From Peptococcia bacterium (GTDB lineage Bacteria; Bacillota; Peptococcia; Peptococcales; SKKY01), in contig OZ245787.1 in the NCBI GenBank assembly GCA_965228015.1, forward strand, positions 1,377,536-1,441,535: a DNA stretch of 64,000 nucleotides. The letters run 5' to 3'. Shown piece after piece: positions 1-64,000 of the stretch. The position numbers and the translations under genes were made by a program. The notes under the pieces were generated by a model. The model saw only the letters and a list, made by a program, of their open reading frames with translations. It had not been told where the DNA came from and made no database searches. How positions within the stretch are numbered: the stretch's first letter is position 1; each line of letters opens with the position of its first letter.

Positions 1-405
1 AGGTTGAGGCTGTGGCCGCCGCCATCAGGGAACTTGAAGAATCCAGGGCCATTTTAAAATACTCTGCGGTTATTGACTGGGAAAAGAATGACTCTGAAAA
101 AAACTAATGCTTTAATTGAGTTAACAATAACTCCCGAGCGGGAGTTTGGTTTTGATAAAATTGCTGAACGAATTTACGGTTTTCCTGAGGTGAAATCTTT
201 ATATCTGATGAGCGGGTCTTATGATCTTGCAGTTTTTGTGGAGGCGGATAGTTTTAAAGATATTTCCTTATTCGTGAGTGAAAAACTGGCTCCTTTGAAC
301 CAGGTTAAGGGAACTAAAACCCACTTTATTATGAAAAAATACAAGGAGCTAGGTGTTCCTTTTAAAAGTGAAGAAAATGCGAAAAGGCTGGTGGTTACTC
401 CGTGA
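1..405 (+). pseudogene. Lrp/AsnC family transcriptional regulator, 5' end outside window, frameshifted
   Basis: Frame from nt 3 reads VEAVAAAIRELEESRAILKYSAVIDWEK and hits TAA just after an A7 run (97-103). The C-terminal Lrp domain (YLMSGSYDLAVFVEA) continues in the 73..405 frame. Typical Lrp-aminotransferase pairing. Confidence 0.8.
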
Positions 406-478
406 GTATAGTTTTTGAGAAGGCGTTGAATGAAAAAATTAAAATGAACCTCCTTCAAAGATAAGAAAGTTTTTTGAT

Positions 479-1606
479 TTGGTTGTTAATACTTCTGGAG
501 TTATTTCTCTGGGTGTTGGTGAGCCGGATTTTATGACTCCCTGGCATATTCGGGAGGCGTCTTTCTATTCTTTGGAGAAAGATTACACAACATATACAAG
601 TAATAAAGGACTAATTGAGTTAAGACGGGCAATTTCAAAATATCTGACAAAACATGATGTAGAATATAATCCTGAAGATGAGATTCTGGTTACTATTGGT
701 GTTAGCGAGGGTGTGGATTTGGTCCTACGGGTGCTGGTTAAGGCTGAGGATGAAATTTTGGTTCCCGATCCTTCTTATGTAAGTTATTCCCCATTAATTG
801 GTTTGGCTATCGGAGTCTCTGTTCCTTTGAAACCCAGTTGTGAAAATGCTTTTAAGATTACCGCTGATGAACTTGAGGCGGCAATTACGCCAAAAACTAA
901 GGCATTAATTTTGACTTTCCCAAATAATCCTACAGGGGCGATTTTGACTAAGGAAGAGCTGGAAAAGCTGGCTGAGGTTATTATTCATCACGATTTAATT
1001 GTTATTTCAGATGAAATTTATGCTGAACTTACTTATGATGGGGTTCATGCTTCTGTGACAAGTTTGCCGGGAATGCAGGAGCGAACAATTTTGCTTAACG
1101 GATTTTCCAAGGCTTATGCTATGACAGGATGGCGTGTTGGCTATGTCCGCGGACCGGAAAACGTTATTTCTATGATGAACCGCATCCACCAGTATAGCAT
1201 TCTTTGCACCCCGGTTATGGGACAGCTGGCTGTAGTTGAAGCCCTGGAGAATGGGAATAAGGAAATGAAGCAGATGGTAATGTCATATAATTATAGAAGA
1301 AACTCAATGGTTAACGGATTTAATAAGATAGGGCTTGAATGCAGCCTGCCCCAGGGGGCTTTCTATGCCTTCCCCTCGGCGAAGAATACTGGTTTGAGTT
1401 CCGATGAGTTTGCGGAAAGGCTGGTGCTGGCAGAAAAAGTTGCCGTAGTGCCAGGAACTGCTTTTGGGGAAATGGGGGAAGGCTACATTCGCTGCTGCTA
1501 CGCCGCATCACAAGCCGACATCAACGAAGCAGTCAAGCGAATGGACCGCTTTCTAACCCGCACAGGAGGGGACGCTTCCAAAATCAGCGCGTCATCCACA
1601 GGCTGA
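479..1606 (+). CDS. PLP-dependent aminotransferase class I/II; the natural GTG start at 402 appears separated by a frameshift
   Basis: Motifs SLGVGEPDF, FPNNPTG, SDEIY and GFSKAYAMTGWRVG (PLP lysine). In-frame PSKIRKFFD lies upstream of 479, but GTG402, which overlaps the Lrp stop, is in another frame. Confidence 0.88.
   Translation: MVVNTSGVISLGVGEPDFMTPWHIREASFYSLEKDYTTYTSNKGLIELRRAISKYLTKHDVEYNPEDEILVTIGVSEGVDLVLRVLVKAEDEILVPDPSYVSYSPLIGLAIGVSVPLKPSCENAFKITADELEAAITPKTKALILTFPNNPTGAILTKEELEKLAEVIIHHDLIVISDEIYAELTYDGVHASVTSLPGMQERTILLNGFSKAYAMTGWRVGYVRGPENVISMMNRIHQYSILCTPVMGQLAVVEALENGNKEMKQMVMSYNYRRNSMVNGFNKIGLECSLPQGAFYAFPSAKNTGLSSDEFAERLVLAEKVAVVPGTAFGEMGEGYIRCCYAASQADINEAVKRMDRFLTRTGGDASKISASSTG
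1563..1604 (+). repeat. Gene-end motif copy 1: CAGG-AGGGGACGCTT-N14-TCATCCACA-GGCT
   Basis: 1567-1604 matches the reverse complement of 9075-9112 at 36 of 38 nt. It lies inside the last codons of the aminotransferase. Confidence 0.8.
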
Positions 1607-1658
1607 ATAGAAATAAATTGAAATTAGACAGAAATAAACTAATAAAATGAATTGAATT

Positions 1659-1718
1659 AAAAAAAGTGCGAAGTCTGAGTTAGAATTAAAAAATCCACTC
1701 AGACTTCGCACTTTTTTT
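1659..1718. terminator. Bidirectional intrinsic terminator
   Basis: AAAAAAAGTGCGAAGTCTGAGT...ACTCAGACTTCGCACTTTTTTT: 22-bp perfect stem including A/T tails, between convergent genes. Confidence 0.85.
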
Positions 1719-1774
1719 GTTTATATTAATTTTATTTCAAATCTGTACTATATATTTACTTATCTCCCTGCTCC

Positions 1775-1802
1775 CCTGTGGATAAATTGCACTAAATAGA
1801 AC
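1775..1802 (-). repeat. Distal half of motif copy 2 with a perfect DnaA box (TTATCCACA, 1777-1785), split from its proximal half (4505-4519) by the IS3
   Basis: Removing IS3 1803-4504 and one 3-bp duplicate gives, on the minus strand, CAGGAGGGGATGCTT-N14-TTATCCACAGG, with the same spacing as copies 1 and 3. The N14 spacer differs in sequence. Confidence 0.6.
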
Positions 1803-2984
1803 TGGTCTGACCCCCAAAAATTACACAAAATTGGGACAGTAAGATATACTAATTTTGGGGGCTGATTTTAATGACAAAGAACTATTCCGATGAATTTAAA
1901 CTCTCTGTAATTAAGGAATATTACGAAAGCAATCTTAGGGTAAGAAAGATTACTGCAAAGTACAATTTATCTTCAAAAAATCTTGTTCTTAATTGGGAAA
2001 AACAATTAAAAGAAAAAGGACTTCTTCCAACAGAAGCTAAGAAAGATCCGGATAAGATAAAAATCAGATCAGATAAAATAGATTTTCCTGAGAAAACACA
2101 AAGAGAAATTGAATACGAAAAAGAAATAGAACATCTTTATGCTAAAATTGAATACTACGAACAATTAGAGCATTTACAGCCCTTTATTTCTAAAAAAACA
2201 AAAGTCAGGGAGCTAAAGTACAGAGCTATATTTGCTTTGGAATTTAAATATACAGTAAAATTTCTTTGCGAAATTGCTGGAGTAAAAAGAAAAGCCTATT
2301 GCAATTTCAGAGACAAACCAATAAAAAAAGAAGATCCCATTGAGAAAATAATTATTCAAATATATAACAAATCAAAAGGAATTTTTGGTTACAGAAGAAT
2401 AGGAAATGAGCTAAGAAATACGTTTAAAATAGTTGTTAATCATAAAAAGATTCAAAGAATAATGCAGGAAAACAATCTCAGATCCAGAATCAGAAGAAAA
2501 AAGAATAGGATTCAAGATGATAAACAATTCAAAGCCAATATATTAAACAGGGATTTTAAGGCAAGTCGCCCAGGAGAAAAAATAGCCACAGATATTACCT
2601 GTATTCCTTACAGAAACTCTAAGCTATATCTGTGTGTTGCCCTAGATCTGTTTAACAATAAACCGGTAAGCCGGGAATACAGTAAGAATCCTGACAGCAA
2701 GCTGACTGTAAAAACTATTGAAAAACTTTCAAAAAAGATAGATATTAAGAATACTGTTATCCATAGTGATCAAGGTGTTTAATACACAAGCAAAGAATAT
2801 TCCAGCTATTTAAAGTCTTTAGGAGCAGTTCAAAGTATGTCCAGAAGAGGAAATTGCTGGGATAATGCGAAGATTGAAAGTTTCTTTAGCCATTACAAAA
2901 CAGAAAGTATTAATCTCTACAAGAAAAGAATCAAAAGTTTTAAAGATATAAAAGAAATTACTGAAGATTACATTAAATTTTATA

Positions 2985-4372
2985 GGTTCTACAATAAATG
3001 TTGGGGTGGCAAAAACCATTCTGACATTTATTTGCGAAAAAATACAGAGCATTGGGTAAGTCTATATTAGAGAACACCCACTGTAATCTAAGGAGGAATT
3101 TACTTATGCTCTGTAATAACTATTATATTAAAAAATTAATTGGTTTTAAAGGGATAATTTTAGAACAATTAGAAACTTCTTCTGATTCAATGTCCTTTTC
3201 TTTTTCTCTGGAGATTAAAACTCACAATTACCCCAAATGCCATCAACAAACCAGTAAAGTTCATGATTACAGAATTCAAATGATAAAAGATATTTCCATC
3301 TCAGGGAAGAAAACCTACCTTTACTATAAAAAAAGAAGGTACGTTTGTAATCACTGCAATAAAAAATTCTACGAAAAAAATGATTTTCTCCCCCGCTATC
3401 AAAGAATGACCAGCAGGCTGATAAAATACATAATTACTCGAATGAAAAATGTTTACTCTGTATCTGATATTGCCAAAGAGAATAATATTTCACCATCAAC
3501 GGCTCTCAGGCTTTTTAGATTCATAAACTATTCCCTAACAAAATTGCCCGAAGTAATCTCTATTGATGAATTTAAAGGTAATGCCGGGGGCAAAAAAGTA
3601 CCAGTGCATATTAACTGATCCCCAAAACAAGAAGGTACTTGATATTCTTCACGGAAGAGAACAACACATTTTATCGGACTATTTCAGGAAATTCAATGAC
3701 AGGGATAAAGTAAAATACTTCATTATGGATATGTGGCAACCTTACAAGGATATTGCTGAAACATATTTTAAAAATGCAACTATCATTATCGATAAATTCC
3801 ATTTCATTAGGCAGGTCACTTGGGCATTTGAAAGAATTAGGAAAGATGAGCAAAAGAAATTTGCCAAGGAAAGGCGAAGATATTTCAAAAGAAGTCGCTC
3901 CCTTCTCTTAAAAAGAATGAAGTATTTAACTCCTGAAGAAATTGACCAGGTAAATGTTATGCTTGCTACTTCTGAGAAACTGCAAAAAGCTTATATGTTA
4001 AAAGAAAAATTTTATAACTTTGTTGACAGCAGTGATTTAGAAAGTGCAAAAAAGAATTTGAAAGCCTGGTATATGTTTGTTATGTCCTGTGAGCTTGAAG
4101 AATTCGATAAATGCTCCAGAACCATTTTCAACTGGCAGAAATATATTCTTAATTCATTTACTTGTGCTTATACTAACGGATATACAGAAGGAGTTAACAA
4201 CAAAATTAAGGTTTTAAAAAGAAATGCTTATGGTGTAAGAAATTTTTGGAGATTCAAAAACAGAATAATGCACGTAATGAACTAAAAACAATTTAAATAA
4301 GTACCGCATTTTTCAATGCGGTACTTATGGAATCTAATCTAATTGGGTTACCCCAACATTTGACAAAGAACC
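2985..4372 (+). mobile_element. ISL3-family IS, copy 1, with 8-bp target duplication ATTTTATA
   Basis: Ends GGTTCT...AGAACC with IR core AAATGTTGGGG. ATTTTATA at 2977-2984 and 4373-4380. Confidence 0.93.
3106..4285 (+). pseudogene. ISL3 transposase, +1 frameshift
   Basis: Zn-finger region, SIDEF, DMW and TNGYTEGVNNKIK motifs. A6 at 3592-3597 versus A5 in the intact copy at 19419-20597. Confidence 0.9.
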
Positions 4373-4496
4373 ATTTTATATAAATGACAGGACGCATAGA
4401 GCCTTGGAGGTGTCCCTCCAAGGCTCTATAAACAGATTTTTTCATTTAATTAATTTGGTGAAATTTACTGTCCCAGAAGTGTACCCTTTTTGGGGT

Positions 4497-5429
4497 TCAC
4501 ACCAAAGCATCCCCTCCTGCGCTGCTAACTCGATTGCGGCCTTCTTGTTTAGCTCTGTACAAGGCTTTGTCGGCCTTTTCTAATATTTCCTGAGGTCTTG
4601 AATCCATTTGTGGAGCCATTGTGGCAACTCCTATACTAATGGTTACAAATTTACTCACCTTTGAAGCTTCATGGGGTATTTTTAAATTCTCAACACCCTT
4701 GCGTAATTCTTCTGCAAGTTTCATAGCACCTTCATGATTTGTACCCGGAAGAGCACAGGCAAACTCCTCACCACCCCAACGGGCAACAAGATCTGCACCT
4801 CTCTTCAATAAGTTTTTAAGAGCATAAGCAACCATCTTAAGACACTCATCTCCCTCAAGATGTCCATAAGTATCGTTGTAAATTTTGAAAAAATCCAAGT
4901 CCAACATTAGCACAGACAATTTTTCTTCATATCTTCTGGCCCGGCTCCATTCAGCCTCTAAAATTTCATTAAACTTATTTTTATTAGGAATTTTAGTAAG
5001 TCCATCCAGCATACTATTTTCTTTAATTACATCCCTTAGCTTTTTTAATTCAATATGATTTTTAACCCGGGCTTTTAGCACAGGTATGCTGTAAGGTTTA
5101 GTTATATAGTCGATGGCGCCGATTTTAAGGCCTTTTTCTTCATCTGCTTCCTTACTTAAAGCAGTAACAAAAATTACTGGAATTTCTTTAGTTTCCGGCA
5201 AACTTTTTAAAACCTCAAGAACCTGGAATCCATTCATTTCTGGCATCATTATATCCAAAAGAATAAGATCGGGAACCGGAAGCTTTGTTGCCATTTCCAA
5301 GGCCTCCTCACCACTTGTAGCAACTCTTATTTGACATTCATCTTGCAAGGCAGTGCCAAGCACACGAATATTCATTAGTGTGTCATCTACAATTAGAATT
5401 AAAGGTTTTTCATTAATATTATTTCTCAT
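4497..5429 (-). CDS. PleD-like response regulator diguanylate cyclase (REC-GGDEF)
   Basis: REC motifs VDD, LDIMMP, DYITKP. DLDFFK, I-site RGAD and active site GGEEF. Probable ATG at 5429 overlaps the kinase stop. The stop codon now falls in the IS3 right end. Confidence 0.9.
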
Positions 5430-7190
5430 CAGCGTCCATCCTTTGTAACAATTTTTCAACTTGATTTCTTGCCCCAGGATAATTAAAGTTATCCAAATTT
5501 AACTTAATTTTCGAAATTTCCTCTTCAAGACCAGGACATACAGATGCTAATATTTCAATTTCTTCTATAAGGGTATCTGAAATGAAAGCATTTGAGTTAA
5601 CCATATCCTTTAAGATCTGCATTTTTTCCAGCAATTCCAGAGATACTTCTGCTCCCAGGTTTGTACAATATTTAAAAATCCCTTTCGTTTCTTTGAGTAT
5701 TTCTAAATTTTCCGGTTCGGCAATTTTTCTCAAGGGAAGCTTAATAATAAAAGCTGTTCCAACCAAGTCAATACTACTGTTTTCTACATGGATACTTCCA
5801 CCCATTAATTCAACCAATCCTTTTACTATTGCCAGACCAAGGCCTGCCCCTTTATGGGTTCTTATTGTTGAATCTTCAAGCTGGGTAAATCCTTGAAAAA
5901 TTTTGTTCTTTTTATCTTCAGGTATTCCTACCCCTGTATCAGATACTATTATCTGAACTAAATTATTCAAATTTTTTAGGGTAATTCGAATCTCTCCGAT
6001 AGATGTGTGTTTTACTGCATTCCCTGCAACATGAAGTAAAATTTGTTTTAATTTATCTTCATCCCCAAGATAAATATCTTTATATCCTTCTTTTATATCT
6101 ATCGTAAATTTTAGTTTTTTCTTTTGGATTTCCTCTCTATAATATGTTTCTATTTCTGAAAGAATTCTCTCAAAATTCACTTGTTTTTCTTCAAGGCTGA
6201 TTTTCCCAAGCTCTATGTCTGCAAAATCCAGAATTTCATTTATTACTCTTAGTAAGTCCCTGGCGGATTCTTGTATGTCATTAAAGTATCCAATAAGCTC
6301 ATCTTTATTGGAGCCTGTAAGTTCTTTTTTAATAATGTAGCTAAGACCAATTATTCCGTTCATCGGGGTGCGGATTTCATGGCTCATATTTGCCAGGAAC
6401 ATACTTTTTGTTAAATTTGCTGATTCTGCCGCTTCTTTTGCAGCTTTCAATTCTTCTTCTGTGTTAATTTTTTCTGTAATGTCCTGAGTTGAGCCTACAA
6501 GATATTTTATTTTTCCCATTTCTTCTATAGGGAAAAGCTTGACGTGCCAGGTTTTTTCCCTCCAGGGAGATCATATGTTTCAGTATATGAGAGATTATCT
6601 TTTTGCTTAAGGCATTTATGATAGTAGGAAGAGAGCACCGCTCCCAAATTCTCACCATATACTTGTTCAGGAGTTTTTCCAAGTATTTCATTAAGAGGAA
6701 CTCCTGTTTTCTCCTGATAAATTCTATTCACTCTAAGATGTAAGAAATCATAGGCACCTGTTATTTTATTATGCACTGGTTGTACAAGAAACATTGACTC
6801 TTCAGTGGCATTAAATACAATTTCATATTCCTTGAGGATAAGCTCATTTTCAATTGTATCAATAAATAAGGTCACAAATTTATTAAGACCTGTTTTAAAA
6901 ACAGAAACTCTAAAATATTTTCCCGTTTCTTTAACAAAAACTGTTTCTAGAAATGGTTTCCCTGTTTTGACAACTTCTCCATAATTTTTAATTAGATTTT
7001 TATCTGTACCCGGAAGCACTTGCAGAACAGATTTATTTTTAATTTCATTAAATAAAAGTCCGGTAAGCTCTTCGAATTTCTTATTTCCCTCGAGAAAAAT
7101 GTAATCCACAGGATTTCCGAACTCATCAAAGACCATCTCATGAAGAACATAAGCTTCTTGCAATTGATCAATAATATTATTTTTATCCAT
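5419..7190 (-). pseudogene. PAS-PAS histidine kinase split by a frameshift
   Basis: 7190-6525 holds two PAS-like folds and 6519-5419 holds [20 protein letters not shown] and GAGLGL. One A is missing in the run at about 6552-6557; restoring it gives [18 protein letters not shown]. Confidence 0.82.
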
Positions 7191-7225
7191 ATAATCATCC
7201 TAACGTTCTTAGCTATATATCCAAA

Positions 7226-8572
7226 TTATTCTGTATAAAAAGGATATTCATCAAAAGGAAATAATTCCTTGATCTCCACCCTAGTTCCCCCCGAAACAAC
7301 ATCAAATCCATCTTTTGAGATAGCTAAACCTTCAAAAAAAGCACCTTCAAAAGTGATTTTTCCATTTGGCGCAAAAAGTATTCCTGAAAGGCCACTCCCA
7401 CCAAGGCCTTTAATAGATATGTCGCCGGTTTTAGCAACAATGATTACATTGTTTGTTGTTGGTAAATATATATTTGAATCATAACTCTCTGAGTATATTT
7501 TTATGTTATCTGAGAGATTGGGATTCCCAGCAACATAACCATTAAGATCATACCAAAAATCATTTTTAAGTGAAGGCATTAAATAAGGTGCTGTTATTAC
7601 AGACGGAACCTGAGCTTGTTTAATGCATTTATCTAGAATAGATTGATCAAAGTGAGAAGGATATTTTATCTCCCCAGCATAATAAATTTTAGTATCCTCA
7701 GATAGAAAGGGTGTCCAACCCAGTTTAAGATCCCCACTTACATAAACATTACCATGAATTCTCGCGTCTTTTAACTTAAAATCTCCGTTAACAAAAATAT
7801 CTCCATATATATTTCTAGTTCCGCTCCATAAACCTAAACTCCCATTTACATGTATTTGACCCGGATTACTACTAAAGCCCAACTCATTACTTCCGTTATT
7901 AAGTTTGACATCTCCGCCGAAAAAAATATTTGATACATGAATGGATCCATTTGATGGCAAATCATTATTTTTTAATTCCGAAGAAATAATAACTGTAGCC
8001 CCATCTCCAACAATATCATCTCCCTTAAAGTAGAGGTTCGTTCCCATAATAAATACCTTATCTTCAATAAATATGGGTAATTTATTTTTCTTCACTTCCC
8101 ACTCCCAGCGGGCTATTTTTAATTCGTGAAGGTAAGGATCTCCTTTATCATCAGTACTTGTAATTTGTGCATTATACAAATTATTATTCCCCGGCTCTTT
8201 TTCAAGATCAATATCGACAATATCTTTAAAATCTATAACTTCAGTTCCTCTTTGCCTTGAAATGTAATACCTTCCCTGGTCATCTTGCAGTCTTTTATAC
8301 AATATCTCTTCTGTTGAATTCAGGTTAATTTTATATTCATAAGTTTCCGGAGGACCGCTTTCTACAACATTTTTGCAATTCCTCAAATCGTCTTTCAAAA
8401 AACTTTCCAAACTACGAATGTCATTTCTTTTTGCCGATTCTTTTATCTGCTGTGTCGTTATTTTTTGATTCATGAACAACATGGGGTAAGCGATGCTGCT
8501 TATTACTCCCAAAATTATTATTACAATCATCATTTCTACTAAAGTTCTGCCTTTGTTATTAAGTAAGTGCAA
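7226..8572 (-). CDS. Type IV pilin-like (PilW-type N-terminus) protein fused to a C-terminal beta-helix domain, paralog B
   Basis: KG-RTLVEMMIVIIILGVI class III signal. Repeats such as IYGDIFVNGDF and IHGNVYVSGDL. Shares FKIARW(E/R)W, WTP and APxG.I.GxxFxG motifs with paralog A. Confidence 0.72.
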   Translation of the reverse strand: MHLLNNKGRTLVEMMIVIIILGVISSIAYPMLFMNQKITTQQIKESAKRNDIRSLESFLKDDLRNCKNVVESGPPETYEYKINLNSTEEILYKRLQDDQGRYYISRQRGTEVIDFKDIVDIDLEKEPGNNNLYNAQITSTDDKGDPYLHELKIARWEWEVKKNKLPIFIEDKVFIMGTNLYFKGDDIVGDGATVIISSELKNNDLPSNGSIHVSNIFFGGDVKLNNGSNELGFSSNPGQIHVNGSLGLWSGTRNIYGDIFVNGDFKLKDARIHGNVYVSGDLKLGWTPFLSEDTKIYYAGEIKYPSHFDQSILDKCIKQAQVPSVITAPYLMPSLKNDFWYDLNGYVAGNPNLSDNIKIYSESYDSNIYLPTTNNVIIVAKTGDISIKGLGGSGLSGILFAPNGKITFEGAFFEGLAISKDGFDVVSGGTRVEIKELFPFDEYPFYTE

Positions 8573-8629
8573 GTCATACCACCCCTGAATATTTTGCTGA
8601 TAAAATTCCGATACCTTTTTTAAACACCC

Positions 8630-9046
8630 TCAACTGCTGGTTATGGTTACCTCTCCGTTAGCGGCTATTGTTGCAGATATTGTAACACTCTGTATTACTT
8701 TTGTCCCACCCAAAATTTCACCTGTAGAAGAAATTGAAGTTGCAGTAAGTTGTGTAATTGTATACCTGTAAGTCAGGGCTCCTCCTAGATTCCAATCCGC
8801 TTGAAGTGGTGGCGTTGATACCAGGGGATTTTCGTTTTCTATCAAAGACAGAGCGTGTTCTATTCCTGCCTGGGCAAGATAATTTGCCCTCTCTCGCTCC
8901 TCTGTTCCTAAATTCAGGCGAACTTCTGTATTTAAAGTAAGGAGCATGGTACTTGTTAGAGTAATGACCACTGCAACGACAATTACAACAAGAACAAGTG
9001 CGTAGCCTTTATTATTTTTTATCATAGCTTGCATCATTTTTTGCAT
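8630..9046 (-). CDS. PilX-like minor pilin (N-terminal domain only)
   Basis: KG-YALVLVVIVVAVVITL without Glu5, plus the PilX-type motif ANYLAQAGIEHA. Confidence 0.7.
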   Translation of the reverse strand: MQKMMQAMIKNNKGYALVLVVIVVAVVITLTSTMLLTLNTEVRLNLGTEERERANYLAQAGIEHALSLIENENPLVSTPPLQADWNLGGALTYRYTITQLTATSISSTGEILGGTKVIQSVTISATIAANGEVTITSS

Positions 9047-9074
9047 CTCTCCTTAAAACCTTCAGCTTGAACTT

Positions 9075-9112
9075 AGCCTGCGGATAACGCGCTGATTTTG
9101 GAAGCGTCCCCT
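9075..9112 (-). repeat. Gene-end motif copy 3: AGGGGACGCTT-N14-TTATCCGCA-GGCT
   Basis: 36/38 identical to 1567-1604. Overlaps the TAG stop of the 9111 gene. Confidence 0.8.
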
Positions 9113-10586
9113 AATCCGCGGGGAGCATTTCGTTGAGGAATGGGTACAGGTTTGCGTCTGGGATGTAGGTTTCTATGCCTTCGAAGGTTACTTCCATTCC
9201 TCCTGAGGACATGTCGGCTCCTTCTGATGCTATAACCAGACCTGTGAAACTTGCTCCTCCGATTGTTACATATCCGTATGGTGCATAGATTACTCCGCTA
9301 AGATTAAGCCCTCCTCTTGATATAGTTATATCTCCTGCTAAATTGACTACTATAACATTGCTGATTGTCCCACCAATTGACTGAGTGTAATTTCCTGAGG
9401 TTACATATACTTTGGCGCCATTTGATAAAGGACCATTTAGCACATACCCATTATCAGCATACCACTGGGCATCTCTTGGTACTGGTACTTCATATTCTGG
9501 AACTGATTTTTGTGCTACTGCTACTGTTGTGACCATCTGTTCAAAGTGAGTTAGTGTGTATGATGCGGGGTGAGTAATTATTCCAAAATAATATACCATT
9601 GAGCCCGTTGTGAAACTGGGTGTCCAATTTACAGTTACATTTCCATTTACGTACATGTTTCCCTCTAAGGTTCCGTCCTTTATATACAAGTTACCATTAA
9701 CATAGACATCACCTTCAACTAATCCATTGGAGAAATTAAAATCCCCTTGAACATATACGTTACCATATATTTTTCCTGAGCCGGACATATTCAAATCACC
9801 ATTTACATAAACGTCTCCGTAAATGTCTGCCGCACCTGCCAATGTAACATTTCCATCTACTACTATTTCTCCTGGTTCTGTTATTGAACCAAGACTTCTG
9901 TTCCCATTTATATCTATATCCCCTGTAATATATAAATTAGAAACTCTTACTTTTGCATTTCCGTTAAGGTCACTGCTAGTGAGACTTGAGTCCACATAAA
10001 TTGTAGCTCCATCACCAGTTACTGTACCCCCACCCATTGCAAACCCTGCGCCAATTACAAATAAGTCTTCTTCTTCAAGGAGCTCATAAATAGCCTGCTC
10101 TTCTTCAGCCATAATATGCCAACGCCAGCGGGCTATTTTAAATTCATATATACTTTCTGTTCCTGTTTCTTCCATAATATATAACTTTACCTGAGCTAAA
10201 TCTTCTGTATCTGCCAGGTCATATATTTCTGCATTTGTTATTTCCGGGAAATTAATGTCTTTGCCTTCAAATCTTCTAACCACATGGTAAGTCCCATCTT
10301 CACCTTGAGCCCGGGTATAGATAATAGACTTGTCCAGATGTTTAACTGTAGAACGAAATCCCACAGGCTCGCCGAGATCTTTAACTACGATATCATAAGA
10401 TTCCCGAATATCTTCTTTGAGAAAATTGGCAATTGCTCTGACTTCGTTTCTTTCAAGGGAATTGCCTAGCTCATCTGTCACCAATTTATTATTTAAAAAT
10501 AAAACGGAGTGGGCGATAGCTCCAATAACTCCTATAATCAAAATTACTATGAGCATTTCAATTAAAGTTGTTCCTTTTTCATTCAT
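9111..10586 (-). CDS. Type IV pilin-like (PilW-type N-terminus) protein fused to a longer beta-helix domain, paralog A
   Basis: MNEKG-TTLIEMLIVILIIGVIG from ATG 10586 with a GGGGTGAG RBS. Tandem 16-17 aa repeats G[DN]VYVNG[DN]L. Confidence 0.75.
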   Translation of the reverse strand: MNEKGTTLIEMLIVILIIGVIGAIAHSVLFLNNKLVTDELGNSLERNEVRAIANFLKEDIRESYDIVVKDLGEPVGFRSTVKHLDKSIIYTRAQGEDGTYHVVRRFEGKDINFPEITNAEIYDLADTEDLAQVKLYIMEETGTESIYEFKIARWRWHIMAEEEQAIYELLEEEDLFVIGAGFAMGGGTVTGDGATIYVDSSLTSSDLNGNAKVRVSNLYITGDIDINGNRSLGSITEPGEIVVDGNVTLAGAADIYGDVYVNGDLNMSGSGKIYGNVYVQGDFNFSNGLVEGDVYVNGNLYIKDGTLEGNMYVNGNVTVNWTPSFTTGSMVYYFGIITHPASYTLTHFEQMVTTVAVAQKSVPEYEVPVPRDAQWYADNGYVLNGPLSNGAKVYVTSGNYTQSIGGTISNVIVVNLAGDITISRGGLNLSGVIYAPYGYVTIGGASFTGLVIASEGADMSSGGMEVTFEGIETYIPDANLYPFLNEMLPAD

Positions 10587-10587
10587 T

Positions 10588-11085
10588 TTACTCACCCCGT
10601 ATTCTGGTAATTGCCTTCCAGTCGGTAACATTTGGTGAATTAATAATTATTGTTAAATCAAAGGTGTGATTTAACCCATTGCTTGAGTTGATAATCAGCT
10701 TTGCATTGTAATCTATATTATTTGTATCTGCATAAGTCTTTAAAACAGTATTACCGCTTGCATCTGTAGCATCCTTTGTATAACCTAATGGTCCTGGAGT
10801 TGTTTCATCTGTTGCTAATTGTGTTTTCAGATGGGCAACCGTATTCCAGTTTACACCTGAGTCAGAATTTCCCCGGAAAGATTTAATTTCATCTATTGCC
10901 GAGGTTGCAATGGCCACGACTTCAAGACGTTCCCGGCTTACGCTCCTTGCTTTCAATGAAGAAAAGGAAATTTGGGCAAACATGGCACTTAGAATTCCAA
11001 GTATTGCAATTGCAACTATCACTTCCGCCAAGCTGTATCCTTTATTATTTTTTATAATGCTATTCTTACCCCTGCAAAAATTCAT
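10588..11085 (-). CDS. PilV-like minor pilin with prepilin cleavage/methylation motif
   Basis: KG-YSLAEVIVAIAILGIL. ATG 11085 is preceded by AAGGAG. Confidence 0.78.
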   Translation of the reverse strand: MNFCRGKNSIIKNNKGYSLAEVIVAIAILGILSAMFAQISFSSLKARSVSRERLEVVAIATSAIDEIKSFRGNSDSGVNWNTVAHLKTQLATDETTPGPLGYTKDATDASGNTVLKTYADTNNIDYNAKLIINSSNGLNHTFDLTIIINSPNVTDWKAITRIRGE

Positions 11086-11170
11086 TGTGATACTCCTTCT
11101 TTTATAAGGTAAAAAACGGTAAGAAAAGACAATCTTTTTCCTGCCGGTATATTTTGCCAAATTATTAAAT

Positions 11171-11818
11171 TTAAGATAAGTTTTTCTGGAAAGGAATAAT
11201 TTTCTCGGACAAAAGATACATTTCCTGATAAAGTCTTCCCCAGAAGCACAGCCCCCTTTGCCAGCTTCCTCTCAAATAAACCTTTTCGTCCATAGAAAGT
11301 TCTTGGCCAGACTTGATTTTTTTCTCAATTGCGTCAATTTCCTCGTGGTCATTTATTACAGTATCTAAAAATACATAAACGCTCCTCATTTCCTCTTCAG
11401 AAAGAACGTTTTGAAATTCCAGCTCAATTAATTTGTTGGTCAGCCAGTATGTGGCAATTGTTTTTGCAAGAACCATAACATTTTTATAATTAAAAATCAG
11501 ACAATTTGAATTTACAAAATCTCTGATTTGTTTAATATTATTTAAGGCTATTTCTTTAATCATTTCCTGATCTTCCGCAAAAACTTCTCCGCTTATAATA
11601 GAAGATTTTAGTTTCTCAGTAGTAATAGTTAATTTTTCCTGAAACTTTTCATCATCTTCTTGGAGATATTGTTTCATTTCCTCCACAGCAAAAGCTGTAC
11701 TGCTTGCGGACACTATCCAAAAAAATCCTTCCGAGGAAAACAGTTCAGGATTTATATTGTGAAGATCATTATCAGAGAAATCAATTAACTGATTATATCT
11801 TATTTTCAATTGGGCCAC
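11171..11818 (-). CDS. Hypothetical protein, about 215 aa
   Basis: Long open frame. A GTG at 11818 follows AAGGAA with a TATAAT upstream. The longer 11941 start would overlap the Gx gene. No motif recognised. Confidence 0.55.
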   Translation of the reverse strand: MAQLKIRYNQLIDFSDNDLHNINPELFSSEGFFWIVSASSTAFAVEEMKQYLQEDDEKFQEKLTITTEKLKSSIISGEVFAEDQEMIKEIALNNIKQIRDFVNSNCLIFNYKNVMVLAKTIATYWLTNKLIELEFQNVLSEEEMRSVYVFLDTVINDHEEIDAIEKKIKSGQELSMDEKVYLRGSWQRGLCFWGRLYQEMYLLSEKIIPFQKNLS

Positions 11819-11900
11819 TTCCTTTATTTGAGTTATGTAAAAATTATACCCAAATCTTCCATTTATTAAACAAGATTCAGCAAATATTATAGCAATTGAA

Positions 11901-12408
11901 TTAACAGGAAACGTAAACCCGATTAAAAGAATAGAAACCAATCGTATCTATAAAAAGTCCCATTATAACTCCTGAAACAGTTAGTATTGGCATATAGCTA
12001 AAAATCCGGAAATTTTCCATTATAATTGCTGCTGCCAAAAGCTGACCAGCATTATGAGCTATTCCACCGACAACGCTGATACTTTAAATACTAATAACAT
12101 CCTTGCCGTATTTATAAAGAATAGACATCAGGGCTCCGCTTAGTAAACCTCCAGTAAGGCTGAAAAATTAAACTGCCCAAACTTCCCGCGAAGAGACTTA
12201 CCAAAAAACTACGCAAGATTATTATAATTATTGTATCTTTAAAACCTAAAAAATATACTCCGTACAAGGTTGTAATATTTGCCAAACCAAGTTTTACACC
12301 GGGAATTGGTACCGGGGCAGGAATGTAACTTTCCAATATACGCAAAGAAAGAGCCAGGGAGATTAAAATTGCAGTCCTAGCAATTTTACTGGGTTTAATT
12401 ATTCCCAC
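11901..12408 (-). pseudogene. Gx transporter (heptaprenyl diphosphate synthase component I-like) membrane protein, disrupted
   Basis: LESYIPAPVPIPGVKLGLANI motif. Frameshift near 12160, then an in-frame TAA before ISVVGGIAHNAGQL. Confidence 0.82.
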
Positions 12409-12766
12409 CTCCTGATTCTTCTATATAAATAGCAGTTTTATAAGGCAGACAGATTATGCTCTCACCAATCTTAGATATTTCTCCAGTTTTAACACATATC
12501 TGATTTGGGCAGGTTGAGCTTTCCATAAAAATTTTTCCTCTTTCTGCAACAACATGAAAGGATCTGTTCTCATCAAAATTAAAATGAAATTCTTCTTTTT
12601 TCATATCCAGGGATAATTTTATTTTTTTAACAACCTGTCCATCTACTTCAATTAATGCTTCCTTGCTGTCAGAGCTATCTTTATTAATAATTGATGCTAT
12701 TGTAAAAATGGAAAGGAAGACCAAAAGAATAAATATAATATATTTGTCACCTTTTTTTAATTTCAT
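12395..12766 (-). CDS. NusG domain II-containing membrane-anchored protein
   Basis: MKLKKGDKYII signal anchor and STCPNQICVKTGEISKIGESIICLP three-Cys motif. Canonical neighbour of ApbE and Gx genes. Confidence 0.88.
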   Translation of the reverse strand: MKLKKGDKYIIFILLVFLSIFTIASIINKDSSDSKEALIEVDGQVVKKIKLSLDMKKEEFHFNFDENRSFHVVAERGKIFMESSTCPNQICVKTGEISKIGESIICLPYKTAIYIEESGGGNN

Positions 12767-13761
12767 ATTTGCCTCTTTTTACTAGCTGGAACTCTTGTTC
12801 AGAAATTCCGGAAGTCAAAAATATTTCATTATTTTTTGTAACAAAAACTCCTTCTGCTCCTTCATAATCTTCTAAAAGTTTTATTCCCTTATCAAGTCCA
12901 AGGGTAAAAGCAGCTGTGGAAAGAGCATCTCCGTCCAGGGATTTATCTGATATTACCGAAACGCTTAATAGTTCATTTTCCACAGGGTAGCCGGTTTCTG
13001 TATCAAAAATATGATGATATATTTTTCCCTTTTCTTTAAAATATCTTTCATGTATTCCCGATGTAACCAGTGACTGATTTTTTAAACTTGCTATCCCCAG
13101 AAAATCGCCCCTTTTCATAAAAGGATCTTGAATGCCAAACTTCCAAACATTTTCTCCAATGGCATATACACCCCCCAAGATTCAGGATGGCGGTATATAT
13201 TTCATTATTTTTTAATATTATTACCGCTCTGTCTGCTGCATATCCTTTTGCTATAGCTCCAAAATCAGCAAACATTTCTTCATTTTCTATATGTATTATT
13301 CCGGGACTAATTGTTTTAATTTTATTATAGTCAACTAAGGAAATGCATCTTTCCATTTCTTCTTTTTGAGGAATTTTATTCTCTTCTCCAGGGGAAATAT
13401 TCCAGAGCTTTGTCAAAGGGCCAACAGTAATATCAAAGGCTCCCTGAGTAATTTCTGAAAAATACATAGACTTCTCTAAAAGATACACCTCTTCTTCATC
13501 CAGATAAACAAGTTCGCCTCCTCTTATCATCCCTGCAGTAAAATTATTTTCAATGCTTTTAATTTCATTAAATACTTCTTTAAAAACTTTATCTGTATTA
13601 TCTTTATTTAATTCATTTTCATCCCCATATAAAATTACTTCTACAACAGTACCCATATGGAATTCAGTTTTTCTTACTTTTTCATTTTTTTCATCGGTAC
13701 TGCATCCAAATAAAATTAATGAAACTATTAATAATGTAACTGCCAAAATTTTATTATTCAT
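12747..13761 (-). pseudogene. apbE: FAD:protein FMN transferase ApbE lipoprotein, frameshifted
   Basis: Lipobox LFGC, MGTVV, GAFDITVGPL, DFGAIAKGYAAD, TSGIHERYF, YHHIFD and ADALSTA-like motifs. Frame break at a G6 run near 13172-13177. Confidence 0.9.
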
Positions 13762-13773
13762 ATTAATTTCCTT

Positions 13774-14558
13774 TTATACTGCTCTTACGGAGCACAAGGG
13801 AGACACCAAAGGAATTCCCCTTTTATCATAATTTACCTCTGCTTTGACACCATATACTTTTTCCAGCATTTCTTCTGTTATAACTTCATGGATTAAACCT
13901 GAACTAAAAGGCTGACCATTCTCATCAATAATTACAACATGATCTGCGTAACGACAGGCAAGATTAATATCATGGAGAATCAAAATTATATCCACCTTTT
14001 CTTTTTCTTTGACTTTTTCCAATAACTGGCAAAGCTCCAGCTGTTTTTGAAGGTCAAGAGAATTGACTGGTTCATCCATTAGTATTAGTTTTGGTGTTCT
14101 GACCAAGGTTTGAGCAATAAATACAAGCTTTTTTGTCCACCACTAAGTTCATCAAAATTTCTAAAAGCAAGGTCTTTTATATTTAATGTGTCCAATATAT
14201 TCATTACCAGATCAACATCTTCATCAGACATTTTATACCCCAAATCAGGTAGACGTCTCAACATTACCATTTCAAAAATAGTAAGAGTTGAAGTATCTAA
14301 ATCCATTTGAGGAAGATAAGACATAAACTTTATCTTCTCTTCCAGTTTCATGTTTGCAAGACTTTTATCTTTATAAAAAATTTCTCCTTCATGTTTTAAA
14401 AGGCCAAAGATAGACTTTATTAATGTGGATTTCCCTGCCCTATTTGGTCCAAGAATTACATTAAGACCTTCTTTGAATTCAACATTTAAATTTTTGAAAA
14501 CATGATGACATTTGCCTCTTTTTTTATAAGCAAAGGATAAATCTCTTACTTTTAACAT
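13774..14558 (-). pseudogene. ABC transporter ATP-binding subunit (FecE/BtuD-like), frameshifted
   Basis: Degenerate Walker A GPNRAGKST, LSGGQK, MDEP and LHDINLA split over two frames at about 14110. Confidence 0.85.
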
Positions 14559-15589
14559 TACATTGTCCTTATTTTCGTAAAGATTTTTGTTACAAAAAAC
14601 GGAATTCCTATAACTGCTGTTACCAGACCAATTGGAAGTATTACTCCAGGAATAATAATTTTACTTACTAAAAAGGCAAAAGAGAGCACAAAAGCTCCCA
14701 CTAATCCTGATAAGGGCATGAAAAATCGTTGGTCTTCTCCTGTTAATTGCCGGGCAACGTGGGGAGCAATAAGGCCTACAAAGCCTATTGTTCCCCACAA
14801 AACTTACTGCAACAGCTGAAAGGAGAGAAGAAATCAATATAGCTAATCTTCTTACTTTACCCGTATCAACCCCAATGCTTTTAGCTTTTGAATCATCAAG
14901 GGTCATTGCTGTTAATTTCCAGGCATTTTTAAATAAAATAAGAAAACATACTACCAAAACAAATAAAACGATATAAAATTTACTCCAGGTAATTTTTAAC
15001 AAACTTCCGAAATTCCAGAAAATTAAACTCTGGAGCTGATCCTCATCGGCAATATACTGTAATATCATTGTTAATGCATTGAATAGGAAATTTAGAGCAA
15101 TACCAAATAAAATAATTGCAGTTTTCCCGATTTATTTTTGAAGGAAAAACAAATATATAGCACCAGCAACAATTAAAGCAAAAACAAAAGCATTTACAGT
15201 TACCACCAAAGTTTCAGAAACTTTAAAAATACTGGCATTAAGAATTAACCCTAAGGCCGCCCCAAAAGAGGCTGCAGCAGAGATGCCAAGGGTATAAGGG
15301 CTTGCAATAGGATTTCTGAGGATAGTCTGTATTTCACAGCCACCTATCCCCAGAGCTGCTCCTACCACAATCGCCATCAGGGCCATTGGCAGTCTGATGT
15401 CTTTTATAATAAGGGGAGTATTATTATCACCTTCATTAAATATGAGAACTTTTAATATTTCCTTTATTAATATTGATGATGAACCTGTAGATATGTTAAA
15501 CAAAAACAATAGCACAAGGGCTGCCAAGAATATGGAAATAATTATTATTCTGTTTTTATTAATTTATTGTAAGAATCCCTATTGGACAT
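14558..15589 (-). pseudogene. FecCD/BtuC-family permease, multiple frameshifts
   Basis: IRLP, RNPIASPYTLGISAAA and GTIGFVGLIAPHVAR motifs spread over at least three frames. Confidence 0.85.
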
Positions 15590-17107
15590 TACTTGTATCT
15601 ACCTTCGTAAACCATGTTATAATATCTGTATCTAACAGCATATATCTATCAAAAAGCTCTTGTAATACAGCTTCTAGATCAAGGTTTGTAAACTCTTCAG
15701 GATAAAATAACTTTGCCATTTTTAAAGTTGGATAAAATGCATATATTGATCTGCTTGTTGAATGGGCAAATTCATAAACATTTCCATTTTTCACAGCTTG
15801 AAGATTTGACCATCTATTACGATTTAGAATATCAAAGCTTGGTTCTTTTTTCTCTCTTAGAATGTCAAGCCAACCATCATTTACACCACTTAAAATTACA
15901 AATTCAGGATTTTTCTCTAAAACATATTTCGGATCAAGGGTGTTGCTTGCTCCCCCAGACGCTGCAATATTTAAAAGAACTTCATCTGCAATATTTTTTC
16001 CTCCAGCCACTTTTACTGGAAGACCCCATCCACTCTTGCTAGTTGCTGTTGAATCAAATACTTGCGAGTAACCAGATTTTTCATAATAAACAGTAGGAAT
16101 GTTTTCTTTTTTATTTAGGATTTTAGATGCAATTAGTTTAAATTGGTCATCTATAAAAGCTGATGCTTCATTTGCTTTCTCTTCTTCTTGGAAAATTTTT
16201 CCAAGTATCTTCATTGTATCTGTTACAGATGTTTCAAGTTTTTTCCGGGGACATCTACTAAAATAATTTTAATTCCAGCACTTTCCAAAACATTTTCAAC
16301 TTCAAGAGCATATTTATGAGCTCCCATAGCTGAGTTTGCAACAAGAACTTCCGGTTGCATAGCTAGTGGCATTTCCAAATCGAAAGGAGCATTATGATCA
16401 GAAATCTGGCCAACATGTTCCATATAATTACCAACAACTGGTGTGTATAACTCTGCATACTTATTTAAACCATGACCGCCATCTTGCCCGGAGCCAACTA
16501 ACATGTTAAAAGCATCTTCACCTTTTAACGGGATAATATATTCAAAAACATCCATCGTACTAACTGCATAGGTTGATAAAGGCAACGGGATCTCTACTTC
16601 TCTACCTTTAGCATCAGTTATTATTACTGAGCTGGATTTTTCTGCTTTTTCTGGCATTTTATTACTATCTATTGAAGGAAGAGGATAATCTTCAGCCAGT
16701 CCAATATTTTCTTTAGACCAACCAAAATCAAGCAAATCTCCTCCAGCTTTTTCTATTGATGTGGCAACAGAATTTAATATCCCTGCCATTGTGATGGAAG
16801 CACCTGAAACACCATCTACATCAAGAGATTGCTTTTCGATAATTAACTCCGGCAGCTTTTCAATTGCTACAGTACCTACCCCATCTGTTTCTGAGTGATC
16901 ACCAATAATTACATCAACAATTTTTCCATCTTTATCTACCTTAGTTGTAACTTCAATTTTTCCATGATAACCATCAACAGTTTCTGTATATATACCTTCC
17001 TTAAGAGTTTTATCCTGCTTATCAGCACAACCTGCTAATACAAAAACAAGGGATAATGACAAAAATAACAGCAGCGCAACCTTACAAAAATTTCTAGTCT
17101 TTTTCAA
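15579..17107 (-). pseudogene. Lipoprotein: FMN-binding (flavinylation) domain fused to a Fe-siderophore/cobalamin-type solute-binding domain, single frameshift
   Basis: Lipobox LAGC. GYHGKIEV..SET..DVDGVSGASIT matches the FMN_bind [ST]GA[ST] motif (16796-16807). The rest is a type III SBP. One A is missing in the run at 16239-16244; restoring it gives about 509 aa. Confidence 0.82.
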
Positions 17108-17136
17108 TTCAATCTTCTCCTTTTTTATTCAGTTTT

Positions 17137-17983
17137 TTATACTTTCCAAATGATGTGTCCCGTAACCGCAACACTCTCTTCGTTAATCATTCCATCTTCA
17201 GCAATTTTTTCTAAATATCTTTTGATTTCATTTTTATCTTCATTACTAAGCTGATTTTTAATCGAAAGCTTATTTGTATAGCTTTCAAAAACTTCATTTA
17301 AAGGCTGTGAACTTTTCCAATTTCTTTCGTTATAACTTACCTCTGGATAATAGCCCATATTCCAGAGGATATTAAAAGCATAATAAATTTTATCTTCGAG
17401 AATCCCTGTTTTGCCTTCCTCTTTATTAATCAGATTAAATAATGCATCTTCAACCTTGGATTCCCGTTTGACCCAAGCACTTAAGTAGCAATAACCAGAG
17501 GAAGCATCACACATTTTTTTAATGTTTCATAATTATGTATCGCTGGAGACATAGATGCGAAAACCAAGTCAAACTTTTTATCCCATTGTTTTTCTTCAAG
17601 ATTAATATCTACCCAGTTAACTTTCATTGGATGAACATTTTCCAGACCAAGTTTTGTGGCTTTATCTTGCAAAATTTTAAGCATATTTTCAGAAATATCC
17701 ATGGAAAATACTTCTTGGCGCTTTTCCGCCATTGGAATTGAGTGGGTTCCTGGACCGCAGCCAATATCTAAAAACCTTGGCTTTGTGGTGCAAAATGTTT
17801 CTTTCCGTCATAGATTCAATTAAAATGCTTGTTTTTTCTCCTTGTCCTTTAAATTTTGATTAAAAGAGTCCGCGCGTCCATTCCAAAACTCTTCACATGC
17901 TGTAAAATCCATATCACAGTAGCTCCAAAGATTTTTCCAATATTCCAGTTTATTTTTGTCTTCTTATTTCTTTAATAAATCAC
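17137..17983 (-). pseudogene. Class I SAM-dependent methyltransferase, fragmented
   Basis: Motif I LDIGCGPGTHSIPMA, DISENML and FDLVFASMSPAI occur across several frames. The start is approximate. Confidence 0.8.
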
Positions 17984-18024
17984 TACCTTTCCTTTTATAC
18001 ATTTCATGATAAAAATTTTTATAT

Positions 18025-18064
18025 AAAAAAAGGCCCCAGATTTTTAATAAAATCCAAGAGACCT
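18025..18064 (-). terminator. Riboswitch expression-platform terminator
   Basis: On the minus strand, GGTCTCTTGGATTTT-ATT-AAAAATCTGGGGCC followed by T7, upstream of the methyltransferase. Confidence 0.65.
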
Positions 18065-18144
18065 TCCTATTTTTAAGTCTTCATGATTAAGCATCCAAAA
18101 CCGATGCTTTAATGACTAATAATTATCCCATTATTGTCATAGAT

Positions 18145-18320
18145 TTCCTCTAAGGCAGGTCTCCTGGCTCACGGGTCATTCTCCCCTCAACCTTCCCAGA
18201 ACAATTAATGTTCCAGTGGTATACTGAGGTTCGTCTTCGCATACAGTGGTGGGTCCGCGTCGTTTTTAACGATCTCCCTTATTCTCCTCAAATAATTTTG
18301 AGGCACCTTAAATTCCGAAA
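18145..18320 (-). ncRNA. Cobalamin (B12) riboswitch
   Basis: The minus strand has AAGGTGC..AATAAGGGA..CGGACCCACCACTGT..CCACTG..GGGAAGG..GAGCCAGGAGACCTGCC, i.e. the conserved core elements and B12 box. Confidence 0.92.
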
Positions 18321-18469
18321 AATATTAAGTTGTATTTTGGTGTTGAAGTTATTCTAGCACAACTTTTTTTAATGCAAATTATTTGCAAATTCCAAAAATA
18401 TTTTAAGTTTTAACACTTTGCCTTGAGGGTATAATTAAATAAGCACAAGATAAGAAGGAGGAAAGCATT

Positions 18470-19006
18470 ATGAAAGTTAATTTAAAAGGGAAAAATGTTC
18501 AGATTACAGATGGTATTAAAGATTACGCTGAAAAAAGATTCCAAAGACTGGAAAAATATTTCGAAAAGGATTTTGAGGTTAATGCTACAATGTCCGTTGA
18601 AAAAGATTTGCATAAAATAGATGTTGTTTTACCATTATCAGGCTTCGTTATTAAAGGTGAAGATAAAACCAGAGATATGTACAACACTATCGATAACGTA
18701 ATTGATAAACTCGAAAGACAAATCAGAAAATATAAAACAAGAATTAATCGGAAAGGTAAGCAAGTTGATCCAAAAGATGAATTCATTCCAGCTGTTGAAA
18801 CAACAGAACTTGAAATGGATATTCCTGAAATAGTAAAAACTAAAAGATTTGCAGTTAAGCCAATGAGTAAAGAAGAGGCTGTTCTTCAAATGGGTCTATT
18901 GGATCACAGTTTCTTCGTTTTCCTAAATGCAGATACTGAAGAAGTAAACGTTATTTACAGAAGAAATGATGGCCAGTACGGTTTAATCGAGCCAGATTTT
19001 AATTAA
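18470..19006 (+). CDS. hpf: Ribosome hibernation promoting factor (long HPF)
   Basis: ITDGIKDYAEKRFQRL, DMYNTID..KLERQIRKYK and the C-terminal KPMSKEEAVLQM..H.FFVF.N domain. Confidence 0.95.
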   Translation: MKVNLKGKNVQITDGIKDYAEKRFQRLEKYFEKDFEVNATMSVEKDLHKIDVVLPLSGFVIKGEDKTRDMYNTIDNVIDKLERQIRKYKTRINRKGKQVDPKDEFIPAVETTELEMDIPEIVKTKRFAVKPMSKEEAVLQMGLLDHSFFVFLNADTEEVNVIYRRNDGQYGLIEPDFN

Positions 19007-19122
19007 AAAACTATAATTAAATAAAAATAAAAAAAGTTTCCCTTTTCTTTACCGATGTGTTATAATTTTTCTTGTAGAAGTTTAGAGCTTTTATTAGATT
19101 ATTTAAAGGTAGGTTTTTTAAG

Positions 19123-19323
19123 ATGATGCAAGGTAAAGTAAAATGGTTTAACTCAGAAAAAGGTTTTGGTTTCATTGAAGTAGACGGTGGAGAAGATGTA
19201 TTTGTACATTTTTCAGCAATTCAAACTGATGGATTTAAAACTCTTGAGGACGGTCAAGACGTTCAATTCGACATAGTACAAGGCGAAAAAGGCCCACAAG
19301 CAGCTAATGTAATTAAATTGTAA
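19123..19323 (+). CDS. Cold-shock protein
   Basis: [15 protein letters not shown] and VFVHFSAI (RNP1/RNP2) motifs. Confidence 0.95.
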
Positions 19324-19331
19324 TTAAAACT

Positions 19332-20718
19332 GGTTCTTTGTCAAATGTTGGGGTAACTCAATTAGATTAGATTCCATGAGTACCGCATTGAAAAATGCGG
19401 TACTTTTTTAAATTGTTTTTAGTTTATTACGTGCATTATTCTGTTTTTGAATCTCCAAAAATTTCTTACACCATAAGCATTTCTTTTTAAAACCTTAATT
19501 TTGTTATTAACTCCTTCTGTATATCCGTTAGTATAAGTACAAGTAAATGAATTAAGAATATATTTCTGCCAGTTGAAAATGGTTCTGGAGCATTTATCGA
19601 ATTCTTCAAACTCACAGGACATAACAAACATATACCAGGCTTTCAAATTCTTTTTTGCACTTTCTAAATCACTGCTGTCAACAAAGTTATAAAATTTTTC
19701 TTTTAACATATAAGCTTTTTGCAGTTTCTCAGAAGTAGCAAGCATAACGTTTACCTGGTCAATTTCTTCAGGAGTTAAATACTTCATTCTTTTTAAGAGA
19801 AGGGAGCGACTTCTTTTGAAATATCTTCGCCTTTCCTTGGCAAATTTCTTTTGCTCATCTTTCCTAATTCTTTCAAATGCCCAAGTGACCTGCCTAATGA
19901 AATGGAATTTATCGATAATGATAGTTGCATTTTTAAAATATGTTTCAATAATATCCTTGTAAGGTTGCCACATATCCATAATGAAGTATTTTACTTTATC
20001 CCTGTCATTGAATTTCCTGAAATAGTCCGATAAAATGTGTTGTTCTCTTCCGTGAAGAATATCAAGTACCTTCTTGTTTTGGGGATCAGTTAATATGCAC
20101 TGGTACTTTTTGCCCCCGGCATTACCTTTAAATTCATCAATAGAGATTGCTTCGGGCAATTTTGTTAGGGAATAGTTTATGAATCTAAAAAGCCTGAGAG
20201 CCGTTGATGGTGAAATATTATTCTCTTTGGCAATATCAGATACAGAGTAAACATTTTTCATTCGAGTAATTATGTATTTTATCAGCCTGCTGGTCATTCT
20301 TTGATAGCGGGGGAGAAAATCATTTTTTTCGTAGAATTTTTTATTGCAGTGATTACAAACGTACCTTCTTTTTTTATAGTAAAGGTAGGTTTTCTTCCCT
20401 GAGATGGAAATATCTTTTATCATTTGAATTCTGTAATCATGAACTTTATTGGTTTGTTGATGGCATTTGGGGTAATTGTGAGTTTTAATCTCCAGAGAAA
20501 AAGAAAAGGACATTGAATCAGAAGAAGTTTCTAATTGTTCTAAAATTATCCCTTTAAAACCAATTAATTTTTTAATATAATAGTTATTATAGAGCATAAG
20601 TAAATTCCTCCTTAGATTACAGTGGGTGTTCTCTAATATGGATTTACCCAATGCTCTGTATTTTTTCGCAAATAAATGTCAGAATGGTTTTTACCACCCC
20701 AACATTTATTGTAGAACT
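19332..20718 (-). mobile_element. ISL3-family IS, copy 2, no target duplication
   Basis: Near-identical to 2985-4372 in reverse. The terminal base is changed (AGAACT) and the flanks TTAAAACT / TTTATTTA differ. Confidence 0.92.
19419..20597 (-). CDS. ISL3 transposase, apparently intact (392 aa from ATG 20597)
   Basis: Continuous frame with an AAGGAGG RBS and SIDEF, DMW, TNGYTEG motifs. Confidence 0.9.
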   Translation of the reverse strand: MLYNNYYIKKLIGFKGIILEQLETSSDSMSFSFSLEIKTHNYPKCHQQTNKVHDYRIQMIKDISISGKKTYLYYKKRRYVCNHCNKKFYEKNDFLPRYQRMTSRLIKYIITRMKNVYSVSDIAKENNISPSTALRLFRFINYSLTKLPEAISIDEFKGNAGGKKYQCILTDPQNKKVLDILHGREQHILSDYFRKFNDRDKVKYFIMDMWQPYKDIIETYFKNATIIIDKFHFIRQVTWAFERIRKDEQKKFAKERRRYFKRSRSLLLKRMKYLTPEEIDQVNVMLATSEKLQKAYMLKEKFYNFVDSSDLESAKKNLKAWYMFVMSCEFEEFDKCSRTIFNWQKYILNSFTCTYTNGYTEGVNNKIKVLKRNAYGVRNFWRFKNRIMHVIN

Positions 20719-20730
20719 TTTTATTTATCG

Positions 20731-20765
20731 CCCAGAAGTGTACCCTTTTTTGGGGGGTCACACCA
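20731..20765 (+). mobile_element. Solo IS3 right-end remnant
   Basis: CCCAGAAGTGTACCCTTTTTTGGGGGGTCACACCA closely matches the IS3 IRR at 4472-4504. Confidence 0.75.
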
Positions 20766-20796
20766 GTCAGCCCCCTTTTTTGCGACTCTTAATTAT

Positions 20797-21295
20797 TTAT
20801 TTTTCAATTAAAAATTTTTCCGTTATTACTGCGTCTACCCATTCTCCATTAAGTATTCCTTGATCTTTATATACTCCTACCAAAAAATAATCTAAACCTT
20901 CATAGAACTCTAGAGCTTTTGTATTTTTACTTATTACATTTAAAACTAATTTATAGAATCCTTCTTTTTTAGCTTCTTCTGCCAGATTCTCCAAAAATAT
21001 ACGGCCTATACCCTGGCCTCTGCAGTTTTTTCCTATATTATGTTGAAAGATCTGCAACTCCAGTATATGCACTTTTAAAATTAAATTTATTTAAAGAAAC
21101 ATAATCACAAACGTCTCCGGTAGCATCATCTTCAGCCACCAAAACCATATATCTGTTCTCCGTCCAAGACATTATATCAGACTCTTTTTGTATTCTGGTT
21201 TCTAAAGTTGCAACCCCAGCTTCAATACCCTGATTGAAAATCTCTGTAATTGCAGGAACGTCTTCAGTTGTTACTTTTCTCACCTTAACCGGCAT
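20797..21295 (-). pseudogene. GNAT acetyltransferase (phosphinothricin/ArsN1-like), frameshifted
   Basis: AITEIFNQGIEAGVATLETR, RGQGIGR and YEGLDY motifs. An extra base near 21040 (ACATAATATA) splits the frame. Confidence 0.8.
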
Positions 21296-21381
21296 TTCAA
21301 ACACCTCTGCATAAATATACATTCAATCGAACAATAATGTGAATGATACAATTATTTGGAAGTTTTATCAACACCTGTTTT

Positions 21382-22173
21382 TTAAATATTTACAACTTTT
21401 CCTGGCATATTTCTTGAAAGACAATCCAACTCAAAATCTAATTCTTTGCTAAAATCTTGTAAAAATTTACATACAGTATCTTTTGCAAGGTACGGCAAAT
21501 TATTCTCCTTACTTAAATGTCCTAAAAAAACATGACTCAAATTATTCCCACAAATATCATGAAGTATTTTTGCAGCAGCAGCATTAGATAAATGACCATC
21601 TCTTGATAAAATTCTACGCTTTAAAAACGCCGGATATTCTCCATTTTTCAGGGTATGTTCATCATAATTTGCTTCTATTACCAACAAGTTTACATCCTTT
21701 ATATTATTCATAATATTTGTATCAATTATCCCTGTATCTGTAACTATGCCTATTCTTTTTTCTTTACTCTTGTTCTCAAAAACGTACCCAACAGGATCGG
21801 CAGCATCATGAAAGACAGAAAAAGTTCTAAGATTTAACCCCAGAACATCCTGAACGGAATTAACAGGCAAATCGTTGTATCTAGATAAGGAAATATCAGG
21901 ATTCTTCCTTCTGATTTCCTCAATAGTACCTTTTGATGAAAAAATATCCATCTTTGTTTTTTTGCCAATCATTGGGATCCCGCTAATATGATCCGAATGT
22001 TCATGGGTTACAAAAATTCCGTCAATCTCTGACATATCCACCTGAATCAAACTTAAAACATCTTTTATCCTTTTAAAGCTGATTCCTGCATCAACAAGAA
22101 ATTTTTTATTTTCTGTTTCTATAAAGTAACAGTTTCCACTGGAACCACTTGCAATTGAATAAAAGTTCATCAT
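21382..22173 (-). CDS. yycJ: YycJ/WalJ-like metallo-beta-lactamase-fold hydrolase
   Basis: IASGSSGNC, THEHSDH, HDAADPVG, EANYD, GHLSN and HLSKENN motifs. Confidence 0.88.
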   Translation of the reverse strand: MMNFYSIASGSSGNCYFIETENKKFLVDAGISFKRIKDVLSLIQVDMSEIDGIFVTHEHSDHISGIPMIGKKTKMDIFSSKGTIEEIRRKNPDISLSRYNDLPVNSVQDVLGLNLRTFSVFHDAADPVGYVFENKSKEKRIGIVTDTGIIDTNIMNNIKDVNLLVIEANYDEHTLKNGEYPAFLKRRILSRDGHLSNAAAAKILHDICGNNLSHVFLGHLSKENNLPYLAKDTVCKFLQDFSKELDFELDCLSRNMPGKVVNI

Positions 22174-22193
22174 ATACCTCTTTCTCTATGACA

Positions 22194-22310
22194 TTAAATC
22201 AGAGCTGCTAGTAATGCTCCAAAAGAAGGAAGAATAAGCCCTAATGATAAAACTGTTACTAACACTATCAAAAAGATTCTTTGCCCTTTTGCACGCCCTT
22301 TATTATTCAA
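22194..22310 (-). CDS. Small single-pass membrane protein, 38 aa (absent from the ORF track)
   Basis: The TTG start overlaps the trxB stop, with a GGAGGTG/AAGGA RBS. Translation MNNKGRAKGQRIFLIVLVTVLSLGLILPSFGALLAALI: basic N-terminus plus a hydrophobic helix. Confidence 0.7.
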   Translation of the reverse strand: MNNKGRAKGQRIFLIVLVTVLSLGLILPSFGALLAALI

Positions 22311-23239
22311 CTTTCCTTCACCTCCGTTAAATAATGCTCAACTCCTGGATTAATTGCAGCTCCGTCTCCCGCGGCTGTTGCAACCTGACGAAGAATTTTT
22401 TCTCTCACATCTCCAACAGCAAAAACTCCTGGAATGCTTGTCATTAAATTTTCATCTGTAATTATATATCCATAAGAATTTTTTTCAATTCCATTTTCAT
22501 CAGATAAATAATCGGATTTTGGGATATACCCCACAAATATAAAGACTCCGGATGCAGCTATTGATTTTGTTTCTCCAGACTTTACATTTTTCAAAAGCAC
22601 TTCCGTAACCTTATTTTCATCACCAATAATTTCTTCAACAATATGATCCATTTCCGTTACAATATTATCCTTTAAATGAATTCTGTCCTGAATTACCTTC
22701 GCACCTCTAAAGGTGTCTCTTCTATGAACAAGGGTAACTTTTTTACAAATTTTTCCTAAAAACAGAGCCTCTTGAAGAGCAGAATTTCCACCACCAACTA
22801 CTACTACTTCCTTATCTTTAAAGAAAAAGCCGTCACATGTTGCGCAATAAGAAACTCCTCTGCCTCTATATTTACCTTCTCCTTTAGCTCCCAGCATCCC
22901 TGGAGTTGCTCCAGATGCAAGAATTAAAGCGTGACACTGATACTCTTCACCATCAGCAAATACTTTTTTTATTTTCCCGGAAACATCAATACGGTCAATA
23001 CGTTTCCCTTTCATTTCAACACCAAAATTCATCATTTGCTCAAAAAATCTGGACATTAATTCCGGACCAGAAACAGGTTCTGTAAATCCAGGATAATTTT
23101 CGATAGCATGGGTTGTTGCTGCCTGACCTCCTGGTGTGCCATTATCAAAAATCAAAACACTATACCCACTTCTTTTTGTATAGATACCCGCCGTCATTCC
23201 AGCAGGCCCTAATCCAATAATTATTACATCATAAATCAT
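22307..23239 (-). CDS. trxB: Thioredoxin reductase
   Basis: GLGPAG, IENYPG, SYCATCDG, GGGNSA, HRR and FAVGD motifs. Confidence 0.95.
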   Translation of the reverse strand: MIYDVIIIGLGPAGMTAGIYTKRSGYSVLIFDNGTPGGQAATTHAIENYPGFTEPVSGPELMSRFFEQMMNFGVEMKGKRIDRIDVSGKIKKVFADGEEYQCHALILASGATPGMLGAKGEGKYRGRGVSYCATCDGFFFKDKEVVVVGGGNSALQEALFLGKICKKVTLVHRRDTFRGAKVIQDRIHLKDNIVTEMDHIVEEIIGDENKVTEVLLKNVKSGETKSIAASGVFIFVGYIPKSDYLSDENGIEKNSYGYIITDENLMTSIPGVFAVGDVREKILRQVATAAGDGAAINPGVEHYLTEVKES

Positions 23240-23288
23240 ACATACACATCCTTTTAAAAATACACCTCACCATTCTACTATACCCATT

Positions 23289-25100
23289 TTACTCTTTTTC
23301 AGCCAAATAATCACTGTAATTACTTAAAATAATATATATATCACTTACTAAAGGATGTACCTGCCAAGTCCAGCTTTTGTCTTCTAACTTCCGAATAATA
23401 CCAGTTTCTGCTAAAAATATTTTCAGATCTTCTTCCTTTAGTTTATTGTAGTCACCGGTTTCAGTCTGATAAATTAACTCTCCAATACTTCCAAATGTTG
23501 GATATAAATCAATTTCCTTAAAAGACTCCTCTTTGCCAAAATATTCTAAAACTCCTTTAAAGATATGATCAAACTGCCATTTGTTTACAATATCCGAGAA
23601 AAAATATTCATTATGATATCCTCCTGATACTAATCCCATTCTTCTAAGATTTTTCATTTCTTCATATGAATATTCATTTTCAATAGGATTTTCTATTTCG
23701 CGAGCTTCAATATACCCACTGTTATTTACAATTTTCTCCTGTAATAAATTTAGCAGCATAGGATCTTTACTTATTTTTCTTAAATCTGCTCCATTTTCTA
23801 AAGCTGTAACAACAGCCAGAGCTCCTGCTTCAGAAGTAACCATCCCAACTGGAATTACTCTTGCACTACCCGCTGCCAGAGAGGAATAGCCTGCTTGTTT
23901 TCCCACAATAAGAAGATTCGTAAATTTTCCTGGAAGCAGAGATCTGTAAGGTATCCCATATCGGTCCGGATTCCCAACTATGTTCCCGAAGTCTCCCGGA
24001 AAAGCCGGCTGCACATCAACAGGATAACTTGCCACTGCAATCTGATCCGGGAAATTTTTATTCTCCAGAACATCATCGATACTTAGAACATATTCGGTAA
24101 TAAAATGTCTGGATTCCCTTACATATAATTCCTGGGCAATATCTCCAAGGACAGCATTTTCAAAACCAGAAAAATTTTCATTAATATAAGGAACAATATA
24201 CTCAAGTTCCTTTTTTCCTCTTTCAAAAGCCTTTGCCTTACTATCAGGATTCAAAGGATCAACATCAAAAATGATTAAGGCATTTACCAATACACTTCCA
24301 TCATTTTGCTTCGCCGCATTAAACCCTCTTAATCTCATATTTTTATCTTGATGTTCACACTTATATCCTTCGACAGAATATCCCCAGGCCGCATTCATAT
24401 TTGCCCCGTAAAATTGTCTTTCATCCTTCTTCAATTTCCCCTGAATCCGGCTATAATTCAAATAGGAAAAAACCTTTCCCCAATTTACATTTTCCAGCTG
24501 AAAAACCAGGGTCACTCCCATTAAACGATCTTTTTTTCTAATATCTTCCCCAAACAATGTATAAGGAACCCCCGCCTTTGCAGCTAAATCCCCATCCGTA
24601 GAGGCATCAATAAAGAACTTTGATGAATACGTCTTTATTTCACCGTCTTTCTCAATAATCAAAGAAAATATCTTCTCATCTTCAGTTTTAAGATCATGAA
24701 GTTTTACCCCCATCTCTACATCAACATTTCCATCAAGAAGAAAGGTCTTAAATACTTCTGAAGCTTTATCTATTTCAAAGGCATTTCCTCCAACAGCATC
24801 ATAAAATCTGCTAAAAACCCCACGGGTAAGAAGATACCCCTTTTTATCATAATTCATATCCAAAAAATTTAACTGCCCCAGGGTCATAAGTCCGCCAATT
24901 TCATTTTTCTCATCAATAAACAGAACATCTAACCCTTTTTCTCCAGCAACTGCCGCCGCCGAAACACCTTCTGGATCAGAACCATATACAATTAAATCAT
25001 AACTGGTTTTATTTGGAATATTATAATCTGCATTCTTATTATAAATCGGTTGACTTAGCCCCATACTAATAAAAAGAATTACTGCCAAGAATATAATCAC
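23289..25100 (-). CDS. Exported FAD-dependent oxidoreductase (FAD_oxidored-type), paralog 2
   Basis: Hydrophobic N-terminus, DLIVYGSDPEG, IDASTDGDLA, ELYVRESRH, YPVDVQP and AGSARV motifs. Confidence 0.8.
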   Translation of the reverse strand: MIIFLAVILFISMGLSQPIYNKNADYNIPNKTSYDLIVYGSDPEGVSAAAVAGEKGLDVLFIDEKNEIGGLMTLGQLNFLDMNYDKKGYLLTRGVFSRFYDAVGGNAFEIDKASEVFKTFLLDGNVDVEMGVKLHDLKTEDEKIFSLIIEKDGEIKTYSSKFFIDASTDGDLAAKAGVPYTLFGEDIRKKDRLMGVTLVFQLENVNWGKVFSYLNYSRIQGKLKKDERQFYGANMNAAWGYSVEGYKCEHQDKNMRLRGFNAAKQNDGSVLVNALIIFDVDPLNPDSKAKAFERGKKELEYIVPYINENFSGFENAVLGDIAQELYVRESRHFITEYVLSIDDVLENKNFPDQIAVASYPVDVQPAFPGDFGNIVGNPDRYGIPYRSLLPGKFTNLLIVGKQAGYSSLAAGSARVIPVGMVTSEAGALAVVTALENGADLRKISKDPMLLNLLQEKIVNNSGYIEAREIENPIENEYSYEEMKNLRRMGLVSGGYHNEYFFSDIVNKWQFDHIFKGVLEYFGKEESFKEIDLYPTFGSIGELIYQTETGDYNKLKEEDLKIFLAETGIIRKLEDKSWTWQVHPLVSDIYIILSNYSDYLAEKE

Positions 25101-25127
25101 TAAGTTTCTGATACCAAAAACCTCCCT

Positions 25128-26993
25128 TTAATTACTTGTAAGGAATGTGTAAAGATTCGCAGCAAGCCATGTTACCTCCGCAGCGTTCCCCTGAGCATTT
25201 TTATCTTGAAAATATGGTTCAAGAATTTCTGTCATTATGCCTTTTTCTTTAAGGATAGTAATTCCATCCTCATATTCTTTAACATTTTTATCAACAACTT
25301 TTACAATGTTAATTATAAATTCTTCATTTGAAGGAGGATCATTGACCTCAATTACTGGATACTCAACTCCCGCTTTTAAAATTACTTTATTAGCAAGATT
25401 TTGGAATCTCCATTTACTCATTTTTTCTTCAAGTCTGTAATTATTTTCATATCCCCCATCAAGTAATCCTAAAGATCTGACTACCTTAACTCCGGGATAA
25501 GCCCAGTGACTCATTGCTTCCGGTTTAGGAACATTAATATCCTCTAAATAGACCCCTCTTCTCTTTAACTCTTCCTGAAGATTTTTTATCAAAACTTCAT
25601 TTTTAGAAAGTTCTCTTGGGGTAATATTATTTTCTATCGCTATTTTTGCAGCAACCCCTGCCCCTTCAGCGGCAGCCATACCAATCGGAACTACTCTTGC
25701 ACTTCCTGCTGCTAAAGATGTGTATCCGGAAGCTTTACCTGCCACCATAAGATTATCTATTTCCAGAGGTACCAGACTTCTGAAAGGAATTGCGTACCTG
25801 TCCGGATTGCCTATAATTGTACCCCAACGCTGTGCTATTGTTGGCTGAACATCAACTGGGTAACTAGCTAATGCTACTTTATCCCATTGATCATTATATT
25901 CTAAAACATCATCTATAGTTAAAAGATACTCTGCAAGAATATGTCTTGATTCTCTAACATACAATTCATCTGCAGCCCTTATTAACTCTGCCTTTTCAAA
26001 TCCTGGAAAATTTGCTCTGACATAGGGAAGTATATGTTCCAGTTCCTTTTTACCTCTTTCAATGCCTTGTTTTTTACTTTCCGGATCAAGAACATCTACT
26101 CCAAAGATTACAAGAGTATTTATCAATACCTCACCATTTTCCTGACGGGCAGCATTAAAACCTCTTAGTCTCATTAGCGGGTCCACTGGCTCATAGGCAT
26201 AACCTAATTCCGTATATCCCCAGGCAGCTTTACTTGTAACCCCAGTATTAGGTTCTTTTCCGCTTTTTAAGTACGCTGTTACTTCTTTCCAATCAACGTT
26301 CCCAAGGGTAAAGACCAGGGTTACTCCCATTTGTCTTTCCTTTTCTCCAATATCTTCCCCCGCAAGAGTATACGGAACTCCTGCCATTGCAGCTAAATCC
26401 GCATCTGCCGATGCATCAATAAATTGTTTTGCATTTACTTGAAGTTCGTTTCCAGAGGCTGTTTCTTTAACAACTACTCCCTGCAAAACGCCATCTTTAA
26501 CCAAAACCTCTTCCAAAATATATCCAAGAGCCGTAGAAACTGTTTCTTCTTGTCCAAGCATGTCGCCAAAAACTTCTTTTGCTCTTTCTAAATCGAAGGC
26601 AGTATCTCCAACTCTGTTGTAAAACTCTTCAAAAATTCCTCTTGTAAGGAGAGTACGGTCTTTACCGTGATTCATATCAAGAAAATTTAAAGCTCCTAGG
26701 GTAAAAAGACCACCAAGCTCTTCCCTTGGATCCACAAGTAAAACCTGCAAATCTCCTCTGCCTCCTGCCACAGTAGCAGCTATTCCTTCTGGCTCAGAGC
26801 CATAAACCAAAAGATCTGTTTGGATTATATTTTTAGTATCCGGATCTTCAACAACAGCAGGAACCTTTATTTCTTCCCTTTTATTACATCCTGAAAAAAC
26901 CAACAAAACAACCATAAACATTATTACTGTTAAAATTAAAAAAGCTCTCTTTTTCATAGTCACCATCCATATAATTTTTCTTAAAAAAACCAC
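25128..26993 (-). CDS. Lipoprotein FAD-dependent oxidoreductase with SLH-like C-terminus, paralog 1
   Basis: Lipobox VFSGC, DLLVYGSEPEG, IDASADADLA, ELYVRESRH and C-terminal HWAYPGV..LGLL.G. The start may be ATG 26957. Confidence 0.82.
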   Translation of the reverse strand: MVFLRKIIWMVTMKKRAFLILTVIMFMVVLLVFSGCNKREEIKVPAVVEDPDTKNIIQTDLLVYGSEPEGIAATVAGGRGDLQVLLVDPREELGGLFTLGALNFLDMNHGKDRTLLTRGIFEEFYNRVGDTAFDLERAKEVFGDMLGQEETVSTALGYILEEVLVKDGVLQGVVVKETASGNELQVNAKQFIDASADADLAAMAGVPYTLAGEDIGEKERQMGVTLVFTLGNVDWKEVTAYLKSGKEPNTGVTSKAAWGYTELGYAYEPVDPLMRLRGFNAARQENGEVLINTLVIFGVDVLDPESKKQGIERGKKELEHILPYVRANFPGFEKAELIRAADELYVRESRHILAEYLLTIDDVLEYNDQWDKVALASYPVDVQPTIAQRWGTIIGNPDRYAIPFRSLVPLEIDNLMVAGKASGYTSLAAGSARVVPIGMAAAEGAGVAAKIAIENNITPRELSKNEVLIKNLQEELKRRGVYLEDINVPKPEAMSHWAYPGVKVVRSLGLLDGGYENNYRLEEKMSKWRFQNLANKVILKAGVEYPVIEVNDPPSNEEFIINIVKVVDKNVKEYEDGITILKEKGIMTEILEPYFQDKNAQGNAAEVTWLAANLYTFLTSN

Positions 26994-27013
26994 AGGTAAA
27001 AACCTGTGGTTTG

Positions 27014-28450
27014 TTATTTTCCTAAATATCTCATTGGATCTACGTGCCTTGAATTAACATTAGTTTCAAAGTGAAGATGATTTCCTGTACTTCTGCCAGT
27101 GGATCCCACTGTTCCTATAAGATCACCACGTTGGACTGTTTGTCCCAGGCTAACTTTAAAAGATGTTTGGTGGGCATATTTAGTAGTAAGCCCGTTGCCA
27201 TGATCAATTATAGTTAGATTACCATAACTTCCTGACCAGCCTGCAAAGATTACTCTTCCATTTCCCGCAGAATAAACTGGTGTACCTTTAGATCCGCCAA
27301 TATCAATTCCGGTATGAAAACCGCTGCCTCTGGGGCCATATCTTGATGTTATTGTTCCTCTTAATGGCCAGGCAAGCTGTCCGTCACCACCACCACGAGA
27401 TGCTACCATTTTTTGAGTTCCTCTAAGAACTTCTTTAGCCGTAGGCTCTTTTAATACACCTGCAGCAACTTCTTCTTTTTGAACTTCCTTACCATTTTCA
27501 GAAATCACTTTATATGTTACTTTTCTAAGACCATTTTGACCGGCCTTTTTAACCTCAGTCTGACCTGTCCATAACTCTGCTGTGTTAGTATACTTTATTG
27601 GATATGGAATTGCTTCCTCAACAGTTACTTCCTTAGCAACCATTACATGTACTACAGGTTCCAGCTTTACTAATTTTAATTCCTGGCCTATGGAAATAAA
27701 GTCACCCTTAACCTTCGGATTGGCTTCCCTTAATTTACTAAGACCGAGTCCATGGCTTTCAGCTATTGTTGACAGGGTGTCACCTTTTGCAACTTTATAG
27801 GTTTCAATCTTATCAGTCCCTGTTAAAACAAAATTATTTGCTTCATCAACTGACATAATTTTTGCTGCAGAAACATTACTTTCTACAACTTCAATTTCTT
27901 CTTTAAACTCATAAGACAATATTTCTTCCCCTTCTTTAAGAAATCCTGTCTTCAATTTTTCAAGAAGCTGTTCTCCTTCTTCTTGAGTTTTTAAGAATAC
28001 TCTTTCTTCACCATTTACTTTTAATGCAAAAGCACTGGTCCGACAATCAACATAAGATCTGATTAGATCAGCAAGTTCCTGAGGATCTTTAATTTTTTTG
28101 CCTTCAAATTCACTTTCTGAAGATAAAACAATTTTTGAATCTACTCCACTCAAAGTATATCCAAGTTCCTTTTCTTGCTCTGCCTTAATAATATCTAATG
28201 CTTTTTCATATGTTTTTGCGCTATTTATTTTTACAATATTCTGTTCATTTGCACTTAATACTTGTGTAGATCCACCAAAAGAGAAAGTTGCTATTATTGT
28301 TAGTATAAAAAATGCTGCGACCATAATATGCATTTTGTTATACTTTCCTGCTTTCAGTTTCGCTGTGAGCTGTTTGACTAAATCTTCTATGTCCAGGACA
28401 CCTCCTTTGCGCAAACTTATCACAAGAATAATTATATCATATGAAGACAA
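27014..28450 (-). CDS. LysM-G5-M23 peptidoglycan endopeptidase (start uncertain)
   Basis: LysM YKVAKGDTLSTIA, G5 domain, and M23 HTGID/HLHFE. AGGAGGT near 28400 suggests the real start is about 50 nt inside the called ORF. Confidence 0.88.
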   Translation of the reverse strand: MSSYDIIILVISLRKGGVLDIEDLVKQLTAKLKAGKYNKMHIMVAAFFILTIIATFSFGGSTQVLSANEQNIVKINSAKTYEKALDIIKAEQEKELGYTLSGVDSKIVLSSESEFEGKKIKDPQELADLIRSYVDCRTSAFALKVNGEERVFLKTQEEGEQLLEKLKTGFLKEGEEILSYEFKEEIEVVESNVSAAKIMSVDEANNFVLTGTDKIETYKVAKGDTLSTIAESHGLGLSKLREANPKVKGDFISIGQELKLVKLEPVVHVMVAKEVTVEEAIPYPIKYTNTAELWTGQTEVKKAGQNGLRKVTYKVISENGKEVQKEEVAAGVLKEPTAKEVLRGTQKMVASRGGGDGQLAWPLRGTITSRYGPRGSGFHTGIDIGGSKGTPVYSAGNGRVIFAGWSGSYGNLTIIDHGNGLTTKYAHQTSFKVSLGQTVQRGDLIGTVGSTGRSTGNHLHFETNVNSRHVDPMRYLGK

Positions 28451-28502
28451 AAAGAGACACCCTGAAGGTGTCTCTTTACAGTCCTATTTTCATTTACATT
28501 TA

Positions 28503-29831
28503 TTAACAACTCAAGTATATAGCGCATTCTACTCTTTTCTTCTGAAGTTCGCAACCTTTTTTGTACACTTTGTAAAAGTCGCCTGTATCGTGCCAGTTGC
28601 TGAAATGACAACCTCCGCTGCAATAAAATCTGGCCCAGCAATCCATACACTCTTCTTTATTCAATACATTTGCATCTTGAAACATTTTACCAATCTTTTT
28701 GGAAATGTCTCCTTGATAAACATTCCCAAGTAAAAAATCTTTGTTCCCCACAAACTGATGACAAGGATATATATCACCCTGCGGACTTATAGCTACATAC
28801 TCATGACCTGCACCACAAGCAGAAATTCTTTTTGGAAGGCATGGTCCTTTATATATGTCAATATTGAAGTGGAAGAAATTAAAGTCACTATTTTTTTCCA
28901 TATATTCTGTAAGCTTATCATACTCTTTAAGGATTAATGGTATATCTTCGTTTTTTATCGAATAAGAGGCTTCCTCTGGTCCCACAACCGGCTCAATAGA
29001 AAGATTTTTCAGACCCATTTCTTCAAGATGCTGCAAATCTTTTAAAAAGTCAGTATTTTCCCTGGTAAAAGTCCCTCGAACAATATAGCTCTTATATCCA
29101 TCGGCAATAAAGTTTTTAATATTATTTGAAACAACGTCATAAGAACCTTTATGATTTGCTGTATATCTCATTTTATTTTGCACTTCTGGTCTGCCGTCCA
29201 AGCTTAACACAACACTAATATTATGTTCTTTTAGAAAATCTCCCTTTTCTTTATCTAAAAGCAAAGCGTTCGTAGTTAAAGTCAATTCAGCAGCTTTTGC
29301 AAGTTCTTTTGTTCTTTTTTCAATATATAATATTAGCTCTTTAACAACCTGAAAATTCATTAGAGGTTCGCCACCAAAAAAATCAATATTAAAATTTTTT
29401 CGAGATCCAGACTCCTTAAACAGAAGTTCGACAGCTGCTTTTCCTGTTTCAAAGGACATCATTCCCCGGTCTCCTCCATATGGCCCCTGATCTGCAAAGC
29501 AATAAGGACAACGGAGATTACAATCGTGGGCAATATGAAGACACATAGCTTTAATAATTGGATTCTCAGGAGGAGTATATTCAGTTATTTCCCCTGGAGG
29601 AGAAAAGAGAACACCCTCTTCCGCCAACTCTTTAATTTCTTTTAAAACTTCTTTAGCCTCTTCAGAATCAGGAGTGTAACTTTCCCCTTGTTCTTTTAAA
29701 TTCTCAAGAATATTAAAAGTTAAATCATCAATAAGATGAATGCTGTCAGAATTAATATCCAGCAAAATATTTTTATCTTTATATTTGTAAAAATGGATTC
29801 TGGAAAAATCATATTTGTTCATCAAAAACAT
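28503..29831 (-). CDS. scfB: SCIFF radical SAM/SPASM maturase
   Basis: N-terminal RRE region, AMCLHIAHDCNLRCPYC, DFFGGEP and SPASM CGAG..YPCHQF..C..C...YCSGGC. Confidence 0.93.
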   Translation of the reverse strand: MFLMNKYDFSRIHFYKYKDKNILLDINSDSIHLIDDLTFNILENLKEQGESYTPDSEEAKEVLKEIKELAEEGVLFSPPGEITEYTPPENPIIKAMCLHIAHDCNLRCPYCFADQGPYGGDRGMMSFETGKAAVELLFKESGSRKNFNIDFFGGEPLMNFQVVKELILYIEKRTKELAKAAELTLTTNALLLDKEKGDFLKEHNISVVLSLDGRPEVQNKMRYTANHKGSYDVVSNNIKNFIADGYKSYIVRGTFTRENTDFLKDLQHLEEMGLKNLSIEPVVGPEEASYSIKNEDIPLILKEYDKLTEYMEKNSDFNFFHFNIDIYKGPCLPKRISACGAGHEYVAISPQGDIYPCHQFVGNKDFLLGNVYQGDISKKIGKMFQDANVLNKEECMDCWARFYCSGGCHFSNWHDTGDFYKVYKKGCELQKKRVECAIYLSC

Positions 29832-29894
29832 CCTTTACATAAATAAAAAAACAGATCCTTATATTTTATAAGGATCTGTTTTCAACTTTGTCTC

Positions 29895-30035
29895 TTAGTT
29901 TTTACAAGCCTGATTGCTTACTGTACATGAAGTCTTACAAGCCGATTGACAAGAAGTTGGACATTCCCCGCATCCACCTTTATGTATTGTACATTTTAAA
30001 TCTTTCTTTGTAATAGTTTTTATATGCTTTTTCAT
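29895..30035 (-). CDS. scfA: SCIFF ranthipeptide precursor, 46 aa (absent from the ORF track)
   Basis: MKKHIKTITKKDLKCTIHKGGCGECPTSCQSACKTSCTVSNQACKN with an AAGGAGG RBS, directly upstream of scfB. Confidence 0.95.
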   Translation of the reverse strand: MKKHIKTITKKDLKCTIHKGGCGECPTSCQSACKTSCTVSNQACKN

Positions 30036-30108
30036 ATAAATTCCTCCTTGATTAGTAAAAAAATTATAACAAAATAAATTATATAAAACAATATCTCTAA
30101 AAATAAAG

Positions 30109-31658
30109 ATCGTGTCAATTAATTATGGGTTTTAAAAGAATAAAAAAACTCCTTGTATGTATTACGTGCTAAATCGCACTCGCTATCCTTTTAAATAATT
30201 CTCTTTTCCAAGTTCTCTTACCAGTTAAAACTACTGGCACATTGCCGAATTTCTCATCTGATATTAGGTTCGTAGCTTTTTTATAACACGGCTTTCTAAT
30301 TTTATGATTCTTGTTTCTGTTTTTCTTGCTTCTTTCTTTTACTAAATCATATACATTACCTGAATTAGCCTTAAAAGCCCTCAGACGTGACATTTGATCA
30401 ACACCTTCTCTGCACCAGCTTAGAGGCCTTGAACTTAATCTTGCAGATAATATATGACTAATATGGCCTTCTGTGCTACAGCCTATATAATCCGGGTCAT
30501 ATTGATTCATTATACCTTCCCAATTATTTAACACATAACTTCTAGCATCTTTTATTGCTTCTATTTTTTGTTTCTGATTCTGTTTCTTCAATTATTGCTT
30601 TGAATAAATCTTTTACGAAATCTTTCCTTTTCGTATTTATGTAATACCACATCATTTGGTGTGTGCCTTTCATATGAGCAGTTGCCTTCTTTATATATTT
30701 CGACAAATAGTATCTATCTAAAACATAGATACTATCTTTAATCCATTCTTTGCCTTGTTTTATCCAGTTGGCTCCATCTCCTGATAAATATATCTTTTCA
30801 ATAGTTTCTTCTTCATAGTTGCTATCAATATAATCAGCTACTTCAAGCCATAAATCAGCACTATCTTGGTAGAGACCACTAAAGTATCTGGGATTTATTA
30901 ATTCATATCTATCTTTACTTACCTTTCACTTACCTTCGTGAACATAAATTAATCTAGGTTCGGCACATGTTCCTCTTTGAAGTGAAACATGATCTTCATC
31001 AACTTCGATGTACAAAATCTTAGCTTGAGAATCAGTTTTTTCACTGGTGCTGCATGATTAGAAATATCTTTAAGCTTTCTAATAGAATTCATTACTGTTT
31101 GACCAGTAAGATATACATTCTTCGATATTTTTTCGCTACTTTTTCTGTATGGTGTCTCTATTGCTTCTTCTATTAACATTGATTCTAGCAATATATCCAT
31201 TCTGTCATTTGCTTCAATACCAACAGCTTCATCAGATAAGTATTTATATTCACCGGTAATTTTATGAACATAATACGTTCTTTTATAGGTTACTTCACCA
31301 AATATCGTCGCCAAACTTTTCTTCGACTTTGTTTCCTTTATTTTCCAGTCTCTTTTTCTTGCACAATCTTTTTTAACTAAAATATCTACAGTTTCAAGTA
31401 CTTTTTCTGTAATTGCAACCCCAACTTCATCCAGCATTTTTTTGGTTTTTAAAATGAATTCAGATATATTATTTCCCTCAATTAAAGTTGTTTCCATATT
31501 TTCTGCTATTTCTTTACCGATTTTAGTTGCAATTTCATGTATAATATTATTCATTAGAGTTTCTCCTTTTTTGCGATTTGGTTTAGCGATTTAATTGTAA
31601 CATAAGGAGTTGCTCTAATATTTTTTTGTTTTTTTACCCATAATTATTTTACACTAAC
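30109..31658 (-). mobile_element. ISLre2-family IS, left copy
   Basis: IRs GTGTAAAATAATTATGGGT / GTGTCAATTAATTATGGGT. Near-identical inverted copy at 42834-44381. Confidence 0.88.
30169..31554 (-). pseudogene. ISLre2 transposase with two frameshifts
   Basis: YIEADEDHV, GDGANWIK, YHLSKY and EGHISH motifs in three frames, with breaks at two A6 runs. Confidence 0.85.
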
Positions 31659-31674
31659 AAAAATTTTTTATCAC

Positions 31675-31716
31675 TGTGGATAACTTTAATATTTATTAAC
31701 TGTTATCTGTTGATAA
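31675..31716 (+). promoter_or_regulatory. DnaA boxes upstream of dnaA, overlapping its promoter
   Basis: TGTGGATAA 31675-31683 (perfect) and TGTTGATAA 31708-31716. TTGATA-17-TAGTAT begins inside the second box. Confidence 0.8.
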
Positions 31717-31807
31717 ACTATTTTTATTTTGATAGTATAGCATTACAATTCTTAAGTTATAAACATTTTTAACAATAGGTTTATAATTATTCTCGGAGGT
31801 ATCTTTT

Positions 31808-33157
31808 ATGATAAAATCACAATTAAATGAAATATGGTCAGAAACCTTAAAAGTTATTCAAAATAAAATTAACAGGCCATCTTTTGATACCTGGTTTAAC
31901 CAAACAGAATTAGTTGCTTATTATGATGAAAATTTTATTATTAAAACCCCAAACAATATTGTAAAAGACTGGTTAAACAATAATTATATAGAGGTAATTA
32001 ATGAATCCTTTCAGGAAATTTTAAAAAGGAAGGTAATAACAAAATTTGTTGTCTCTAATGATCTTGAATTATTACCTATTGAAAATAATCAAACTGATAA
32101 TATCAGAAAAGAATCTATAGAAGAAAAAATAGCAAAATCAAATATTAATCCAAGGTATAATTTTGATAATTTTGTTGTTGGTAACAGTAATAAATTTACT
32201 CACGCAGCATGTATGTCTGTAGCAGAGTCTCTCTTTTTAAGATACAATCCATTATTTATTTACGGAGGCGTTGGCCTGGGTAAAACACATCTTATGCAGG
32301 CAATCGGAAATTATGTAATGATGAATTCAAATAAAAAGGTGCTTTATGTTTCTTCTGAAAAATTTACTAATGAATTAATTAATGGCATCCGGGATGATCG
32401 TACTGAAGCTTTTAGAAATAAATATAGAAATATTGACTTCTTATTAATTGATGATATTCAATTTTTAGCAAAAAAGGAAAGAACACAAGAAGAATTTTTC
32501 CATACTTTTAATGCTCTTTATGAAGCAAATAAACAAATTATTATTTCAAGTGATCGTCCTCCAAAAGAAATTCCAACACTAGAAGATCGTTTAAGAACAA
32601 GGTTTGAATGGGGTCTTATAACAGATATTCAATCACCTGATTATGAAACTAGAGTTGCGATTTTAAGAAAAAAAGCAAAAATGGAAAATTTTGACATACC
32701 AGATGAAATTATGTCATACATAGCCGAAAAAATTGATTCTAATATCAGAGAATTAGAAGGAGCTTTAATAAGAGTTATTGCTTACTCATCTTTAAGTGGA
32801 AAAAATATTGATTTAGAACTTGCAAAAAAAGCTTTAAAAGAAATCATCACAGATAAAAAACCAGTAATAATAACTCCGGATATAATTCAGGAAGTAGTAT
32901 CAGAAAATTTTAATATCCGAGTTGAAGATCTTAAATCTAAGAAAAGAAATAAAGATATAGTTTACCCAAGACAGATATCAATGTATTTATGCAGGACTCT
33001 TACTGATTTATCTCTTCCAAAAATTGGAGAGTATTTTGGTGGAAGGGATCATACTACAGTTATTCACTCATATGAAAAAATTAGTTCAGAAATAATAAAA
33101 AATCCATCCCTTTCAAATACAATAAATTCATTAACTGAAAAAATTAAAAAAGTATAA
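31808..33157 (+). CDS. dnaA: Chromosomal replication initiator DnaA
   Basis: YNPLFIYGGVGLGKTHL, LLIDDIQF, RLRTRFEWG and GGRDHTTVIH motifs. Confidence 0.99.
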   Translation: MIKSQLNEIWSETLKVIQNKINRPSFDTWFNQTELVAYYDENFIIKTPNNIVKDWLNNNYIEVINESFQEILKRKVITKFVVSNDLELLPIENNQTDNIRKESIEEKIAKSNINPRYNFDNFVVGNSNKFTHAACMSVAESLFLRYNPLFIYGGVGLGKTHLMQAIGNYVMMNSNKKVLYVSSEKFTNELINGIRDDRTEAFRNKYRNIDFLLIDDIQFLAKKERTQEEFFHTFNALYEANKQIIISSDRPPKEIPTLEDRLRTRFEWGLITDIQSPDYETRVAILRKKAKMENFDIPDEIMSYIAEKIDSNIRELEGALIRVIAYSSLSGKNIDLELAKKALKEIITDKKPVIITPDIIQEVVSENFNIRVEDLKSKKRNKDIVYPRQISMYLCRTLTDLSLPKIGEYFGGRDHTTVIHSYEKISSEIIKNPSLSNTINSLTEKIKKV

Positions 33158-33367
33158 TATTGTTAATAAACTTATAATAACTTGTTATTTAATTATGGAA
33201 AACTTTTAAAAATTTATTCTCCTGTTAATTTGTGGATAAACATAATTACTTTTCAACAGGATTTTTAACATCCATTTAACCATATAAAATATAAAGAATA
33301 TGGAGTTTTCAACATATCAACAATGCTTATTAATATTACTACTAAAAATCAATAAAAGGAGAAGACT
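33158..33367 (+). other. oriC (dnaA-dnaN intergenic region) with DnaA boxes and putative DnaA-trio unwinding element
   Basis: TGTGGATAA 33231-33239, TTTTCAACA 33250 and 33306, ATATCAACA 33314, then ATGC and TTATTAATATTACTACTA (33327-33344). Confidence 0.85.
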
Positions 33368-34465
33368 ATGAAAATTAAATGCTTAAAAGATAATTTAAGT
33401 TACGGATTACAAAATGTTCAAAAAGCAATATCAAATAAAAAGACTTTACCAATTTTGGATGGAATATTATTAAAAGCTGAAGGAAACTATTTAATTATCA
33501 CAGCAACAGATTTAGAATTAGCAATAGAAACAAAAATTCCAGCTAAAATAATTACACCAGGAGAAATAATTGTAACCTCAGGGAAATTTATTGAATTAGT
33601 AAAAAAAATTCCAAATATTTCAATAGAGTTAGAAAAAAACAATTTAAATTTAAATATTAAATATTTAAATTCTCAAGTTGAATTAAAAGGATTTAATACT
33701 AATGAATATCCAATGCTTCCAGAAATAAATGAAAACTTTAATTTTAAAATAAAAAGTAATAATTTAAATTCTTTAATCAAAAAAACACTCTTTGCCAGCT
33801 CACCAAATGAATCAAGACCAGTCTTTAATGGCTCTTTATTAAATATTTCTAATAATGAAATAAAATTTATTACAACAGATTCTTATAGATTAGCTATTAA
33901 TCATTTAAAAATAAATGATGATTATAATAATATAAATATAATAATTCCAAGAAAAACACTAAATGAAATACAAAAAATATTTAAAGATGATGATGAAATA
34001 ATTACTGTTTATGGAAATGATAAACAAATATGTTTCATAAATTCAGATACAAAAATTATTTCAAGATTAATTGATGGTAAATTTCCAAATTTTGAACAAG
34101 TGATACCAAGGTCATTTCAAACTTCATTTAAAGTAAATAAAAAAGAATTTTTAGAAACTATTGAAAGAGCAAGCTTATTTATAGATACTGTTGATAATTT
34201 ATCTATTGTAAAACTATTTATAACTAACTCTAATGTAAATATAACTTCTACTTCTGAAACAGGTTTTATAAATGAAAATATAAATACACATGTTGAAGGA
34301 GATAAATTAGAAATTAATTTTAATTCAAGATACTTAATAGAAGCATTAAAAATTATAGATACGGATGATATAGAATTTAAATTTTCTGGTAACCTAAGTC
34401 CTGTTATAATAAAGGAAACTAACGATAATTATACTTATCTTGTTCTGCCATTAAGAATAAGTTAA
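33368..34465 (+). CDS. dnaN: DNA polymerase III beta clamp
   Basis: TLPILDGILL, ATDLE, TDSYRLA, SRLIDGKFP and YLVLPLR motifs. Confidence 0.98.
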   Translation: MKIKCLKDNLSYGLQNVQKAISNKKTLPILDGILLKAEGNYLIITATDLELAIETKIPAKIITPGEIIVTSGKFIELVKKIPNISIELEKNNLNLNIKYLNSQVELKGFNTNEYPMLPEINENFNFKIKSNNLNSLIKKTLFASSPNESRPVFNGSLLNISNNEIKFITTDSYRLAINHLKINDDYNNINIIIPRKTLNEIQKIFKDDDEIITVYGNDKQICFINSDTKIISRLIDGKFPNFEQVIPRSFQTSFKVNKKEFLETIERASLFIDTVDNLSIVKLFITNSNVNITSTSETGFINENINTHVEGDKLEINFNSRYLIEALKIIDTDDIEFKFSGNLSPVIIKETNDNYTYLVLPLRIS

Positions 34466-34466
34466 A

Positions 34467-34500
34467 TTAAATGCCATTCTTTAAAAGGAATGGCATTTAA
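34467..34500. terminator. Hairpin between dnaN and recF
   Basis: TTAAATGCCATTCTTT-AAAAGGAATGGCATTTAA inverted repeat. Confidence 0.6.
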
Positions 34501-34548
34501 TTTTTGAAATAAAAAATATGATATAATCTAAATAAAAACTGGTGAATT

Positions 34549-35634
34549 ATGATAATTAATAAAATTAAAATAGAAAATTTTAGAAATTATAAAAAAGAAG
34601 AAATACTTTTTACTAATAAAATAAATTATATTTTGGGAAATAATGCTCAAGGTAAAACAAATTTATTAGAAAGTATTTTTTTTATTTTAAATAATGAATC
34701 GTTTAAAAGCATAAAAGAAGATGAATTATTTAATGAAAAAAGTAATTCGAAAAATTTAAATATTACATTAGAAATAAATAAAGAAGAAAAAAATTATTTA
34801 ATTGAATTAGAAAAAAATGAAAACAAAAAAATTTATAAAATAAATGGAGTAAAAAAAGATTTTAGAAATAAAATAATTAAAACAATAATTTTTATACCAG
34901 ATGATTTACAAATAGTAAAAGAAGGTCCTGGAAAAAGAAGAGATTTTTTAGATAATGAAATAAAAATTTTATTTCCAAATTATAAAAATTTAATTAAAAA
35001 TTATTATAAACTTCTATCTCAAAAGAACTATTTATTAAAAAACAAGAGGGATAAAAATTTAATTAAAACTTTTAATATTCAATTATCTAAAACCGGAAAA
35101 GAAATAATAAAATACAGGTTGTTTTTTTTAAAAAATATAATTCCAATAGCAAGAAAAATTTATAATTTAATTTCAGAAAAAAATGAAATATTATCTATAA
35201 ACTACAAACCAAGTTTTAATTTTAATTATTATCAACAAGAGTTAGATAATAATTTAGAAAATGAAATGTTAAAAAAACAATCTTTAATTGGAATTCACAG
35301 GGACGACATTGTTTTTTATATTAACGGTAAAAATACAAGATCCTTTGCCTCCCAAGGCCAGCAAAGATCTGTTATTTTATCTTTAAAAATAGCAGAGCTT
35401 GAATATTTAAAAAAATATTATAATTATTTTCCAATTTTATTACTTGATGATGTATTTAGTGAATTAGATGAAAAAAGAAAAAATATGCTAATGAAAATAT
35501 TAAAAGAAAATAATATTCAATCTTTTATTACTCTTGCTAATATTGAATTAATTAAAAATCAAATTAGTGAAAATGATAAAATTATAATAGTCAATAATGG
35601 AAAAATAGAAGAAAATATAATAATTGGAAAATAA
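34549..35634 (+). CDS. recF: DNA replication/repair protein RecF
   Basis: ENFRNY, GNNAQGKTNLLE, GPGKRRDFLD, GIHRDD, SQGQQRS and LLDDVFSELD motifs. Confidence 0.96.
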   Translation: MIINKIKIENFRNYKKEEILFTNKINYILGNNAQGKTNLLESIFFILNNESFKSIKEDELFNEKSNSKNLNITLEINKEEKNYLIELEKNENKKIYKINGVKKDFRNKIIKTIIFIPDDLQIVKEGPGKRRDFLDNEIKILFPNYKNLIKNYYKLLSQKNYLLKNKRDKNLIKTFNIQLSKTGKEIIKYRLFFLKNIIPIARKIYNLISEKNEILSINYKPSFNFNYYQQELDNNLENEMLKKQSLIGIHRDDIVFYINGKNTRSFASQGQQRSVILSLKIAELEYLKKYYNYFPILLLDDVFSELDEKRKNMLMKILKENNIQSFITLANIELIKNQISENDKIIIVNNGKIEENIIIGK

Positions 35635-35688
35635 AATTATATTTTGTTATAATTTTTATTTGGAAGATTATAAATTAAATTTAAATAA

Positions 35689-37617
<1,929 letters not shown>

Positions 37618-37636
37618 ATTGAAGGGAGATAATTAA

Positions 37637-40078
37637 GTGGAAAATTTTAACCATGGAAAAATGCTTCCAATAAGAATTGAAGATGAAATGAAAAATTCTT
37701 ATATTGATTATGCAATGAGCGTAATTGTTGGAAGAGCATTACCTGATATAAAAGATGGTTTAAAACCAGTGCATAGAAGAATTCTTTATTCAATGCATAA
37801 AATTGGTTTAACTCCGGAAAAGTCATTCAAAAAATCGGCCCATGTTGTTGGTGATGTTTTGGCAAAATACCATCCTCATGGTGATTCAGCAGTTTATGAT
37901 GCAATGGTAAGAATGGCCCAGGATTTCTCAACAAGACACCCTCTTATTAATGGCCAAGGAAACTTTGGTTCAGTTGATGGTGACTCAGCAGCAGCAATGA
38001 GATATACAGAAGTAAAAATGGCTAAAATAACTAATGAATTATTAGATGGAATAGAAAAAAATACAATTGATTATAACGAAAACTATGATGGTTCATTAGA
38101 AGAGCCTTCAGTATTACCATCAAGATATCCAAATCTTCTTGTCAACGGTTCTTCAGGGATTGCTGTTGGTATGGCGACTAATATTCCTCCTCATAATTTG
38201 AGGGAGGTTATAAATGGCGTTATAGCATATATTGAAAATCCTGATATTGAATTTGCAGAATTAAATAAAATAATTAAAGGACCAGATTTTCCAACAGGGG
38301 CAGTAATTCTTGGAAAAGAGGGAATAAAAAAAGCGTATGAAACTGGCCGTGGGGTTATAAAAATCAGGGCAAAAAGTGAAATTGAAGAATTAAAAAATGG
38401 GAAAAAGAGAATTATTGTAACTGAAATTCCATATATGGTTAATAAAGCAAGGTTAATTGAAAAAATAGCAGATTTAGTAAGAGATAAAAAAATAGATGGA
38501 ATAACTGATCTAAGGGATGAATCGGACCGTAAAGGTATAAGAATGGTAATTGAACTAAGGAAAAGTGTAAATGAGCAGGTTATTTTAAATCAGTTATATA
38601 AAAACACTCAATTACAAGATACTTTTGGAATTATTTTCCTTGCAATAGTAAATGGTGTTCCGAAAGTATTAAATTTAAAAGAAATATTAAAAGAATATAT
38701 TCTTCATCAGGAAAATATTATAAAAAGAAGAACCCAGTTTGATCTGGACAGAGCTGAAAAAAGAGCTCATATTGTAGAAGGATTAAGAATTGCAATTTCA
38801 AATATTGATGAAGTAATAAAAACCATCAAAAAAGCAAAAAATCCAGAAGAAGCCAGAATTAATCTTATGAGTAAGTTTTTATTAAGTGAAATTCAGGCTC
38901 AGGCAATTTTGGATATGAGATTACATCGTCTAACTTCTTTAGAAACTAAAAAACTGGAAGAAGAATATAAAGAACTTATAAAAACGATTAAAGAATTAAA
39001 AGGAATTCTTGGGGATGAAAATAAAATTCTTGAAATAATTAAAAAAGAGATTACTGAAATTAGAGACAAGTATTCTGATCCAAGAAGAACAATGATTGGA
39101 ATGTCTGATGAAAATATTGATATGGAAGATTTAATTCCTGAAGAAGAGGTTGTAATTACCATATCAAATAGTGGATATATAAAAAGAATGAATATCAGCA
39201 ACTACTCCAGCCAGAAAAGAGGGGGAAAGGGTATTCGTGGAATGAGTACAAAAGATGAAGATGCAGTTATAAAAATATTTACTTCATCAACACATCACTA
39301 CATCCTTTTCTTTACAAATAAAGGAAAAATTTATCGTATTAAGGGTTATGAAGTTCCGGAGCATTCCAGAATAGCTAAAGGAATGCATATGAAAAATTTA
39401 ATAAACCTGGATCCCGGAGAGAAAGTAACAACGGTAATACCAATAAAAGAATTTACTGATGGTTATTATATGATTGCTGCTACTAAACAGGGCATGATAA
39501 AGAAAACAGATCTGATAAGTTATAATACCCAAAGAAAAGATGGAATAGCTGCTATTACATTAAATGATGGGGATGAACTTGTTGGTATTGAATTAACAGA
39601 CGGGACAAAAAATGTAGTTATGGTTACAAAACTTGGTTTAGCCATCAGATTTAAAGAAAGTGATGTACGTGCAATGGGAAGAACAGCTAAGGGTGTAAAA
39701 GGTATTTCCGTTGGCAAAGGAGATGAAGTTGTTTCTGTTGGAATAGCTGAAGATGATTCTTCATTACTTGTTGTTTCAAATAAAGGATATGGCAAAAGAA
39801 CTCCCCTTGAACAATATAAAGTTCAGGCAAGAGGAGGAAAAGGGTTTATTTCTTTTAACAGAAACAAGAAAAAAGATGTAGAAATAGTCGGAGCAGAAAT
39901 TCTTAATAATGATGATGAAGTAATGATGATTTCTAAAAATGGAATAATTATCAGATTTGCAGCCCAGGACATCTCTTCAATGGGAAGGGCAACTAAAGGT
40001 GTTCGTTTAATGAATATGGGAAGTGATGATGAGGTTGTTTCAATTACAGTAATAAAAAATACAGAGGATGAACAATAA
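37637..40078 (+). CDS. gyrA: DNA gyrase subunit A
   Basis: [25 protein letters not shown] and the GyrA box QKRGGKG in the C-terminal domain. Confidence 0.99.
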
Positions 40079-40133
40079 AATCTTTCTTGATATAAAATAG
40101 TTATTATTGTAATATATTTGAAATAGAATATTA

Positions 40134-40357
40134 AAAAGTAATGATCAGGAAGTTTTAAATTTCTTTGTTGCAGAGAGCTGATGGAAGGTGAAAATCAGTA
40201 CAAGTATTTAAAATTCCGCCTGTAAACTGAGCATGATGAATATTTCCGTTGGTTACGTTATAACCGTCAAGTGGAATAGCGACAATGTTGTTATTTAATT
40301 TGGGTGGCAACGCGGGTAGACAGAACCCGTCCCATATTTTGGGACGGGTTTTTTTAT
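40134..40357 (+). ncRNA. Serine-specific T-box riboswitch with terminator
   Basis: AGAGAG/GGTGAAA stem I motifs, TCC (Ser) specifier at 40215-40217, T-box AATTTGGGTGGCAACGCGG (UGGC pairs with G73 of tRNA-Ser) and terminator AACCCGTCCC..GGGACGGGTT-T tract. Confidence 0.9.
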
Positions 40358-40389
40358 TTATTTAAAAATTATAGGGAGTGTGGTAAATC

Positions 40390-41547
40390 TTGAAAACAGA
40401 AAAATTATTAATGATACCGGGTCCAACAATGATTCCTGAAAAAATACTTAATGCAATAAATACCCAGGCTGTTGGGCATAGAACAGAATATTTTGAAAAT
40501 ATTATAAAAAATGTAACCATTAAACTTAAGAAAATATTCAGAACAAATAGAGATGTATATATTTTGACTTCTTCCGGAAGTGGAGCGATGGAAGCTTCTG
40601 TAGCAAACTTTATTAATGAAGGAGATAAAACCTTAGTATTAGTAAACGGGAAATTCGGAGAGAGATTTGTAAGCTTGAATAAAATTTATAGAGCAGAAGT
40701 TAGTGAAATAACTTATCCTTTAGGAGTTTCTGCAAATCCGGAAGATGTAGAAAAATTTCTTAAAAATAATCCAGACACTAAAGCAGTCTTTATGCAACAA
40801 AATGAGACATCCTCAGCGATACTCAATGGTGTTTTTGCAATTGCGGAGTTAGTAAAAAAATATGAAGCTTTATTAATTGTTGATTCAGTTTCAGGTTTAG
40901 GTGTTACAGAGATGAAAATGGATGAATGGGGAGTTGATGTAATTGCTGCAGGGTCTCAAAAAGCATTTATGTTGCCACCGGGATTAGCTTTCGTAGCTGT
41001 AAGTGAAAAAGCAGAGAAGAAATTGGTCTCTTGTGGTAACAAAAAGTATTATTTTTGCCTAAAAGCAGCAAAGGAAAACTTGGAAAAATCGACGACCCCA
41101 TACACTCCAGCAACTTCTTTAATTAAAGGTTTAGATGCTAGTTTAGATATGATATTAGAGTATGGAATAGAAAAAAACTATGAAAAACAAGAAAAATATA
41201 CAAAAATGCTGAGAGATGCTTTTAAAGCAATTGGTTTATCTATGGTTGTAGAAAATGAAAAGGCCGCTTCTCGTGCTGTTACAGGAGTGTATGTTCCGGA
41301 AGAAGTAAAGTGGTCTGAATTTGAGAAAATTCTTAGTGAGAAATACAATGTATTAGTTGCCGGAGGCCAGGACGAACTTAAAGGAAAAATATTCAGAGTT
41401 GGGACGATTGGCTACTTAGGAGATCTTGATATCTTATCTGGAATAGCTGCAATTGAAATGGCGCTTTATGAAGCGGGATATAAATTTGAGGTGGGCAAAG
41501 GTGTAAGTACAGCTCAAAAAATACTAATAGAGAGAGGTAGAGATTAA
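40390..41547 (+). CDS. Class V PLP aminotransferase (serine-pyruvate / SerC-like)
   Basis: [38 protein letters not shown] and TPYTP motifs. Under the Ser T-box. Confidence 0.88.
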
Positions 41548-42803
41548 TGTTGGATTTAAAATTTATTAGAGAAAATTCTGAAATAGTAGAAAAAGCTTTA
41601 GAAAAAAGAGGGGCAAAAGTTGATATAAAAAGAGTGTTGGAACTTGATGAGAGCAGAAGAAAATTATTAACTGAAGCAGAGGAAAAGAAGAATTTACGTA
41701 ACACCATTTCAAAAGAAATCGGTTTATTAAAAAAAGAAGGCAAAGATGCGTCGGAAGTAATGAATAAAGTTGGCGATCTTGGAGATAATATAAAAGAACT
41801 AGATATTAAGATAAGAGAAGTAGATGGAGAGTTAGGAGACATTTTGCTTCTTATTCCAAATATTCCTCACGAAAGTGTTCCTGTCGGATTAAAGGAAGAA
41901 GATTTCCGGCTTGAAAAAACTGTAGGAGAACCAAAAAAATATGGTTTTGAAGTTAAGGCCCACTGGGACTTGGGAGAAGACTTAAACATCCTTGATTTTG
42001 AAAGAGCAACAAAAGTAACAGGCGCAAGGTTTACTTTTTATAGAGGGATGGCAGCACGTTTGGAGAGAGCGTTAGTCAGTCTTATGCTTAATACACATTC
42101 AAATGGAGATTACATTGAATTATTGCCTCCTTTTATGGTAAATTCTGCAAGTATGACAGGAACAGGGCAGTTGCCAAAATTTGCTGAGGATATGTTTAAG
42201 CTTGAAAATACAGACTATTATCTTGTTCCAACAGCGGAGGTACCAGTTACAAACTATTACAGAGATGAAATTTTAGATGAAAAAGAACTTCCAATTTCTT
42301 ATTGTGCATATACTCCCTGTTTTAGAGCAGAAGCTGGTTCATATGGAAGAGATACAAGAGGAATAATAAGACAACATCAATTTAACAAAGTTGAACTTGT
42401 AAAATTTGCACATCCCGATGATTCTTATGAGCAGTTAGAAAAGCTTACTAAAAGCGCAGAATCTATTCTTGAAATCCTTGAACTTCCTTACAGAAGAATT
42501 GCACTTTCAACAGGGGATTTAGGGTTTTCATCAGCGAAAACATATGATCTTGAAGTATGGTTACCAAGTTTTGAAGGATACAGAGAGATTTCTTCCTGTA
42601 GTAATTTTGAGGATTTCCAGGCTAGAAGAGTTAACATCAGGTTCAGAGGTGCTGATGGTAAAGTAAGATTTGTTCACACTTTAAATGGTTCTGGATTAGC
42701 CGTTGGAAGAACAACAGCAGCAATAATGGAGAATTACCAAAATGAAGACGGAAGTATTACTGTACCGAAAGCATTAATTCACTATATGGGTGGAGTAGAA
42801 TAA
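41547..42803 (+). CDS. serS: Seryl-tRNA synthetase
   Basis: [36 protein letters not shown] and [13 protein letters not shown] motifs. Confidence 0.99.
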
Positions 42804-42833
42804 ATTACAAAATAAATTACAAAAAATATTGCA

Positions 42834-44381
42834 GTTAGTGTAAAATAATTATGGGTAAAAAAACAAAAAAATATTAGAGCAACTCCTTATGTTACAATTA
42901 AATCGCTAAACCAAATCGCAAAAAAGGAGAAACTCTAATGAATAATATTATACATGAAATTGCAACTAAAATCAGTAAAGAAATAGCAGAAAATATGGAA
43001 ACAACTTTAATTGAGGGAAATAATATATCTGAATTCATTTTAAAAACCAAAAAAATGCTGGATGAAGTTGGGGTTGCAATTACAGAAAAAGTACTTGAAA
43101 CTGTAGATATTTTAGTTAAAAAAGATTGTGCAAGAAAAAGAGACTGGAAAATAAAGGAAACAAAGTCGAAGAAAAGTTTGGCGACGATATTTGGTGAAGT
43201 AACCTATAAAAGAACGTATTATGTTCATAAAATTACCGGTGAATATAAATACTTATCTGATGAAGCTGTTGGTATTGAAGCAAATGACAGAATGGATATA
43301 TTGCTAGAATCAATGTTAATAGAAGAAGCAATAGAGACACCATACAGAAAAAGTAGCGAAAAAATATCGAAGAATGTATATCTTACTAGTCAAACAGTAA
43401 TGAATTCTATTAGAAAGCTTAAAGATATTTCTAATCATGCAGCACCAGTGAAAAAACTGATTCTCAAGCTAAGATTTTGTACATCGAAGCTGATGAAGAT
43501 CATGTTTCACTTCAAAGAGGAACATGTGCCGAACCTAGATTAATTTATGTTCACGAAGGTAAGTGAAAGGTAAGTAAAGATAGATATGAATTAATAAATC
43601 CCAGATACTTTAGTGGTCTCTACCGAGATAGTGCTGATTTATGGCTTGAAGTAGCTGATTATATTGATAGCAACTATGAAGAAGAAACTATTGAAAAGAT
43701 ATATTTATCAGGAGATGGAGCCAACTGGATAAAACAAGGCAAAGAATGGATTAAAGATAGTATCTATGTTTTAGATATATATCATTTGTCGAAATATATA
43801 AAGAAGGCAACTGCTCATATGAAAGGCACACACCAAATGATGTGGTATTACATAAATACGAAAAGGAAAGATTTCGTAAAAGATTTATTCAAAGCAATAA
43901 TTGAAGAAACAGAATCAGAAACAAAAAATAGAAGCAATAAAAGATGCTAGAAGTTATGTGTTAAACAATTGGGAAGGTATAATGAATCAATATGACCCGG
44001 ATTATATAGGTTGTAGCACAGAAGGCCATATTAGTCATATATTATCTGCAAGATTAAGTTCAAGGCCTCTAAGCTGGTGCAGAGAAGGTGTTGATCAAAT
44101 GTCACGTCTGAGGGCTTTTAAGGCTAATTCAGGTAATGTATATGATTTAGTAAAAGAAAGAAGCAAGAAAAACAGAAACAAGAATCATAAAATTAGAAAG
44201 CTGTGTTATAAAAAAGCTACGAACCTAATATCAGATGAGAAATTCGGCAATGTGCCAGTAGTTTTAACTGGTAAGAGAACTTGGAAAAGAGAATTGTTTA
44301 AAAGGATAGCGAGTGCGATTTAGCACGTAATACATACAAGGGGTTTTTATTCTTTTAAAACCCATAATTAATTGACACGAT
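42834..44381 (+). mobile_element. ISLre2-family IS, right copy (inverted relative to 30109-31658)
   Basis: Same ends, near-identical sequence with a few substitutions, and no duplicated flanks. Confidence 0.88.
42938..44323 (+). pseudogene. ISLre2 transposase with the same two frameshifts
   Basis: Frames 42938-43543, a middle frame and 43901-44323. A6 breaks near 43452 and 43923. Confidence 0.85.
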
Positions 44382-44397
44382 TAATTTTTATAATATC

Positions 44398-44426
44398 TTG
44401 ATAATTAACTAAGATTAGTATATAAT
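44398..44426 (+). promoter_or_regulatory. Sigma-A promoter of the rpmH operon
   Basis: TTGATA-17 nt-TATAAT. Confidence 0.75.
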
Positions 44427-44494
44427 TTCATGGTCAATGAGAATGATAAAGATTTATATTATATAAGATGGTTTTAATGGAGGTGTAGTTAAAA

Positions 44495-44629
44495 ATGAAA
44501 AGAACATATCAGCCAAGTAAAAGAAAAAGAAAAAGAGTTCATGGCTTTAGAGCTAGAATGGCAACTGTTGGTGGAAGAAATGTATTAAAAAGAAGAAGAG
44601 CAAAAGGAAGAAAAGTTTTATCTGCATAA
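44495..44629 (+). CDS. rpmH: 50S ribosomal protein L34 (absent from the ORF track)
   Basis: [44 protein letters not shown] with a GGAGG RBS. Confidence 0.99.
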
Positions 44630-44668
44630 GTTAGTTTTTTAAGTCCTTTTTAAACAGAGGGACTTATT

Positions 44669-45022
44669 TTGGAGTTGAAAGCTTTGCTTAAATCAGAGAA
44701 CCGGTTAAGGAAAAACAAAGAATTTAAAATTACTTATAAAAAAGGAAAGTCTTTTGCGAACAGAGATTTTGTAGTTTATTATAAGAAGAATTTTTTAGGA
44801 TTTTCCAGGATTGGTTTTTCTGTATCTAAGAAGGTTGGTAAAGCTTGGAAAAGAAATGAAATAAAAAGAAGATTAAGAGAAATATTAAGGAAAAATGACT
44901 CCTTATTATCAAAAAGTTATAATATTATCATAATTGTAAGACAAACGATAAAAGATACAGATTATTTTTTCGTTGAAAAATCTCTTAATCATGCTTTAAA
45001 GGGATCTGAGCTAATTGATTAA
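44669..45022 (+). CDS. rnpA: Ribonuclease P protein component
   Basis: [25 protein letters not shown] (RNR motif), in the expected position. Confidence 0.96.
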
Positions 45023-45224
45023 AAATATTTTAATTATTCTTATCAGAGGATATCAAAAGTTTCTTTCTCCTTTACTTGGAAAGAATTGCAGGTTTTGTCC
45101 AACTTGTTCTCAGTATGCAATAACTGCTTTACAAAAATATGGTTTACTTAAAGGAAGTTTTTTAGCAGTCAAAAGAATTTTAAAATGTAATCCTTTTCAC
45201 CCCGGGGGATATGATCCTGTTTAA
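45015..45224 (+). CDS. yidD: Membrane protein insertion efficiency factor YidD
   Basis: [11 protein letters not shown] and [16 protein letters not shown] motifs. Confidence 0.95.
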
Positions 45225-45280
45225 TAATTTGTATTAAAATAAATATCGGGAGGTGGAGCCTGTTTTAAACAGGTGTTAAT

Positions 45281-45937
45281 TTGAGTATTTTAAATGATTT
45301 TGTTGTATCTTTAATTACATATTTTTATACGATTTCAGTAAAGATTGGTTTACCAAGTTATGCATTAGCAATTATAATTTTGACTATTTTAATAAAAATA
45401 GCATTATTCCCTTTGAGTGTTAAGCAAATGAAGTCTATGAAAAATATGCAAAGTATACAGCCAGAGGTTCAAAAACTTCAGAAAAAGCATAAAAATGATA
45501 AAGAAAAATTAAACAAAGCTACTATGGAGTTATATCAAAAATACAATGTAAATCCGGCAGCAGGATGTTTGCCTTTATTGGTTCAAATGCCTATTTTATT
45601 TGCATTATTTAATTCGTTGAGAGCATATCCTTTTGAACCAGCTGAACATGCAACTTTTTTTTGGATAAATAATTTAACTAATCCGGATCCATTATATATT
45701 CTTCCTATATTAGTAGGTATTGCAACTTTTTTCCAAAGTAAATTAACTGCTGCTAGTTCAGGACCAGCAGGGCAAAATAAAATGTTATTATATTTTCTAC
45801 CTGTAATGATTGGTTATATAAGTTTACAATTCCCAGCAGGTCTATGTTTATATTGGGTTGTTTTTAACGCGATGGGCGTACTTCAGCAATATATAATTAA
45901 TCGTCTTCCTGACTCGAATAAGGAGGCAATAGAATGA
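45281..45937 (+). CDS. yidC: Membrane protein insertase YidC/SpoIIIJ
   Basis: GCLPLLVQMPIL and PAGLCLYW motifs, in the expected position. Confidence 0.96.
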   Translation: MSILNDFVVSLITYFYTISVKIGLPSYALAIIILTILIKIALFPLSVKQMKSMKNMQSIQPEVQKLQKKHKNDKEKLNKATMELYQKYNVNPAAGCLPLLVQMPILFALFNSLRAYPFEPAEHATFFWINNLTNPDPLYILPILVGIATFFQSKLTAASSGPAGQNKMLLYFLPVMIGYISLQFPAGLCLYWVVFNAMGVLQQYIINRLPDSNKEAIE

Positions 45938-46560
45938 GAGTAATTGAAAAATCAGGAAAAACAATTGATGAAGCAGTTAAAGCAGCTTTATCCGAATTAA
46001 ATTTAAAAGAAAATGATGTTGATATTGAAATATTAGAAGAACCAAAAAATGGTTTTTTAGGTTTTATTGGTGGCAAAGATGCTTTAGTTAGAGTTACTAA
46101 AAAAGAAAGTAATTTAAACAAGATAAATGAATTTTTACAGGTTCTTTTTGATAAAATGAGATTGAACCCTGAGATCTCGATAAAAGAAAAAGAGGGTAAT
46201 ATTTTAGTCAACCTTCAAGGAGAAGACTTAGGAATATTAATTGGCAGAAGAGGAGAGGCTTTAGATTCTTTGCAGTTTCTGGTAAATCTGTTTGTCAACA
46301 AGTCTAGTGAAAATTATAAAAAAGTAATTATTGATATAGAGGATTATAGAAAAAAGAGAGAAAATACATTATACAGCCTGGCAGAAAAATTATCCAATAA
46401 AGTTAAAAGAACAGGCAGAAAGATTTCTTTAGAACCAATGAGTCCTCAAGAAAGAAAAATTATTCATATGGCGTTACAGGAGAATAAAAGTGTAAACACC
46501 TATAGTGAAGGTGAAGAACCTTTTAGAAAAGTAGTAATAGCTCCTAAACGAAATTACTAA
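45934..46560 (+). CDS. jag: RNA-binding protein Jag/EloR/KhpB
   Basis: Jag_N, KH (GILIGRRGEALDSLQ) and R3H (ERKIIH) domains. Confidence 0.95.
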   Translation: MRVIEKSGKTIDEAVKAALSELNLKENDVDIEILEEPKNGFLGFIGGKDALVRVTKKESNLNKINEFLQVLFDKMRLNPEISIKEKEGNILVNLQGEDLGILIGRRGEALDSLQFLVNLFVNKSSENYKKVIIDIEDYRKKRENTLYSLAEKLSNKVKRTGRKISLEPMSPQERKIIHMALQENKSVNTYSEGEEPFRKVVIAPKRNY

Positions 46561-46611
46561 AATTTTGCCAGTAATCTTTTGATTACTGGCTTTTTTGCAA
46601 GGAGGAAAGAT

Positions 46612-47994
46612 ATGAAATTTACAGATACTATATGTTCAATAATAACAGGCATTGGCCCTGCGGCAGTTTCTATTATTCGTTTGAGCGGCGATGATTCAAT
46701 TGAAATTGCTGGAAAATTGTGGGGAGGAAGAAAAAACCTAAAATCTATTGAAAGTCACAGGGCTGTTTTGGGAAATATTATTGATAACTTTACAGGTCGG
46801 CTTATAGATGAAGGATTGTTTATTATAATGAAGGGGCCAAAATCTTATACTGGTGAGGATGTTGTTGAAATACAGTCACATGGCAGCTTCATTGGAATTA
46901 ATTATATTCTGGAACTGCTTATAAAGAATGGAGCAAGACATGCAGAACCTGGAGAATTTACTAAGAGAGCTTTTTTGAATGGAAAGCTGGATCTAACAAA
47001 AGCAGAAGGAATTATAGATTTAATAGAAGCTAAAAATAAACAGGGATTACAATTTGCTTCAAGAACTTTATCCGGGAAAAATTTTTCTGAAATAAATTCT
47101 TTAGTATCTAATATTGTAGAGTTGCTTGCATATCTTGAGGCAAGTATTGATTTCCCTGAGGATGATGTTCCGACTCTTTCAAAAGAAAATAAAATTGAAA
47201 AGATTACAAATATTAAGGAAAATATTGAAATATTATTACAAAGAAGTGAGAAAATTAAATATATTAATGAAGGAATCAGGATTTTAATACTAGGGGAACC
47301 AAATGTAGGAAAATCCAGCTTTTTAAATCTTTTGTTAAATGAAGAACGAGCTATTGTTTCTGATATACCAGGAACAACAAGAGACACTATAGAAGAATAT
47401 CTTACAATTGGGAAGATTCCGGCTAAAATAATTGATACTGCAGGGATAAGGAAAAGTGAAGATGTAATAGAAAAAATTGGTATTGAAAAGGCAAAAGAGG
47501 GAATAGAGAAAGCAGATCTAATTATTTATATGATAGATGTATCAAATAAATATATTTTTGAAGATGATGATATATTTGATTTAATTAAAAATAAGAATAA
47601 AATAATACTATTAAACAAAATTGATACAATAAACGATGTTAAAGACATTATGGATATTAAGAGGTATTTCCCAGAAGAAAAAGCCTTAAACTTTTCTACG
47701 GTAAAAAAAAAATATCTTGAACTCCTTGAGAAGGAAATTGAAAATATTTTCATTGATTCAGATTATGATTTTAATGAAGGCGCTTTTATAACTAATGTCA
47801 GACAAAAAAGTCTTTTGGAAAAAGCACTAATATATATCAATCAAGGGTTACTTTCTGTAAGCAAGGATATGGAGGATGACTTTATTACAATTGATTTATA
47901 TGATGCAAAAGCAACTTTAGAAGAAATAATTGGAAATAATATTAATGAAGATATTATGCATGAAATTTTTAGTAAATTTTGTATAGGAAAGTAG
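46612..47994 (+). CDS. mnmE: tRNA modification GTPase MnmE
   Basis: [39 protein letters not shown] and FCIGK motifs. Confidence 0.98.
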
Positions 47995-49904
47995 GTAGTT
48001 TAGTGTCTTATATTGGTGAAAAATGTGATGTTGTCGTTGTTGGTGCAGGTCATGCTGGATGTGAAGCAGCTTTAGCCTCAGCAAGAATGGGATTAAAAAC
48101 TATTGTATTTACTATAAGTCTGGATAATATAACTTTGATGCCCTGTAATCCTTCCATAGGAGGACCAGCTAAAGGCCATTTAGTTAGAGAAATAGATGCA
48201 TTAGGTGGTGAGATGGGCAAAAATATTGATAAAGCATATATGCAAATTAAATTGTTAAATACATCCAAGGGACCAGCTGTTCATGCTCTTCGTGCCCAAG
48301 CAGATAAAAAGAAATATCAGCAGGAAATGTATCTGACAATGTCCAAAGAAAAGAATCTTAAGGTAAAACAAGCAGTAGTTGAGAAAATTATTGTTGAAGA
48401 TGGTTTGGTAAAAGGAGTCCAGATACAGACGGGGGGTATGTTTTACTCAAAAGCTGTAGTAATTACAGCAGGTACTTATATGGATTCAAGGATTATAATT
48501 GGCGACTTGTTAGTTAAGTCTGGACCTCAAGGATTTATGACAACTGATTTGCTATCAAAATCTTTAAGGGAAAATGGTGTAGAGTTACTAAGATTAAAAA
48601 CAGGTACTCCATCCAGAATAGATGCAAACACCTTAGACTACACTAAAATGTCTATTCAGCCAGGTTCAGACGAAGGTCTTTATTTTTCCTTTGATAATTA
48701 TAAAAGGGAAAGAACTGAAAAAAACATTCCATGCTGGCTTACCTATACAAATGCTGAAACTCATCAGGTTATAAAAAATAATCTTCACAGATCTCCATTG
48801 TTTTCTGGAGTAATACAGGGGACAGGTCCTAGATATTGTCCCTCCATTGAGGATAAAATTGTTAGATTTGCAACTAAAGATCAGCATCAATTATTTATTG
48901 AGCCTGAAGGAGAAAACACCAATGAAATTTATGTTCAGGGAATGAACACCAGCCTTCCTGAGGAAGTTCAACTTGAAATGCTCAGAACAATACCTGGATT
49001 GGAAAATGCAGAAATATTGAGAACTGGATATGCTATTGAATATGACGCGGTTAAACCCTCTCAGCTAAAATTAAATTTTGAATTAAAATTGATTTCTGGT
49101 TTGTTTACTGCAGGACAAATTAATGGTACTTCTGGATACGAAGAAGCTGCTGCTCAGGGGATTCTTGCAGGGATAAATGCAGCCTTAAAAGTTAGGGGAG
49201 AAGAATCTCTTATCTTATCAAGAGCAGAGGCTTATATGGGAGTATTGATTGATGATCTTTTGACGAAAGAAACCACTGAACCGTACAGGCTTTTAACTTC
49301 AAGATCGGAACACCGCCTATATTTAAGGCAGGATAATGCAGACTTAAGGTTGACTGAAAAAGGTCATAAAATAGGATTAATCTCTGAAGCTAAATTTAAA
49401 GAATTTGCTGATAAAAAAGAGATTATTTCCCGGGAAATAAATACTTTAAAGAGAATATTGCTTCAACCAAGCAACCCGGAATTAAGAATGTTATTAGAAG
49501 AAAAAAATAGTCCTGAATTTAAGCAATCTATTTCTCTATATGACATCCTAAAAAGAAATGAGATTAGTTATTCTGATTTAGTTAGATTTGCTTTTATTCC
49601 GGGTGTTCATAGAAAGGATGTCCAAGAACAGATTAACATACAAATAAAGTATGAAGGCTATATTGAGAAGCAGTTAAAGCAAATTGAAAAGTTTAACAAG
49701 CTTGAAAACAAGGGATTGCCTGAGGAACTTGATTATTCGGAGATTTCTGGCTTGCGAAAAGAGGCATGTCAAAAGTTAAACAATATTAAGCCTGTTTCTG
49801 TTGGCCAGGCTTCAAGAATTCAGGGAGTTTCCCCGGCTGACATTTCTGTATTAATGATATATCTTGAGAAAATAAGAAGGGGAAATGATGAGCAAAATAT
49901 TTAA
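47979..49904 (+). CDS. mnmG: tRNA uridine-5-carboxymethylaminomethyl enzyme MnmG/GidA
   Basis: [28 protein letters not shown] and [13 protein letters not shown] motifs. Probable start is GTG 48003. Confidence 0.98.
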
Positions 49905-50601
49905 AGATTATTTTATAAAAGAAAACATAAATATTTCAGACCTGCAACTCAATAATTTTTTAAAATATAAAGATTTGCTTCGTGAATGGAACGAAAAAAT
50001 TAACCTTACTGCCATATTGGAAGATAAAGAAATATTTTACAAGCATTTTATTGACTCTTTGCTTATACTTAAGCTAGATAAGTTGAATTTTGCGGGGAAA
50101 TCTATTATTGATGTTGGCACAGGAGCAGGTTTTCCGGGGCTGCCATTGGCAATAATGATTAAAGAGCTTAATGTTACTTTGTCAGATTCTTTAAATAAAA
50201 GAATGGAATTTTTAAAAAAGGTAGGGAAAGAGTTAGATTTGTCAAACCTTTGTTTCTTAGAAGGCAGAGCAGAAGATTTGGGTAAAAACATTCTATATAG
50301 AGAGAAATATGATTATTCTGTTGCAAGGGCTGTATCCAGAATGCCTGTATTGTTAGAGTATACACTTCCCTTTGTAAAAAAAGAGGGGTTTGTTATTGCT
50401 TATAAAGGACCAGAATTTGAAGAAGAGCTTAAGAACTCAAATAATGTTCTTGAAATACTAGGGGGCAGGGTTGAAAATGTATATAATTTCAAAATTAATG
50501 ATTTTTCAATGGAAAGAAATATTATTTTAATTAAAAAAGTTCAAGTTACTCCTGAAAAATATCCCAGAAGGCCAGGAGTGCCAGTAAAAAAACCACTTTA
50601 G
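49885..50601 (+). CDS. rsmG: 16S rRNA m7G527 methyltransferase RsmG
   Basis: [25 protein letters not shown] and YPRRPG motifs. Confidence 0.97.
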
Positions 50602-50609
50602 GAGGGTAC

Positions 50610-51435
50610 ATGAATAAATTTAATTCGTTACTTGGCTTATCAGTAAATAAGTAGCAGGAAATTATAGAAAAAATTCCTGTTGAATTGATTTCAAGAAATC
50701 CTTTTCAGCCCAGACAGGTATTTGACAATGAATATCTTGAAGAACTTGCTTCATCAATAAAGCAGTATGGAGTTTTGCAACCAATTATATTAAAAAAGAT
50801 TTCTTCTAGGGAGTATATAATTATTGCCGGGGAATGTCGTTTTAGAGCGGCAAAATTAGCAGGCTTAACTGAAATATCATCTATAATAAAAGACTTAGAT
50901 GAAAGCGAAATGGCAGAGATTGCAATTATAGAAAATTTACAAAGAGAAAATCTGAATTATTTTGAGGAAGCGGAAGGCTTTAAGGTTCTTGCGGAACAAT
51001 TTGACATGACTCAAGAAGAAATCGTAAAAAAGTTGGGAAGTCTCAATCAATGGTTGCAAATAAGATCCGGCTTTTGAAATTATCCCCTAAAGTACGTCAG
51101 GAAATCTCCACCGAAGTATTATCCGAAAGACACTTAAGGGCGTTAATAAGGATTCCAGAGGAAGAGAATCAACTAATGATCCTAGGGAAAATATACGAAA
51201 AAAACTTAAATGTTAAACAAACTGAAGAATTAATTAATAATTTTTGTAAGAACGGAAAAACAGAAGAAAAAAGGAAGCTCTTTCGATTAAAGCTTCAAAA
51301 CCATCTGACTATAAACTATTCCAAAACACATTAAAAAAATCCATAGAAAGTATTGAATTTCTAGGCGCCAGAGCTGAGCATAGTGATGTTTTAAAAGATG
51401 ATCACTTAGAAGTTATAATTAAAATATACAAATAA
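50610..51435 (+). pseudogene. noc: Nucleoid occlusion protein Noc (ParB family), nonsense plus frameshifts
   Basis: ATG 50610, then an in-frame TAG at codon 15. NPFQPR, GVLQPI, AGECRFRA (Arg patch altered) and ENLQRENL. Frameshifts near 51040 and 51300. Lies between rsmG and parA. Confidence 0.88.
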
Positions 51436-51457
51436 AACACCGAAAGGTGTTTTATTT
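51431..51457 (+). terminator. Intrinsic terminator after noc
   Basis: AATAAAACACC-GAAA-GGTGTTTTATT. Confidence 0.75.
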
Positions 51458-51509
51458 GTATATTAATGAGGATTACAATATGTTAAAATCTTAAAGTGGA
51501 GGTGAAAAT

Positions 51510-52271
51510 ATGGGGAAAATTATTCCAATAGTTAATCAAAAAGGTGGAGTGGCAAAAACAACTACTGCGATTAATTTATCTGCCGTATTGGCCTTATCTG
51601 GGAAAAAGATTTTATTGGTAGATATGGATCCTCAAAGCAATGCCAGTAGTGGCTTAGCAATTGAAACTGACAATCTTGAATTTTCTATTTATGATGTATT
51701 AATAAATGGAAGGAAGATTTCAGAGACTATACATAAAACAGAAGTAAAAAACCTAGTTGTTTTACCTTCAAACATCCAGCTTGCTGGAGCAGAAATAGAG
51801 CTTGTTTCCATCAATCAGAGAGAGTTTTTATTAAAAAATGCATTAACTGAAGTGAAGAAATTTTTTGATTATATAATTATTGACTGCCCGCCATCTCTTG
51901 GGTTGCTTGCACTAAACTCACTTGTTGCTGCAACTAGCGTAATAATTCCTATTCAATGCGAATATTATGCTCTTGAGGGACTTTCTAAACTTATGAACAC
52001 AATAGAACTTGTTAGAAGCAATTTAAACAAAGACCTTGAAATCGAAGGTGTTTTAATGACAATGTTTGACAGCAGAACCAACCTTTCTATTCAAGTTGTT
52101 GATGAAGTTAAAAAGTATTTTGGCAACAAACTTTTCAAAGCAATTGTACCCAGAAATGTGAGAATAAGCGAATCCCCTAGTTATGGCAAACCGGTTATAC
52201 TTTATGCTCCCAGCTCAAAAGGAGCGGAGATGTATTATTTATTAGGAGAGGAAGTGCTTGAAAATGAATAA
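51510..52271 (+). CDS. parA: Chromosome partition ATPase ParA/Soj
   Basis: NQKGGVAKTTT, DMDPQ, DCPPSLG and QCEYYALEG motifs. Confidence 0.97.
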   Translation: MGKIIPIVNQKGGVAKTTTAINLSAVLALSGKKILLVDMDPQSNASSGLAIETDNLEFSIYDVLINGRKISETIHKTEVKNLVVLPSNIQLAGAEIELVSINQREFLLKNALTEVKKFFDYIIIDCPPSLGLLALNSLVAATSVIIPIQCEYYALEGLSKLMNTIELVRSNLNKDLEIEGVLMTMFDSRTNLSIQVVDEVKKYFGNKLFKAIVPRNVRISESPSYGKPVILYAPSSKGAEMYYLLGEEVLENE

Positions 52272-53148
52272 GAAGGGATTAGGAAAAGGCTTAGGAGCCC
52301 TTATTCCTGGCAATATTCAAAACATATCAGGGGGAAAAACAAAGGAAGAATTTAAAGGAGAGAAAGTTCTCCAAATCCCAATGGATAAAGTAATCCCCAA
52401 CCCAGATCAGCCAAGAAAAAGTTTTAACCAAGAAAAAATTCAGGAGTTGGCCCAATCCATTAAAGAAAATGGTTTAATACAACCTATAATTGTAAGAAAA
52501 AACAAAGACAAATATCAAATAATAGCTGGTGAGAGAAGATTTAGAGCATACACTCTTCTGGGGTATAAAGAAATTGACGGGATAGTAAAGGATTTTGATG
52601 ATAATAAAACCTCCAGAGTAGCACTAATAGAAAATATACAACGGCAAGGCTTAAATCCTATAGAAGAAGCAAAAGCTTACAAAAACCTTATAGATCAGCA
52701 CGGCCTAACCCAAGCAGAACTTGGCGAAATACTGGGTAAAAGCAGATCCGCTATAACAAACTCAACCAGACTTCTGGAGCTTCCGGAGAAAGTGGTTTCC
52801 TTAATTATTGATGGAAAAATCTCCATGGGCCATGGAAGAGCCCTTCTGCCTTTGGAAAAAACAAAGTTGATTGAAGAATCCGCAAAAGAAATTGCTGAAA
52901 AAGGGCTGAATGTTAGACAAGTAGAAGCCTTAGTTAAAAAAAAGCTGGAAGCAAAAAAAGTTGAAGATATTTTTAAGGTAGAAAACGTGGAACTAAAAAG
53001 AATAAAGGAAAATTTACAGACGATCTTTTCTACAAAAGTTGAAATTAAAGGCACAGAAAAAAGAGGGAAAATAGAGCTGGAGTATTACAACCTGGAAGAC
53101 CTAAATAGAATTATAGAAATTATTGATAAAAAGTGGTGTTTCACGTGA
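52258..53148 (+). CDS. parB: Chromosome partition protein ParB/Spo0J
   Basis: KGLGKGLGALI, NPDQPRK, IAGERRFRA, ENIQR and HGRALL motifs. Confidence 0.97.
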   Translation: MKMNKKGLGKGLGALIPGNIQNISGGKTKEEFKGEKVLQIPMDKVIPNPDQPRKSFNQEKIQELAQSIKENGLIQPIIVRKNKDKYQIIAGERRFRAYTLLGYKEIDGIVKDFDDNKTSRVALIENIQRQGLNPIEEAKAYKNLIDQHGLTQAELGEILGKSRSAITNSTRLLELPEKVVSLIIDGKISMGHGRALLPLEKTKLIEESAKEIAEKGLNVRQVEALVKKKLEAKKVEDIFKVENVELKRIKENLQTIFSTKVEIKGTEKRGKIELEYYNLEDLNRIIEIIDKKWCFT

Positions 53149-53152
53149 AACA
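53137..53152. promoter_or_regulatory. parS site 1 (overlaps the parB stop)
   Basis: TGTTTCACGTGAAACA perfect consensus palindrome. Confidence 0.95.
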
Positions 53153-53177
53153 TCACTTTTTATTTTCTAAAATCAAA

Positions 53178-53193
53178 CGTTTCACGTGAAACA
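53178..53193. promoter_or_regulatory. parS site 2
   Basis: CGTTTCACGTGAAACA, one mismatch. Confidence 0.9.
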
Positions 53194-53342
53194 TCGCTGC
53201 CCTTTGCTAGTGTTAGCATCTTAAACAGGAAAGATGGCTTAAAATGGAGTATAAGGGCCTTAAACAGAAAGCTGTCTGCAAATGAGAAGATGGGTAAATT
53301 TAGGGTTTACTATTTTAGAAAATACAAGTAAAATATAGTTGT

Positions 53343-54359
53343 TTGAATGGGCGGGAGTTGGTTAATAGAATGAAAAAAGGATTTAAAAATCATAAGTTCA
53401 CTTTAATGTTCATTCCTCACAATAATTCGGAAGTGAGGAGCATTAAAATTCCGGCTATCTTGATAAATAGTCTTGCAGTTTTTGGTCTTTTGTCCCTAGT
53501 GGTTGTGGGAGTTTTATTTATAAATTCTTCCAGGCTAGAGACAAAGCTGCTGGAAAATAATGAGCTGAAGTCGGTTAATTCAATTCAAAACCAAGAGATA
53601 AAAATCCTTAAGAAAGAAGCTACATTGGCTTTGGAAAAGTTAGAGGAAATTAAAAAAACTGATGCAAAAGTAAGAGAAATGGTTGGGCTAAAATCTAATG
53701 AGGACACAAACATAGCGGCTTCCAGAAGTGACAGCGGCGGAACAAGATATCCTTCTAGAAGCCTAATAAATGACAACTATGATTTGCTTAATTCTACATA
53801 TGCAACTAATAGTGAAAACGCAGAACAGTTTAGTGAAAAAAATGCTTCAGGATTGACGGATATAAAAGAAATAAAAGAAATACTCAAAGTTATCAATGAA
53901 GGAGTTGGAAATCAGGAAAAGATTTTAACAAGCTTGGAAAAAGAAACCTCGGACAAGATTCGCTTTTTAGCTGCGAAACCTTCTGGCCGTCCTTCTTCAG
54001 GGAGGCTAACATCTCCTTATGGTTGGAGAACAAGTCCTTTTTCCGGCAGAGGATCTGAGTTTCATTCTGGAATTGACATTGCTTCCGGGTATGGAGCCAG
54101 AATCGTAGCTACAGGGTCAGGAAAGGTTACTTTTTCAAGATATAGAGCTGGATTCGGCTATACGGTAGTTATTAATCATGGGTATGGATATACAACTATG
54201 TATGCTCACTGTTCTTCCTTAAATGTGAAAGTTGGAGATCAGGTAAAAAGAGGGGAACTTATAGCAAGGATGGGGAGATCTGGAAGAGCAACCGGGCCTC
54301 ATGTGCATTACGAGGTTACTTATAATGGAAGAACAATTAATCCTCAAACTACTATGTAA
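53343..54359 (+). CDS. Membrane-anchored coiled-coil M23 endopeptidase
   Basis: N-terminal TM segment, coiled coil, and HSGID/HVHYE zinc motifs. Confidence 0.9.
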   Translation: MNGRELVNRMKKGFKNHKFTLMFIPHNNSEVRSIKIPAILINSLAVFGLLSLVVVGVLFINSSRLETKLLENNELKSVNSIQNQEIKILKKEATLALEKLEEIKKTDAKVREMVGLKSNEDTNIAASRSDSGGTRYPSRSLINDNYDLLNSTYATNSENAEQFSEKNASGLTDIKEIKEILKVINEGVGNQEKILTSLEKETSDKIRFLAAKPSGRPSSGRLTSPYGWRTSPFSGRGSEFHSGIDIASGYGARIVATGSGKVTFSRYRAGFGYTVVINHGYGYTTMYAHCSSLNVKVGDQVKRGELIARMGRSGRATGPHVHYEVTYNGRTINPQTTM

Positions 54360-54376
54360 GTAAAGGAGAAAAAAGA

Positions 54377-54781
54377 ATGTTTGGATCAAAGGAAGCGAAA
54401 AAGGAAAATATCATTAATGCAGAAGTTATAGAAACGATAATTGGATTAAACTCAGAAATTGAAGGTTCTGTTCTTTCAAAAGGGTCTGTAAGAATTGACG
54501 GGAAGTTAAATGGAGATGTTTCTATAGAGGGCAACTTAATTGTTGGCGATCAGGGTTTGCTGAAAGGTAATGTTAAAGCGAAAAATATCATGGTTGCAGG
54601 AGAATTAATTGGAAATGTTGCTGCAAAAGAAAAAATTGAGATTAATAAATCTGGCAAGTTGTCGGGTGATATTTTGTCAAAATTTATTGTCATTGAAGAT
54701 GGTGCCCAGTTCACTGGCCATTGTAAAATGGAAACAGAAGAATCCAAGACCCCTTTACTAAAAGAAAACAACAAAAAGTAG
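54377..54781 (+). CDS. Bactofilin (polymer-forming cytoskeletal protein)
   Basis: TIIG..EIEG.V...G.VRIDG...GDV beta-helix, ending IEDGAQFTGHC. Confidence 0.9.
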   Translation: MFGSKEAKKENIINAEVIETIIGLNSEIEGSVLSKGSVRIDGKLNGDVSIEGNLIVGDQGLLKGNVKAKNIMVAGELIGNVAAKEKIEINKSGKLSGDILSKFIVIEDGAQFTGHCKMETEESKTPLLKENNKK

Positions 54782-54831
54782 TAAATTAAGGGCAGAGAAT
54801 CTGTCCTTTTTCTTTTTATATAGTACGAGGA

Positions 54832-55584
54832 GTGAATGATATGATTGATTATAACACTTTCGATATTGCCCTGGTTCTTATTGTTTTTTTCGGTGCTTTA
54901 TATGGCTCGTACAGGGGCTTTGTTGTTACGTTATTGAGTTTTGCCGGCAAAATATTGTCCGCAATTCTTGCTGGTAAATTTCTCGGAAAATTTATTGAAG
55001 TCTTTAGGGTGAAAGAACTTTTTTTGAATGATATTGGAAAAATACTTCAAGATTATTTACCTGTTTCGGAAGAAATTAAAAACATGAAGCTATCTGAAGA
55101 AGGGGTTAATCTCGCCGGTTCATCTTTTGAGGGTAACAATCTCATAAAAATTTTGGGTGAAAATATTTCCCGGGAAATAAAAAGGTTTTCTGAGATGGGT
55201 GATAGTGTTTCTTTTGAAACTGTTGGTGATATGATAAGTCTGGTAGTTTCAAATTATATTTTAAATATATTATCATTTATTTTTTTATTTTTGCTGTTCC
55301 TTTTTGGCTTCTCAATTTTAAAAGCAATAATGGTAAACTTGATAAGTTCTTCGGGAGCTGTAACTGGAGTGGATAAAATCTTTGGTTTTATCCTGGGCGC
55401 GGGAGTAAATGTATTTGTTCTTGCGTTATTTATTGGCATTTCATACGATCTTTTAAATGTAACGGCCCTTGAAGAAGGAGGGATTTTAAGCACCTATAGA
55501 ATTATGCTGAATGAGTCCTCCTTTAGGGCATATTTCTCTTATGTATATAATCTAATAATAAATGAAGGTATAAAATTATTGTAA
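54832..55584 (+). CDS. CvpA family membrane protein
   Basis: GSYRGFV near the N-terminus and VDKIFGFILG motif with four hydrophobic segments. Confidence 0.75.
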   Translation: MNDMIDYNTFDIALVLIVFFGALYGSYRGFVVTLLSFAGKILSAILAGKFLGKFIEVFRVKELFLNDIGKILQDYLPVSEEIKNMKLSEEGVNLAGSSFEGNNLIKILGENISREIKRFSEMGDSVSFETVGDMISLVVSNYILNILSFIFLFLLFLFGFSILKAIMVNLISSSGAVTGVDKIFGFILGAGVNVFVLALFIGISYDLLNVTALEEGGILSTYRIMLNESSFRAYFSYVYNLIINEGIKLL

Positions 55585-55596
55585 AGAGGGTTTAAT

Positions 55597-56550
55597 TTGG
55601 ATAAAAGATATAATATATATTCGGATTTCTTGAAAGAAAAATATAATGAAAAGGTTTACAAGCTGCCGGTTAACCTTCCTGGAACTTGTCCAAACAGAGA
55701 TGGTAATTTATCTGTAAATGGTTGTACTTTTTGTGATGAAGATGGCTCTGGTTTCGAGTGTTTGCCTAATGAATTGTCGGTTACAAAACAAATTGAAGCT
55801 AACAGGGCTTTCTTTATTAGAAGGTTTAAAGCTAAAAAGTTTATTGTCTATTTTCAAGCTTTCACAAATACTTATATGGAATTTGATGTTTTTAAGAAAT
55901 GCATATTGGAGGCAACTTCTTTTGAGGATGTTGTAGGGATTTCTATTTCTACAAGACCAGACTGCCTCCCAGACCAATACTTAGATTTTCTTAAAGAAGT
56001 TAAATTGGAATTTAATTTAGAAATTGAAATAGAGTTAGGTTTACAGACTGTAAACTATCATACTCTTATTAAAGTTAACAGAGGGCATACGTTAGCAGAA
56101 TATATTGACGCGGTACTCCAAATAAAAAAGAGAGGATTTGCTCTGGTTACACATCTGATGTTGAATTTACCTTATGATAATGAAACAGATGTTGTTGAAA
56201 ATGCTAAAATACTATCCGCAATAGGAAGTGACTATGTTAAACTACATTCTTTATATATTGTTAAAGGCGCCCCGATTAGTGAAGAATATAATTTGAAAAA
56301 ATTTGAAATGATTTCCTTAGAAGAATATGTTCAAAGAGTAGTAACCTTTTTAGAGTATCTTGATCCAAAAATTATAGTTCAGAGAATTGTAGGCAAAGGC
56401 CCTCAGGGGAATATGGATTTTTGCAACTGGAGTACAAGTTGGTGGAAAATTAAGATAATGATAGAAGAAGCTCTTGTGAAGAAAAACACTTTTCAGGGAA
56501 AAAAGTTTAATTATTTATATGGAAGTGCAGTTGTAAAAAAAGAATTTTAA
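55597..56550 (+). CDS. TIGR01212/YhcC-family radical SAM protein
   Basis: CPNRDG..GCTFC, YFQAFTNTY, STRPDC, ELGLQT and VKLHSL motifs. Confidence 0.88.
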   Translation: MDKRYNIYSDFLKEKYNEKVYKLPVNLPGTCPNRDGNLSVNGCTFCDEDGSGFECLPNELSVTKQIEANRAFFIRRFKAKKFIVYFQAFTNTYMEFDVFKKCILEATSFEDVVGISISTRPDCLPDQYLDFLKEVKLEFNLEIEIELGLQTVNYHTLIKVNRGHTLAEYIDAVLQIKKRGFALVTHLMLNLPYDNETDVVENAKILSAIGSDYVKLHSLYIVKGAPISEEYNLKKFEMISLEEYVQRVVTFLEYLDPKIIVQRIVGKGPQGNMDFCNWSTSWWKIKIMIEEALVKKNTFQGKKFNYLYGSAVVKKEF

Positions 56551-56565
56551 GAAGGTGGATATGCA

Positions 56566-56754
56566 ATGCCTCTGAAAATAAATGTTGGTAATTTAATTGT
56601 TACAAAAAAAAATCACCCCTGTGGGGGAAATCGCTGGATAGTTATCAGAACGGGAGCGGATTTTATAATTAAGTGTGAAAAATGTAATCATCAGACTTGG
56701 ATTTCCCGTGTTAAGCTGGAAAAATCCATAAAAGAAATAATAAGTAAAAAGTAA
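56566..56754 (+). CDS. DUF951 family protein
   Basis: KKNHPCGGNRW..RTGADFIIKCEKC, upstream of rpsF. Confidence 0.85.
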   Translation: MPLKINVGNLIVTKKNHPCGGNRWIVIRTGADFIIKCEKCNHQTWISRVKLEKSIKEIISKK

Positions 56755-56799
56755 CCATATTCTTTACAAACAATTAATAATATGATAAAATTTAATGTT

Positions 56800-56853
56800 G
56801 AAGACCCTGCTCTGTAAAAGGAGCCTAAGTCCATGGGGGGGAGGTGAAGACTA
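56800..56853 (+). promoter_or_regulatory. Putative S6:S18 autoregulatory leader of rpsF, downstream of a TTTACA-17-TAAAAT promoter
   Basis: ACCCTGCTC..GAGCC..GGGGGGGAGGTG: a hairpin whose CCC can pair with the Shine-Dalgarno region, in the established position for this leader. Confidence 0.55.
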
Positions 56854-57138
56854 GTGCGCGAATACGAAATTATGTATATTTTAAACCCAGCTGAGGAAGC
56901 TGTTATCGAAGCGAATATTGAAAAATATAATAAAATAATTGCTGATAACGGTGGAGAATTGAAAAACCTTACTAAAATGGGTAATCGCAAACTAGCCTAT
57001 GAAATTGACAAGAAGAATGATGGTTTTTATGTTCTTGCTCGTTTTATGGGTGATTCAAAAGTTGCAGATGAGCTTAACAGAGTAATGAAAATCTCTGAAG
57101 AAGTAATTCGTAACTTAATTGTTAGAGTAGAAGAATAA
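56854..57138 (+). CDS. rpsF: 30S ribosomal protein S6
   Basis: [12 protein letters not shown] and GNRKLAYEI motifs. Confidence 0.98.
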
Positions 57139-57154
57139 TCTTGGAGGTAAAGTC

Positions 57155-57559
57155 ATGAACAGAGCCGTGTTAGTAGGAAGATTAACAAAAGATCCTGAGC
57201 TAAGATATACACAATCAGGTATTGCGGTTGCTAATTTTACAATTGCGGTAAACAGAAGATTTGTCCGGGAGGGTGAACAATCTGCAGACTTTATTCCGGT
57301 TATTGTTTGGCAAAAAGCAGCTGAAAATGTTGCAAAATATTTAAACAAAGGAAGTCAGGTGGCTGTTGAAGGACGCATACAGACTTCAAGTTATGATAAT
57401 AAAGAAGGTCAAAGAGTTTTCAGAACCGAGGTTGTAGCTGATCAAGTTGAGTTTATTGGATCAAAAGGTGGCGGCAGCAGTAGTTCCAGAGACGATAATT
57501 TTACTGATTCTGATGGAGATTCCTTTAAAGGAGACTTTAGTGAGGAAATTCCTTTTTGA
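57155..57559 (+). CDS. ssb: Single-stranded DNA-binding protein
   Basis: [14 protein letters not shown] fold and acidic IPF tail. Confidence 0.98.
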
Positions 57560-57575
57560 TAGGAGATGAGATAAA

Positions 57576-57806
57576 TTGGTTAAACGCGAACGTGGAAGAA
57601 GAAAAAAACGTGTTTGCAGTTTCTGTGCCGACAAAAGAAGTGTTATTGATTATAAAGAGCTAAATAAGCTTTCTAAATATACTTCTGAAAGAGGTAAAAT
57701 TTTACCAAGAAGAGTAACAGGAAATTGTGCAAAACATCAAAGAGCTTTAACAGTTGCTATTAAAAGAGCAAGATATATTGCATTAATGTCATATATTATT
57801 GACTAA
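57576..57806 (+). CDS. rpsR: 30S ribosomal protein S18 (Zn-ribbon form)
   Basis: [23 protein letters not shown]. Confidence 0.98.
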
Positions 57807-57911
57807 TATAAAAATATTTTAGAAAGACAAGGAGTTATATTAAGCGCCTTGTCTTTCTTTATTGTTATAAATTATAATAAAAGAATAGTTATAATAAGTA
57901 GGAGTGAAAAA

Positions 57912-58901
57912 ATGAGCTCAATTTATAAAACAAGACAATTAACTGAAGGTGCTATTATGGCGGTTATAACAGCCATTGCTGCCCTGTTAGGAACTTTTAT
58001 CCCTTTACTTAATGCTCTGACGGTAATGGTTATAACTGCTCCAATAATATTCGTAATAGTAAGAAATAATCTTTCTACAGGTGTTTTGTCCTCCATAGTA
58101 GCGGCTTTTTTGGTAGGTATAATTGCTGGTCCAATTGCTTCAATCTTTTTTTATATTCAGTTTATGTTCTTGGCAATTGTTTATGGGTATTTATTTAGGA
58201 AAGAATCCTCTGTAGCAACATTTTTATCTGTTGGAACAGTTGTTTCTGTAACCGCGACAATACTGGTTTTTCTATTGGTTATGATAACCGGACAGATTAG
58301 CTTTGAAGAGCAAAAAGAAGTTTTTAATGAAGCGATGGAAAGAACTATAATTCAATATGAGGAATCCGGAGTTTTTGATGACCTAAAAAATCAGGGTTAT
58401 TCACAGGAAGAAATTCGCACAATGCTGGATGGAATGATCAAGTTTGTGATAAACGTTATTCCTACAATTATTGTAATTGCCAGTGCTTTAACAGCAATTT
58501 TAAATTTTGTTTTCTCTAGGCTGCTGTTAAAAAAGTTCAATCATAAAGTGCCGGTTTTCCCTAAGTTTACAGAGTGGCATATGCCGTGGAATTTTATCTG
58601 GGGCTTTATTGTAGCCTGGGGGGTATTGCTATTTGGCGATGTTATTGATAATCCTGCGGTATTAATCATTGGACAAAATGTTCTGATTGCTTATGGAGCA
58701 GCTTTTTTTATTGTGGGTTTATCAACCATGGCTTATATATTTAAAAATGCTGAGATTTCCCCAATTGCAAGAACAGCCTTTGTATTTTTAATATTCTTTT
58801 TGTTTCAAAGTATAGTTGTTATTACTGCATTTATAGGTCTTTTAGATTTGCTTCTGGATATAAGGAAAAAAATAGCTGAGAGAAAGGAAGGTAAAAAATG
58901 A
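57912..58901 (+). CDS. YybS/DUF2232 membrane protein
   Basis: [10 protein letters not shown] start, multiple TM segments and [13 protein letters not shown] end, between rpsR and rplI. Confidence 0.85.
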
Positions 58902-59347
58902 AGGTAATATTATTAGAAGATGTTAATAAGATTGGTAAAAAGGGAGAAATTAAAGAGGTTAAGGATGGATATGCTCATAATTTCCTTTTTGCAAAAAAAT
59001 TAGCAGTACCTGCCACAAAACAAAACTTGGATGCTGTTGAGAAGGAAAAAGATTTAAAAGAAGAAGAAGAAAAGAAGAAGAAGAAACAAGCCTTGGAAAT
59101 CGGTAAAAGCCTTACTGATAAGGAATTTGAATTTGGGGTTAAAGCCGGAGATAAAGGCAGATTGTTTGGATCGATTACTACAAAAGAGATTGCTCTTGAG
59201 ATAGAAAAGCAATACGGAATAAAGCTTGATAAAAGAAAGCTTACAATTGATGAGCCCATCAAGGCTCTTGGAACATATAATGTAACTGCAAAACTTCATC
59301 CGGAAGCAAACTTTGGTTTTAAAATAAAAGTAACTGAACTGGAATAG
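58898..59347 (+). CDS. rplI: 50S ribosomal protein L9
   Basis: [19 protein letters not shown] and LFGSIT motifs. Confidence 0.98.
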
Positions 59348-59359
59348 GAAGGTTAAATT

Positions 59360-60691
59360 ATGGAACAGGTAAGTTTTGAAAAACGTCAGCCTGCAAATAT
59401 TGAAGCAGAAGAAGCAATTATAGCAGCGATGATTTTGGATAAAGAAGTTATCAATAACGTTGTTCAGTTATTGAACGCGTCGGATTTTTACAGGGAAGAA
59501 AATGGGGTTTTATTTGAAACCATTGCTTCTTTAAGTGACAGAGGAGAGGTAATTGAGCTTCTGACTATTTCAGAGGATTTAAGAAAAAAGAATCTTCTGG
59601 AAAAAACCGGTGGTCTTTCTGAAATAGCAAGAATTGCAAATTCAACGGCAACGACTCAGGGCGTAGACCGTTATGCAGAGATTGTAAAAGAACGTTCAAC
59701 ATTAAGACAATTAATAAGAATTAACACTCAGCTGTTAAACCGTTGTTATGAAGAATCGGAAGATGTTGAAGGTATTCTTGATGATGCAGAAAGACAAATT
59801 TTAGAAATTTCAAAAGAAAGAGAAACTTCTGGTCTTGTTCCAATAAAAGGTGTCGTTAATGATGTAATAACAAAACTAGAGGAATTATATGATCAAAAGA
59901 CGGATATAACAGGAGTTCCTTCGGGTTTTGTTGATTTAGATAAAATGACTTCTGGCTTTCAAAGATCAGATTTGGTTATTGTTGCCGCAAGACCAGGTAT
60001 GGGTAAAACATCCTTTTGTTTAAATATTGCTCAAAATGTTACAACAAAGAAAAACTTGTCAGTAGCTGTATTCAGCCTGGAGATGTCAAAAGAGCAATTA
60101 GTGCAGCGTATTATATCTTCGGCAGCTGCTATTGACCAAATTTCAATAAGAACAGGAAAAATTAAGTCAGAAGAGTGGAGCCGCCTTATTGATGCAGTAA
60201 GTCCTTTGTCAGAAGCGAAAATTTTTATTGATGACACCCCTGCCATTTCAATACGTGAAATTCGTGCAAAAGCCCGGAGGTTGAAAGCGGAAAGAGGTTT
60301 GGATATTCTTTTTGTGGATTATATTCAGCTTATGACAGGTGGTATTAAAACTGAGTCCAGGCAACAGGAAATCTCTTACATATCAAGATCTCTTAAAGCT
60401 TTAGCCCGGGAGTTAAATATCCCAATTATTGCTCTTTCCCAGTTATCCCGTGCTGCAGAGCAAAGCCAGGATAAACGCCCAAGTCTGAGTCATCTACGTG
60501 AGTCTGGAGCCCTTGAACAGGACGCGGACATAGTTATGTTTATATACAGAGAGGAATATTACGACCCGGAAAGTGAAAAAAAGGCAATAGCAGAAATTAT
60601 TATCGCTAAGCACAGAAATGGACCTGTCGGCAGTGTAGATTTAGCATTTTTTGGCGAATATACTCGTTTTGGCAATCTCTCAAAGAAATAA
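59360..60691 (+). CDS. dnaB: Replicative DNA helicase (DnaB family)
   Basis: AARPGMGKT, FSLEM, DYIQL, LSQLSR and RESGALEQDAD motifs. Confidence 0.98.
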   Translation: MEQVSFEKRQPANIEAEEAIIAAMILDKEVINNVVQLLNASDFYREENGVLFETIASLSDRGEVIELLTISEDLRKKNLLEKTGGLSEIARIANSTATTQGVDRYAEIVKERSTLRQLIRINTQLLNRCYEESEDVEGILDDAERQILEISKERETSGLVPIKGVVNDVITKLEELYDQKTDITGVPSGFVDLDKMTSGFQRSDLVIVAARPGMGKTSFCLNIAQNVTTKKNLSVAVFSLEMSKEQLVQRIISSAAAIDQISIRTGKIKSEEWSRLIDAVSPLSEAKIFIDDTPAISIREIRAKARRLKAERGLDILFVDYIQLMTGGIKTESRQQEISYISRSLKALARELNIPIIALSQLSRAAEQSQDKRPSLSHLRESGALEQDADIVMFIYREEYYDPESEKKAIAEIIIAKHRNGPVGSVDLAFFGEYTRFGNLSKK

Positions 60692-60810
60692 TATTGTATA
60701 CAAGAAGGTTATTTTTCTCAAAATATTGTATACATATTCAAAGAATGATAAGATAAAATTTTAAAAATATTTTCATATTTTCAGATGTATTACTTAAGGG
60801 GAAAAGTAAG

Positions 60811-62144
<1,334 letters not shown>

Positions 62145-62262
62145 GTTGACGGATAAAGTTTTTGCTGATAAAATTTATTTGCTTTGATAAGGATTAGAAA
62201 AGACTCAAGCAGAGGCGACTTTGTTTGAGTATTTTTATGTTTGATTTAAGGAGGCAGAAATT

Positions 62263-63669
62263 ATGACCAAACACCAGGTAGATGTTTTAATAGTAGGGGC
62301 AGGTCCTGCTGGTATCTTTACAGCAATTGAACTGGAAAGAAAAAAGCCCGGGTTGAAAATTTTAATTGTTGACAAGGGTGTTGAAATTAACAAAAGAAAA
62401 TGTCCCGAAAAAACAAAGGGGTATTGCATTAAATGCCCGGTGTGCAGTATTACTTCCGGATGGAGTGGTGCAGGAGCTTTTTCAGATGGAAAATTAAGCC
62501 TTTCTACTGACGTTGGAGGCAGAATTACTGAATATTTGGGACAGGAAGCCAGCCAGGATTTAATTGATTATGCAGATACTATTTATCTGGAATTTGGAGC
62601 AAACAATACTGTTTATGGATTAAACAACTCTAAAACTGATGATATTGCCTATGAGGCCTCAAAACACGATCTTCAGCTTATAGCTTGTCCAGTAAGACAT
62701 TTAGGTACAGAGAAAGCCTTTGCAGTTCTTAAGGCTATGTATGACTATCTGGTTGCTAAGGATAATGTTGAATTTTGGTCTCTTGCGAGAGCTGAAGATT
62801 TATTAGTAGAGAATAACGTAGCGGTAGGTGCTAAGCTTAGAAGAGGAAATAAAGAGTTTATAATAGAAGCGAAAAAAATAGTAGTTGCTCCCGGCAGAGG
62901 CGGAGCGGAGTGGCTGAATAAACAAACTAATAAGCTAAATATCCAGACAGAAAACAATGAAGTTGATGTAGGAGTAAGGGTTGAAGTTCCTAATTCAATT
63001 ATGGATCATTTAACCAAAGATTTATATGAAGCTAAACTAGTATATTATTCAGACGCTTATGATAACAAAGTAAGAACTTTTTGTATGAATCCCGGGGGAG
63101 TTGTTTCCGGAGAGTCTTATGAAGGTATATCTGTTGTAAATGGTCACAGCTATTCAGACCAAAGTTTGGGAACTCAAAATACAAATTTTGCTTTATTAGT
63201 ATCCACTAAATTTACAAAGCCATTTAATGAACCAATTGAATATGGTAAATATGTGGCAAGACTGGCAAATATGCTTACCGGTGGGGGGATAATGGTTCAA
63301 CGTCTTGGAGATTTGCTAAAGGGAAGAAGGTCAGATTACTCTAGATTGGAGAAATCATCAATAATTCCGACATTAAAAAGTGCTGTTCCGGGAGACTTAA
63401 GTTATGTTCTTCCTACAAGATATCTAACATCTATAGTTGAAGCATTAAAAGCATTAGATAAAATAGCTCCTGGCTTATATTCAAGGAATACTCTTCTTTA
63501 TGGAGTTGAAGTAAAATTTTATTCATCAAAAGTAAAGTTGGATAATAATTTTGAGACAGAAGTAAAAAATCTTTATTCTATTGGAGATGGGGCAGGAATT
63601 ACCAGAGGTTTAATGCAAGCTTCTGTTAATGGTATAGCAGTTGCAAGAGATTTAGCGAAGGTACTATAA
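62263..63669 (+). CDS. NAD(P)/FAD-dependent oxidoreductase, uncharacterised
   Basis: GAGPAG, CPEKTKGYCIKCPVC, GAGAFSDGKL, RTFCMNPGG, NGHS and GDGAGITRG motifs. Confidence 0.85.
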   Translation: MTKHQVDVLIVGAGPAGIFTAIELERKKPGLKILIVDKGVEINKRKCPEKTKGYCIKCPVCSITSGWSGAGAFSDGKLSLSTDVGGRITEYLGQEASQDLIDYADTIYLEFGANNTVYGLNNSKTDDIAYEASKHDLQLIACPVRHLGTEKAFAVLKAMYDYLVAKDNVEFWSLARAEDLLVENNVAVGAKLRRGNKEFIIEAKKIVVAPGRGGAEWLNKQTNKLNIQTENNEVDVGVRVEVPNSIMDHLTKDLYEAKLVYYSDAYDNKVRTFCMNPGGVVSGESYEGISVVNGHSYSDQSLGTQNTNFALLVSTKFTKPFNEPIEYGKYVARLANMLTGGGIMVQRLGDLLKGRRSDYSRLEKSSIIPTLKSAVPGDLSYVLPTRYLTSIVEALKALDKIAPGLYSRNTLLYGVEVKFYSSKVKLDNNFETEVKNLYSIGDGAGITRGLMQASVNGIAVARDLAKVL

Positions 63670-63685
63670 AATTTATTTTGGATAA

Positions 63686-64000
<315 letters not shown>

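Follow-up and report, generated by a model that had tools for sequence, protein, structure and literature searches.

Three gene ends carry the same motif

The window (the whole 64-kb stretch of DNA that was analyzed, from the genome called G000 here) contains three copies of a bipartite motif ending in a DnaA box or box-like 9-mer (Table 1). An earlier reading made from the letters of this DNA, here called the sequence-only reading, had placed all three at gene ends. We find the same, the genes being those for an aminotransferase, a GGDEF response regulator, and a pilin-like protein. Copy 1 (AGGGGACGCTTCCAAAATCAGCGCGTCATCCACAGGCT) and copy 3 (AGGGGACGCTTCCAAAATCAGCGCGTTATCCGCAGGCT) agree at 36 of 38 positions, as had been reported, and both differences fall in the 9-mer, where either copy has one mismatch to the consensus TTATCCACA. 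Scanning with a pattern for the motif gives 2 matches in the window against a chance expectation of 0.04. No partner arm was found near copy 3, which appears to be a solo arm.

Copy 2 is interrupted by an IS3-family element, which is itself split by an ISL3 element. The sequence-only reading had rebuilt this copy by excising the IS, with the same spacing as in copy 1. The perfect box and the split arm are indeed present, but cutting out exactly 1803-4504 leaves 17 nt from GGGGATGCTT to the box; the 14 nt of copy 1 are recovered only when one 3-bp target duplication (imperfect, AAC/AAG) is removed as well. Independent backing for the reconstruction comes from the orthologous locus of the related genome G003, where both arms are intact around a terminator, without the IS. 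Copies 1 and 2 would then constitute a single long-loop element, placed between two convergent genes and with their terminator in its loop. A terminator between these facing copies had been claimed, and the hairpin that we find there folds with -32.9 and -35.6 kcal/mol (z about -9.7 and -9.9). A simple terminator scan missed it because its loop exceeds 8 nt.

Table 1. Genes, motif copies, and other features around the three copies in the window
Feature	Position	Strand	Remarks
Aminotransferase gene	479-1606		Last 13 codons and stop encoded by copy 1
Copy 1, left arm of the putative long-loop doublet	1563-1604 (38-nt motif, 1567-1604)	+	Orthologous arm in G003 and G004
Copy 1, core GGGGACGCTTC	1568-1578	+	Followed by 13-nt spacer
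Copy 1, degenerate DnaA box TCATCCACA	1592-1600	+	
Bidirectional intrinsic terminator hairpin	1658-1719	both	A7, 15-16-bp stem, T7; in the loop between copies 1 and 2
Copy 2, right arm, inner part	1773-1802	-	Perfect DnaA box (1777-1785) and spacer, up to the IS3 left end
IS3-family element	1803-4504	+	HTH_Tnp_1, HTH_21, rve; in the copy 2 core
ISL3 element	about 2985-4372		Splits the IS3-family element; 8-bp duplication
GGDEF response regulator gene	4497-5459	-	Crosses copy 2; stop codon supplied by the IS end
Copy 2, right arm, outer part AAGCATCCCCTCCTG, core CAGGAGGGGATGCTT	4505-4519	-	In the final codons of the GGDEF gene
Copy 3, probable solo arm: core, spacer, box TTATCCGCA	9075-9112	-	Between two pilin-like genes
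Pilin-like gene	9111-10631	-	Stops at the copy 3 margin; TAG 9111-9113 overlaps the 5' edge of copy 3

The motif is an arm of a genus-wide, hairpin-forming repeat

The motif is more than a local oddity: it is an arm of an interspersed repeat that occurs throughout an uncultured Clostridia genus. Each arm consists of an outer core, (A)GGGGACGCTTC, and an inner block, TTATCCACAGG, separated by N13. Both blocks are nearly invariant across species, while the 13 nt between them vary from one species to another. Among 102 arms, 67 have the outer end (A)GGGGACGCTTC, and most of the remainder have [T/A]GGGACGCTTC.

The pattern GGACGCTTC-N13-TTATCCACA, with at most 2 mismatches allowed, has 13 matches in G000, where nhmmer finds 32 arms dispersed around the whole chromosome, and has 41 matches in G003 and 46 in G004 (sister species). 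It has none in any of 35 genomes from other genera, and reversing the pattern as a control likewise gave 0 matches. Among GTDB species representatives, multiple copies occur only in two MAGs (G003 and G004) and two further contigs, which come from the same sample as G003 and are binned under another MAG. The genome scan that the sequence-only reading had proposed thus yields dozens of further copies in G000 and its relatives, together with conservation between them.

Two inverted arms form a canonical palindrome of 78 nt, which folds as a single-strand hairpin. Other forms of the repeat consist of one arm only or have an extended loop, in many cases with a terminator inside it, like the element in the window. 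Of 25 short doublets, 13 are exactly 78 nt, the commonest length, and there are 16 long-loop doublets. In the doublets, 89.5% of cells are paired, compared to 37-48% when the partner is slid. Both sides are altered in 13/35 pairs, and the observed score was reached by none of 500 shuffles. As single-stranded DNA the doublets fold with -19 and -40 kcal/mol (z -5 and -15); in the same folding, single arms gave no fold.

Hairpins of this strength at gene ends might instead act in RNA, stabilizing or terminating transcripts at their 3' ends, with selection on the mRNA and not on mobile DNA. An ORF of at least 100 aa ends inside or just before 37 of 77 full-length arms, and arm differences in G004 give G-U pairs on one strand, both consistent with such a role. 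We nevertheless consider it very unlikely. The hairpins are not followed by a T tract, and a separate terminator sits in the loop where termination is needed. The primary sequence is conserved in two blocks, beyond what pairing demands, Rfam gives no match, and the association with a transposase gene described below would go unexplained.

Relatives carry a single-copy Y1 transposase flanked by the repeat

Relatives of G000 possess a single-copy RAYT/TIRYT-type Y1 transposase gene with a C-terminal HTH domain, syntenic between prfA and ndk (prmC-prfA / small ORF-RAYT / ndk). PF01797 matches one protein per genome in G001, G002, G004, and G005; the ndk-prfA locus of G003 is missing from the assembly, so that this count does not cover the gene's status there. 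The protein scores 78.5 bits against NCBIfam REP_Tyr_transpos (NF047646), just under the cut-off of 80, and its HUH histidines (H62 and H64) and Y121 are invariant in 47 homologues. The top Foldseek PDB match of its AF2 model (pLDDT 89) is 4ER8 (E 1e-8), the E. coli RAYT bound to a REP hairpin.

Arms flank the transposase gene in G004, G005, G001, and the metagenome contigs L109 and L111, in the repeat variants proper to each. Distant Bacillota homologues share the GGGGAC core: they have inverted repeats with a GGGGAC/GGGACGG core on either side of the gene, with outer ends GGGGACAG or GGGGACGG, and in Anaerosalibacter such a palindrome is present at about 37 sites. The sequence-only reading had suggested a small REP/MITE-like element and a look for an HUH/RAYT transposase nearby. 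Its bipartite, REP/MITE-like element is supported by the scans of the genome, the relatives, and the RAYT-type gene, and the transposase exists in the relatives as a single-copy, repeat-flanked gene.

In G000, a search covering the genome apart from a masked 8-kb stretch (976001-984000) gave no match to the Y1 gene. The G000 ndk-prfA interval holds a pair of arms with ISs inserted, including an IS3-family copy, and no Y1 gene. The link between transposase and repeat therefore rests on the relatives.

Taken with the hairpins, this association makes it very probable that the motif is a REP/REPIN-type hairpin arm and that the repeat has as its protein counterpart a domesticated single-copy tyrosine transposase of Y1 (HUH) type, belonging to the RAYT/TIRYT kind. 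The Y1 domain would recognize and cut single-stranded DNA at the GGGGAC core, at the hairpin base, and either the HTH domain or host DnaA would read the duplex that both boxes form near the hairpin tip. Such recognition and cutting would move or copy the element.

The sequence-only reading recognized no named family, which was mistaken. The closest system is REP/REPIN-RAYT, and more precisely TIRYT/TIRtron with its GGGGWSAS motif (PMC3733652, PMC6006769), described by Di Nocera et al. 2013 (PMC3733652) and equivalent to TnpA-Y1 subclass 2.1 of Quentin et al. 2018 (PMC6006769). Repeats bearing GGGGWSAS border the TIRYT genes (PMC3733652); here the gene is likewise flanked by inverted repeats, and the outer end GGGGACGC matches that motif at 7/8 positions (G for A at position 7). 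Further likenesses are a RAYT-like Y1 protein longer than classic RAYTs, with a C-terminal HTH (HTH_23-like), and moderately abundant repeat families that often occur as dimers. Unlike TIRYT/TIRtron, the repeat described here carries a perfect DnaA box as an additional conserved block, located 13 nt inward of the core, its lineage is an uncultured Clostridia genus, and the gene appears to have been lost in the window's genome.

REP/BIME and REPIN-RAYT (TnpA-REP) of Enterobacteria and Pseudomonas (PMC3116915, PMC3337134) also consist of dispersed intergenic palindromes and hairpin-forming inverted doublets. As there, the Y1 gene is single copy, vertically inherited, and flanked by its own repeat (here in the relatives), and repeats are kept at orthologous sites. 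In contrast to those systems, the single arms are non-palindromic and contain a DnaA box, the transposase has an extra HTH domain, and the classic 5' GTAG tag of REPs is absent from the repeat.

Repeats at probably old sites in G000 are targets for insertion sequences

The comparison with relatives that had been proposed shows repeats at the same orthologous sites in G000, G003, and G004. One site carries the repeat in G004 and lacks it in G000, and where G004 has one particular doublet, G000 has a solo arm left by deletion. The genomes compared showed no cleavage site, excision product, or recent insertion of the repeat. Present-day mobility of the repeat is only putative, as most sites are common to several species. 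With the transposase gene probably gone from G000, its repeats, whose DnaA boxes look decayed, would be orphans that persist at old orthologous positions while the boxes decay.

The IS3-family element enters precisely at the core, with a cut after GGGGACGCTT and a 3-bp duplication. Its right-end flank adjoins a core in 25 of 28 cases, and 12 of the 26 exact cores in G000 adjoin an IS3 end; of 102 ISL3 ends, none adjoins a core. An IS1182-like element also targets the core, where it makes a duplication of about 9 bp, GGACGCTTC. The G000 repeats may now serve mainly as landing pads for these IS3-family and IS1182-like elements. IS1397 and ISKpn1 are IS3-family elements that insert specifically into REP/BIME sequences. 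The element described here resembles them in its family, its near-exclusive insertion into a REP-type repeat of its host, and its 3-bp duplication. It differs from them in its target, which is the GGGGACGCTT core at the hairpin base and not the loop between two REPs, and in sharing this target with a second, IS1182-like element.

The frequent contact between arms and IS ends raises the question of whether the arms are themselves IS3 or IS1182-like ends, or else a MITE of a DDE transposon. An arm is about 38 nt long and begins with GGGG, like the 38-bp ends of the Tn3 family, and copy 3 ends in TAAG, as do Tn3-family ends. However, no Tn3-family transposase was found in the 6 genomes of the genus, and no direct repeats or target duplications were found flanking the doublets. 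Arms occur in G003 and G004 without any IS, and the ends of the IS3, ISL3, and IS1182-like elements differ from the arms and have inverted repeats of their own. The ISs also make their own duplications, of 3 bp and about 9 bp, within the arm. Either origin, from IS ends or from a DDE transposon, is therefore extremely improbable.

A DnaA box at a fixed position in the repeat

What is new in this RAYT repeat is its perfect DnaA box, set at a fixed distance within it. Of 100 distinct arms, 80 have the perfect consensus TTATCCACA as their inner block and 89 fit TTWTNCACA; the box is fixed across species while the adjoining spacer changes. The host DnaA has a canonical domain IV, and 16 of the 26 perfect boxes in G000 lie within repeats.

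These observations would also fit dispersed, high-affinity DnaA boxes selected to titrate or regulate the initiator, after the manner of E. coli datA or the DnaA-box clusters (DBCs) of Bacillus subtilis, with the repeat structure being secondary. Like those systems, the repeats place consensus boxes outside oriC. Unlike them, the boxes are dispersed, palindromic, and tied to a transposase, and they are putative DnaA sites. Several further results make this origin unlikely. Each element has one or two boxes and the elements are unclustered and spread round the chromosome, so they do not form the Bacillus-type cluster envisaged in the sequence-only reading; the nearness to oriC on which it had remarked (dnaA lies about 31 kb away) is incidental. 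The G001/L110 lineage has the same core and transposase gene and no box. Where the box changes, the partner arm changes to match (A-T to T-A, pair 28-51), which suggests that pairing is the constraint. Selection for DnaA binding would also leave the GGGGACGCTTC core, which is equally conserved, and the Y1 gene link unexplained, and in both copy 1 and copy 3 the box is mutated. DnaA titration may still occur as a side effect of the hairpin repeat, given the share of perfect G000 boxes that lie within it.

More tentatively, the box could be a working part of the repeat and not a chance tag: in the hairpin, its two boxes would come together as a single duplex consensus DnaA box close to the tip, at 13 bp from the GGGGAC core, and either the HTH domain might have evolved to read the box or the element might recruit host DnaA. 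DnaA recruited in this way could assist hairpin extrusion or opening, or could link cutting with replication. Y1 subclass 2.1 proteins have a C-terminal HTH or DnaA_C-like domain, and the known TIR consensus is unlike a DnaA box (Quentin et al. 2018, PMC6006769). In our homologues the three-helix C-terminal domain is conserved in all 47. It is a generic HTH (Pfam HTH_23, 19.5-22.5 bits, below the cut-off of 24.6), with no similarity detected to Bac_DnaA_C and an hhalign probability of 1.6% against DnaA domain IV of the genus. Homologues with the same domain, in Anaerosalibacter and others, are accompanied by repeats without DnaA boxes, which leaves box reading by the HTH without support.

If the box does prove to be a working part, it would explain the presence of a DnaA_C-like or HTH domain in this Y1 subclass, a question raised by Quentin et al. 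2018, and small genomes would gain tens of high-affinity DnaA sites from such repeats.

The arm is a multi-copy interspersed repeat

The sequence-only reading had proposed a small REP/MITE-like element, and this proved right: an arm profile search found 32 interspersed arms in G000, the genome of the window (one 1.9-Mb contig, G+C 33.5%). The family pattern GGACGCTTC-N13-TTATCCACA, allowing at most 2 mismatches, matched 13 times in G000, 41 and 46 times in the sister species G003 and G004, and once in G005, a further genome of the genus. It had no match in 35 genomes of the order's other genera, and a reversed control pattern had none. When each GTDB species was represented by one genome, repeated exact copies were essentially limited to two metagenome-assembled genomes (MAGs), "Clostridia bacterium INTA.AUR.031" and an "uncultured Eubacteriales" MAG. 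The sole further multi-copy record consists of two contigs that come from that INTA.AUR sample but were assigned to a Sphingobacteriia bin; we take them to be mis-binned. Most repeat sites are common to G000, G003, and G004; one is occupied in G004 and empty in G000, and one doublet of G004 has been reduced by deletion to a solo arm in G000.

Each arm has two nearly invariant blocks, a core, (A)GGGGACGCTTC, and an inner block, TTATCCACAGG, which is a perfect DnaA box (TTATCCACA) in 80 of 100 distinct arms. The 13 nt between them vary from species to species (Table). Arms occur chiefly as inverted pairs, with some solo arms. Of 25 short doublets, 13 measure exactly 78 nt; a further 16 doublets have long loops, several with a terminator inside. 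The 78-nt unit folds as a single-stranded DNA hairpin (−19 and −40 kcal/mol; z scores of −5 and −15). Arms on their own, copies 1 and 3 of the window among them, fold no better than shuffled sequences, and the idea that a solo arm and an upstream CGCKGATTA form their own hairpin was dropped.

Pairing was assessed in 12 doublets from three species. Paired cells made up 89.5%, compared with 37 to 48% when the partner was slid, and 13 of 35 pairs had changes on both sides, a covariation reached by none of 500 shuffles. Even an in-box change, TTATCC to TTTTCC, is mirrored in the partner arm. The doublets have no flanking target duplications. A Tn3-family origin, considered for 38-bp ends starting with GGGG, was rejected, as no Tn3-family transposase was found in the six genomes of the genus. 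Long open reading frames (ORFs) end in or just before 37 of 77 full-length arms, about half, which accounts for the initial impression of a gene-end motif and for the protein tails in ...GGDA....

Window copies and the terminator between them

Copies 1 and 3 are as first described, identical at 36 of 38 positions, with both differences inside the 9-mer (TCATCCACA and TTATCCGCA, both a single mismatch away from TTATCCACA). Copy 2 is interrupted by an IS3-family element, itself interrupted and inactivated by an ISL3 element with an 8-bp duplication. The reconstruction of copy 2 holds, but not with the same spacing: excising exactly the IS3 element leaves 17 nt from GGGGATGCTT to the perfect box, and only the further removal of the 3-bp target duplication, which is imperfect in this copy (AAC/AAG), brings back the 14 nt seen in copy 1. 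At the orthologous locus of G003, both arms are intact around a terminator, with no insertion sequence (IS) and with the same convergent aminotransferase and GGDEF neighbors. The terminator proposed between copies 1 and 2 was borne out by folding, which predicts it to be bidirectional; a simple terminator scan missed it because its loop exceeds 8 nt. In the window, the GGDEF response regulator ends in ...GGDALV*, with the IS3 end supplying its last codons and stop, and the G003 gene continues through the intact arm. An Rfam scan of window positions 1 to 12000 at a lenient threshold gave just two matches, both at chance level.

Positions of repeat-associated features and spacers of the arms
Feature	Sequence source	Position	Remark
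Copy 1	Window	1567-1604 (+)	
Copy 2	Window	1773-1802 + 4505-4519 (-)	Perfect box 1777-1785
Copy 3	Window	9075-9112 (-)	
IS3-family element	Window	1803-4504	Interrupts copy 2
ISL3 element	Window	~2985-4372	Interrupts the IS3-family element
GGDEF response regulator, 3' end	Window	4497-4504	
13-nt spacer	G000 and G003		CAWWWTCMGCGSG
13-nt spacer	G004		CATYTGRCTCRCT
13-nt spacer	Contig L111		CAAATGCCTCGAC
Small upstream ORF	L109	2281-2475	
Small upstream ORF	L110	2257-2496	
Small upstream ORF	L111	2313-2486	
Small upstream ORF	L095	Upstream of 1462	
Toxin-antitoxin pairs	L109	3480-5367	Set apart by repeat doublets
Toxin-antitoxin pairs	L111	3477-4047	Set apart by repeat doublets
TGTGGATAAATTGCACTAAATAGAAC sites	G000	939732; 1499628; 1610835; 1614623	
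TGTGGATAAATTGCACTAAATAGAAC site	Window	1786-1802	
Tandem ~11.4-kb segment	G000	~25.8-52.9 kb	Outside window; three copies
IS3 in tandem segment	G000	Ends 28576, 39956, 51336	Flanks 27241, 38621, 50001
DnaA-box-like 9-mer run	G000	1493567-1493630	Outside window; ~83 kb from dnaA

A RAYT-like transposase accompanies the repeat in relatives

A search for an HUH/RAYT transposase beside the repeats, as the sequence-only reading had suggested, found one: the Y1_Tnp family (PF01797) has one match each in G001, G002, G004, and G005, all of the same genus, and none in G000 or G003. In G004, where it occupies L077:5235-6056, in G005, and in G001, the gene has prfA on one side and ndk on the other and is flanked by the species' own repeat variant; in G002 it lies near ndk, with no arms seen beside it. 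Stretches of N fall in or beside the gene in L098 (G001) and L097 (G005), and the G001 protein sequence is incomplete. The protein, of about 275 residues, scores 78.5 bits against a cut-off of 80 for the NCBIfam model "REP-associated tyrosine transposase." The HUH histidines and the tyrosine are invariant across 47 homologues. An AF2 model built with the alignment of these homologues reached a pLDDT of 89 (a single-sequence model, at 41, was useless), and the best match among PDB structures is the E. coli RAYT in complex with a REP hairpin (4ER8). The C-terminal ~60 residues form a conserved helix-turn-helix (HTH), scoring slightly below the threshold of Pfam HTH_23.

Metagenome contigs encoding 65 to 68% identical proteins have the same synteny, with core-and-box doublets on either side of the RAYT-like gene and a small ORF immediately upstream. 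This ORF (57 to 79 amino acids, same direction) lies directly upstream of the gene in every relative examined, and no Pfam match is on record for it. Toxin-antitoxin pairs (PhdYeFM/ParE and HicB-like) lie between the RAYT-like gene and ndk in two relatives. In a G001-like lineage, with a 52% identical protein, the arms are GGGGACGCAAC and have no box. Distant homologues (33 to 42% identity) from Anaerosalibacter, Acetivibrio alkalicellulosi, Dethiobacter, and a MAG carry on both sides inverted repeats whose core is GGGGAC or GGGACGG; the Anaerosalibacter palindrome occurs at ~37 sites, compared with 0 for the control. Therefore, the association of this protein clade with GGGGAC-core repeats is general in Bacillota.

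The window genome has probably lost the transposase, and its repeats are IS landing sites

A tblastn search of G000, covering all but a masked 8-kb stretch (976001-984000), found no trace of the RAYT-like gene. Between ndk and prfA lie an IS3 copy and one arm pair, with more ISs inserted in the core of the pair. In G003, ndk is not assembled either, which makes the lack of a match there uninformative. The perfect box is kept in 9 of 24 arms in G000, 38 of 39 in G003, and 33 of 37 in G004, the G003 and G004 samples having been fetched partly with a box-requiring pattern; the low share in G000 fits decay after enzyme loss.

G000 carries a heavy IS load (~45 to 50 ISL3, ~28 IS3-family, and ~9 IS1182-like copies, among others). 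The IS3-family element would insert after GGGGACGCTT. Its right-end flanks adjoin AAGCGTCCCC or AACTGTCCCC in 25 of 28 cases, the remainder of an arm lies at most left-end flanks, and the duplication is AAG where both sides are clean. An IS3 end adjoins 12 of the 26 exact GGGGAC[GA][CG]TT sites of the genome, whereas none of 102 ISL3 ends adjoins such a site. The IS1182-like element, none of whose copies has an intact reading frame, also sits in this core and duplicates GGACGCTTC. The idea that arms are simply the ends of this element was rejected on the strength of one copy with a clean GGACGCTTC duplication and of the arms of G003 and G004, which exist without any IS. The repeats of G000 are best read as REPIN/TIRYT repeats with a built-in DnaA box, seen after the probable loss of their transposase and colonized by core-specific ISs.

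Several IS3 copies have an identical stretch of arm, TGTGGATAAATTGCACTAAATAGAAC, beside the left end, which the IS may have carried along or recombination between copies may have spread. Elsewhere in the genome, a segment repeated in tandem holds an IS3 at the same place in each copy.

The DnaA box

A role near oriC or in DnaA titration, as first suggested, is not supported as the reason for the element's existence. Perfect TTATCCACA sites number 26 in G000, compared with 24 expected from base composition; 16 of them lie inside repeats, and the only two in the window outside repeats are both beside dnaA. A DnaA-trio or origin-unwinding-like layout was looked for by eye in the spacer under published rules (PMC8287927), and no run of three NAN triplets was found. 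Domain IV of the host DnaA is canonical, which makes binding of DnaA to the repeat boxes plausible on sequence grounds. A tight non-family run of DnaA-box-like 9-mers (TTATCCACAGG... then TTATCCTCAGATTTATCCACTTTATCCACAG) could be a genuine DnaA-box cluster.

Members of this Y1 subclass carry DnaA_C-like or HTH domains (Quentin et al., PMC6006769). The same authors pointed out that the known GGGGWSAS repeat end is unlike a DnaA box. In the repeat described here, the box is situated 13 nt further in. The C-terminal domain of the RAYT-like protein is not supported as a DnaA domain IV homologue: it has no PF08299 match, hhalign against domain IV gave a probability of 1.6%, and a PDB profile search returned only generic HTH proteins. 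Homologues sharing the HTH domain have repeats without the box.

Implications

REP/REPIN-RAYT systems are known chiefly in Proteobacteria. For the HTH-bearing Y1 subclass, we know of few repeat families in the literature and of no DNA motif that accounts for the extra domain. Our analysis adds a clear example from Clostridia, whose bipartite arm combines a GGGGAC core with a perfect DnaA box at a constant distance, and the GGGGAC core adjoining homologous genes in Anaerosalibacter, Acetivibrio, Dethiobacter, and a MAG. It also adds a probable natural "after" state, with the transposase gone, boxes decaying, and repeats turned landing sites, and two ISs that target the transposase's predicted recognition core. 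The transposase and its repeat are a directly testable protein-DNA pair. Most perfect DnaA boxes of such a genome can sit in putatively mobile repeats, and repeat-borne boxes are relevant to the prediction of oriC and of DnaA regulons.

Follow-up and report, generated by a model that had tools for sequence, protein, structure and literature searches.

Codon composition next to a short motif

The locus raises the question why the codons of three genes end predominantly in A or C directly 5' of copies of a short motif. The window, i.e. the whole stretch of DNA that was analysed (64 kb), contains these codons in an aminotransferase ORF (24 of 28 at 1481-1564, + strand), a pilin-like ORF (23 of 25 at 9120-9194, - strand) and a cyclase ORF (15 of 19 at 4518-4574, - strand). 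All three counts were taken by hand in a preliminary description, and they proved exact when recounted from the sequence. At the start of the aminotransferase ORF (479-1606), just 2 of the first 28 codons end in A or C. The third-position background in the 61 ORFs of the window is A.376, C.101, G.143 and T.380, and with C this rare and T this frequent, the signal in the window is mainly one of C for T.

A scan of 16,879 sliding 25-codon windows over the 61 ORFs returned 1475-1549 and 9120-9194 as the two segments richest in C at third positions (C3; 14/25 each, the next 11), and each adjoins one of the two intact motif copies on its 5' side. The cyclase segment lies in the tail of the distribution (20/25 A or C, 8 C). 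When the last 28 codons of a gene are compared with its middle, C3 is raised (dC3) by +0.32 in the aminotransferase and +0.34 in the pilin-like gene, whereas the 59 other genes have a mean of +0.008 (sd 0.071) and a maximum of 0.18, which belongs to the cyclase with its degenerate, IS-split motif copy. The change in C/(C+T) is +0.59, +0.62 and, for the cyclase, +0.41 against a mean of 0.02 (sd 0.14). The 3' ends of motif-free genes thus lack an equal bias, so that the first objection that the preliminary description had raised against itself does not refute it. Its further claim of an A/C shift in the middle of parB, upstream of parS, could not be upheld; the A/C-rich segments of parB (52606-52770) lie 370-530 nt from the parS pair (53137-53193) and contain at most 8 C in 25 codons, and the gene is A-rich over its whole length.

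The features of the window are the following:
1481-1567 (+): T/G-depleted tract 1, final 29 codons of ORF 479-1606 (class I/II aminotransferase), preceding the repeat head
1568-1602 (+): REP-type repeat copy 1, GGGGACGCTTCCAAAATCAGCGCGTCATCCACAGG
1641-1736: hairpin followed by a T-run, intrinsic-terminator-like, inverted repeat I7, downstream of repeat copy 1
1775-1787 (-): repeat copy 3, distal remnant, reverse complement ATTTATCCACAGG, severed from its head by an IS insertion
1788-4501 (+): IS3-family element that splits repeat copy 3, transposase ORFs 1871-2782 and 2837-3070
2986-4377: ISL3 element nested in the IS3-family element, Pfam DDE_Tnp_ISL3
4502-4514 (-): repeat copy 3, proximal remnant, GGGGATGCTTTGG, 3' end of the cyclase ORF 4497-5459
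4515-4595 (-): tract 3 (weaker), last ~27 codons of the cyclase ORF
9077-9111 (-): REP-type repeat copy 2, GGGGACGCTTCCAAAATCAGCGCGTTATCCGCAGG
9114-9233 (-): T/G-depleted tract 2, last 40 codons of the type IV pilin-like ORF 9111-10631

The aminotransferase ORF reads through repeat copy 1, which is one arm of a 48-nt inverted pair (1557-1604 / 9075-9122) with exact 25-mer matches, and stops at 1604-1606. Tract 1 has C 16, A 8-9, G 2 and T 2 at third positions and contains the top C3 segment of the scan; it is common to the related loci L003 and L013, weaker in L010 and absent in the repeat-less L016 and L017. Repeat copy 2 begins at the last base of the TAG stop of the pilin-like ORF and is intra-operonic, with the next gene 64 nt further on, and it has orthologs in L002, L013 and L010. 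Only 1 of the 40 codons of tract 2, which contains the top A/C segment (23/25), ends in T, compared with 160/471 upstream; the L014 ortholog without the repeat has C3 0.17 and T at third positions (T3) 0.38.

The third copy belongs to ORF 4497-5459, a response-regulator/GGDEF cyclase. Its IS3-family element has Pfam matches to HTH_Tnp_1, HTH_21 and rve, with ends assigned by reading the sequence, and the nested ISL3 is 98-99% identical to a copy at 19327-20717. Both remnants of the repeat were recognized by the same kind of reading, the distal one also by comparison with the intact cyclase-side copy in L003 and L013. In relatives, a hairpin of the 1641-1736 type lies between the aminotransferase and cyclase genes, which converge there and each have a repeat copy, and the IS-free version of this arrangement is found in L003, L013 and L010. 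The C/(C+T) change of tract 3 is the third highest of 61 genes. The L013 cyclase ortholog, whose repeat is intact, has no T-ending codon among 30, and the tract 3 of the window carries derived C-to-T differences relative to L013 and L003.

A REP-type repeat

The motif is a REP/REPIN-type repeat. In related contigs and loci, 46 distinct copies were found, frequently as inverted doublets, and the repeat is laid out as a head GGGGACGYTTCC, a variable arm and then (C/G)TTATCCACAGG, where the variable arm pairs with a local left arm or with the inverted partner copy. Like the REP/REPIN elements that go along with RAYT transposases of the IS200/IS605 superfamily, it is a short imperfect palindrome mostly located just 3' of ORFs (PMC3733652, PMC3479197), often forms inverted doublets and thereby potentially a long hairpin, has arms that covary between lineages, and is present or missing among orthologous sites. 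In one relative, L024, repeat copies adjoin a gene for a Y1/HUH transposase, a candidate nickase that among NCBIfam models fits RAYT best (NF047646, E 1.6e-20), at 73.5 bits slightly under the NCBI cut-off of 80; no RAYT gene was found within the 64-kb window. In E. coli, TnpA-REP nicks single-stranded DNA some distance from the REP hairpin (PMC3479197).

The repeat also differs from known REPs. It lacks the GTAG tag, what is conserved in it is a G-rich head, GGGGACGY, together with a perfect DnaA-box 9-mer, TTATCCACA, and its host is an uncultured low-GC Clostridia lineage, whereas a survey of REPs places GTAG and CGTC REPs in other phyla only.

Requirements for the shift

The data show that the shift is associated with, and depends on, an intact, co-oriented repeat that the ORF reaches. 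It occurs on the 5' side of such a copy only, which bears out the polar, strand-specific and motif-tied footprint of the preliminary description. For genes that lead away from an inverted copy (hisZ, glmU, S4) there is no consistent effect, and T is not lost in the one ORF abutting the tail of an antisense copy (n = 1). ORFs reading into a co-oriented copy, or stopping no more than about 10 nt short of one, have a change in T3 (dT3) of -0.24 and a dC3 of +0.23 (14 genes of 8 families from seven loci), compared with a dT3 of -0.03 in 135 repeat-free genes (p = 1e-8). For stops that fall inside the repeat or 0-9 nt ahead of its head, dT3 is negative in 14/14 genes; it amounts to -0.13 and -0.21 at distances of 26-28 nt, and ranges from +0.11 to -0.14 at 41-57 nt.

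Orthologs that lack the repeat, or in which a terminator separates it from the gene, do not show the shift. The last 29 codons of the aminotransferase have C3 of 0.48-0.52 with the motif and of 0.07 (L017), 0.14 (L016) and 0.28 (L018) without it; the motif-less orthologs are thus unshifted, and the objection of donor composition, as the preliminary description had worded it, does not apply.

The shift seems to require an intact repeat as well as transcription into it. With a truncated copy, at the L010 cyclase, there is no shift, and with the IS-split copy of the window a weaker one. The prs genes that are separated from the repeat by a terminator (L019, L023) and HU genes are unshifted, and the prs gene that abuts the repeat (L020) has 0/28 T-ending codons. 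Altogether the shift is missing in three cases with an intrinsic terminator between ORF and motif, and in one with a plain non-coding spacer of 57 nt. This spacer runs into an intact doublet (L019 739) and has kept 26% T, and the ORF upstream of it is unshifted, as is an L001 gene that stops 17 nt before an intact copy.

Composition of the tracts

A tract is a stretch, on the strand that reads the repeat from head to tail, from which T and, less completely, G are removed at nearly every site where the protein permits it, including third positions and the first positions of Leu codons. In the 441 pooled tract codons of 9 genes, T3 is 0.03 versus 0.32 in the gene bodies and G3 is moderately lower, and runs with 1/63, 1/65, 1/76 and 0/30 T-ending codons are found in ordinary housekeeping and regulatory genes. 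The tracts comprise 24-76 codons, or about 70-230 nt, and not a fixed footprint of roughly 100 nt as had been supposed. In the pooled change, the gain of C approximately equals the loss of T and the gain of A the loss of G, and 4-fold sites keep their purine/pyrimidine ratio (0.52 vs 0.53). T still makes up 0.29 at constrained positions, and G about 0.34 and 0.17 at positions 1 and 2.

Several of these changes show an effect on nucleotides and not on codon decoding, which is an argument for the mutational reading given below. Leu TTR codons make up 5/37 in tracts and 84/216 in bodies and are replaced by CTN, the rare ATA codon is increased, GTA stands in place of GTT, and T is slightly lower at positions 1 and 2 (-0.046 +/- 0.02 vs +0.014). 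Nor does translation favor C-ending codons in this genome, as csp, a highly expressed gene of the window, uses TTT and GGT.

Origin of the tracts

As the leading explanation, to which we give a probability of roughly 0.38, we consider a strand-asymmetric substitution bias that would arise when transcription enters the repeat and the repeat undergoes processing on the non-template strand. The repeat would fold, or a factor that recognizes it, such as a RAYT-like HUH enzyme, would bind or nick it, and the sense strand 5' of it could be peeled back or resected over a variable distance. The complementary strand would then stay single-stranded or be resynthesized with errors and lose A and C, equivalent to a loss of T and G on the sense strand, and purifying selection on the protein would eliminate all but the synonymous changes. 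We infer the mutational cause, each of these molecular steps and the part of the RAYT-like enzyme, whose link to the tracts is a conjecture, and we hold this reading, which stays close to the original idea, weakly. The near-complete purge, the effect at the nucleotide level, the aggregate balance of C with T and of A with G, the polarity, the apparent need for an intact, transcribed repeat, the RAYT-like neighbor, the precedent of mitochondrial DNA and a substitution in a repeat arm argue for it; the latter is the sole SNP in 7,142 nt between L010 and L011 and is a T-to-C change on the repeat strand. On the other hand, a strong ongoing bias predicts roughly 1.5-2.5 times more divergence in the tracts, and synonymous divergence between close strains is equal, 0.133 in tracts (29/218) and bodies (230/1730) alike, which speaks against current hypermutation. 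The L019 739 spacer and the L001 gene also fit a requirement that the ORF reach the repeat better than a process purely at the level of DNA or transcription. Also against it are the stronger loss of T than of G, the changes other than transitions and the absence of a RAYT gene from the window. No comparable process is known from bacteria.

The preliminary description had attributed the shift to damage of a single-stranded complement, and the direction of change and the link to the motif are in line with this, as the net loss of T and G on the motif strand is the loss of A and C that such damage predicts for the complement. Simple deamination is disfavored by the equal divergence and the unaffected spacer, and the loss of T far exceeds that of G, the reverse of what spontaneous deamination of single-stranded DNA predicts. 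Neither are the changes pure transitions; in 25 cases compared with unshifted orthologs, T at 4-fold sites is replaced by A (10) besides C (15), and A-to-C changes at these sites double. A nick, unwinding or fork block independent of transcription does not predict that the shift is lost behind terminators or a spacer, and as tracts elsewhere reach 190-230 nt, the unshifted ORFs behind these elements argue against such a model. The genes of vertebrate mitochondrial DNA, where the complementary strand is exposed as single-stranded DNA, likewise have a sense strand with A/C-rich and G/T-poor third positions, an effect that is strongest at these positions and graded with exposure (PMC3269015). However, it is genome-wide and tied to replication origins, whereas here 70-230 nt beside a repeat are affected, T is more strongly depleted than G, the reverse of mitochondrial DNA, transitions do not make up all of the changes, and the ORF must run into the repeat.

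Nearly as likely as the mutational reading, although in itself also doubtful, is selection acting on translation or the mRNA. With the stop codon inside the repeat or close enough for a ribosome to reach it, the RNA of the repeat, or some factor that binds it, would hinder the terminating ribosome, ribosomes would queue, and wobble-read codons (all NNU, many NNG) would be selected against over the length of the queue, leaving NNC and NNA; in a broader version, the RNA immediately upstream of the repeat would be under selection to avoid U and G. The effect indeed tracks the distance from stop to repeat, with a threshold that resembles the leading edge of the ribosome as well as the "15 nt from stop codon" rule for E. 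coli REPs. Liang, Rudd and Deutscher reportedly found in 2015 that a REP within about 15 nt of the stop stalls ribosomes and leads to mRNA cleavage and tmRNA tagging. Here, too, what decides on the effect is a stop codon inside the repeat or no more than about 10 nt away, but the upstream codons are recoded, which goes beyond stalling, cleavage and tagging. Such selection accounts for A and C both being acceptable, for T being purged beyond G and for the tolerance of ATA, agrees with the unshifted 57-nt spacer and L001 cases and with the lack of surplus divergence, and could let the variable tract length mirror the length of the queue. Yet the exchange of Leu TTR for CTN and the small loss of T at positions 1 and 2 are not decoding effects, C-ending codons are unfavored in csp, and a near-total purge of ~25-70 synonymous sites in weakly expressed regulators would demand unusually strong selection per site. 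Divergence is not lowered either; strong constraint predicts about half the body rate, i.e. 14.5 differences in the tracts where 29 are observed (P ~4e-4). An RNA hairpin should moreover work in both orientations, in contrast to the single antisense-abutting ORF, and RNA folding predictions are not consistently weaker for tracts than for unshifted orthologs.

Three further explanations appear improbable to different degrees. The RAYT could cut T-containing single-stranded targets on the same strand within reach of the folded repeat, and selection or error-prone repair would purge these targets wherever the protein permits. E. coli TnpA-REP cuts CT dinucleotides at a considerable, flexible distance from the hairpin with a 2-nt guide (PMC3479197), a RAYT-like gene lies beside copies in L024, and such cleavage accounts for the strand specificity, the need for an intact repeat, the variable reach and the near-complete purging. 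We nevertheless regard it as unlikely: no dinucleotide is singled out and NT at positions 2-3 is lost after any base, CT (0.91) and TC (1.16) are not depleted and Leu CTN even rises, targets persist with the T at constrained positions, T-rich spacers and terminator T-runs directly adjoin some copies, and the depletion of G is left unexplained. Still less credit is given to Rho, for which the tract would be a rut site, selected as a C-rich, G-poor and unstructured RNA of ~80 nt for Rho loading, and the repeat the downstream pause at which Rho terminates. Coding strands of this genome usually contain more G than C, but over the 90 nt upstream of the head the C/G ratio amounts to 1.2-3.2, in agreement with the definition of a Rho-dependent terminator as C > G over 78 nt followed by a hairpin pause (PMC6407284), and genes that already have an intrinsic terminator ahead of the repeat are unshifted. 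However, the main signal is a loss of U relative to A (4-fold T 0.06 vs A 0.47), which is not a rut property, G persists at positions 1-2, tracts range from 70 to 230 nt and lie within translated ORFs, the aminotransferase tract has more predicted structure than its orthologs without the shift, the aminotransferase and cyclase have an intrinsic terminator just past the repeat, and the pilin copy lies within an operon. An import of the repeat and about 100-200 nt of flanking DNA, recombined in from a relative whose codon usage differs, is largely refuted and very improbable; baselines of relatives do differ (T3 0.19-0.26 in L005, L008, L009 and L020 vs 0.33-0.41 in the window), but none of the sampled genomes has a body T3 near 0.03, the tracts are extreme against their own gene in every lineage, T-poor ones included, the tracts have orthologous sequences whose divergence keeps pace with that of the remaining gene, and G-ending codons are not enriched as a GC-richer donor would make them. 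Among known systems, the target of a diversity-generating retroelement (VR-IMH-hairpin) is similar in its polar ~100-130 nt at the 3' end of an ORF, followed by a GC-rich sequence and a hairpin, in its variable 5' boundary and in nucleotide-specific change. But here A is enriched and not mutated, the changes are synonymous and create no protein diversity, no reverse transcriptase was seen, and the tract sequences of different genes are unrelated, which leaves no template repeat.

We found no published description of T-purged tracts beside REP-type repeats, and such codon tracts are apparently undescribed so far; for REPs in the literature no composition footprint in flanking genes has been reported. 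The T-purged tracts are confirmed as real, as tied to the repeat and as not confined to the window.

Codon shift in the window

The window is a chromosome segment of low GC content (about 33%) that includes the replication origin, with dnaA at 31808-33157 and the cumulative GC-skew minimum at about 31-32 kb. The preliminary description had reported runs of codons ending in A or C beside copies of a short motif in three genes that it named:

479-1606, + strand, class I/II aminotransferase
4497-5459, - strand, response-regulator/GGDEF cyclase
9111-10631, - strand, type IV pilin-like protein with N-terminal methylation motif

Its counts were exact on recount from the sequence, and they are far outside chance. 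Third positions in the 61 window ORFs consist of A.376, C.101, G.143 and T.380. Among 16,879 sliding windows of 25 codons, the maxima of C-ending codons (14/25) are found at 1475-1549 and 9120-9194, both adjoining the 5' side of the two intact motif copies, and the next best value is 11. When the third-position C fraction (C3) of mid-gene is subtracted from that of the last 28 codons, the difference (dC3) is +0.32 and +0.34 in the two genes with an intact motif, versus a mean of +0.008 (sd 0.071) in the 59 other window genes, whose maximum, 0.18, is the cyclase. The weaker shift that had been claimed for parB was not borne out and is not comparable. The two parS sites (53137-53152 and 53178-53193) lie at the extreme end of that gene.

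The aminotransferase and the preceding AsnC-family gene (window 1-1480, + strand) are encoded on the opposite strand from the rest of the replichore's genes, and their region has unusually G/T-rich third positions (A3 0.21, G3 0.26; 2 of the first 28 codons ending in A or C) and a positive local GC skew. Against this background the last 29 aminotransferase codons are an even sharper reversal.

Several further features of the window were noted. A 1,526-nt inverted repeat, 99% identical between 30144-31669 and 42823-44348, brackets the dnaA-dnaN-recF-gyrB-gyrA origin region, and recombination between its arms would turn this segment around. Both arms contain a pair of ORFs, possibly fragments of one gene, whose matches are to the two ends of the UPF0236 profile (PF06782). 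A PAS/histidine-kinase gene (5419-7190, - strand) lies in two ORFs, 6525-7190 and 5419-6519, and its ortholog in the related contig L013 is a single ORF of 590 aa, so that the split version is probably a frameshift or nonsense pseudogene. A T-box leader is found at 40132-40337 (+) and a cobalamin riboswitch at 18137-18325 (-).

The repeat family

The two full window copies are 48-nt inverted counterparts of each other (1557-1604 and 9075-9122). The remaining copy, where the cyclase gene ends, is degenerate and has been split by an IS3-family element (1788-4501), in which an ISL3 element (2986-4377) is nested. Another ISL3 copy, inverted and 98-99% identical, is present at 19327-20717, and the cyclase ORF now ends at a stop codon supplied by the IS3 insertion. 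Scans for exact patterns, together with look-ups of orthologous loci, yielded 46 distinct copies from about 200 kb of related contigs of an uncultured Clostridia clade, nearly all of them intergenic or at ORF ends. One contig with a close match to the pilin region of the Clostridia lineage over the approximately 260 nt compared, L002 (JAQUUL010000040.1), is filed under a 'Candidatus Paceibacterota' MAG, a bin that is probably contaminated.

A copy consists of the head GGGGACGYTTCC, a variable arm, and (C/G)TTATCCACAGG, which contains a DnaA-box 9-mer. The variable arm is complementary either to a local left arm or to the inverted partner copy. In 13/46 copies there is a local left arm complementary at 7 or more bases (the shuffled 99th percentile being 7), with five different covarying arm sequences among the 13. 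Tail-to-tail doublets occur in L013 (4249/4324), L005 (217/292), L019 (739/813, 9903/9977, 17926/18001), L020 (4024/4099) and L024 (13839/13914, 20150/20229), each with two TTATCCACA boxes 9-10 nt apart. This 9-mer is perfect in almost all copies and has one mismatch in each window copy. Examples within repeat copies are:

1592-1600, window, DnaA-box 9-mer
9079-9087, window, DnaA-box 9-mer
4272-4309, L013, DnaA-box 9-mers

In a folded single strand the convergent boxes of a doublet would pair as a duplex DnaA box within the hairpin, to which DnaA binding is putative.

Copies are situated at ORF ends, in operon interiors, in 5' leaders and once in frame in tilS, and orthologous sites differ between lineages in their presence or absence. 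The tilS doublet (L024 13839-13914) is apparently translated through, and C-rich codons are limited there to about 10 upstream. A more distant relative, L016, has the same head at 4890-4929 and 7141-7180 but arranged differently, as the perfect 46-nt palindrome GTTGGGGACGTTTCCCTCTGGTATACCAGAGGGAAACGTCCCCAAC, which suggests that the head is the oldest conserved part of the family. Three near-identical assemblies, L010, L011 and L012, have adjacent differences in the pilin-side repeat arm (ATT, ACT and GTT at L010 15646-15647), and the sole difference between L010 and L011 in 7,142 nt lies in that arm.

The doublets, the covarying arms, the variable presence and a match to a RAYT model in a relative lead us to read the motif as probably a REP/REPIN-type family with a RAYT-like partner, not of the GTAG class. 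Like REP/REPIN elements, it is a short (about 20-40 nt) imperfect palindrome at many extragenic sites and has inverted doublets able to form a long hairpin. GTAG, the tetranucleotide at the hairpin foot that defines the GTAG class, was found in none of the repeat copies. A kinship to CGTC REPs is doubtful, as their tag sits at the foot of an 8-9 bp stem, whereas the GACG of the head (reverse complement CGTC) is in the loop or outer end. A known RNA family was rejected after an Rfam scan: the motif has no match in the window that reaches the gathering threshold and none with E <= 10 around 1400-1800, where matches fall on a terminator hairpin and score far below their thresholds. A phage origin was likewise rejected, the pattern being unmatched in viral contigs.

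The RAYT-like gene is located in L024 (16953-17723, - strand), adjoins ndk and encodes a 256-aa Y1_Tnp (Pfam) protein with visible HUH (HFHFV) and Tyr (YVHNNP) motifs. Of the NCBIfam models, NF047646, 'REP-associated tyrosine transposase', fits it best, with 73.5 bits under a cut-off of 80. The C-terminal approximately 100 residues are extra, with a faint sigma-70 region-4-like (HTH) match. In REP/REPIN-RAYT systems the RAYT gene is typically single-copy and flanked by REPs; the copies in L024, at 16758(+) and 16929(-), lie on the 3' side only. No RAYT-like gene is present in the window, and the evidence for such a partner is indirect.

The shift follows the repeat

The preliminary description had proposed orthologs without the motif as a check, and the A/C shift is indeed missing in them. 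C3 of the last 29 aminotransferase codons is 0.48-0.52 (window, L003, L013) or 0.31-0.39 (L010) with the repeat, and 0.07 (L017), 0.14 (L016) and 0.28 (L018) without it; the pilin ortholog lacking the repeat (L014) has C3 0.17 and T3 0.38. The aminotransferase of L014 has a variant repeat without DnaA box (GGGGACGCAACC...) and still shows C3 0.48 and T3 0.10. The box is thus dispensable for the codon shift, unlike in a DnaA-box cluster or origin-like unwinding element, where it would be required. A search by eye for DnaA-trio-like arrays and for a promoter in the reverse-complemented repeat gave nothing convincing. The same shift is found 5' of co-oriented copies in comF, hisB (two lineages), prs, prmC, a SAM-synthetase-like ORF and a membrane-protein ORF.

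In a pooled test of 155 genes from seven loci, the contact class consisted of ORFs that either enter the repeat or stop no more than 12 nt short of its head. These 14 genes of 8 families have a third-position T change (dT3) of -0.236 (sd 0.075) and a dC3 of +0.231, versus -0.026 (sd 0.10) and -0.005 in 135 repeat-free genes (Mann-Whitney p = 1e-8, with the reservation that orthologs are not independent; 8/8 families shift the same way). A general 3'-end effect is ruled out by these repeat-free genes, in which the bias that could have undone the initial observation is missing. The codon shift is real, general within the clade and statistically strong.

Orientation, integrity and contact all matter. 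The shift is limited to the 5' flank of a co-oriented copy: genes starting just past an inverted copy (hisZ, glmU, S4, the pth genes of four lineages, and a 131-aa flagellar-operon gene) do not change consistently, and an ORF lying directly against an antisense copy's tail has no loss of T (n=1). The idea that a doublet acts symmetrically, at the DNA level, on its two outer flanks was rejected, as hisZ, glmU and S4 are unchanged and the 131-aa gene changes in the opposite direction. The 5' ends of pth (L004, L020) and ctsR (L008) looked G/T-rich, and the aminotransferase 5' end is equally so with no repeat nearby. The L010 cyclase, with a copy reduced to the head, is unshifted; the window cyclase with its IS-split copy is more weakly shifted and has C-to-T differences relative to L013 and L003. 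The prs gene is a natural experiment on contact: an intrinsic terminator hairpin separates stop codon and doublet in L019 and L023, and the last 28 codons are unshifted (T3 0.36 and 0.29), while in L020 the doublet directly follows the stop and T3 is 0/28 (1/63). HU, with a terminator in between, and a DUF192 gene with a 57-nt plain spacer are also unshifted. An intermediate shift is seen in ndk and the RAYT-like gene, with gaps of 26-28 nt (the hairpin arm being closer), and a very AT-rich L001 ORF with an intact copy 17 nt past its stop is unshifted.

Composition of the tracts

The recoded stretches directly 5' of the repeat head, here called tracts, were compared with gene bodies.

Third-position base fractions in tracts (pooled over 441 codons) and in gene bodies
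Base, tract, body
T3, 0.03, 0.32
C3, 0.39, 0.18
A3, 0.47, 0.34
G3, 0.12, 0.16

The obligatory codons ATG and TGG make up about 40% of the residual G3, as estimated from Met and Trp frequencies. At 2-fold pyrimidine sites the tracts have C 0.75 and T 0.12 (bodies 0.30 and 0.63), at 2-fold purine sites A 0.86 and G 0.14 (bodies 0.67 and 0.33), and at 4-fold sites A.47, C.42, G.05 and T.06 (bodies.39,.18,.14 and.29), with the same purine fraction in both. Leucine is moved from TTR to CTN (TTR 5/37 in tracts versus 84/216 in bodies), ATT is down to 2/43 with both ATC and ATA up, and GTT (0/22) is replaced chiefly by GTA. The loss of T at positions 1 and 2 is small (-0.046 +/- 0.02 per codon versus +0.014). 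No specific nuclease target dinucleotide emerged beyond what the T3 loss itself yields.

T3 is graded: it is 0.04-0.07 in the 30 codons nearest the head and has recovered to 0.28 past 70 codons. Individual genes can have an abrupt edge, with T-ending counts of 1/40, 0/30, 1/63, 1/65 and 1/76 in change-point tracts. Change-point lengths of 24-76 codons speak against a fixed footprint, such as a Rho hexamer or three ribosomes. The tracts are not repeat sequence themselves, being unrelated between different genes and encoding native C-termini; the Pfam aminotransferase domain reaches residue 354 of 375, and a pilin paralog has the same C-terminal motif. Imported donor DNA as their source is largely refuted.

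Mutation or selection

We rank first, with a probability of roughly 0.38, a mutation or repair process that is linked to the repeat, dependent on transcription and asymmetric between the strands. The near-complete loss of T in ordinary genes argues for it, as do the leucine first-position shift and the rise of the rare ATA, the aggregate changes (dC ~ -dT, dA ~ -dG, constant purine fraction), the requirement that the repeat be intact and in the right orientation, the candidate ssDNA nickase, and the position of the single L010/L011 SNP in 7 kb. In a more specific version, a RAYT-like HUH nuclease or another repeat-binding factor would act through the element on the non-template strand during transcription. 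It would leave a polar, strand-specific tract of mutation or repair, 70-230 nt long and anchored at the repeat, in which T and G would be erased from the sense strand of any ORF running into the repeat. This miniature, repeat-anchored counterpart of mitochondrial strand asymmetry we put forward only tentatively. The site cut by TnpA-REP of E. coli is distant from the hairpin (PMC3479197), and mitochondrial strand asymmetry has been ascribed to ssDNA exposure (PMC3269015). Against mutation stands the synonymous divergence between close strains, which is 0.133 in tracts and 0.133 in bodies, so that hypermutation in the sense of excess divergence is not seen. Furthermore, 4-fold T sites of unshifted orthologs become A nearly as often as C, A-to-C is doubled, T loss exceeds G loss, and T is retained in the one informative non-coding flank. 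The interpretation given in the preliminary description is partly supported: it captured the phenomenon correctly, while the deamination of exposed ssDNA that it proposed is doubtful in view of the T-to-A and A-to-C changes and the unraised divergence.

Selection on mRNA or translation, which we rank a close second, would account for the dependence on a stop codon that reaches the repeat, and all NNU and many NNG codons are read by wobble pairing. However, it sits poorly with the leucine first-base shift, the TTT and GGT codons of csp, the dependence on repeat orientation, the unreduced divergence in tracts and the inconsistent folding energies. Classical translational optimisation was rejected, because ATA and GTA are up, the first base of leucine codons is changed and the csp gene uses TTT and GGT. 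Selection for unstructured RNA fails too: compared with unshifted orthologs, predicted folding is stronger in the aminotransferase tract and weaker in the prs tract. Ranked lower is a rut site for Rho loading with the repeat as pause site. A rut site is defined as about 78 nt with C > G, G-poor and unstructured, followed by a pause site (PMC6407284); the tracts all have C/G >1 with a hairpin after them, but their length varies, they are not consistently unstructured in predicted folding, and the main signal, the loss of U, is left unexplained.

Relation to known systems and significance

The footprint is probably not a mitochondrial-type strand asymmetry and is not a variable region of a diversity-generating (DGR) system. 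It resembles the former in that A and C are lost from the complementary strand. Mitochondrial-type deamination would consist of C-to-T and A-to-G transitions on the exposed strand only, graded with exposure. In the tracts the aggregate changes look like transitions and T3 increases with distance (0.04 to 0.28), but T-to-A and A-to-C are seen as well site by site, with no rise in synonymous divergence. The tract geometry resembles that of a DGR variable region; however, DGR targets combine a variable repeat that is nearly identical to a template repeat, and differs from it at template adenines, with a nearby reverse transcriptase, whereas tracts of different genes share no sequence and are enriched in A (A3 0.47 versus 0.34). 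No reverse transcriptase was found among the subset of window ORFs scanned. Compositional asymmetry and REP effects on neighbouring genes are the known kinds of phenomena to which the finding belongs, searches of the literature on REP/REPIN flanks and strand-asymmetric synonymous change yielded no description of such tracts, and there is a fair chance that the codon shift reflects a new mechanism.

REPs are among the commonest repeats of bacterial genomes, and their influence on neighbouring genes is debated. The reproducible recoding of the last 25-75 codons in any gene running into the repeat has two possible meanings. If it is mutational, an element or its transposase would rewrite host DNA locally and strand-specifically, which would be a new source of mutation bias, and the tracts would be a readable record of ssDNA exposure or repair; we know of no description of such a local, element-driven mutational asymmetry in bacteria. 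If it is selective, ribosome or RNA events at REP-abutting stop codons would be costly enough for near-complete synonymous recoding, to our knowledge the strongest local codon selection. With either cause, caution is advised against taking local codon anomalies for horizontal transfer, and the tract pattern provides a sequence-only marker of repeat copies that are or were active, and of their orientation.

Follow-up and report, generated by a model that had tools for sequence, protein, structure and literature searches.

The corrinoid importer BtuFCD combines a class III Peripla_BP_2 binding protein with a FecCD/BtuC-type permease and an ATPase, is governed by an RF00174 OFF-switch and lies near cob/cbi genes. 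All of these features recur in the importer examined here, an operon of a Peptococcia bacterium contained in a 64-kb stretch of DNA (hereafter the window). The binding protein of this operon is, however, about 240 residues longer than that of BtuFCD and carries a putative covalent-flavin domain found in no described Btu system. Class III substrate-binding proteins that bind complexes of a metal with a small chelator, such as Ni/Co-histidine in Helicobacter, also feed FecCD-type permeases, and it is among importers of the YiuABC and NiuBDE/CeuE type that the closest matches to the ligand-binding domain occur, in both sequence and fold. Its nearest solved relatives are 4mo9, YiuA (with an Fe-catecholate fragment or Fe-NTA) and TM0189, although identity to YiuA is merely 22-26%, and the YiuABC, NiuBDE and CeuE systems differ from the present one in being regulated by Fur or NikR and in lacking both a B12 riboswitch and a redox cofactor. 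BtuM, a transport protein that carries out cysteine-mediated decyanation of B12, shows by precedent that a binding component for B12 uptake can alter its substrate chemically while capturing it; BtuM is an ECF-S-like membrane protein of unrelated fold, and it relies on a Cys ligand where a flavin is proposed here.

Two further comparisons concern the flavin. The ApbE-dependent extracytosolic flavinylation systems described by Meheust et al. (2021, PMC8238504) include FMN_bind proteins associated with iron assimilation of the P19/FTR1, VIT1 and PepSY kinds. Shared with those systems are an extracytosolic FMN_bind domain with a [ST]GA[ST] acceptor motif, a clustered gene for an ApbE lipoprotein, and the proposed logic of reducing a metal outside the cytoplasm to aid its uptake. 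Here, in contrast, the flavin domain is fused to an ABC binding protein, the signal is B12 rather than iron, and none of the five transmembrane electron-transfer classes (NapH-like, MsrQ-like, PepSY-like, DsbD and NQR/RNF-like) is represented by a Pfam family in the operon; ABC transporters, PF01497 and cobalamin go unmentioned in the main text of PMC8238504. The FmnB/EetA/EetB module of Listeria, which serves FAD export and flavinylation (Rivera-Lugo et al., 2023, PMC9973259), consists of the same trio of maturation genes, and the likeness extends to EcfA/A'/T genes, which adjoin Gx in two related loci (L054 and L009). The client in Listeria is PplA, fumarate reductase or Rnf, whereas here it would be the binding protein of a transporter, under a B12 riboswitch and without the Ndh2, PplA or DmkA/DmkB quinone genes of the Listeria-type extracellular electron-transfer locus, none of which occurs among the operon genes of the window or of two relatives (L001 and L004).

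Operon layout and predicted B12 control

Rfam and Pfam matches recover all of the parts named in the preliminary description, on the minus strand, at the coordinates given there and in the 5′-to-3′ order cobalamin riboswitch, SAM methyltransferase, FMN_bind/Peripla_BP_2 lipoprotein, FecCD permease, ATPase, ApbE, NusG_II and Gx; a terminator follows the riboswitch. The aptamer (18137..18325) matches the full RF00174 model, positions 1-189, at 100.2 bits (E = 7.4e-24; gathering score, 31.5), and its orthologs in L001 and L004 score 112 bits. Just upstream lies a candidate sigma-70-like promoter, recognised by its match to consensus (TTTGCA, a 16-nt spacer and a TG-extended TAGAAT; 18351..18378). 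Folding predicts that the expression platform, 69 nt downstream of the aptamer, is an OFF switch acting by transcription termination: an intrinsic terminator hairpin followed by a U7 run (18027..18068) has a minimum free energy of -32.2 kcal/mol (z = -4.4), and none of 200 shuffles folds equally well. In the window, the terminator stem has a 1-nt deletion at 18038 relative to L001.

The genes that follow are the class I SAM-dependent methyltransferase (17137..17975; Pfam Methyltransf_31/25/11 and comparison with L001), the lipoprotein substrate-binding protein (15579..17107; FMN_bind, E = 7.8e-14, and Peripla_BP_2, E = 2.9e-12), the FecCD-type permease (14558..15589; three ORF pieces at 4.5e-26, 4.2e-22 and 4.3e-20), the ABC_tran ATPase (13774..14558; 4.6e-15), the FAD:protein FMN transferase ApbE, with a lipoprotein signal, LFGC (12747..13761; two pieces at 1.8e-31 and 9.7e-34), the 123-aa NusG_II-domain membrane protein (12395..12766; PF07009, 5.8e-27) and the Gx, or Hpre_diP_synt_I, membrane protein (11901..12408; PF07456, 5.4e-19). 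NusG_II is the only one left intact; the others are pseudogenes. In the intact ortholog, L001, 29 nt separate the methyltransferase from the binding protein, the binding-protein and permease genes overlap, as do those for the permease and ATPase and for ApbE and NusG_II, and 49 nt lie between NusG_II and Gx. The gap between the ATPase and apbE, where a transcript boundary would have told against the preliminary description, is 12 nt in L001 and leaves no room for one, and this tight spacing suggests that ApbE is co-transcribed with the importer in the window's clade. The methyltransferase is specific to the clade (5 of 48 loci); its intact ortholog is 279-288 aa long, and its best NCBIfam match, CpaM, falls far short of the cut-off (49.6 against 180 bits). 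The suggestion that it tailors the ligand finds no support.

Conservation was scored over 49 informative species-level loci for the riboswitch and 48 for linked genes. The conserved unit comprises the riboswitch, the flavin-domain binding protein, the permease and the ATPase, and in almost every locus with a long enough contig the PF01497 binding protein is followed directly by the FecCD permease and ATPase, the exceptions being L046, where an insertion separates them, and L057, which is truncated. A same-strand riboswitch precedes the unit in 38 of the 49 loci, and six of the 11 riboswitch-less loci are situated at the end of cbi (B12-biosynthesis) operons with CbiC/D/G/J/K and CbiMNQ; the cbi operon of L044 has a riboswitch at its head. 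Evidence that a B12 riboswitch is linked to a flavin-domain ABC binding protein thus extends far beyond a single operon. In Fusobacterium loci and in a distant fusion, L060, no riboswitch was found, a point against the reductive-capture reading set out below.

An unexpected conserved neighbour of this unit is MarR/TrmO_N, in which MarR is partnered with TrmO_N or, in L060, fused to it. By sensing SAM, the TrmO_N domain might report indirectly on B12-dependent methionine synthesis.

The flavin-domain binding protein and its ligand

A signal peptide with an LAGC lipobox precedes the FMN_bind domain (PF04205; about residues 36-120) of the binding protein and places it outside the cytosol. The acceptor motif in the window is S101-G-A-S104, with the predicted acceptor, Ser104, encoded at 16796-16798. 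Among 116 full-length homologs, 114 have a [STAG]GA[ST] motif, in which G102 and A103 are invariant, and 81 have a lipobox-like motif. An intact ortholog (P0001) of 509 aa is 92% identical to the window protein, and both fusion and motif persist, at 47-92% identity, in Bacillota, Fusobacteriota, Desulfobacterota and Spirochaetota. From these sequence features we infer that ApbE attaches FMN covalently to Ser/Thr104. BtuF was considered as an identity for the protein and rejected: the BtuF equivalog model of NCBIfam (NF002894) reaches 24 bits where 234 are required, and no BtuF occurs among the PDB sequence matches at E ≤ 0.01 or the first 50 Foldseek matches.

The reading that we favour, with a probability of roughly one half, is that the window holds the decayed remains of an ABC import operon repressed by B12, whose intact form would use a surface lipoprotein bearing ApbE-attached FMN for the reductive capture of a cobalt ligand, be it a chelate or a corrinoid. 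Scarcity of adenosylcobalamin would keep the riboswitch terminator from forming and allow the operon to be transcribed. EetB (Gx) and EetA (NusG_II), with a shared ECF module, would export FAD, and the ApbE lipoprotein would move its FMN moiety onto Ser/Thr104. The flavinylated protein would then capture a cobalt-bearing ligand, and the tethered flavin would give an electron that takes Co(III) to Co(II), labilising or unlocking the ligand ahead of uptake by the FecCD/ATPase importer. Co(III) complexes are kinetically inert and Co(II) complexes labile.

As to which ligand is captured, we lean slightly towards a cobalt chelate. The system could instead be an importer of B12 or cobinamide, paralogous to BtuFCD, in which the flavin would convert cob(III)alamin on the binding protein into cob(II)alamin and so, before import, strip off the upper ligand (CN, OH or protein His) or detach the corrinoid from binders that compete for it. 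We regard this as a serious possibility, though one held at appreciably less than even odds. A FecCD-type importer preceded by a B12 riboswitch is the layout classically seen in BtuFCD, the permease finds its top NCBIfam match in BtuC (189.7 bits, against 183 for FhuB and FecD), and free dihydroflavins are able to reduce cob(III)alamin, with BtuM as a precedent for modification at capture. Furthermore, CbiMNQO already supplies Co2+ from within the same operon in four loci, where a second cobalt system looks partly redundant; this redundancy and the BtuC match also count against the reading that we favour. The binding domain, on the other hand, is close to metal-chelate binders, YiuA among them, and distant from BtuF, and six loci hold a second, plain Peripla_BP_2/FecCD/ATPase set, riboswitch-controlled in several of them. 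Since the best match of these plain sets is the tetrapyrrole binder IsdE in all three tested (BtuF matched weakly in one), they could themselves fill the corrinoid role. The named host organisms are, moreover, presumably for the most part de novo B12 producers, and the unit adjoins early-pathway genes (cbi, and CbiK at no more than 10 kb in 9 of 48 loci) rather than the salvage genes cbiZ or cobU/S/T.

The flavinylation genes and the role of the flavin

The genes for ApbE (PF02424), PF07009 and PF07456 are mutually adjacent. PF07009 (NusG_II) is labelled EetA in Data Set S1 of the Listeria study, and Gx (PF07456) corresponds to EetB, an ECF S-subunit that exports FAD to feed ApbE (PMC9973259). 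Because of these identities, the trio is read as the kit for installing the flavin, not as an electron conduit, and the earlier picture of an electron-transfer toolkit fed from membrane quinones is not supported. No ECF-T or ECF-A/A' genes are present in the operons of the window or L001. By Pfam, the operon encodes no Ndh2-, NapH-, MsrQ-, PepSY-, DsbD- or Rnf-like protein, and the source of electrons would lie outside it, which tells against reductive capture. In L009 only, a NapC/NirT-like multihaem cytochrome and ResB/CcsA are inserted between the ATPase and ApbE, which fits an electron-fed flavin.

Linkage of ApbE, NusG_II and Gx to the importer is found in about six of 48 loci, and ApbE shares the operon in six clades. 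Judged by a refuting condition set in the preliminary description, the coupling proposed there holds in a few clades only, since the three genes are unlinked in about 42 of the 48 orthologous loci; the link between riboswitch and transporter survives. In the window, the maturation genes have decayed alongside the transporter while flanking genes are intact, which argues that the kit served this binding protein.

Conceivably, the flavin domain acts on no transported ligand at all, being either a general extracytosolic electron-transfer or anchoring module fused by chance or a redox sensor that gates delivery to the permease. The domain is most similar to those of multi-flavinylated "wire" proteins (8p2b, E = 7e-17, with many multi-domain matches), and an electron donor is missing from the operon. 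In addition, Actinobacteria orthologs (L052 and L053) lack the FMN domain and yet retain the riboswitch and TrmO_N context, which would make the flavin dispensable for the chemistry of transport, a point that weighs against the reductive-capture reading as well. We nevertheless consider a bystander role improbable in view of the conservation of fusion and acceptor motif over four phyla, the presence of a dedicated flavinylation kit under the same riboswitch in six loci, and the shared decay of kit and transporter.

Decay of the operon and its implications

Measured against L001 (91.6% nucleotide identity), the window operon has accumulated nine frameshifting indels and three CAA-to-TAA nonsense codons. 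The methyltransferase has frameshifts at about 17838, 17774 and 17521 and a nonsense codon at 17966, the binding protein a 1-nt deletion in an A-run at about 16245, the permease frameshifts at about 15559 and 14796 and a nonsense codon at 15134, the ATPase a 1-nt deletion at about 14135, ApbE a 2-nt deletion at about 13172, and Gx a 1-nt insertion at about 12162 and a nonsense codon at 12086. The flanking coding sequence (6.9 kb) shows one frameshift relative to L001, and in the remainder of the window, where A/T runs of at least 6 number 257, long ORFs are nevertheless unbroken. The copy is thus largely pseudogenised, as had been thought, with the damage local to the operon, and live versions do exist in relatives: at about 92% identity, syntenic operons such as that of L001 are intact throughout. 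That homopolymer-length errors in sequencing or assembly have disguised an intact operon is very improbable, for although six of the nine frameshifts are single-base length changes in runs of at least four identical bases (A6-A8 in five), the three independent CAA-to-TAA substitutions are not homopolymer errors, the operon holds just 22 of the window's 279 A/T runs of at least 6 yet nine of the ten frameshifts across the 13.7 kb compared with L001, the window's long ORFs outside the operon are unbroken, and other lineages have been damaged independently (a deletion in L031, a split in L050, insertions in L046). This repeated decay implies that the system is conditionally dispensable, and its pattern may help to reveal the niche in which a flavin-bearing importer pays.

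A literature search found no paper linking flavinylation to B12 control, in keeping with the preliminary description, whose author knew of none. Intact versions of the system are present in many anaerobes and seem to be undescribed. They may tentatively be viewed as a family of redox-active ABC binding proteins, in which a covalent flavin reduces a cobalt compound (a Co(III) chelate, or "cobalophore", or a corrinoid) at capture and in which control has two layers, the B12 riboswitch and a dedicated MarR with a SAM-binding TrmO_N; we hold this broader proposal as possible rather than probable. Species that can be cultured (Desulfitobacterium hafniense, Fusobacterium nucleatum, F. necrophorum and Alkalibaculum) have intact orthologs, which puts the hypothesis within direct reach of experiment.

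If the proposal is true, the protein would be without precedent among substrate-binding proteins in having a catalytic redox cofactor, and reduction would join the textbook task of ABC binding proteins, to "bind and deliver". ApbE flavinylation would also, for the first time, be tied to the B12/cobalt economy, beyond respiration and iron. The acquisition of cobalt or corrinoids limits growth in acetogens, sulfate reducers, organohalide respirers and gut anaerobes, and a flavin-bearing importer of this kind would bear on how these anaerobes obtain strongly complexed cobalt.

The operon in the window and its decay

The operon lies on the minus strand and opens with a full-length cobalamin riboswitch aptamer (18325 to 18137; Rfam, 100.2 bits against a gathering score of 31.5, E = 7.4e-24), just 5′ of which is a promoter-like site whose -10 element is extended (18378 to 18351, minus strand). 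Beyond the aptamer, a strong hairpin followed by U7 on the same strand (about 18068 to 18027; -32.2 kcal/mol, z = -4.4) makes the leader look like a transcription-termination OFF switch. Further 3′, likewise on this strand, the ORF pieces match the Pfam families of class I SAM methyltransferases, FMN_bind and then Peripla_BP_2 (PF01497), FecCD (three pieces), ABC_tran, ApbE (two pieces), NusG_II (PF07009) and finally Hpre_diP_synt_I (PF07456), referred to here as Gx (two pieces). Rfam and Pfam thereby agree with the preliminary description on gene content, order, strand and coordinates throughout. The FMN_bind and Peripla_BP_2 domains form a single fused substrate-binding lipoprotein (SBP). 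Assignment of the methyltransferase to a known corrin or lower-ligand enzyme was rejected, with only fold-level matches below threshold (CpaM, 49.6 of 180 bits; CbiT, 27 of 78). No clear terminator was found 3′ of Gx; directly there, in the window's clade, is the gene for a conserved 212-aa protein (g212; 11171 to 11809, minus strand), which has no Pfam or NCBIfam match, is intact amid the decay of the operon and is part of the pilin-like cluster further downstream, and was therefore rejected as an operon gene. Elsewhere in the window, and unrelated to the operon, a T-box leader (RF00230, 105.7 bits; 40132 to 40337, plus strand) precedes an ORF at 40390 to 41547.

The same operon is intact in L001 to L003 (L numbers denote loci in other genomes that carry SBP orthologs), which have about 92% DNA identity to the window, and in the more distant L004 to L006. 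Its products there are of 279-288 (methyltransferase), 509 (SBP), 343 (permease), 261 (ATPase), 338 (ApbE), 123 (NusG_II) and 147 aa (Gx), and hpf and cspA upstream and pilin-like genes downstream flank both the window copy and its intact relatives. Alignment to L001 locates frameshifting indels at window positions 17838, 17774 and 17521 in the methyltransferase gene, 15559 and 14796 in FecCD and 12162 in Gx, each of these genes also carrying a CAA-to-TAA nonsense substitution (17966, 15134 and 12086, respectively). The SBP (16245), ATPase (14135) and ApbE (13172, 2 nt) genes have one frameshifting indel apiece and no nonsense codon, and NusG_II is free of both. The total of nine frameshifts and three nonsense codons, against one frameshift and two in-frame 3-nt indels across the 6.9 kb of aligned flanking coding sequence, bears out the earlier view that this copy is largely pseudogenised. 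The sole flanking frameshift is a 1-nt indel at about 6556, splitting in two (ORFs 5419-6519 and 6525-7190, minus strand) a histidine-kinase gene whose L001 counterpart is a single ORF.

Six of the nine operon frameshifts are length changes in runs of at least four identical bases (A6 to A8 in five). An origin in sequencing error is nevertheless rejected, since homopolymer error cannot account for the three nonsense substitutions, only 22 of the 279 A/T runs of six or more in the window fall within the operon, and long ORFs elsewhere in the window are intact. Thus, the pseudogenisation is real and local. Independent damage in other lineages, comprising an internal deletion in the SBP gene (L031:10001-11321), a split SBP gene (L050:2623-4115), insertions between genes (L046:11488-17466) and a truncation (L057), suggests recurrent loss of the system. 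Directly after cspA in the window is an intact 410-aa transposase-like ORF (19419-20651, minus strand), which from its sequence alone we take to be ISL3-like. Synteny with the relatives, in which an amino-acid ABC transporter lies upstream of cspA, stops at this ORF, and the contig of L001 ends there too.

Distribution of the family and its link to B12

The reconstructed SBP has 147 database relatives (47-92% identity), nearly all of 490-540 aa and with both domains; they belong to Clostridia, Desulfitobacterium, Desulfosporosinus and Fusobacterium. Scanning a single genome for each species yielded 51 loci and adds Tissierellia, Desulfobacterota and one spirochaete. Clustering at 50% identity leaves about two clusters of the fusion, which is therefore a compact family. 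The SBP, FecCD and ATPase genes form a contiguous trio in almost every locus whose contig extends that far, the exceptions being L046, with an insertion between SBP and FecCD, and the truncated L057.

Riboswitches were sought with Rfam and with a covariance model (R1) built from nine aptamers; being sequence-built and having only 18 base pairs, R1 served as a detector only and was cross-checked with Rfam. Of 49 informative loci, 38 have a cobalamin riboswitch upstream and on the same strand. The other 11 have none directly upstream: five are from Fusobacterium, and in the remaining six (L010, L012, L021, L039, L040 and L044) the trio comes last in a long operon of co-directional genes for anaerobic B12 biosynthesis, holding CbiC, CbiD, CbiG, CbiJ, CbiK, corrin methylases, CobQ-like genes and CbiMNQ(O). 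In L044, the biosynthesis operon itself starts with a riboswitch, and Actinobacterial orthologs without the flavin domain (L052, L053) retain theirs. The link between the binding protein and B12 control, first noted in the window, is therefore robust among its relatives, and the family is tied to B12 status beyond this one operon.

An unexpected neighbor also recurs at these loci. Directly upstream of the flavin-SBP unit, 25 of 48 loci encode a single-domain TrmO_N protein of 135-165 aa that scores above the TIGR00104 cut-off (for example L010:9326-9820, L020:9549-9977 and L058:9241-9648, with 22 others), and a MarR regulator gene lies 5′ of TrmO_N in 16 of 48. In about 13 loci, just 3-35 nt separate the TrmO_N stop codon from the B12 aptamer that follows, and in four the gene comes after the aptamer and before the SBP gene. 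In L060, the locus of the most distant fusion found (P0123, a homologous SBP of 40% identity), which has no riboswitch at E <= 0.01, MarR and TrmO_N are one polypeptide whose gene (5186-6004) overlaps the SBP start. This fusion suggests that the pair is probably a dedicated regulator of the transporter; that it senses SAM is speculation, and literature searches on TrmO and cobalamin returned nothing relevant. Just upstream of TrmO_N in L012 (6683-9414), and also in L039 and L040, are the genes for the anaerobic ribonucleotide reductase NrdD and for a small partner with a 4Fe-4S domain (Fer4_12), which is probably the activase NrdG. Both lie within the same long cbi/cobalt/transporter array, an arrangement that fits a composite low-B12 regulon.

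The flavin domain and its accessory genes

The N terminus of the SBP is a lipoprotein signal (LAGC), after which comes the FMN_bind domain. Of solved structures, this domain best matches one unit of a multi-flavinylated protein from a clostridium (8p2b, E = 7e-17), with RnfG next. The putative flavin acceptor motif in the window is D-x-V-S-G-A-S. Among 116 full-length homologs, 114 have [STAG]GA[ST] at this position, the acceptor residue usually being Thr, with Ser in the clade of the window; no variation occurs at G102 or A103. In L007, an extra stand-alone FMN_bind gene (8654-9064) lies within the operon between the riboswitch and the methyltransferase gene, its 136-aa product being 69% identical to the SBP N-terminal domain.

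Counts over 48 non-redundant loci, confirmed with locus-built HMMs, are low for the accessory genes: ApbE in six, NusG_II in seven, Gx in six and the class I methyltransferase in five. The set is therefore limited to the window's clade and a few Peptococcaceae-like genomes (L009, L016, L054); the proposed coupling of ApbE, NusG_II and Gx to the transporter stands in these (about 6 of 48 loci) but not elsewhere.

The preliminary description took the three genes for an electron-transfer toolkit fed by quinones. PF07456 is EetB; in Listeria, this protein was shown to be the ECF S-subunit through which FAD is exported for use by FmnB, an ApbE enzyme (Rivera-Lugo et al., 2023; PMC9973259). Data Set S1 of that paper labels PF07009 as EetA, and the paper reports eetB to be co-localized with eetA in 3,328 genomes and in 2,169 with apbE. 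By these identities, ApbE, NusG_II and Gx are a kit for flavin delivery and attachment, not an electron conduit. Consistent with EetB as an ECF S-subunit, the Gx gene in L054 and L009 adjoins two ABC ATPases and a CbiQ-family ECF-T gene. With no Ndh2, NapH-, MsrQ-, PepSY-, DsbD- or Rnf-type gene among the operon genes, the quinone-fed toolkit is rejected for this operon. The kit lies under the same riboswitch as the transporter and decays with it while neighboring genes stay intact, which argues that the SBP is its client. L009 alone has a candidate for an electron donor linked to quinol: between the transporter ATPase and ApbE it encodes a NapC/NirT-like multihaem cytochrome c, ResB and CcsA (13578-15902).

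Putative substrate and proposed role

Identity of the SBP with BtuF was rejected: the BtuF model gives 24 bits against a cut-off of 234, and BtuF appears neither among PDB sequence matches at E <= 0.01 nor among the top 50 structural matches of a confident predicted SBP model (pLDDT 80, pTM 0.75). The closest of those 50 are 4mo9, Yersinia YiuA, 4ovk and TM0189, followed by binders of siderophores, haem and Ni-His; YiuA structures have been solved with iron and a catecholate fragment and with Fe-NTA. Literature searches on PDB codes 9HRJ, 9HRP, 9IF3 and 9HT5 found nothing relevant. The SBP family has invariant His, Tyr, Glu and Arg residues, and CbiK is encoded within 10 kb of the trio in nine of 48 loci. 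CbiMNQO shares the operon of the trio in four loci, so a simple Co2+ role would be redundant. A second, plain SBP/FecCD/ATPase set occurs in six loci, with its own riboswitch in L017 and L018; its best match is IsdE in all three cases tested, with BtuF matched weakly in one. The substrate of the flavin-bearing SBP is probably a cobalt-bearing compound, a cobalt chelate being slightly favored over a corrinoid.

Neither the main flavinylation survey (PMC8238504) nor two later papers mention ABC transporters, PF01497 or cobalamin. Full-text searches returned nothing on the FMN_bind/Peripla_BP_2 pair or on flavinylation with B12, in keeping with the earlier statement that no description of flavinylation tied to B12 control was known; the supplement tables of PMC8238504 and PMC9973259 may still list the fusion without comment.

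In the proposed mechanism, low B12 would permit read-through of the leader and transcription of the operon, whereupon EetB and EetA would export FAD and ApbE would attach FMN to the SBP lipoprotein. The flavoprotein would then bind its ligand and reduce Co(III) to Co(II), either labilizing an inert chelate or stripping the upper ligand from a corrinoid, before uptake by the FecCD/ATPase importer. The electrons might come from Rnf, from multi-flavinylated wire proteins or from a cytochrome such as that of L009. The proposed flavin-cobalt chemistry is plausible on established grounds. Cob(III)alamin is reduced by dihydroflavins, and cobalt complexes are inert in the Co(III) state but labile in the Co(II) state. 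Flavinylation, in addition, has already been tied to reductive iron assimilation (PMC8238504). The system would join a B12-riboswitch ABC importer to an ApbE client, each of a known kind.

Follow-up and report, generated by a model that had tools for sequence, protein, structure and literature searches.

The binding proteins of ABC transporters are usually viewed as passive catchers of ligand. In the BtuFCD system of Escherichia coli, a class III binding protein works with a FecCD/BtuC-type permease and an ATPase, and in many bacteria the btu genes are typically under the control of a cobalamin riboswitch. YiuA of Yersinia pestis and Y. ruckeri and the ‘FepB’ protein of Veillonella parvula (4MO9) are cluster A-II (class III) binders of metal chelates, around 340–370 aa in size, with FecCD-type partners. 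YiuA is annotated in an iron/siderophore ABC transporter, and its structures have been solved with Fe, Fe-NTA and a Fe-catecholate fragment. A third system, the riboswitch-controlled class III importer CbtJKL of Sinorhizobium meliloti, with the BtuF-like CbtJ as its binding protein, was first thought to transport vitamin B12 and was then shown to import Co(II) (PMC7689651).

Flavin chemistry outside the cytoplasm has been described for FMN_bind proteins that are flavinylated by ApbE, including Listeria PplA, RnfG/NqrC, multi-flavinylated proteins, and the FMN_bind proteins of iron-assimilation clusters (P19-associated systems and SifE of B. breve). The motif defined for ApbE is D-x-x-[ST]-G-A-[ST], in which Ser and Thr both serve as acceptors (PMC12052999), and the PF07456 protein EetB is a FAD exporter that is required for extracytosolic flavinylation (PMC9973259). 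Flavinylated FMN_bind proteins have been linked to reductive metal assimilation, including iron reduction (PMC8238504), and SifE has been tied to the same process (PMC5449479).

Here we analysed a window of 64,000 nucleotides from the genome of a Peptococcia bacterium (contig OZ245787.1). It carries a minus-strand operon, headed by a cobalamin riboswitch, in which a single gene, now frameshifted, joins a FMN_bind domain to a class III ABC solute-binding domain; the fusion is conserved in other genomes. Literature searches on FMN_bind with Peripla_BP_2, on flavinylation with B12 or cobalamin, and on TrmO with cobalamin returned no description of the family, and the main text of a survey of flavinylation systems contains no ABC or binding-protein class.

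The split gene and the state of its operon

Two open reading frames (ORFs) on the minus strand, one of 294 aa with a TTG start (positions 16223–17107) and one of 211 aa in a different frame (15579–16214), are a single gene (15579–17107) that was split when an A7 run became A6. Adding one A to this run (16239–16244, minus strand), the repair proposed in an earlier note on this DNA, gives an open frame of 509 aa with no in-frame stop, and the 92% identical relative P0001, also 509 aa in length, has A7 at the exact position of the frameshift. The repaired protein is laid out as a signal peptide with the lipobox L-A-G-C (Cys27; 17027–17107, minus strand), a FMN_bind domain, a flexible tether and a class III solute-binding domain. 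Because its dN/dS against the homolog in the relative L001 is 0.077 (dS 0.55), the fused gene was under purifying selection until recently.

In the clade of the window the operon runs methyltransferase, binding protein, FecCD permease, ATPase, ApbE, NusG_II protein and EetB-like FAD exporter. Here its genes carry ten indels that break the reading frame, along with three C>T substitutions that create stop codons. The class I SAM-dependent methyltransferase pseudogene (17137–17975, minus strand), found in two pieces by tblastn with the L001 protein and matching Pfam Methyltransf_25/31/11 in its intact ortholog, has 1-bp indels at 17831, 17770 and 17513 and a CAA>TAA change at codon 4. The FecCD-family permease (14558–15589, minus strand; intact ortholog 343 aa, PF01032) has indels at 15557 and 14793 and CAA>TAA at codon 153, and the ABC ATPase (13774–14558, minus strand; ortholog 261 aa) is divided into ORFs of 157 and 110 aa by an A7>A6 deletion at 14128. 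The ApbE FAD:protein FMN transferase, a lipoprotein (12747–13761, minus strand; ortholog 338 aa, PF02424 and NCBIfam ApbE), has lost 2 bp at about 13170. A membrane protein of the EetB type, a predicted FAD-export S-component (11907–12345, minus strand; PF07456, Hpre_diP_synt_I), is broken by a 1-bp insertion (12162) and by CAA>TAA in codon 87. Six of the seven genes are thus disrupted; only the NusG_II ORF (12395–12766, minus strand; 123 aa) is open, being essentially intact with changes confined to its 3′ end. The binding-protein gene had been called the least damaged of the transporter genes, which is correct in that it has a single lesion, but it shares that rank with the ATPase gene.

The missing A could itself be a long-read homopolymer error, in which case the fused gene would be unbroken and the full 509-aa protein would be made; this concerns the pseudogene call alone. 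Sister contigs from the same sample differ from the window nearly always by indels (in one case 15 gaps versus 1 mismatch), few A/T runs of the window reach a length of 8 or more (55 A7 runs but only 3 of A8), and A7>A6 is the only lesion of the gene. The operon as a whole speaks otherwise, given its three C>T nonsense substitutions, its indels outside long homopolymers and its 13 lesions in about 6 kb. The flanking coding sequence, by comparison, has a single lesion over about 7 kb, and its indels other than a HisK frameshift are in frame or compensated. The nonsense codon at position 153 of the permease would, moreover, stand even with the binding-protein gene intact. We consider an unbroken gene unlikely, and the nonsense substitutions together with the clustering of lesions rule out sequencing error as the cause of all of the damage. 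Judged from its sequence, the operon is dead in this window, a recent pseudogene cluster and, for this genome, a more ordinary outcome; because the operon is wholly pseudogenised, the fused gene does nothing in this organism. The host genome, of around 1.9 Mb, contains further broken genes and IS copies, and the decay of the operon fits ongoing genome reduction.

The two domains of the fused protein

The FMN_bind domain spans residues 38–120 (16748–16996, minus strand). Pfam places FMN_bind (PF04205) at residues 46–117 (E = 1.3e-13; 51.8 bits versus a cut-off of 22), and the AlphaFold2 pLDDT across the stretch is mostly 80–96. Within it, D98-G-V-S-G-A-S104 (16796–16816, minus strand) matches the pattern D-x-x-[S/T]-G-A-[S/T], with codons 16796–16807 encoding S101-G-A-S104. 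The earlier note had placed a FMN_bind module after the lipobox Cys, with those motif codons, and both the domain and its coordinates are borne out. Across 117 homologs the motif columns hold D in 113, G in all 117 and A in 116. The note had also made its case depend on conservation of the motif Ser; every homolog has Ser or Thr at the acceptor position, Thr in 113 and Ser in 4, which include the clade of the window. Covalent attachment of FMN to this residue is therefore predicted. A lipoprotein-type signal is present in 87 of the 117 homologs, and 25 of the remaining 30 that were inspected mostly have a signal-peptidase-I-type N terminus free of an uncleaved Cys, that is, an ordinary signal peptide. 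Export signals were judged by reading the N termini, without a dedicated signal-peptide predictor.

Both Pfam domains occur in one protein of around 500 aa in 113 of the 120 best database matches, rather than in the separate genes that would have spoken against the earlier note, and homologs with at least 47% identity are fused. The family comprises around 50 species from Clostridia, Peptococcaceae, Tissierellia and Fusobacterium. The architecture is therefore unusual, as the note had it, in comparison with the textbook, but with some 50 species-level genomes that carry it, it is not confined to this one. The MAG L027 and the 281-aa protein P0090 were considered as internal deletions, and the stretch concerned is N masking; proteins of 570–1130 aa that match the binding domain are tandem Peripla_BP_2 repeats and not further redox fusions. 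Members of the family occur in Fusobacterium nucleatum and Desulfitobacterium hafniense. The source annotation of members is ‘iron complex transport system substrate-binding protein’.

The two domains are joined by a tether of around 20–35 residues (about residues 121–158), which is variable in sequence and is modelled with low AlphaFold2 confidence at residues 127–140. Such a linker would suit a flavin that does not act on the ligand at all, with the FMN_bind domain serving as a general surface electron outlet, as in PplA, or as a docking or regulatory module that was fused by chance. The nearest relatives of the FMN domain are domains of multi-flavinylated electron-transfer proteins, and the operon of L005 contains an additional stand-alone FMN_bind lipoprotein; both observations are compatible with an outlet of this kind. 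A chance fusion fits less well with the retention of the architecture across Bacillota, Fusobacteriota and single genomes of Desulfobacterota and Spirochaetota at 47–60% identity over both domains. Clustering at 50% identity places all fused members in just two clusters, which argues for a joint function of the domains, and we regard a flavin unconnected with the ligand as distinctly improbable.

The solute-binding domain occupies residues of about 141–509 (15582–16687, minus strand). Pfam Peripla_BP_2 (PF01497) covers residues 243–446 (E = 4.6e-17; 62.6 bits versus a cut-off of 27.5), and the domain is wider than this, extending over about residues 141–505. The AlphaFold2 model of the fused protein (pLDDT 89.8) shows a two-lobe fold, for which Foldseek returned 4MO9 and YiuA at TM-scores of 0.8–0.83 (normalised to the target), with BtuF absent from the 50 best fold matches. 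A profile search of the PDB with residues of about 150–505 also ranked YiuA and 4MO9 best (E = 3e-42 to 2e-29). Scored against the family profile, YiuA and 4MO9 reach 106–148 bits, E. coli BtuF 11.7 bits and CbtJ −1.2 bits; no BtuF model was among the NCBIfam matches of the fused protein, and hhalign of the family against CbtJ gave no match. The note had described a full FepB/BtuF-like domain. A genuine class III solute-binding domain is present; the label is imprecise, and by profile scores and modelled fold the domain is best described as YiuA-like and not BtuF-, FepB- or CbtJ-like.

Identity to YiuA and 4MO9 is only 22–25%. Of the site proposed for Y. pestis YiuA (an Arg triad, His331 and Tyr334), the Arg triad could not be confidently mapped; His449 of the family aligns with the YiuA His, and the Tyr position is a Ser followed by an invariant Arg453. 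The invariant cleft motifs of the family (STMD, GQDGG, HNAPFDLE, YYEKSGY and SGWG) are absent from YiuA, so homology does not fix the ligand.

Riboswitch control and gene neighbourhood

The leader of the operon contains a cobalamin riboswitch aptamer (RF00174; 18137–18325, minus strand) that matches the full-length Rfam model at 100.2 bits, versus a gathering score of 31.5; the riboswitch at the same position in L001 scores 112.6 bits. It is followed by a predicted expression platform, a G+C-rich hairpin and then U7 (18022–18068, minus strand), read from the RNA fold as an intrinsic terminator and thus an OFF switch. The fold of 18018–18140 has an energy of −32.2 kcal/mol (z-score −4.9; none of 200 shuffles was as good), and a simple terminator scan did not flag the 18022–18068 hairpin. 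Upstream, a weak promoter-like site from a consensus scan (TTTGCA, 16 nt, TG-TAGAAT; 18351–18378, minus strand) lies in a region in which such sites are no more numerous than in shuffled sequence. A riboswitch on the same strand, 235–1700 nt upstream of the gene, was found in 39 of 53 independent loci, 10 of the 39 being confirmed by Rfam above the gathering score; the 39 include unfused homologs of Propionibacterium and Brooklawnia. The riboswitch was missing in all Fusobacterium loci. Because a cobalamin riboswitch stands at its head, the operon belongs to the B12/cobalt regulon and not to an iron regulon. The earlier note had overlooked this riboswitch, as it had the flavinylation genes of the operon (ApbE, NusG_II and the EetB-type FAD exporter).

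The order of binding protein, FecCD permease and ATPase is kept in every locus in which the contig allows it to be seen. ApbE and an EetB-type PF07456 gene are co-operonic in L001–L005, L007, L015 and L051, and NusG_II is also in the operon in the clade of the window, L007, L015 and L051. Within 10 kb, genes of the early anaerobic B12 pathway are frequent (CbiK in 10 loci, CbiD in 6, CbiA in 4 and CbiJ in 3). Queries with the E. coli proteins, which divergent genes may escape, found no CobU, CobS or CobT within 10 kb in 56 loci. A cytoplasmic CbiK directly follows the ATPase in L034, L038 and L056, a ZIP metal permease follows it in L012 and L047, and in L017 the transporter lies inside a cbi operon, adjoining CbiM, CbiQ and CbiO (CbiN was not seen). 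An electron donor is not encoded in most operons; a c-type cytochrome was found beside the transporter only in L007.

These surroundings bear on whether the protein is a YiuA-type binder of ferric chelates with a built-in ferric reductase, serving reductive uptake of iron or siderophores, with the riboswitch as a secondary association. The closest solved structures are those of YiuA with iron and iron chelates, members are annotated as iron-complex binders, iron reduction has been connected with flavinylated proteins (PMC8238504), and L030 and L031 have a bacterioferritin gene downstream. The genes that adjoin the transporter are, however, those of the B12 pathway and not of siderophore synthesis, and the proposed YiuA site is largely unconserved, with His449 the exception among the residues that could be mapped. 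The cobalamin riboswitch precedes the gene in most loci, down to the unfused homologs, and no control of iron uptake by cobalamin riboswitches is known. Iron as the substrate is accordingly very unlikely.

The regulon raises more seriously the prospect of a corrinoid importer, in which the fused protein would stand in for BtuF, binding cobamides or cobinamide, and the flavin would reduce the Co(III) form of the corrinoid to cob(II) and so strip its upper ligand (cyano, aquo or protein) before import. Cob(III)alamin is readily reduced by reduced flavins, human CblC using flavin in reductive decyanation, and in anoxic habitats stable Co(III) occurs mainly as corrinoids. The 39 riboswitch-bearing loci agree with such a substrate, as does the best NCBIfam match of the permease, which is BtuC, albeit marginal; in L017, with its own CbiMNQO-type system, a different substrate for the second transporter would be sensible. 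Set against this are a binding domain that is BtuF-like neither in sequence nor in fold and neighbourhoods in which early-pathway genes are frequent and the salvage genes CobU, CobS and CobT were not found within 10 kb. Riboswitch control is the sole pointer to cobalamin binding by the fused protein, and together with a class III binding protein it is no proof of B12 transport, as CbtJKL illustrates. A tandem second class III binding protein in L009 and L034, considered as the true BtuF, is a generic siderophore-type protein and is uninformative. Corrinoid import comes a close second among the readings, possible but on balance rather doubtful.

A proposed cobalt importer and its known relatives

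Our favoured reading, held tentatively and at somewhat under an even chance, is that the fused protein belongs to a B12-regulon importer of a cobalt species, with a leaning to chelated cobalt over corrinoid, in which a tethered flavin reduces bound Co(III). The protein would serve a FecCD-type ABC importer of the vitamin-B12/cobalt regulon as its substrate-binding lipoprotein, and plentiful corrinoid would turn the operon off through the riboswitch and intrinsic terminator. After export and lipid anchoring of the protein, ApbE would place FMN on Ser104 (Thr in most homologs), with the FAD supplied by the EetB-like exporter, which is encoded with ApbE in the same operon in the clade of the window. 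The flavin domain would then sit on its tether beside the YiuA-like cleft, receive electrons from a putative membrane donor and hand one on to the cobalt substrate in the cleft, whose Co(III) would become Co(II). Reduction may labilise or capture the substrate, which the permease and ATPase would import, and the cobalt, chelated or otherwise complexed, would feed de novo B12 synthesis.

Cobalt is favoured over corrinoid because the binding domain resembles YiuA, with its iron and iron-chelate structures, and not BtuF; because early B12-pathway genes lie within 10 kb, where E. coli queries found no CobU, CobS or CobT; because of the CbiK, ZIP permease and cbi-operon neighbours; and because CbtJKL provides a precedent of a riboswitch-controlled system that imports Co(II) (PMC7689651). 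A reductive role for the flavin is suggested by analogy with flavinylated FMN_bind proteins in reductive metal assimilation (PMC8238504; SifE, PMC5449479). Several observations weigh on the other side. In L017, a second cobalt importer beside CbiM, CbiQ and CbiO would be redundant unless it took a different chemical form, and the hosts are strict anaerobes, for which free Co(III) should be rare and corrinoids the stable Co(III) compounds. Most operons also lack an electron donor gene, the Fusobacterium loci lack the riboswitch, and the invariant cleft motifs of the family are unlike those of YiuA.

A bolder version, which we would expect to fail rather than to hold, is that these are the first redox-active ABC binding proteins, in which reduction of a Co(III) chelate or corrinoid is an obligatory step of uptake and a SAM-dependent methyltransferase (TrmO_N-only or class I) is a further partner. 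Substrate capture would then include some chemistry, the reduction of the ligand by a covalent redox cofactor, and given the cobalamin riboswitch that controls the operon this step would belong to the acquisition of cobalt or B12. Extracellular electron transfer would be tied directly to the acquisition of cobalt and vitamin B12 in anaerobes. Cobalt and B12 shape how members of gut, oral and sediment communities compete, and cobalt mobilisation by anaerobes is poorly known; the tractable hosts F. nucleatum and D. hafniense make the idea directly testable.

Each of the described systems shares part of this arrangement. BtuFCD has the same set of transporter components, but BtuF is smaller by around 100 residues and has no flavin. 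CbtJKL shares only riboswitch control and transporter class: CbtJ, encoded on pSymB with a riboswitch alongside, has only the fold family in common with the binding domain and carries no flavin domain, and as a test of the cobalt reading it neither supports nor refutes it. YiuA and 4MO9 are the closest counterparts of the binding domain and match it in size; they lack FMN_bind, and YiuA is not annotated in a transporter under a B12 riboswitch. The ApbE-flavinylated FMN_bind proteins have the domain and motif in common with the family and resemble it in being exported, in depending on ApbE and EetB-type FAD export and in their proposed reduction of metals outside the cytoplasm. Whereas the flavoprotein of those systems is either a polypeptide of its own or one subunit of a redox complex, here it is fused to an ABC binding protein and controlled by a B12 riboswitch.

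A flavin-binding domain fused to a class III binding protein

The binding-protein gene lies on the minus strand as two abutting open reading frames (ORFs) in different frames: a 5′ ORF of 294 aa with a TTG start (16223-17107) and a 3′ ORF of 211 aa (15579-16214). The earlier note had proposed that one A added at 16239-16244 restores a 509-aa protein and had placed the motif codons at 16796-16807. Both hold: the run is A6, one extra A opens a 509-aa frame, and the codons specify S101-G-A-S104 within D98-G-V-S-G-A-S104. An intact close ortholog (P0001; 509 aa) is 92% identical to the repaired protein, and its DNA has A7 at this position. In the repaired protein, Pfam matches FMN_bind to residues 46-117 (E = 1.3e-13) and Peripla_BP_2 to residues 243-446 (E = 4.6e-17), both above gathering score, and an L-A-G-C lipobox ends at Cys27. 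The recognition motif of ApbE is D-x-x-[S/T]-G-A-[S/T], with FMN placed on the last residue (PMC12052999).

The fusion, first noticed in this one gene, is genuine and has been conserved. Searching 5.8 billion proteins gave 147 hits; among the best 120 of these, 113 carry PF04205 and PF01497 together in proteins of about 500 aa, and the few single-domain cases are short-contig fragments or contain a masked stretch. In a 117-member alignment, the motif Asp is present in 113, the Gly in all 117 and the Ala in 116; the acceptor is Thr in 113 and Ser in 4, and the next residue is Thr in 113. A lipoprotein-type signal is found in 87 of the 117 members, and the N termini of 25 of the other 30 mostly show an ordinary signal peptide, as in Fusobacterium, with a few truncated or unclear. 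The family combines export signals and a canonical flavinylation motif with a class III binding protein in one chain.

When one genome per species was scanned, 53 loci emerged, from Clostridia, Peptococcaceae/Desulfitobacteriia, Tissierellia and several Fusobacterium species, and from single genomes of Desulfobacteraceae, Desulfobulbaceae and Oceanispirochaeta. In a library of 1.84 billion representatives (50% identity), two represent the full-length fused form (P0019 and P0134). Phylogenetically the family is scattered, yet it is unusually constrained (47-60% identity across phyla). Propionibacterium, Brooklawnia and one Veillonellaceae genome have unfused homologs of the binding domain at about 45% identity, with no FMN_bind gene nearby. 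The fused gene is also split in a Eubacteriaceae metagenome-assembled genome (L049:2590-4124; frameshift near residue 248), and proteins of 570-1130 aa (P0145, P0163, P0208 and others) carry two or three YiuA-like Peripla_BP_2 domains in tandem.

An AlphaFold2 model built from the 117-sequence alignment (mean pLDDT 89.8, pTM 0.76) comprises an FMN_bind fold (38-120), a low-confidence tether (~127-140) and a class III binding fold (~141-505). Against solved structures, the family profile matched Veillonella parvula 4MO9 (E = 3e-42), Yersinia ruckeri YiuA (~1e-30) and Yersinia pestis YiuA (2e-29), and the FMN domain matched RnfG and a domain of the multi-flavinylated protein 8P2B. The top Foldseek matches were 4MO9 and YiuA structures (target-normalised TM-score ~0.82), the latter including ones with Fe, with Fe-NTA and with an Fe-dihydroxybenzoyl-Arg-Ser fragment. 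The ‘FepB/BtuF-like’ description is imprecise: BtuF was absent from the top 50 Foldseek matches, Escherichia coli BtuF scored 11.7 bits against the family profile and Sinorhizobium meliloti CbtJ -1.2 bits. Invariant motifs of the flavin-bearing family (S183-T-M-D, G-Q-D-G-G, H238-N-A-P-F-D-L-E, Y341-Y-E-K-S-G-Y, S-G-W361-G and H449-x-T-S-R) are missing from YiuA, except for the shared His449. The binding domain is YiuA-like by descent, and this homology does not reveal the ligand.

Riboswitch and operon layout

A full-length cobalamin riboswitch lies on the coding (minus) strand at 18137-18325 (Rfam 100.2 bits; gathering score 31.5). Downstream of its aptamer come a strong hairpin and a U7 tract, together a transcription-terminating OFF switch that controls the operon. 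In the intact operon of close relatives (contigs L001-L004), the order is riboswitch, class I SAM methyltransferase, FMN_bind binding protein, FecCD permease, ABC ATPase, ApbE, NusG_II protein and PF07456 protein. PF07456 is the EetB family: in Listeria, its S-component-like subunit exports the FAD used in extracytosolic flavinylation. The gene often adjoins apbE (PMC9973259). With binding protein, ApbE and EetB-family protein present, the operon of the window clade encodes flavin acceptor, transferase and cofactor supply.

The order binding protein, FecCD, ATPase is kept in almost all of the 53 loci where the contig permits. The binding-protein gene is co-transcribed with this FecCD-type importer and, in some clades, also with ApbE and EetB genes. 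A riboswitch-like sequence lies 235-1700 nt upstream on the same strand in 39/53 loci; ten of these exceed the Rfam gathering score, weak ones among them, and Rfam confirmed absence in eight others. The remaining 14 of the 53 loci were negative (three with truncated upstream sequence), including every Fusobacterium locus in the set. The unfused Propionibacterium and Brooklawnia homologs likewise sit behind a riboswitch.

A protein of ~140 aa with TrmO_N alone (PF01980/TIGR00104), lacking the tRNA-binding C-domain, is encoded immediately 5′ of the binding-protein gene, on its strand, in ~28/55 related loci (for example, L020:9549-9977 and L054:1008-1505), in five of them between riboswitch and binding-protein gene; it also adjoins unfused homologs. 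The window clade has an unrelated class I SAM methyltransferase in this slot (17137-17975). Two unrelated methyltransferases at one operon position suggest a methylation step. A MarR-family regulator precedes the TrmO-like gene in 17 related loci (for example, L058:8761-9216); given the usual order of MarR, TrmO, riboswitch and binding protein, the transporter may be doubly controlled. The L005 operon encodes an additional stand-alone FMN_bind lipoprotein (8726-9136; 137 aa; motif DGVAGAS) between riboswitch and methyltransferase, upstream of the fused gene.

Decay of the operon in the window

Relative to L001 (92.5% nucleotide identity over window 19331-5588), the minus-strand operon has ten frame-breaking indels, in the genes for the methyltransferase (17831, 17770 and 17513), binding protein (16238), FecCD (15557 and 14793), ATPase (14128), ApbE (2 bp, ~13170), NusG_II protein (3′ end, 12405) and EetB-like protein (12162). 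Three CAA>TAA nonsense substitutions affect methyltransferase codon 4, FecCD codon 153 and EetB-like codon 87. In ~7 kb of flanking coding sequence, indels are in-frame or compensated, except for one histidine kinase frameshift. The dN/dS of the three transporter genes is 0.06-0.08 (dS ~0.5), so selection acted until recently and the decay is young.

Contigs matching the window come from one long-read-style metagenome assembly, and the longest with the binding-protein ORF is 1,898,514 bp. Because indels account for almost all differences between sister contigs and the window, the lone A7>A6 in the binding-protein gene could be a read error; the operon as a whole, given its nonsense codons and clustered lesions, is in our view truly dead. 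As a pseudogene, the window copy has less local importance, and the family is the lead. Lower-coverage contigs of the same strain (L061, L062 and L063; sample ERZ25074352), which differ from the window mostly by indels, contain inverted and partly duplicated versions of the pseudo-operon, perhaps foldback artefacts of assembly, perhaps genuine rearrangements. Homopolymers in the window fall off sharply beyond length 7 (A7 55 versus A8 3; T7 25 versus T8 3), and the only three L001 runs of at least 8 are all shorter here.

Outside the operon, split genes are those for a PAS/HisKA/HATPase histidine kinase (5419-7190, minus strand; 1-bp deletion at 6555), a ParB/Noc-like protein (50685-51334, plus strand; ParB_N and HTH 1-32 in one ORF, HTH 37-100 in the next) and, apparently, a GNAT acetyltransferase (20797-21322, minus strand). 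Taken with the contig size of 1.9 Mb, these suggest genome decay or residual long-read errors. Two ISL3-family transposase copies are 98.7% identical: one (3052-4285) is frameshift-split at a G5A6 run, and the other (19419-20651) is intact (410 aa) at the end of synteny with L001 (19331). A T-box leader (40132-40337, plus strand; 105.7 bits) lies upstream of ORF 40390-41547.

Candidate substrates and proposed mechanism

Riboswitch control points to a place for the transporter in the B12/cobalt regulon. Such control cannot tell the two substrates, corrinoid and cobalt, apart; CbtJKL of S. meliloti, riboswitch-controlled and once taken for a B12 transporter, imports Co(II) (PMC7689651). Gene context leans towards a supply of cobalt to de novo synthesis: genes up to 10 kb away include CbiK at 10 of 56 loci, CbiD at 6, CbiA at 4 and CbiJ at 3, and CobU, CobS and CobT were found at none, using E. 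coli queries of limited sensitivity. Cytoplasmic CbiK immediately follows the ATPase in L034, L038 and L056, and a ZIP metal permease comes after it in L012 and L047. The L017 transporter lies within a cbi operon, flanked by cbiK-cbiM-cbiQ-cbiO on one side and cbiD-cbiA on the other. Complexed cobalt is our tentative first choice of substrate. Against it, CbiM, CbiQ and CbiO are already encoded in the L017 operon, and among Co(III) compounds the corrinoids are the obvious stable ones in anoxic habitats; a corrinoid, though itself less likely than not, comes a close second, and other readings take up the remainder. The full L017 order (1934-11675) is CbiK, CbiM, CbiQ, CbiO, TrmO, FMN_bind binding protein, FecCD, ATPase, CbiD and CbiA; this 11.7-kb contig extends ~5.8 kb upstream of the gene, and no riboswitch was found there.

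We propose that ApbE would place FMN on Ser/Thr104, that a membrane donor would reduce the tethered flavin, and that the flavin would reduce a Co(III) substrate bound in the cleft or brought to it, so that the substrate becomes labile or competent for transport. In L007 alone, the neighbours of the transporter include a c-type cytochrome and a ResB-like gene.

The components (FMN_bind with ApbE, class III binding protein and cobalamin riboswitch) are all known, and their combination is uncharacterised. We found no description in the literature of a flavinylated ABC binding protein, or of this family in a B12/cobalt context, and the main text of the main survey of flavinylation systems does not cover it. 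The closest functional analogues are the flavinylated FMN_bind proteins of reductive iron assimilation (PMC8238504), such as SifE of Bifidobacterium breve (PMC5449479); here, in contrast, the putative reductase and the binding protein are joined in a single polypeptide.
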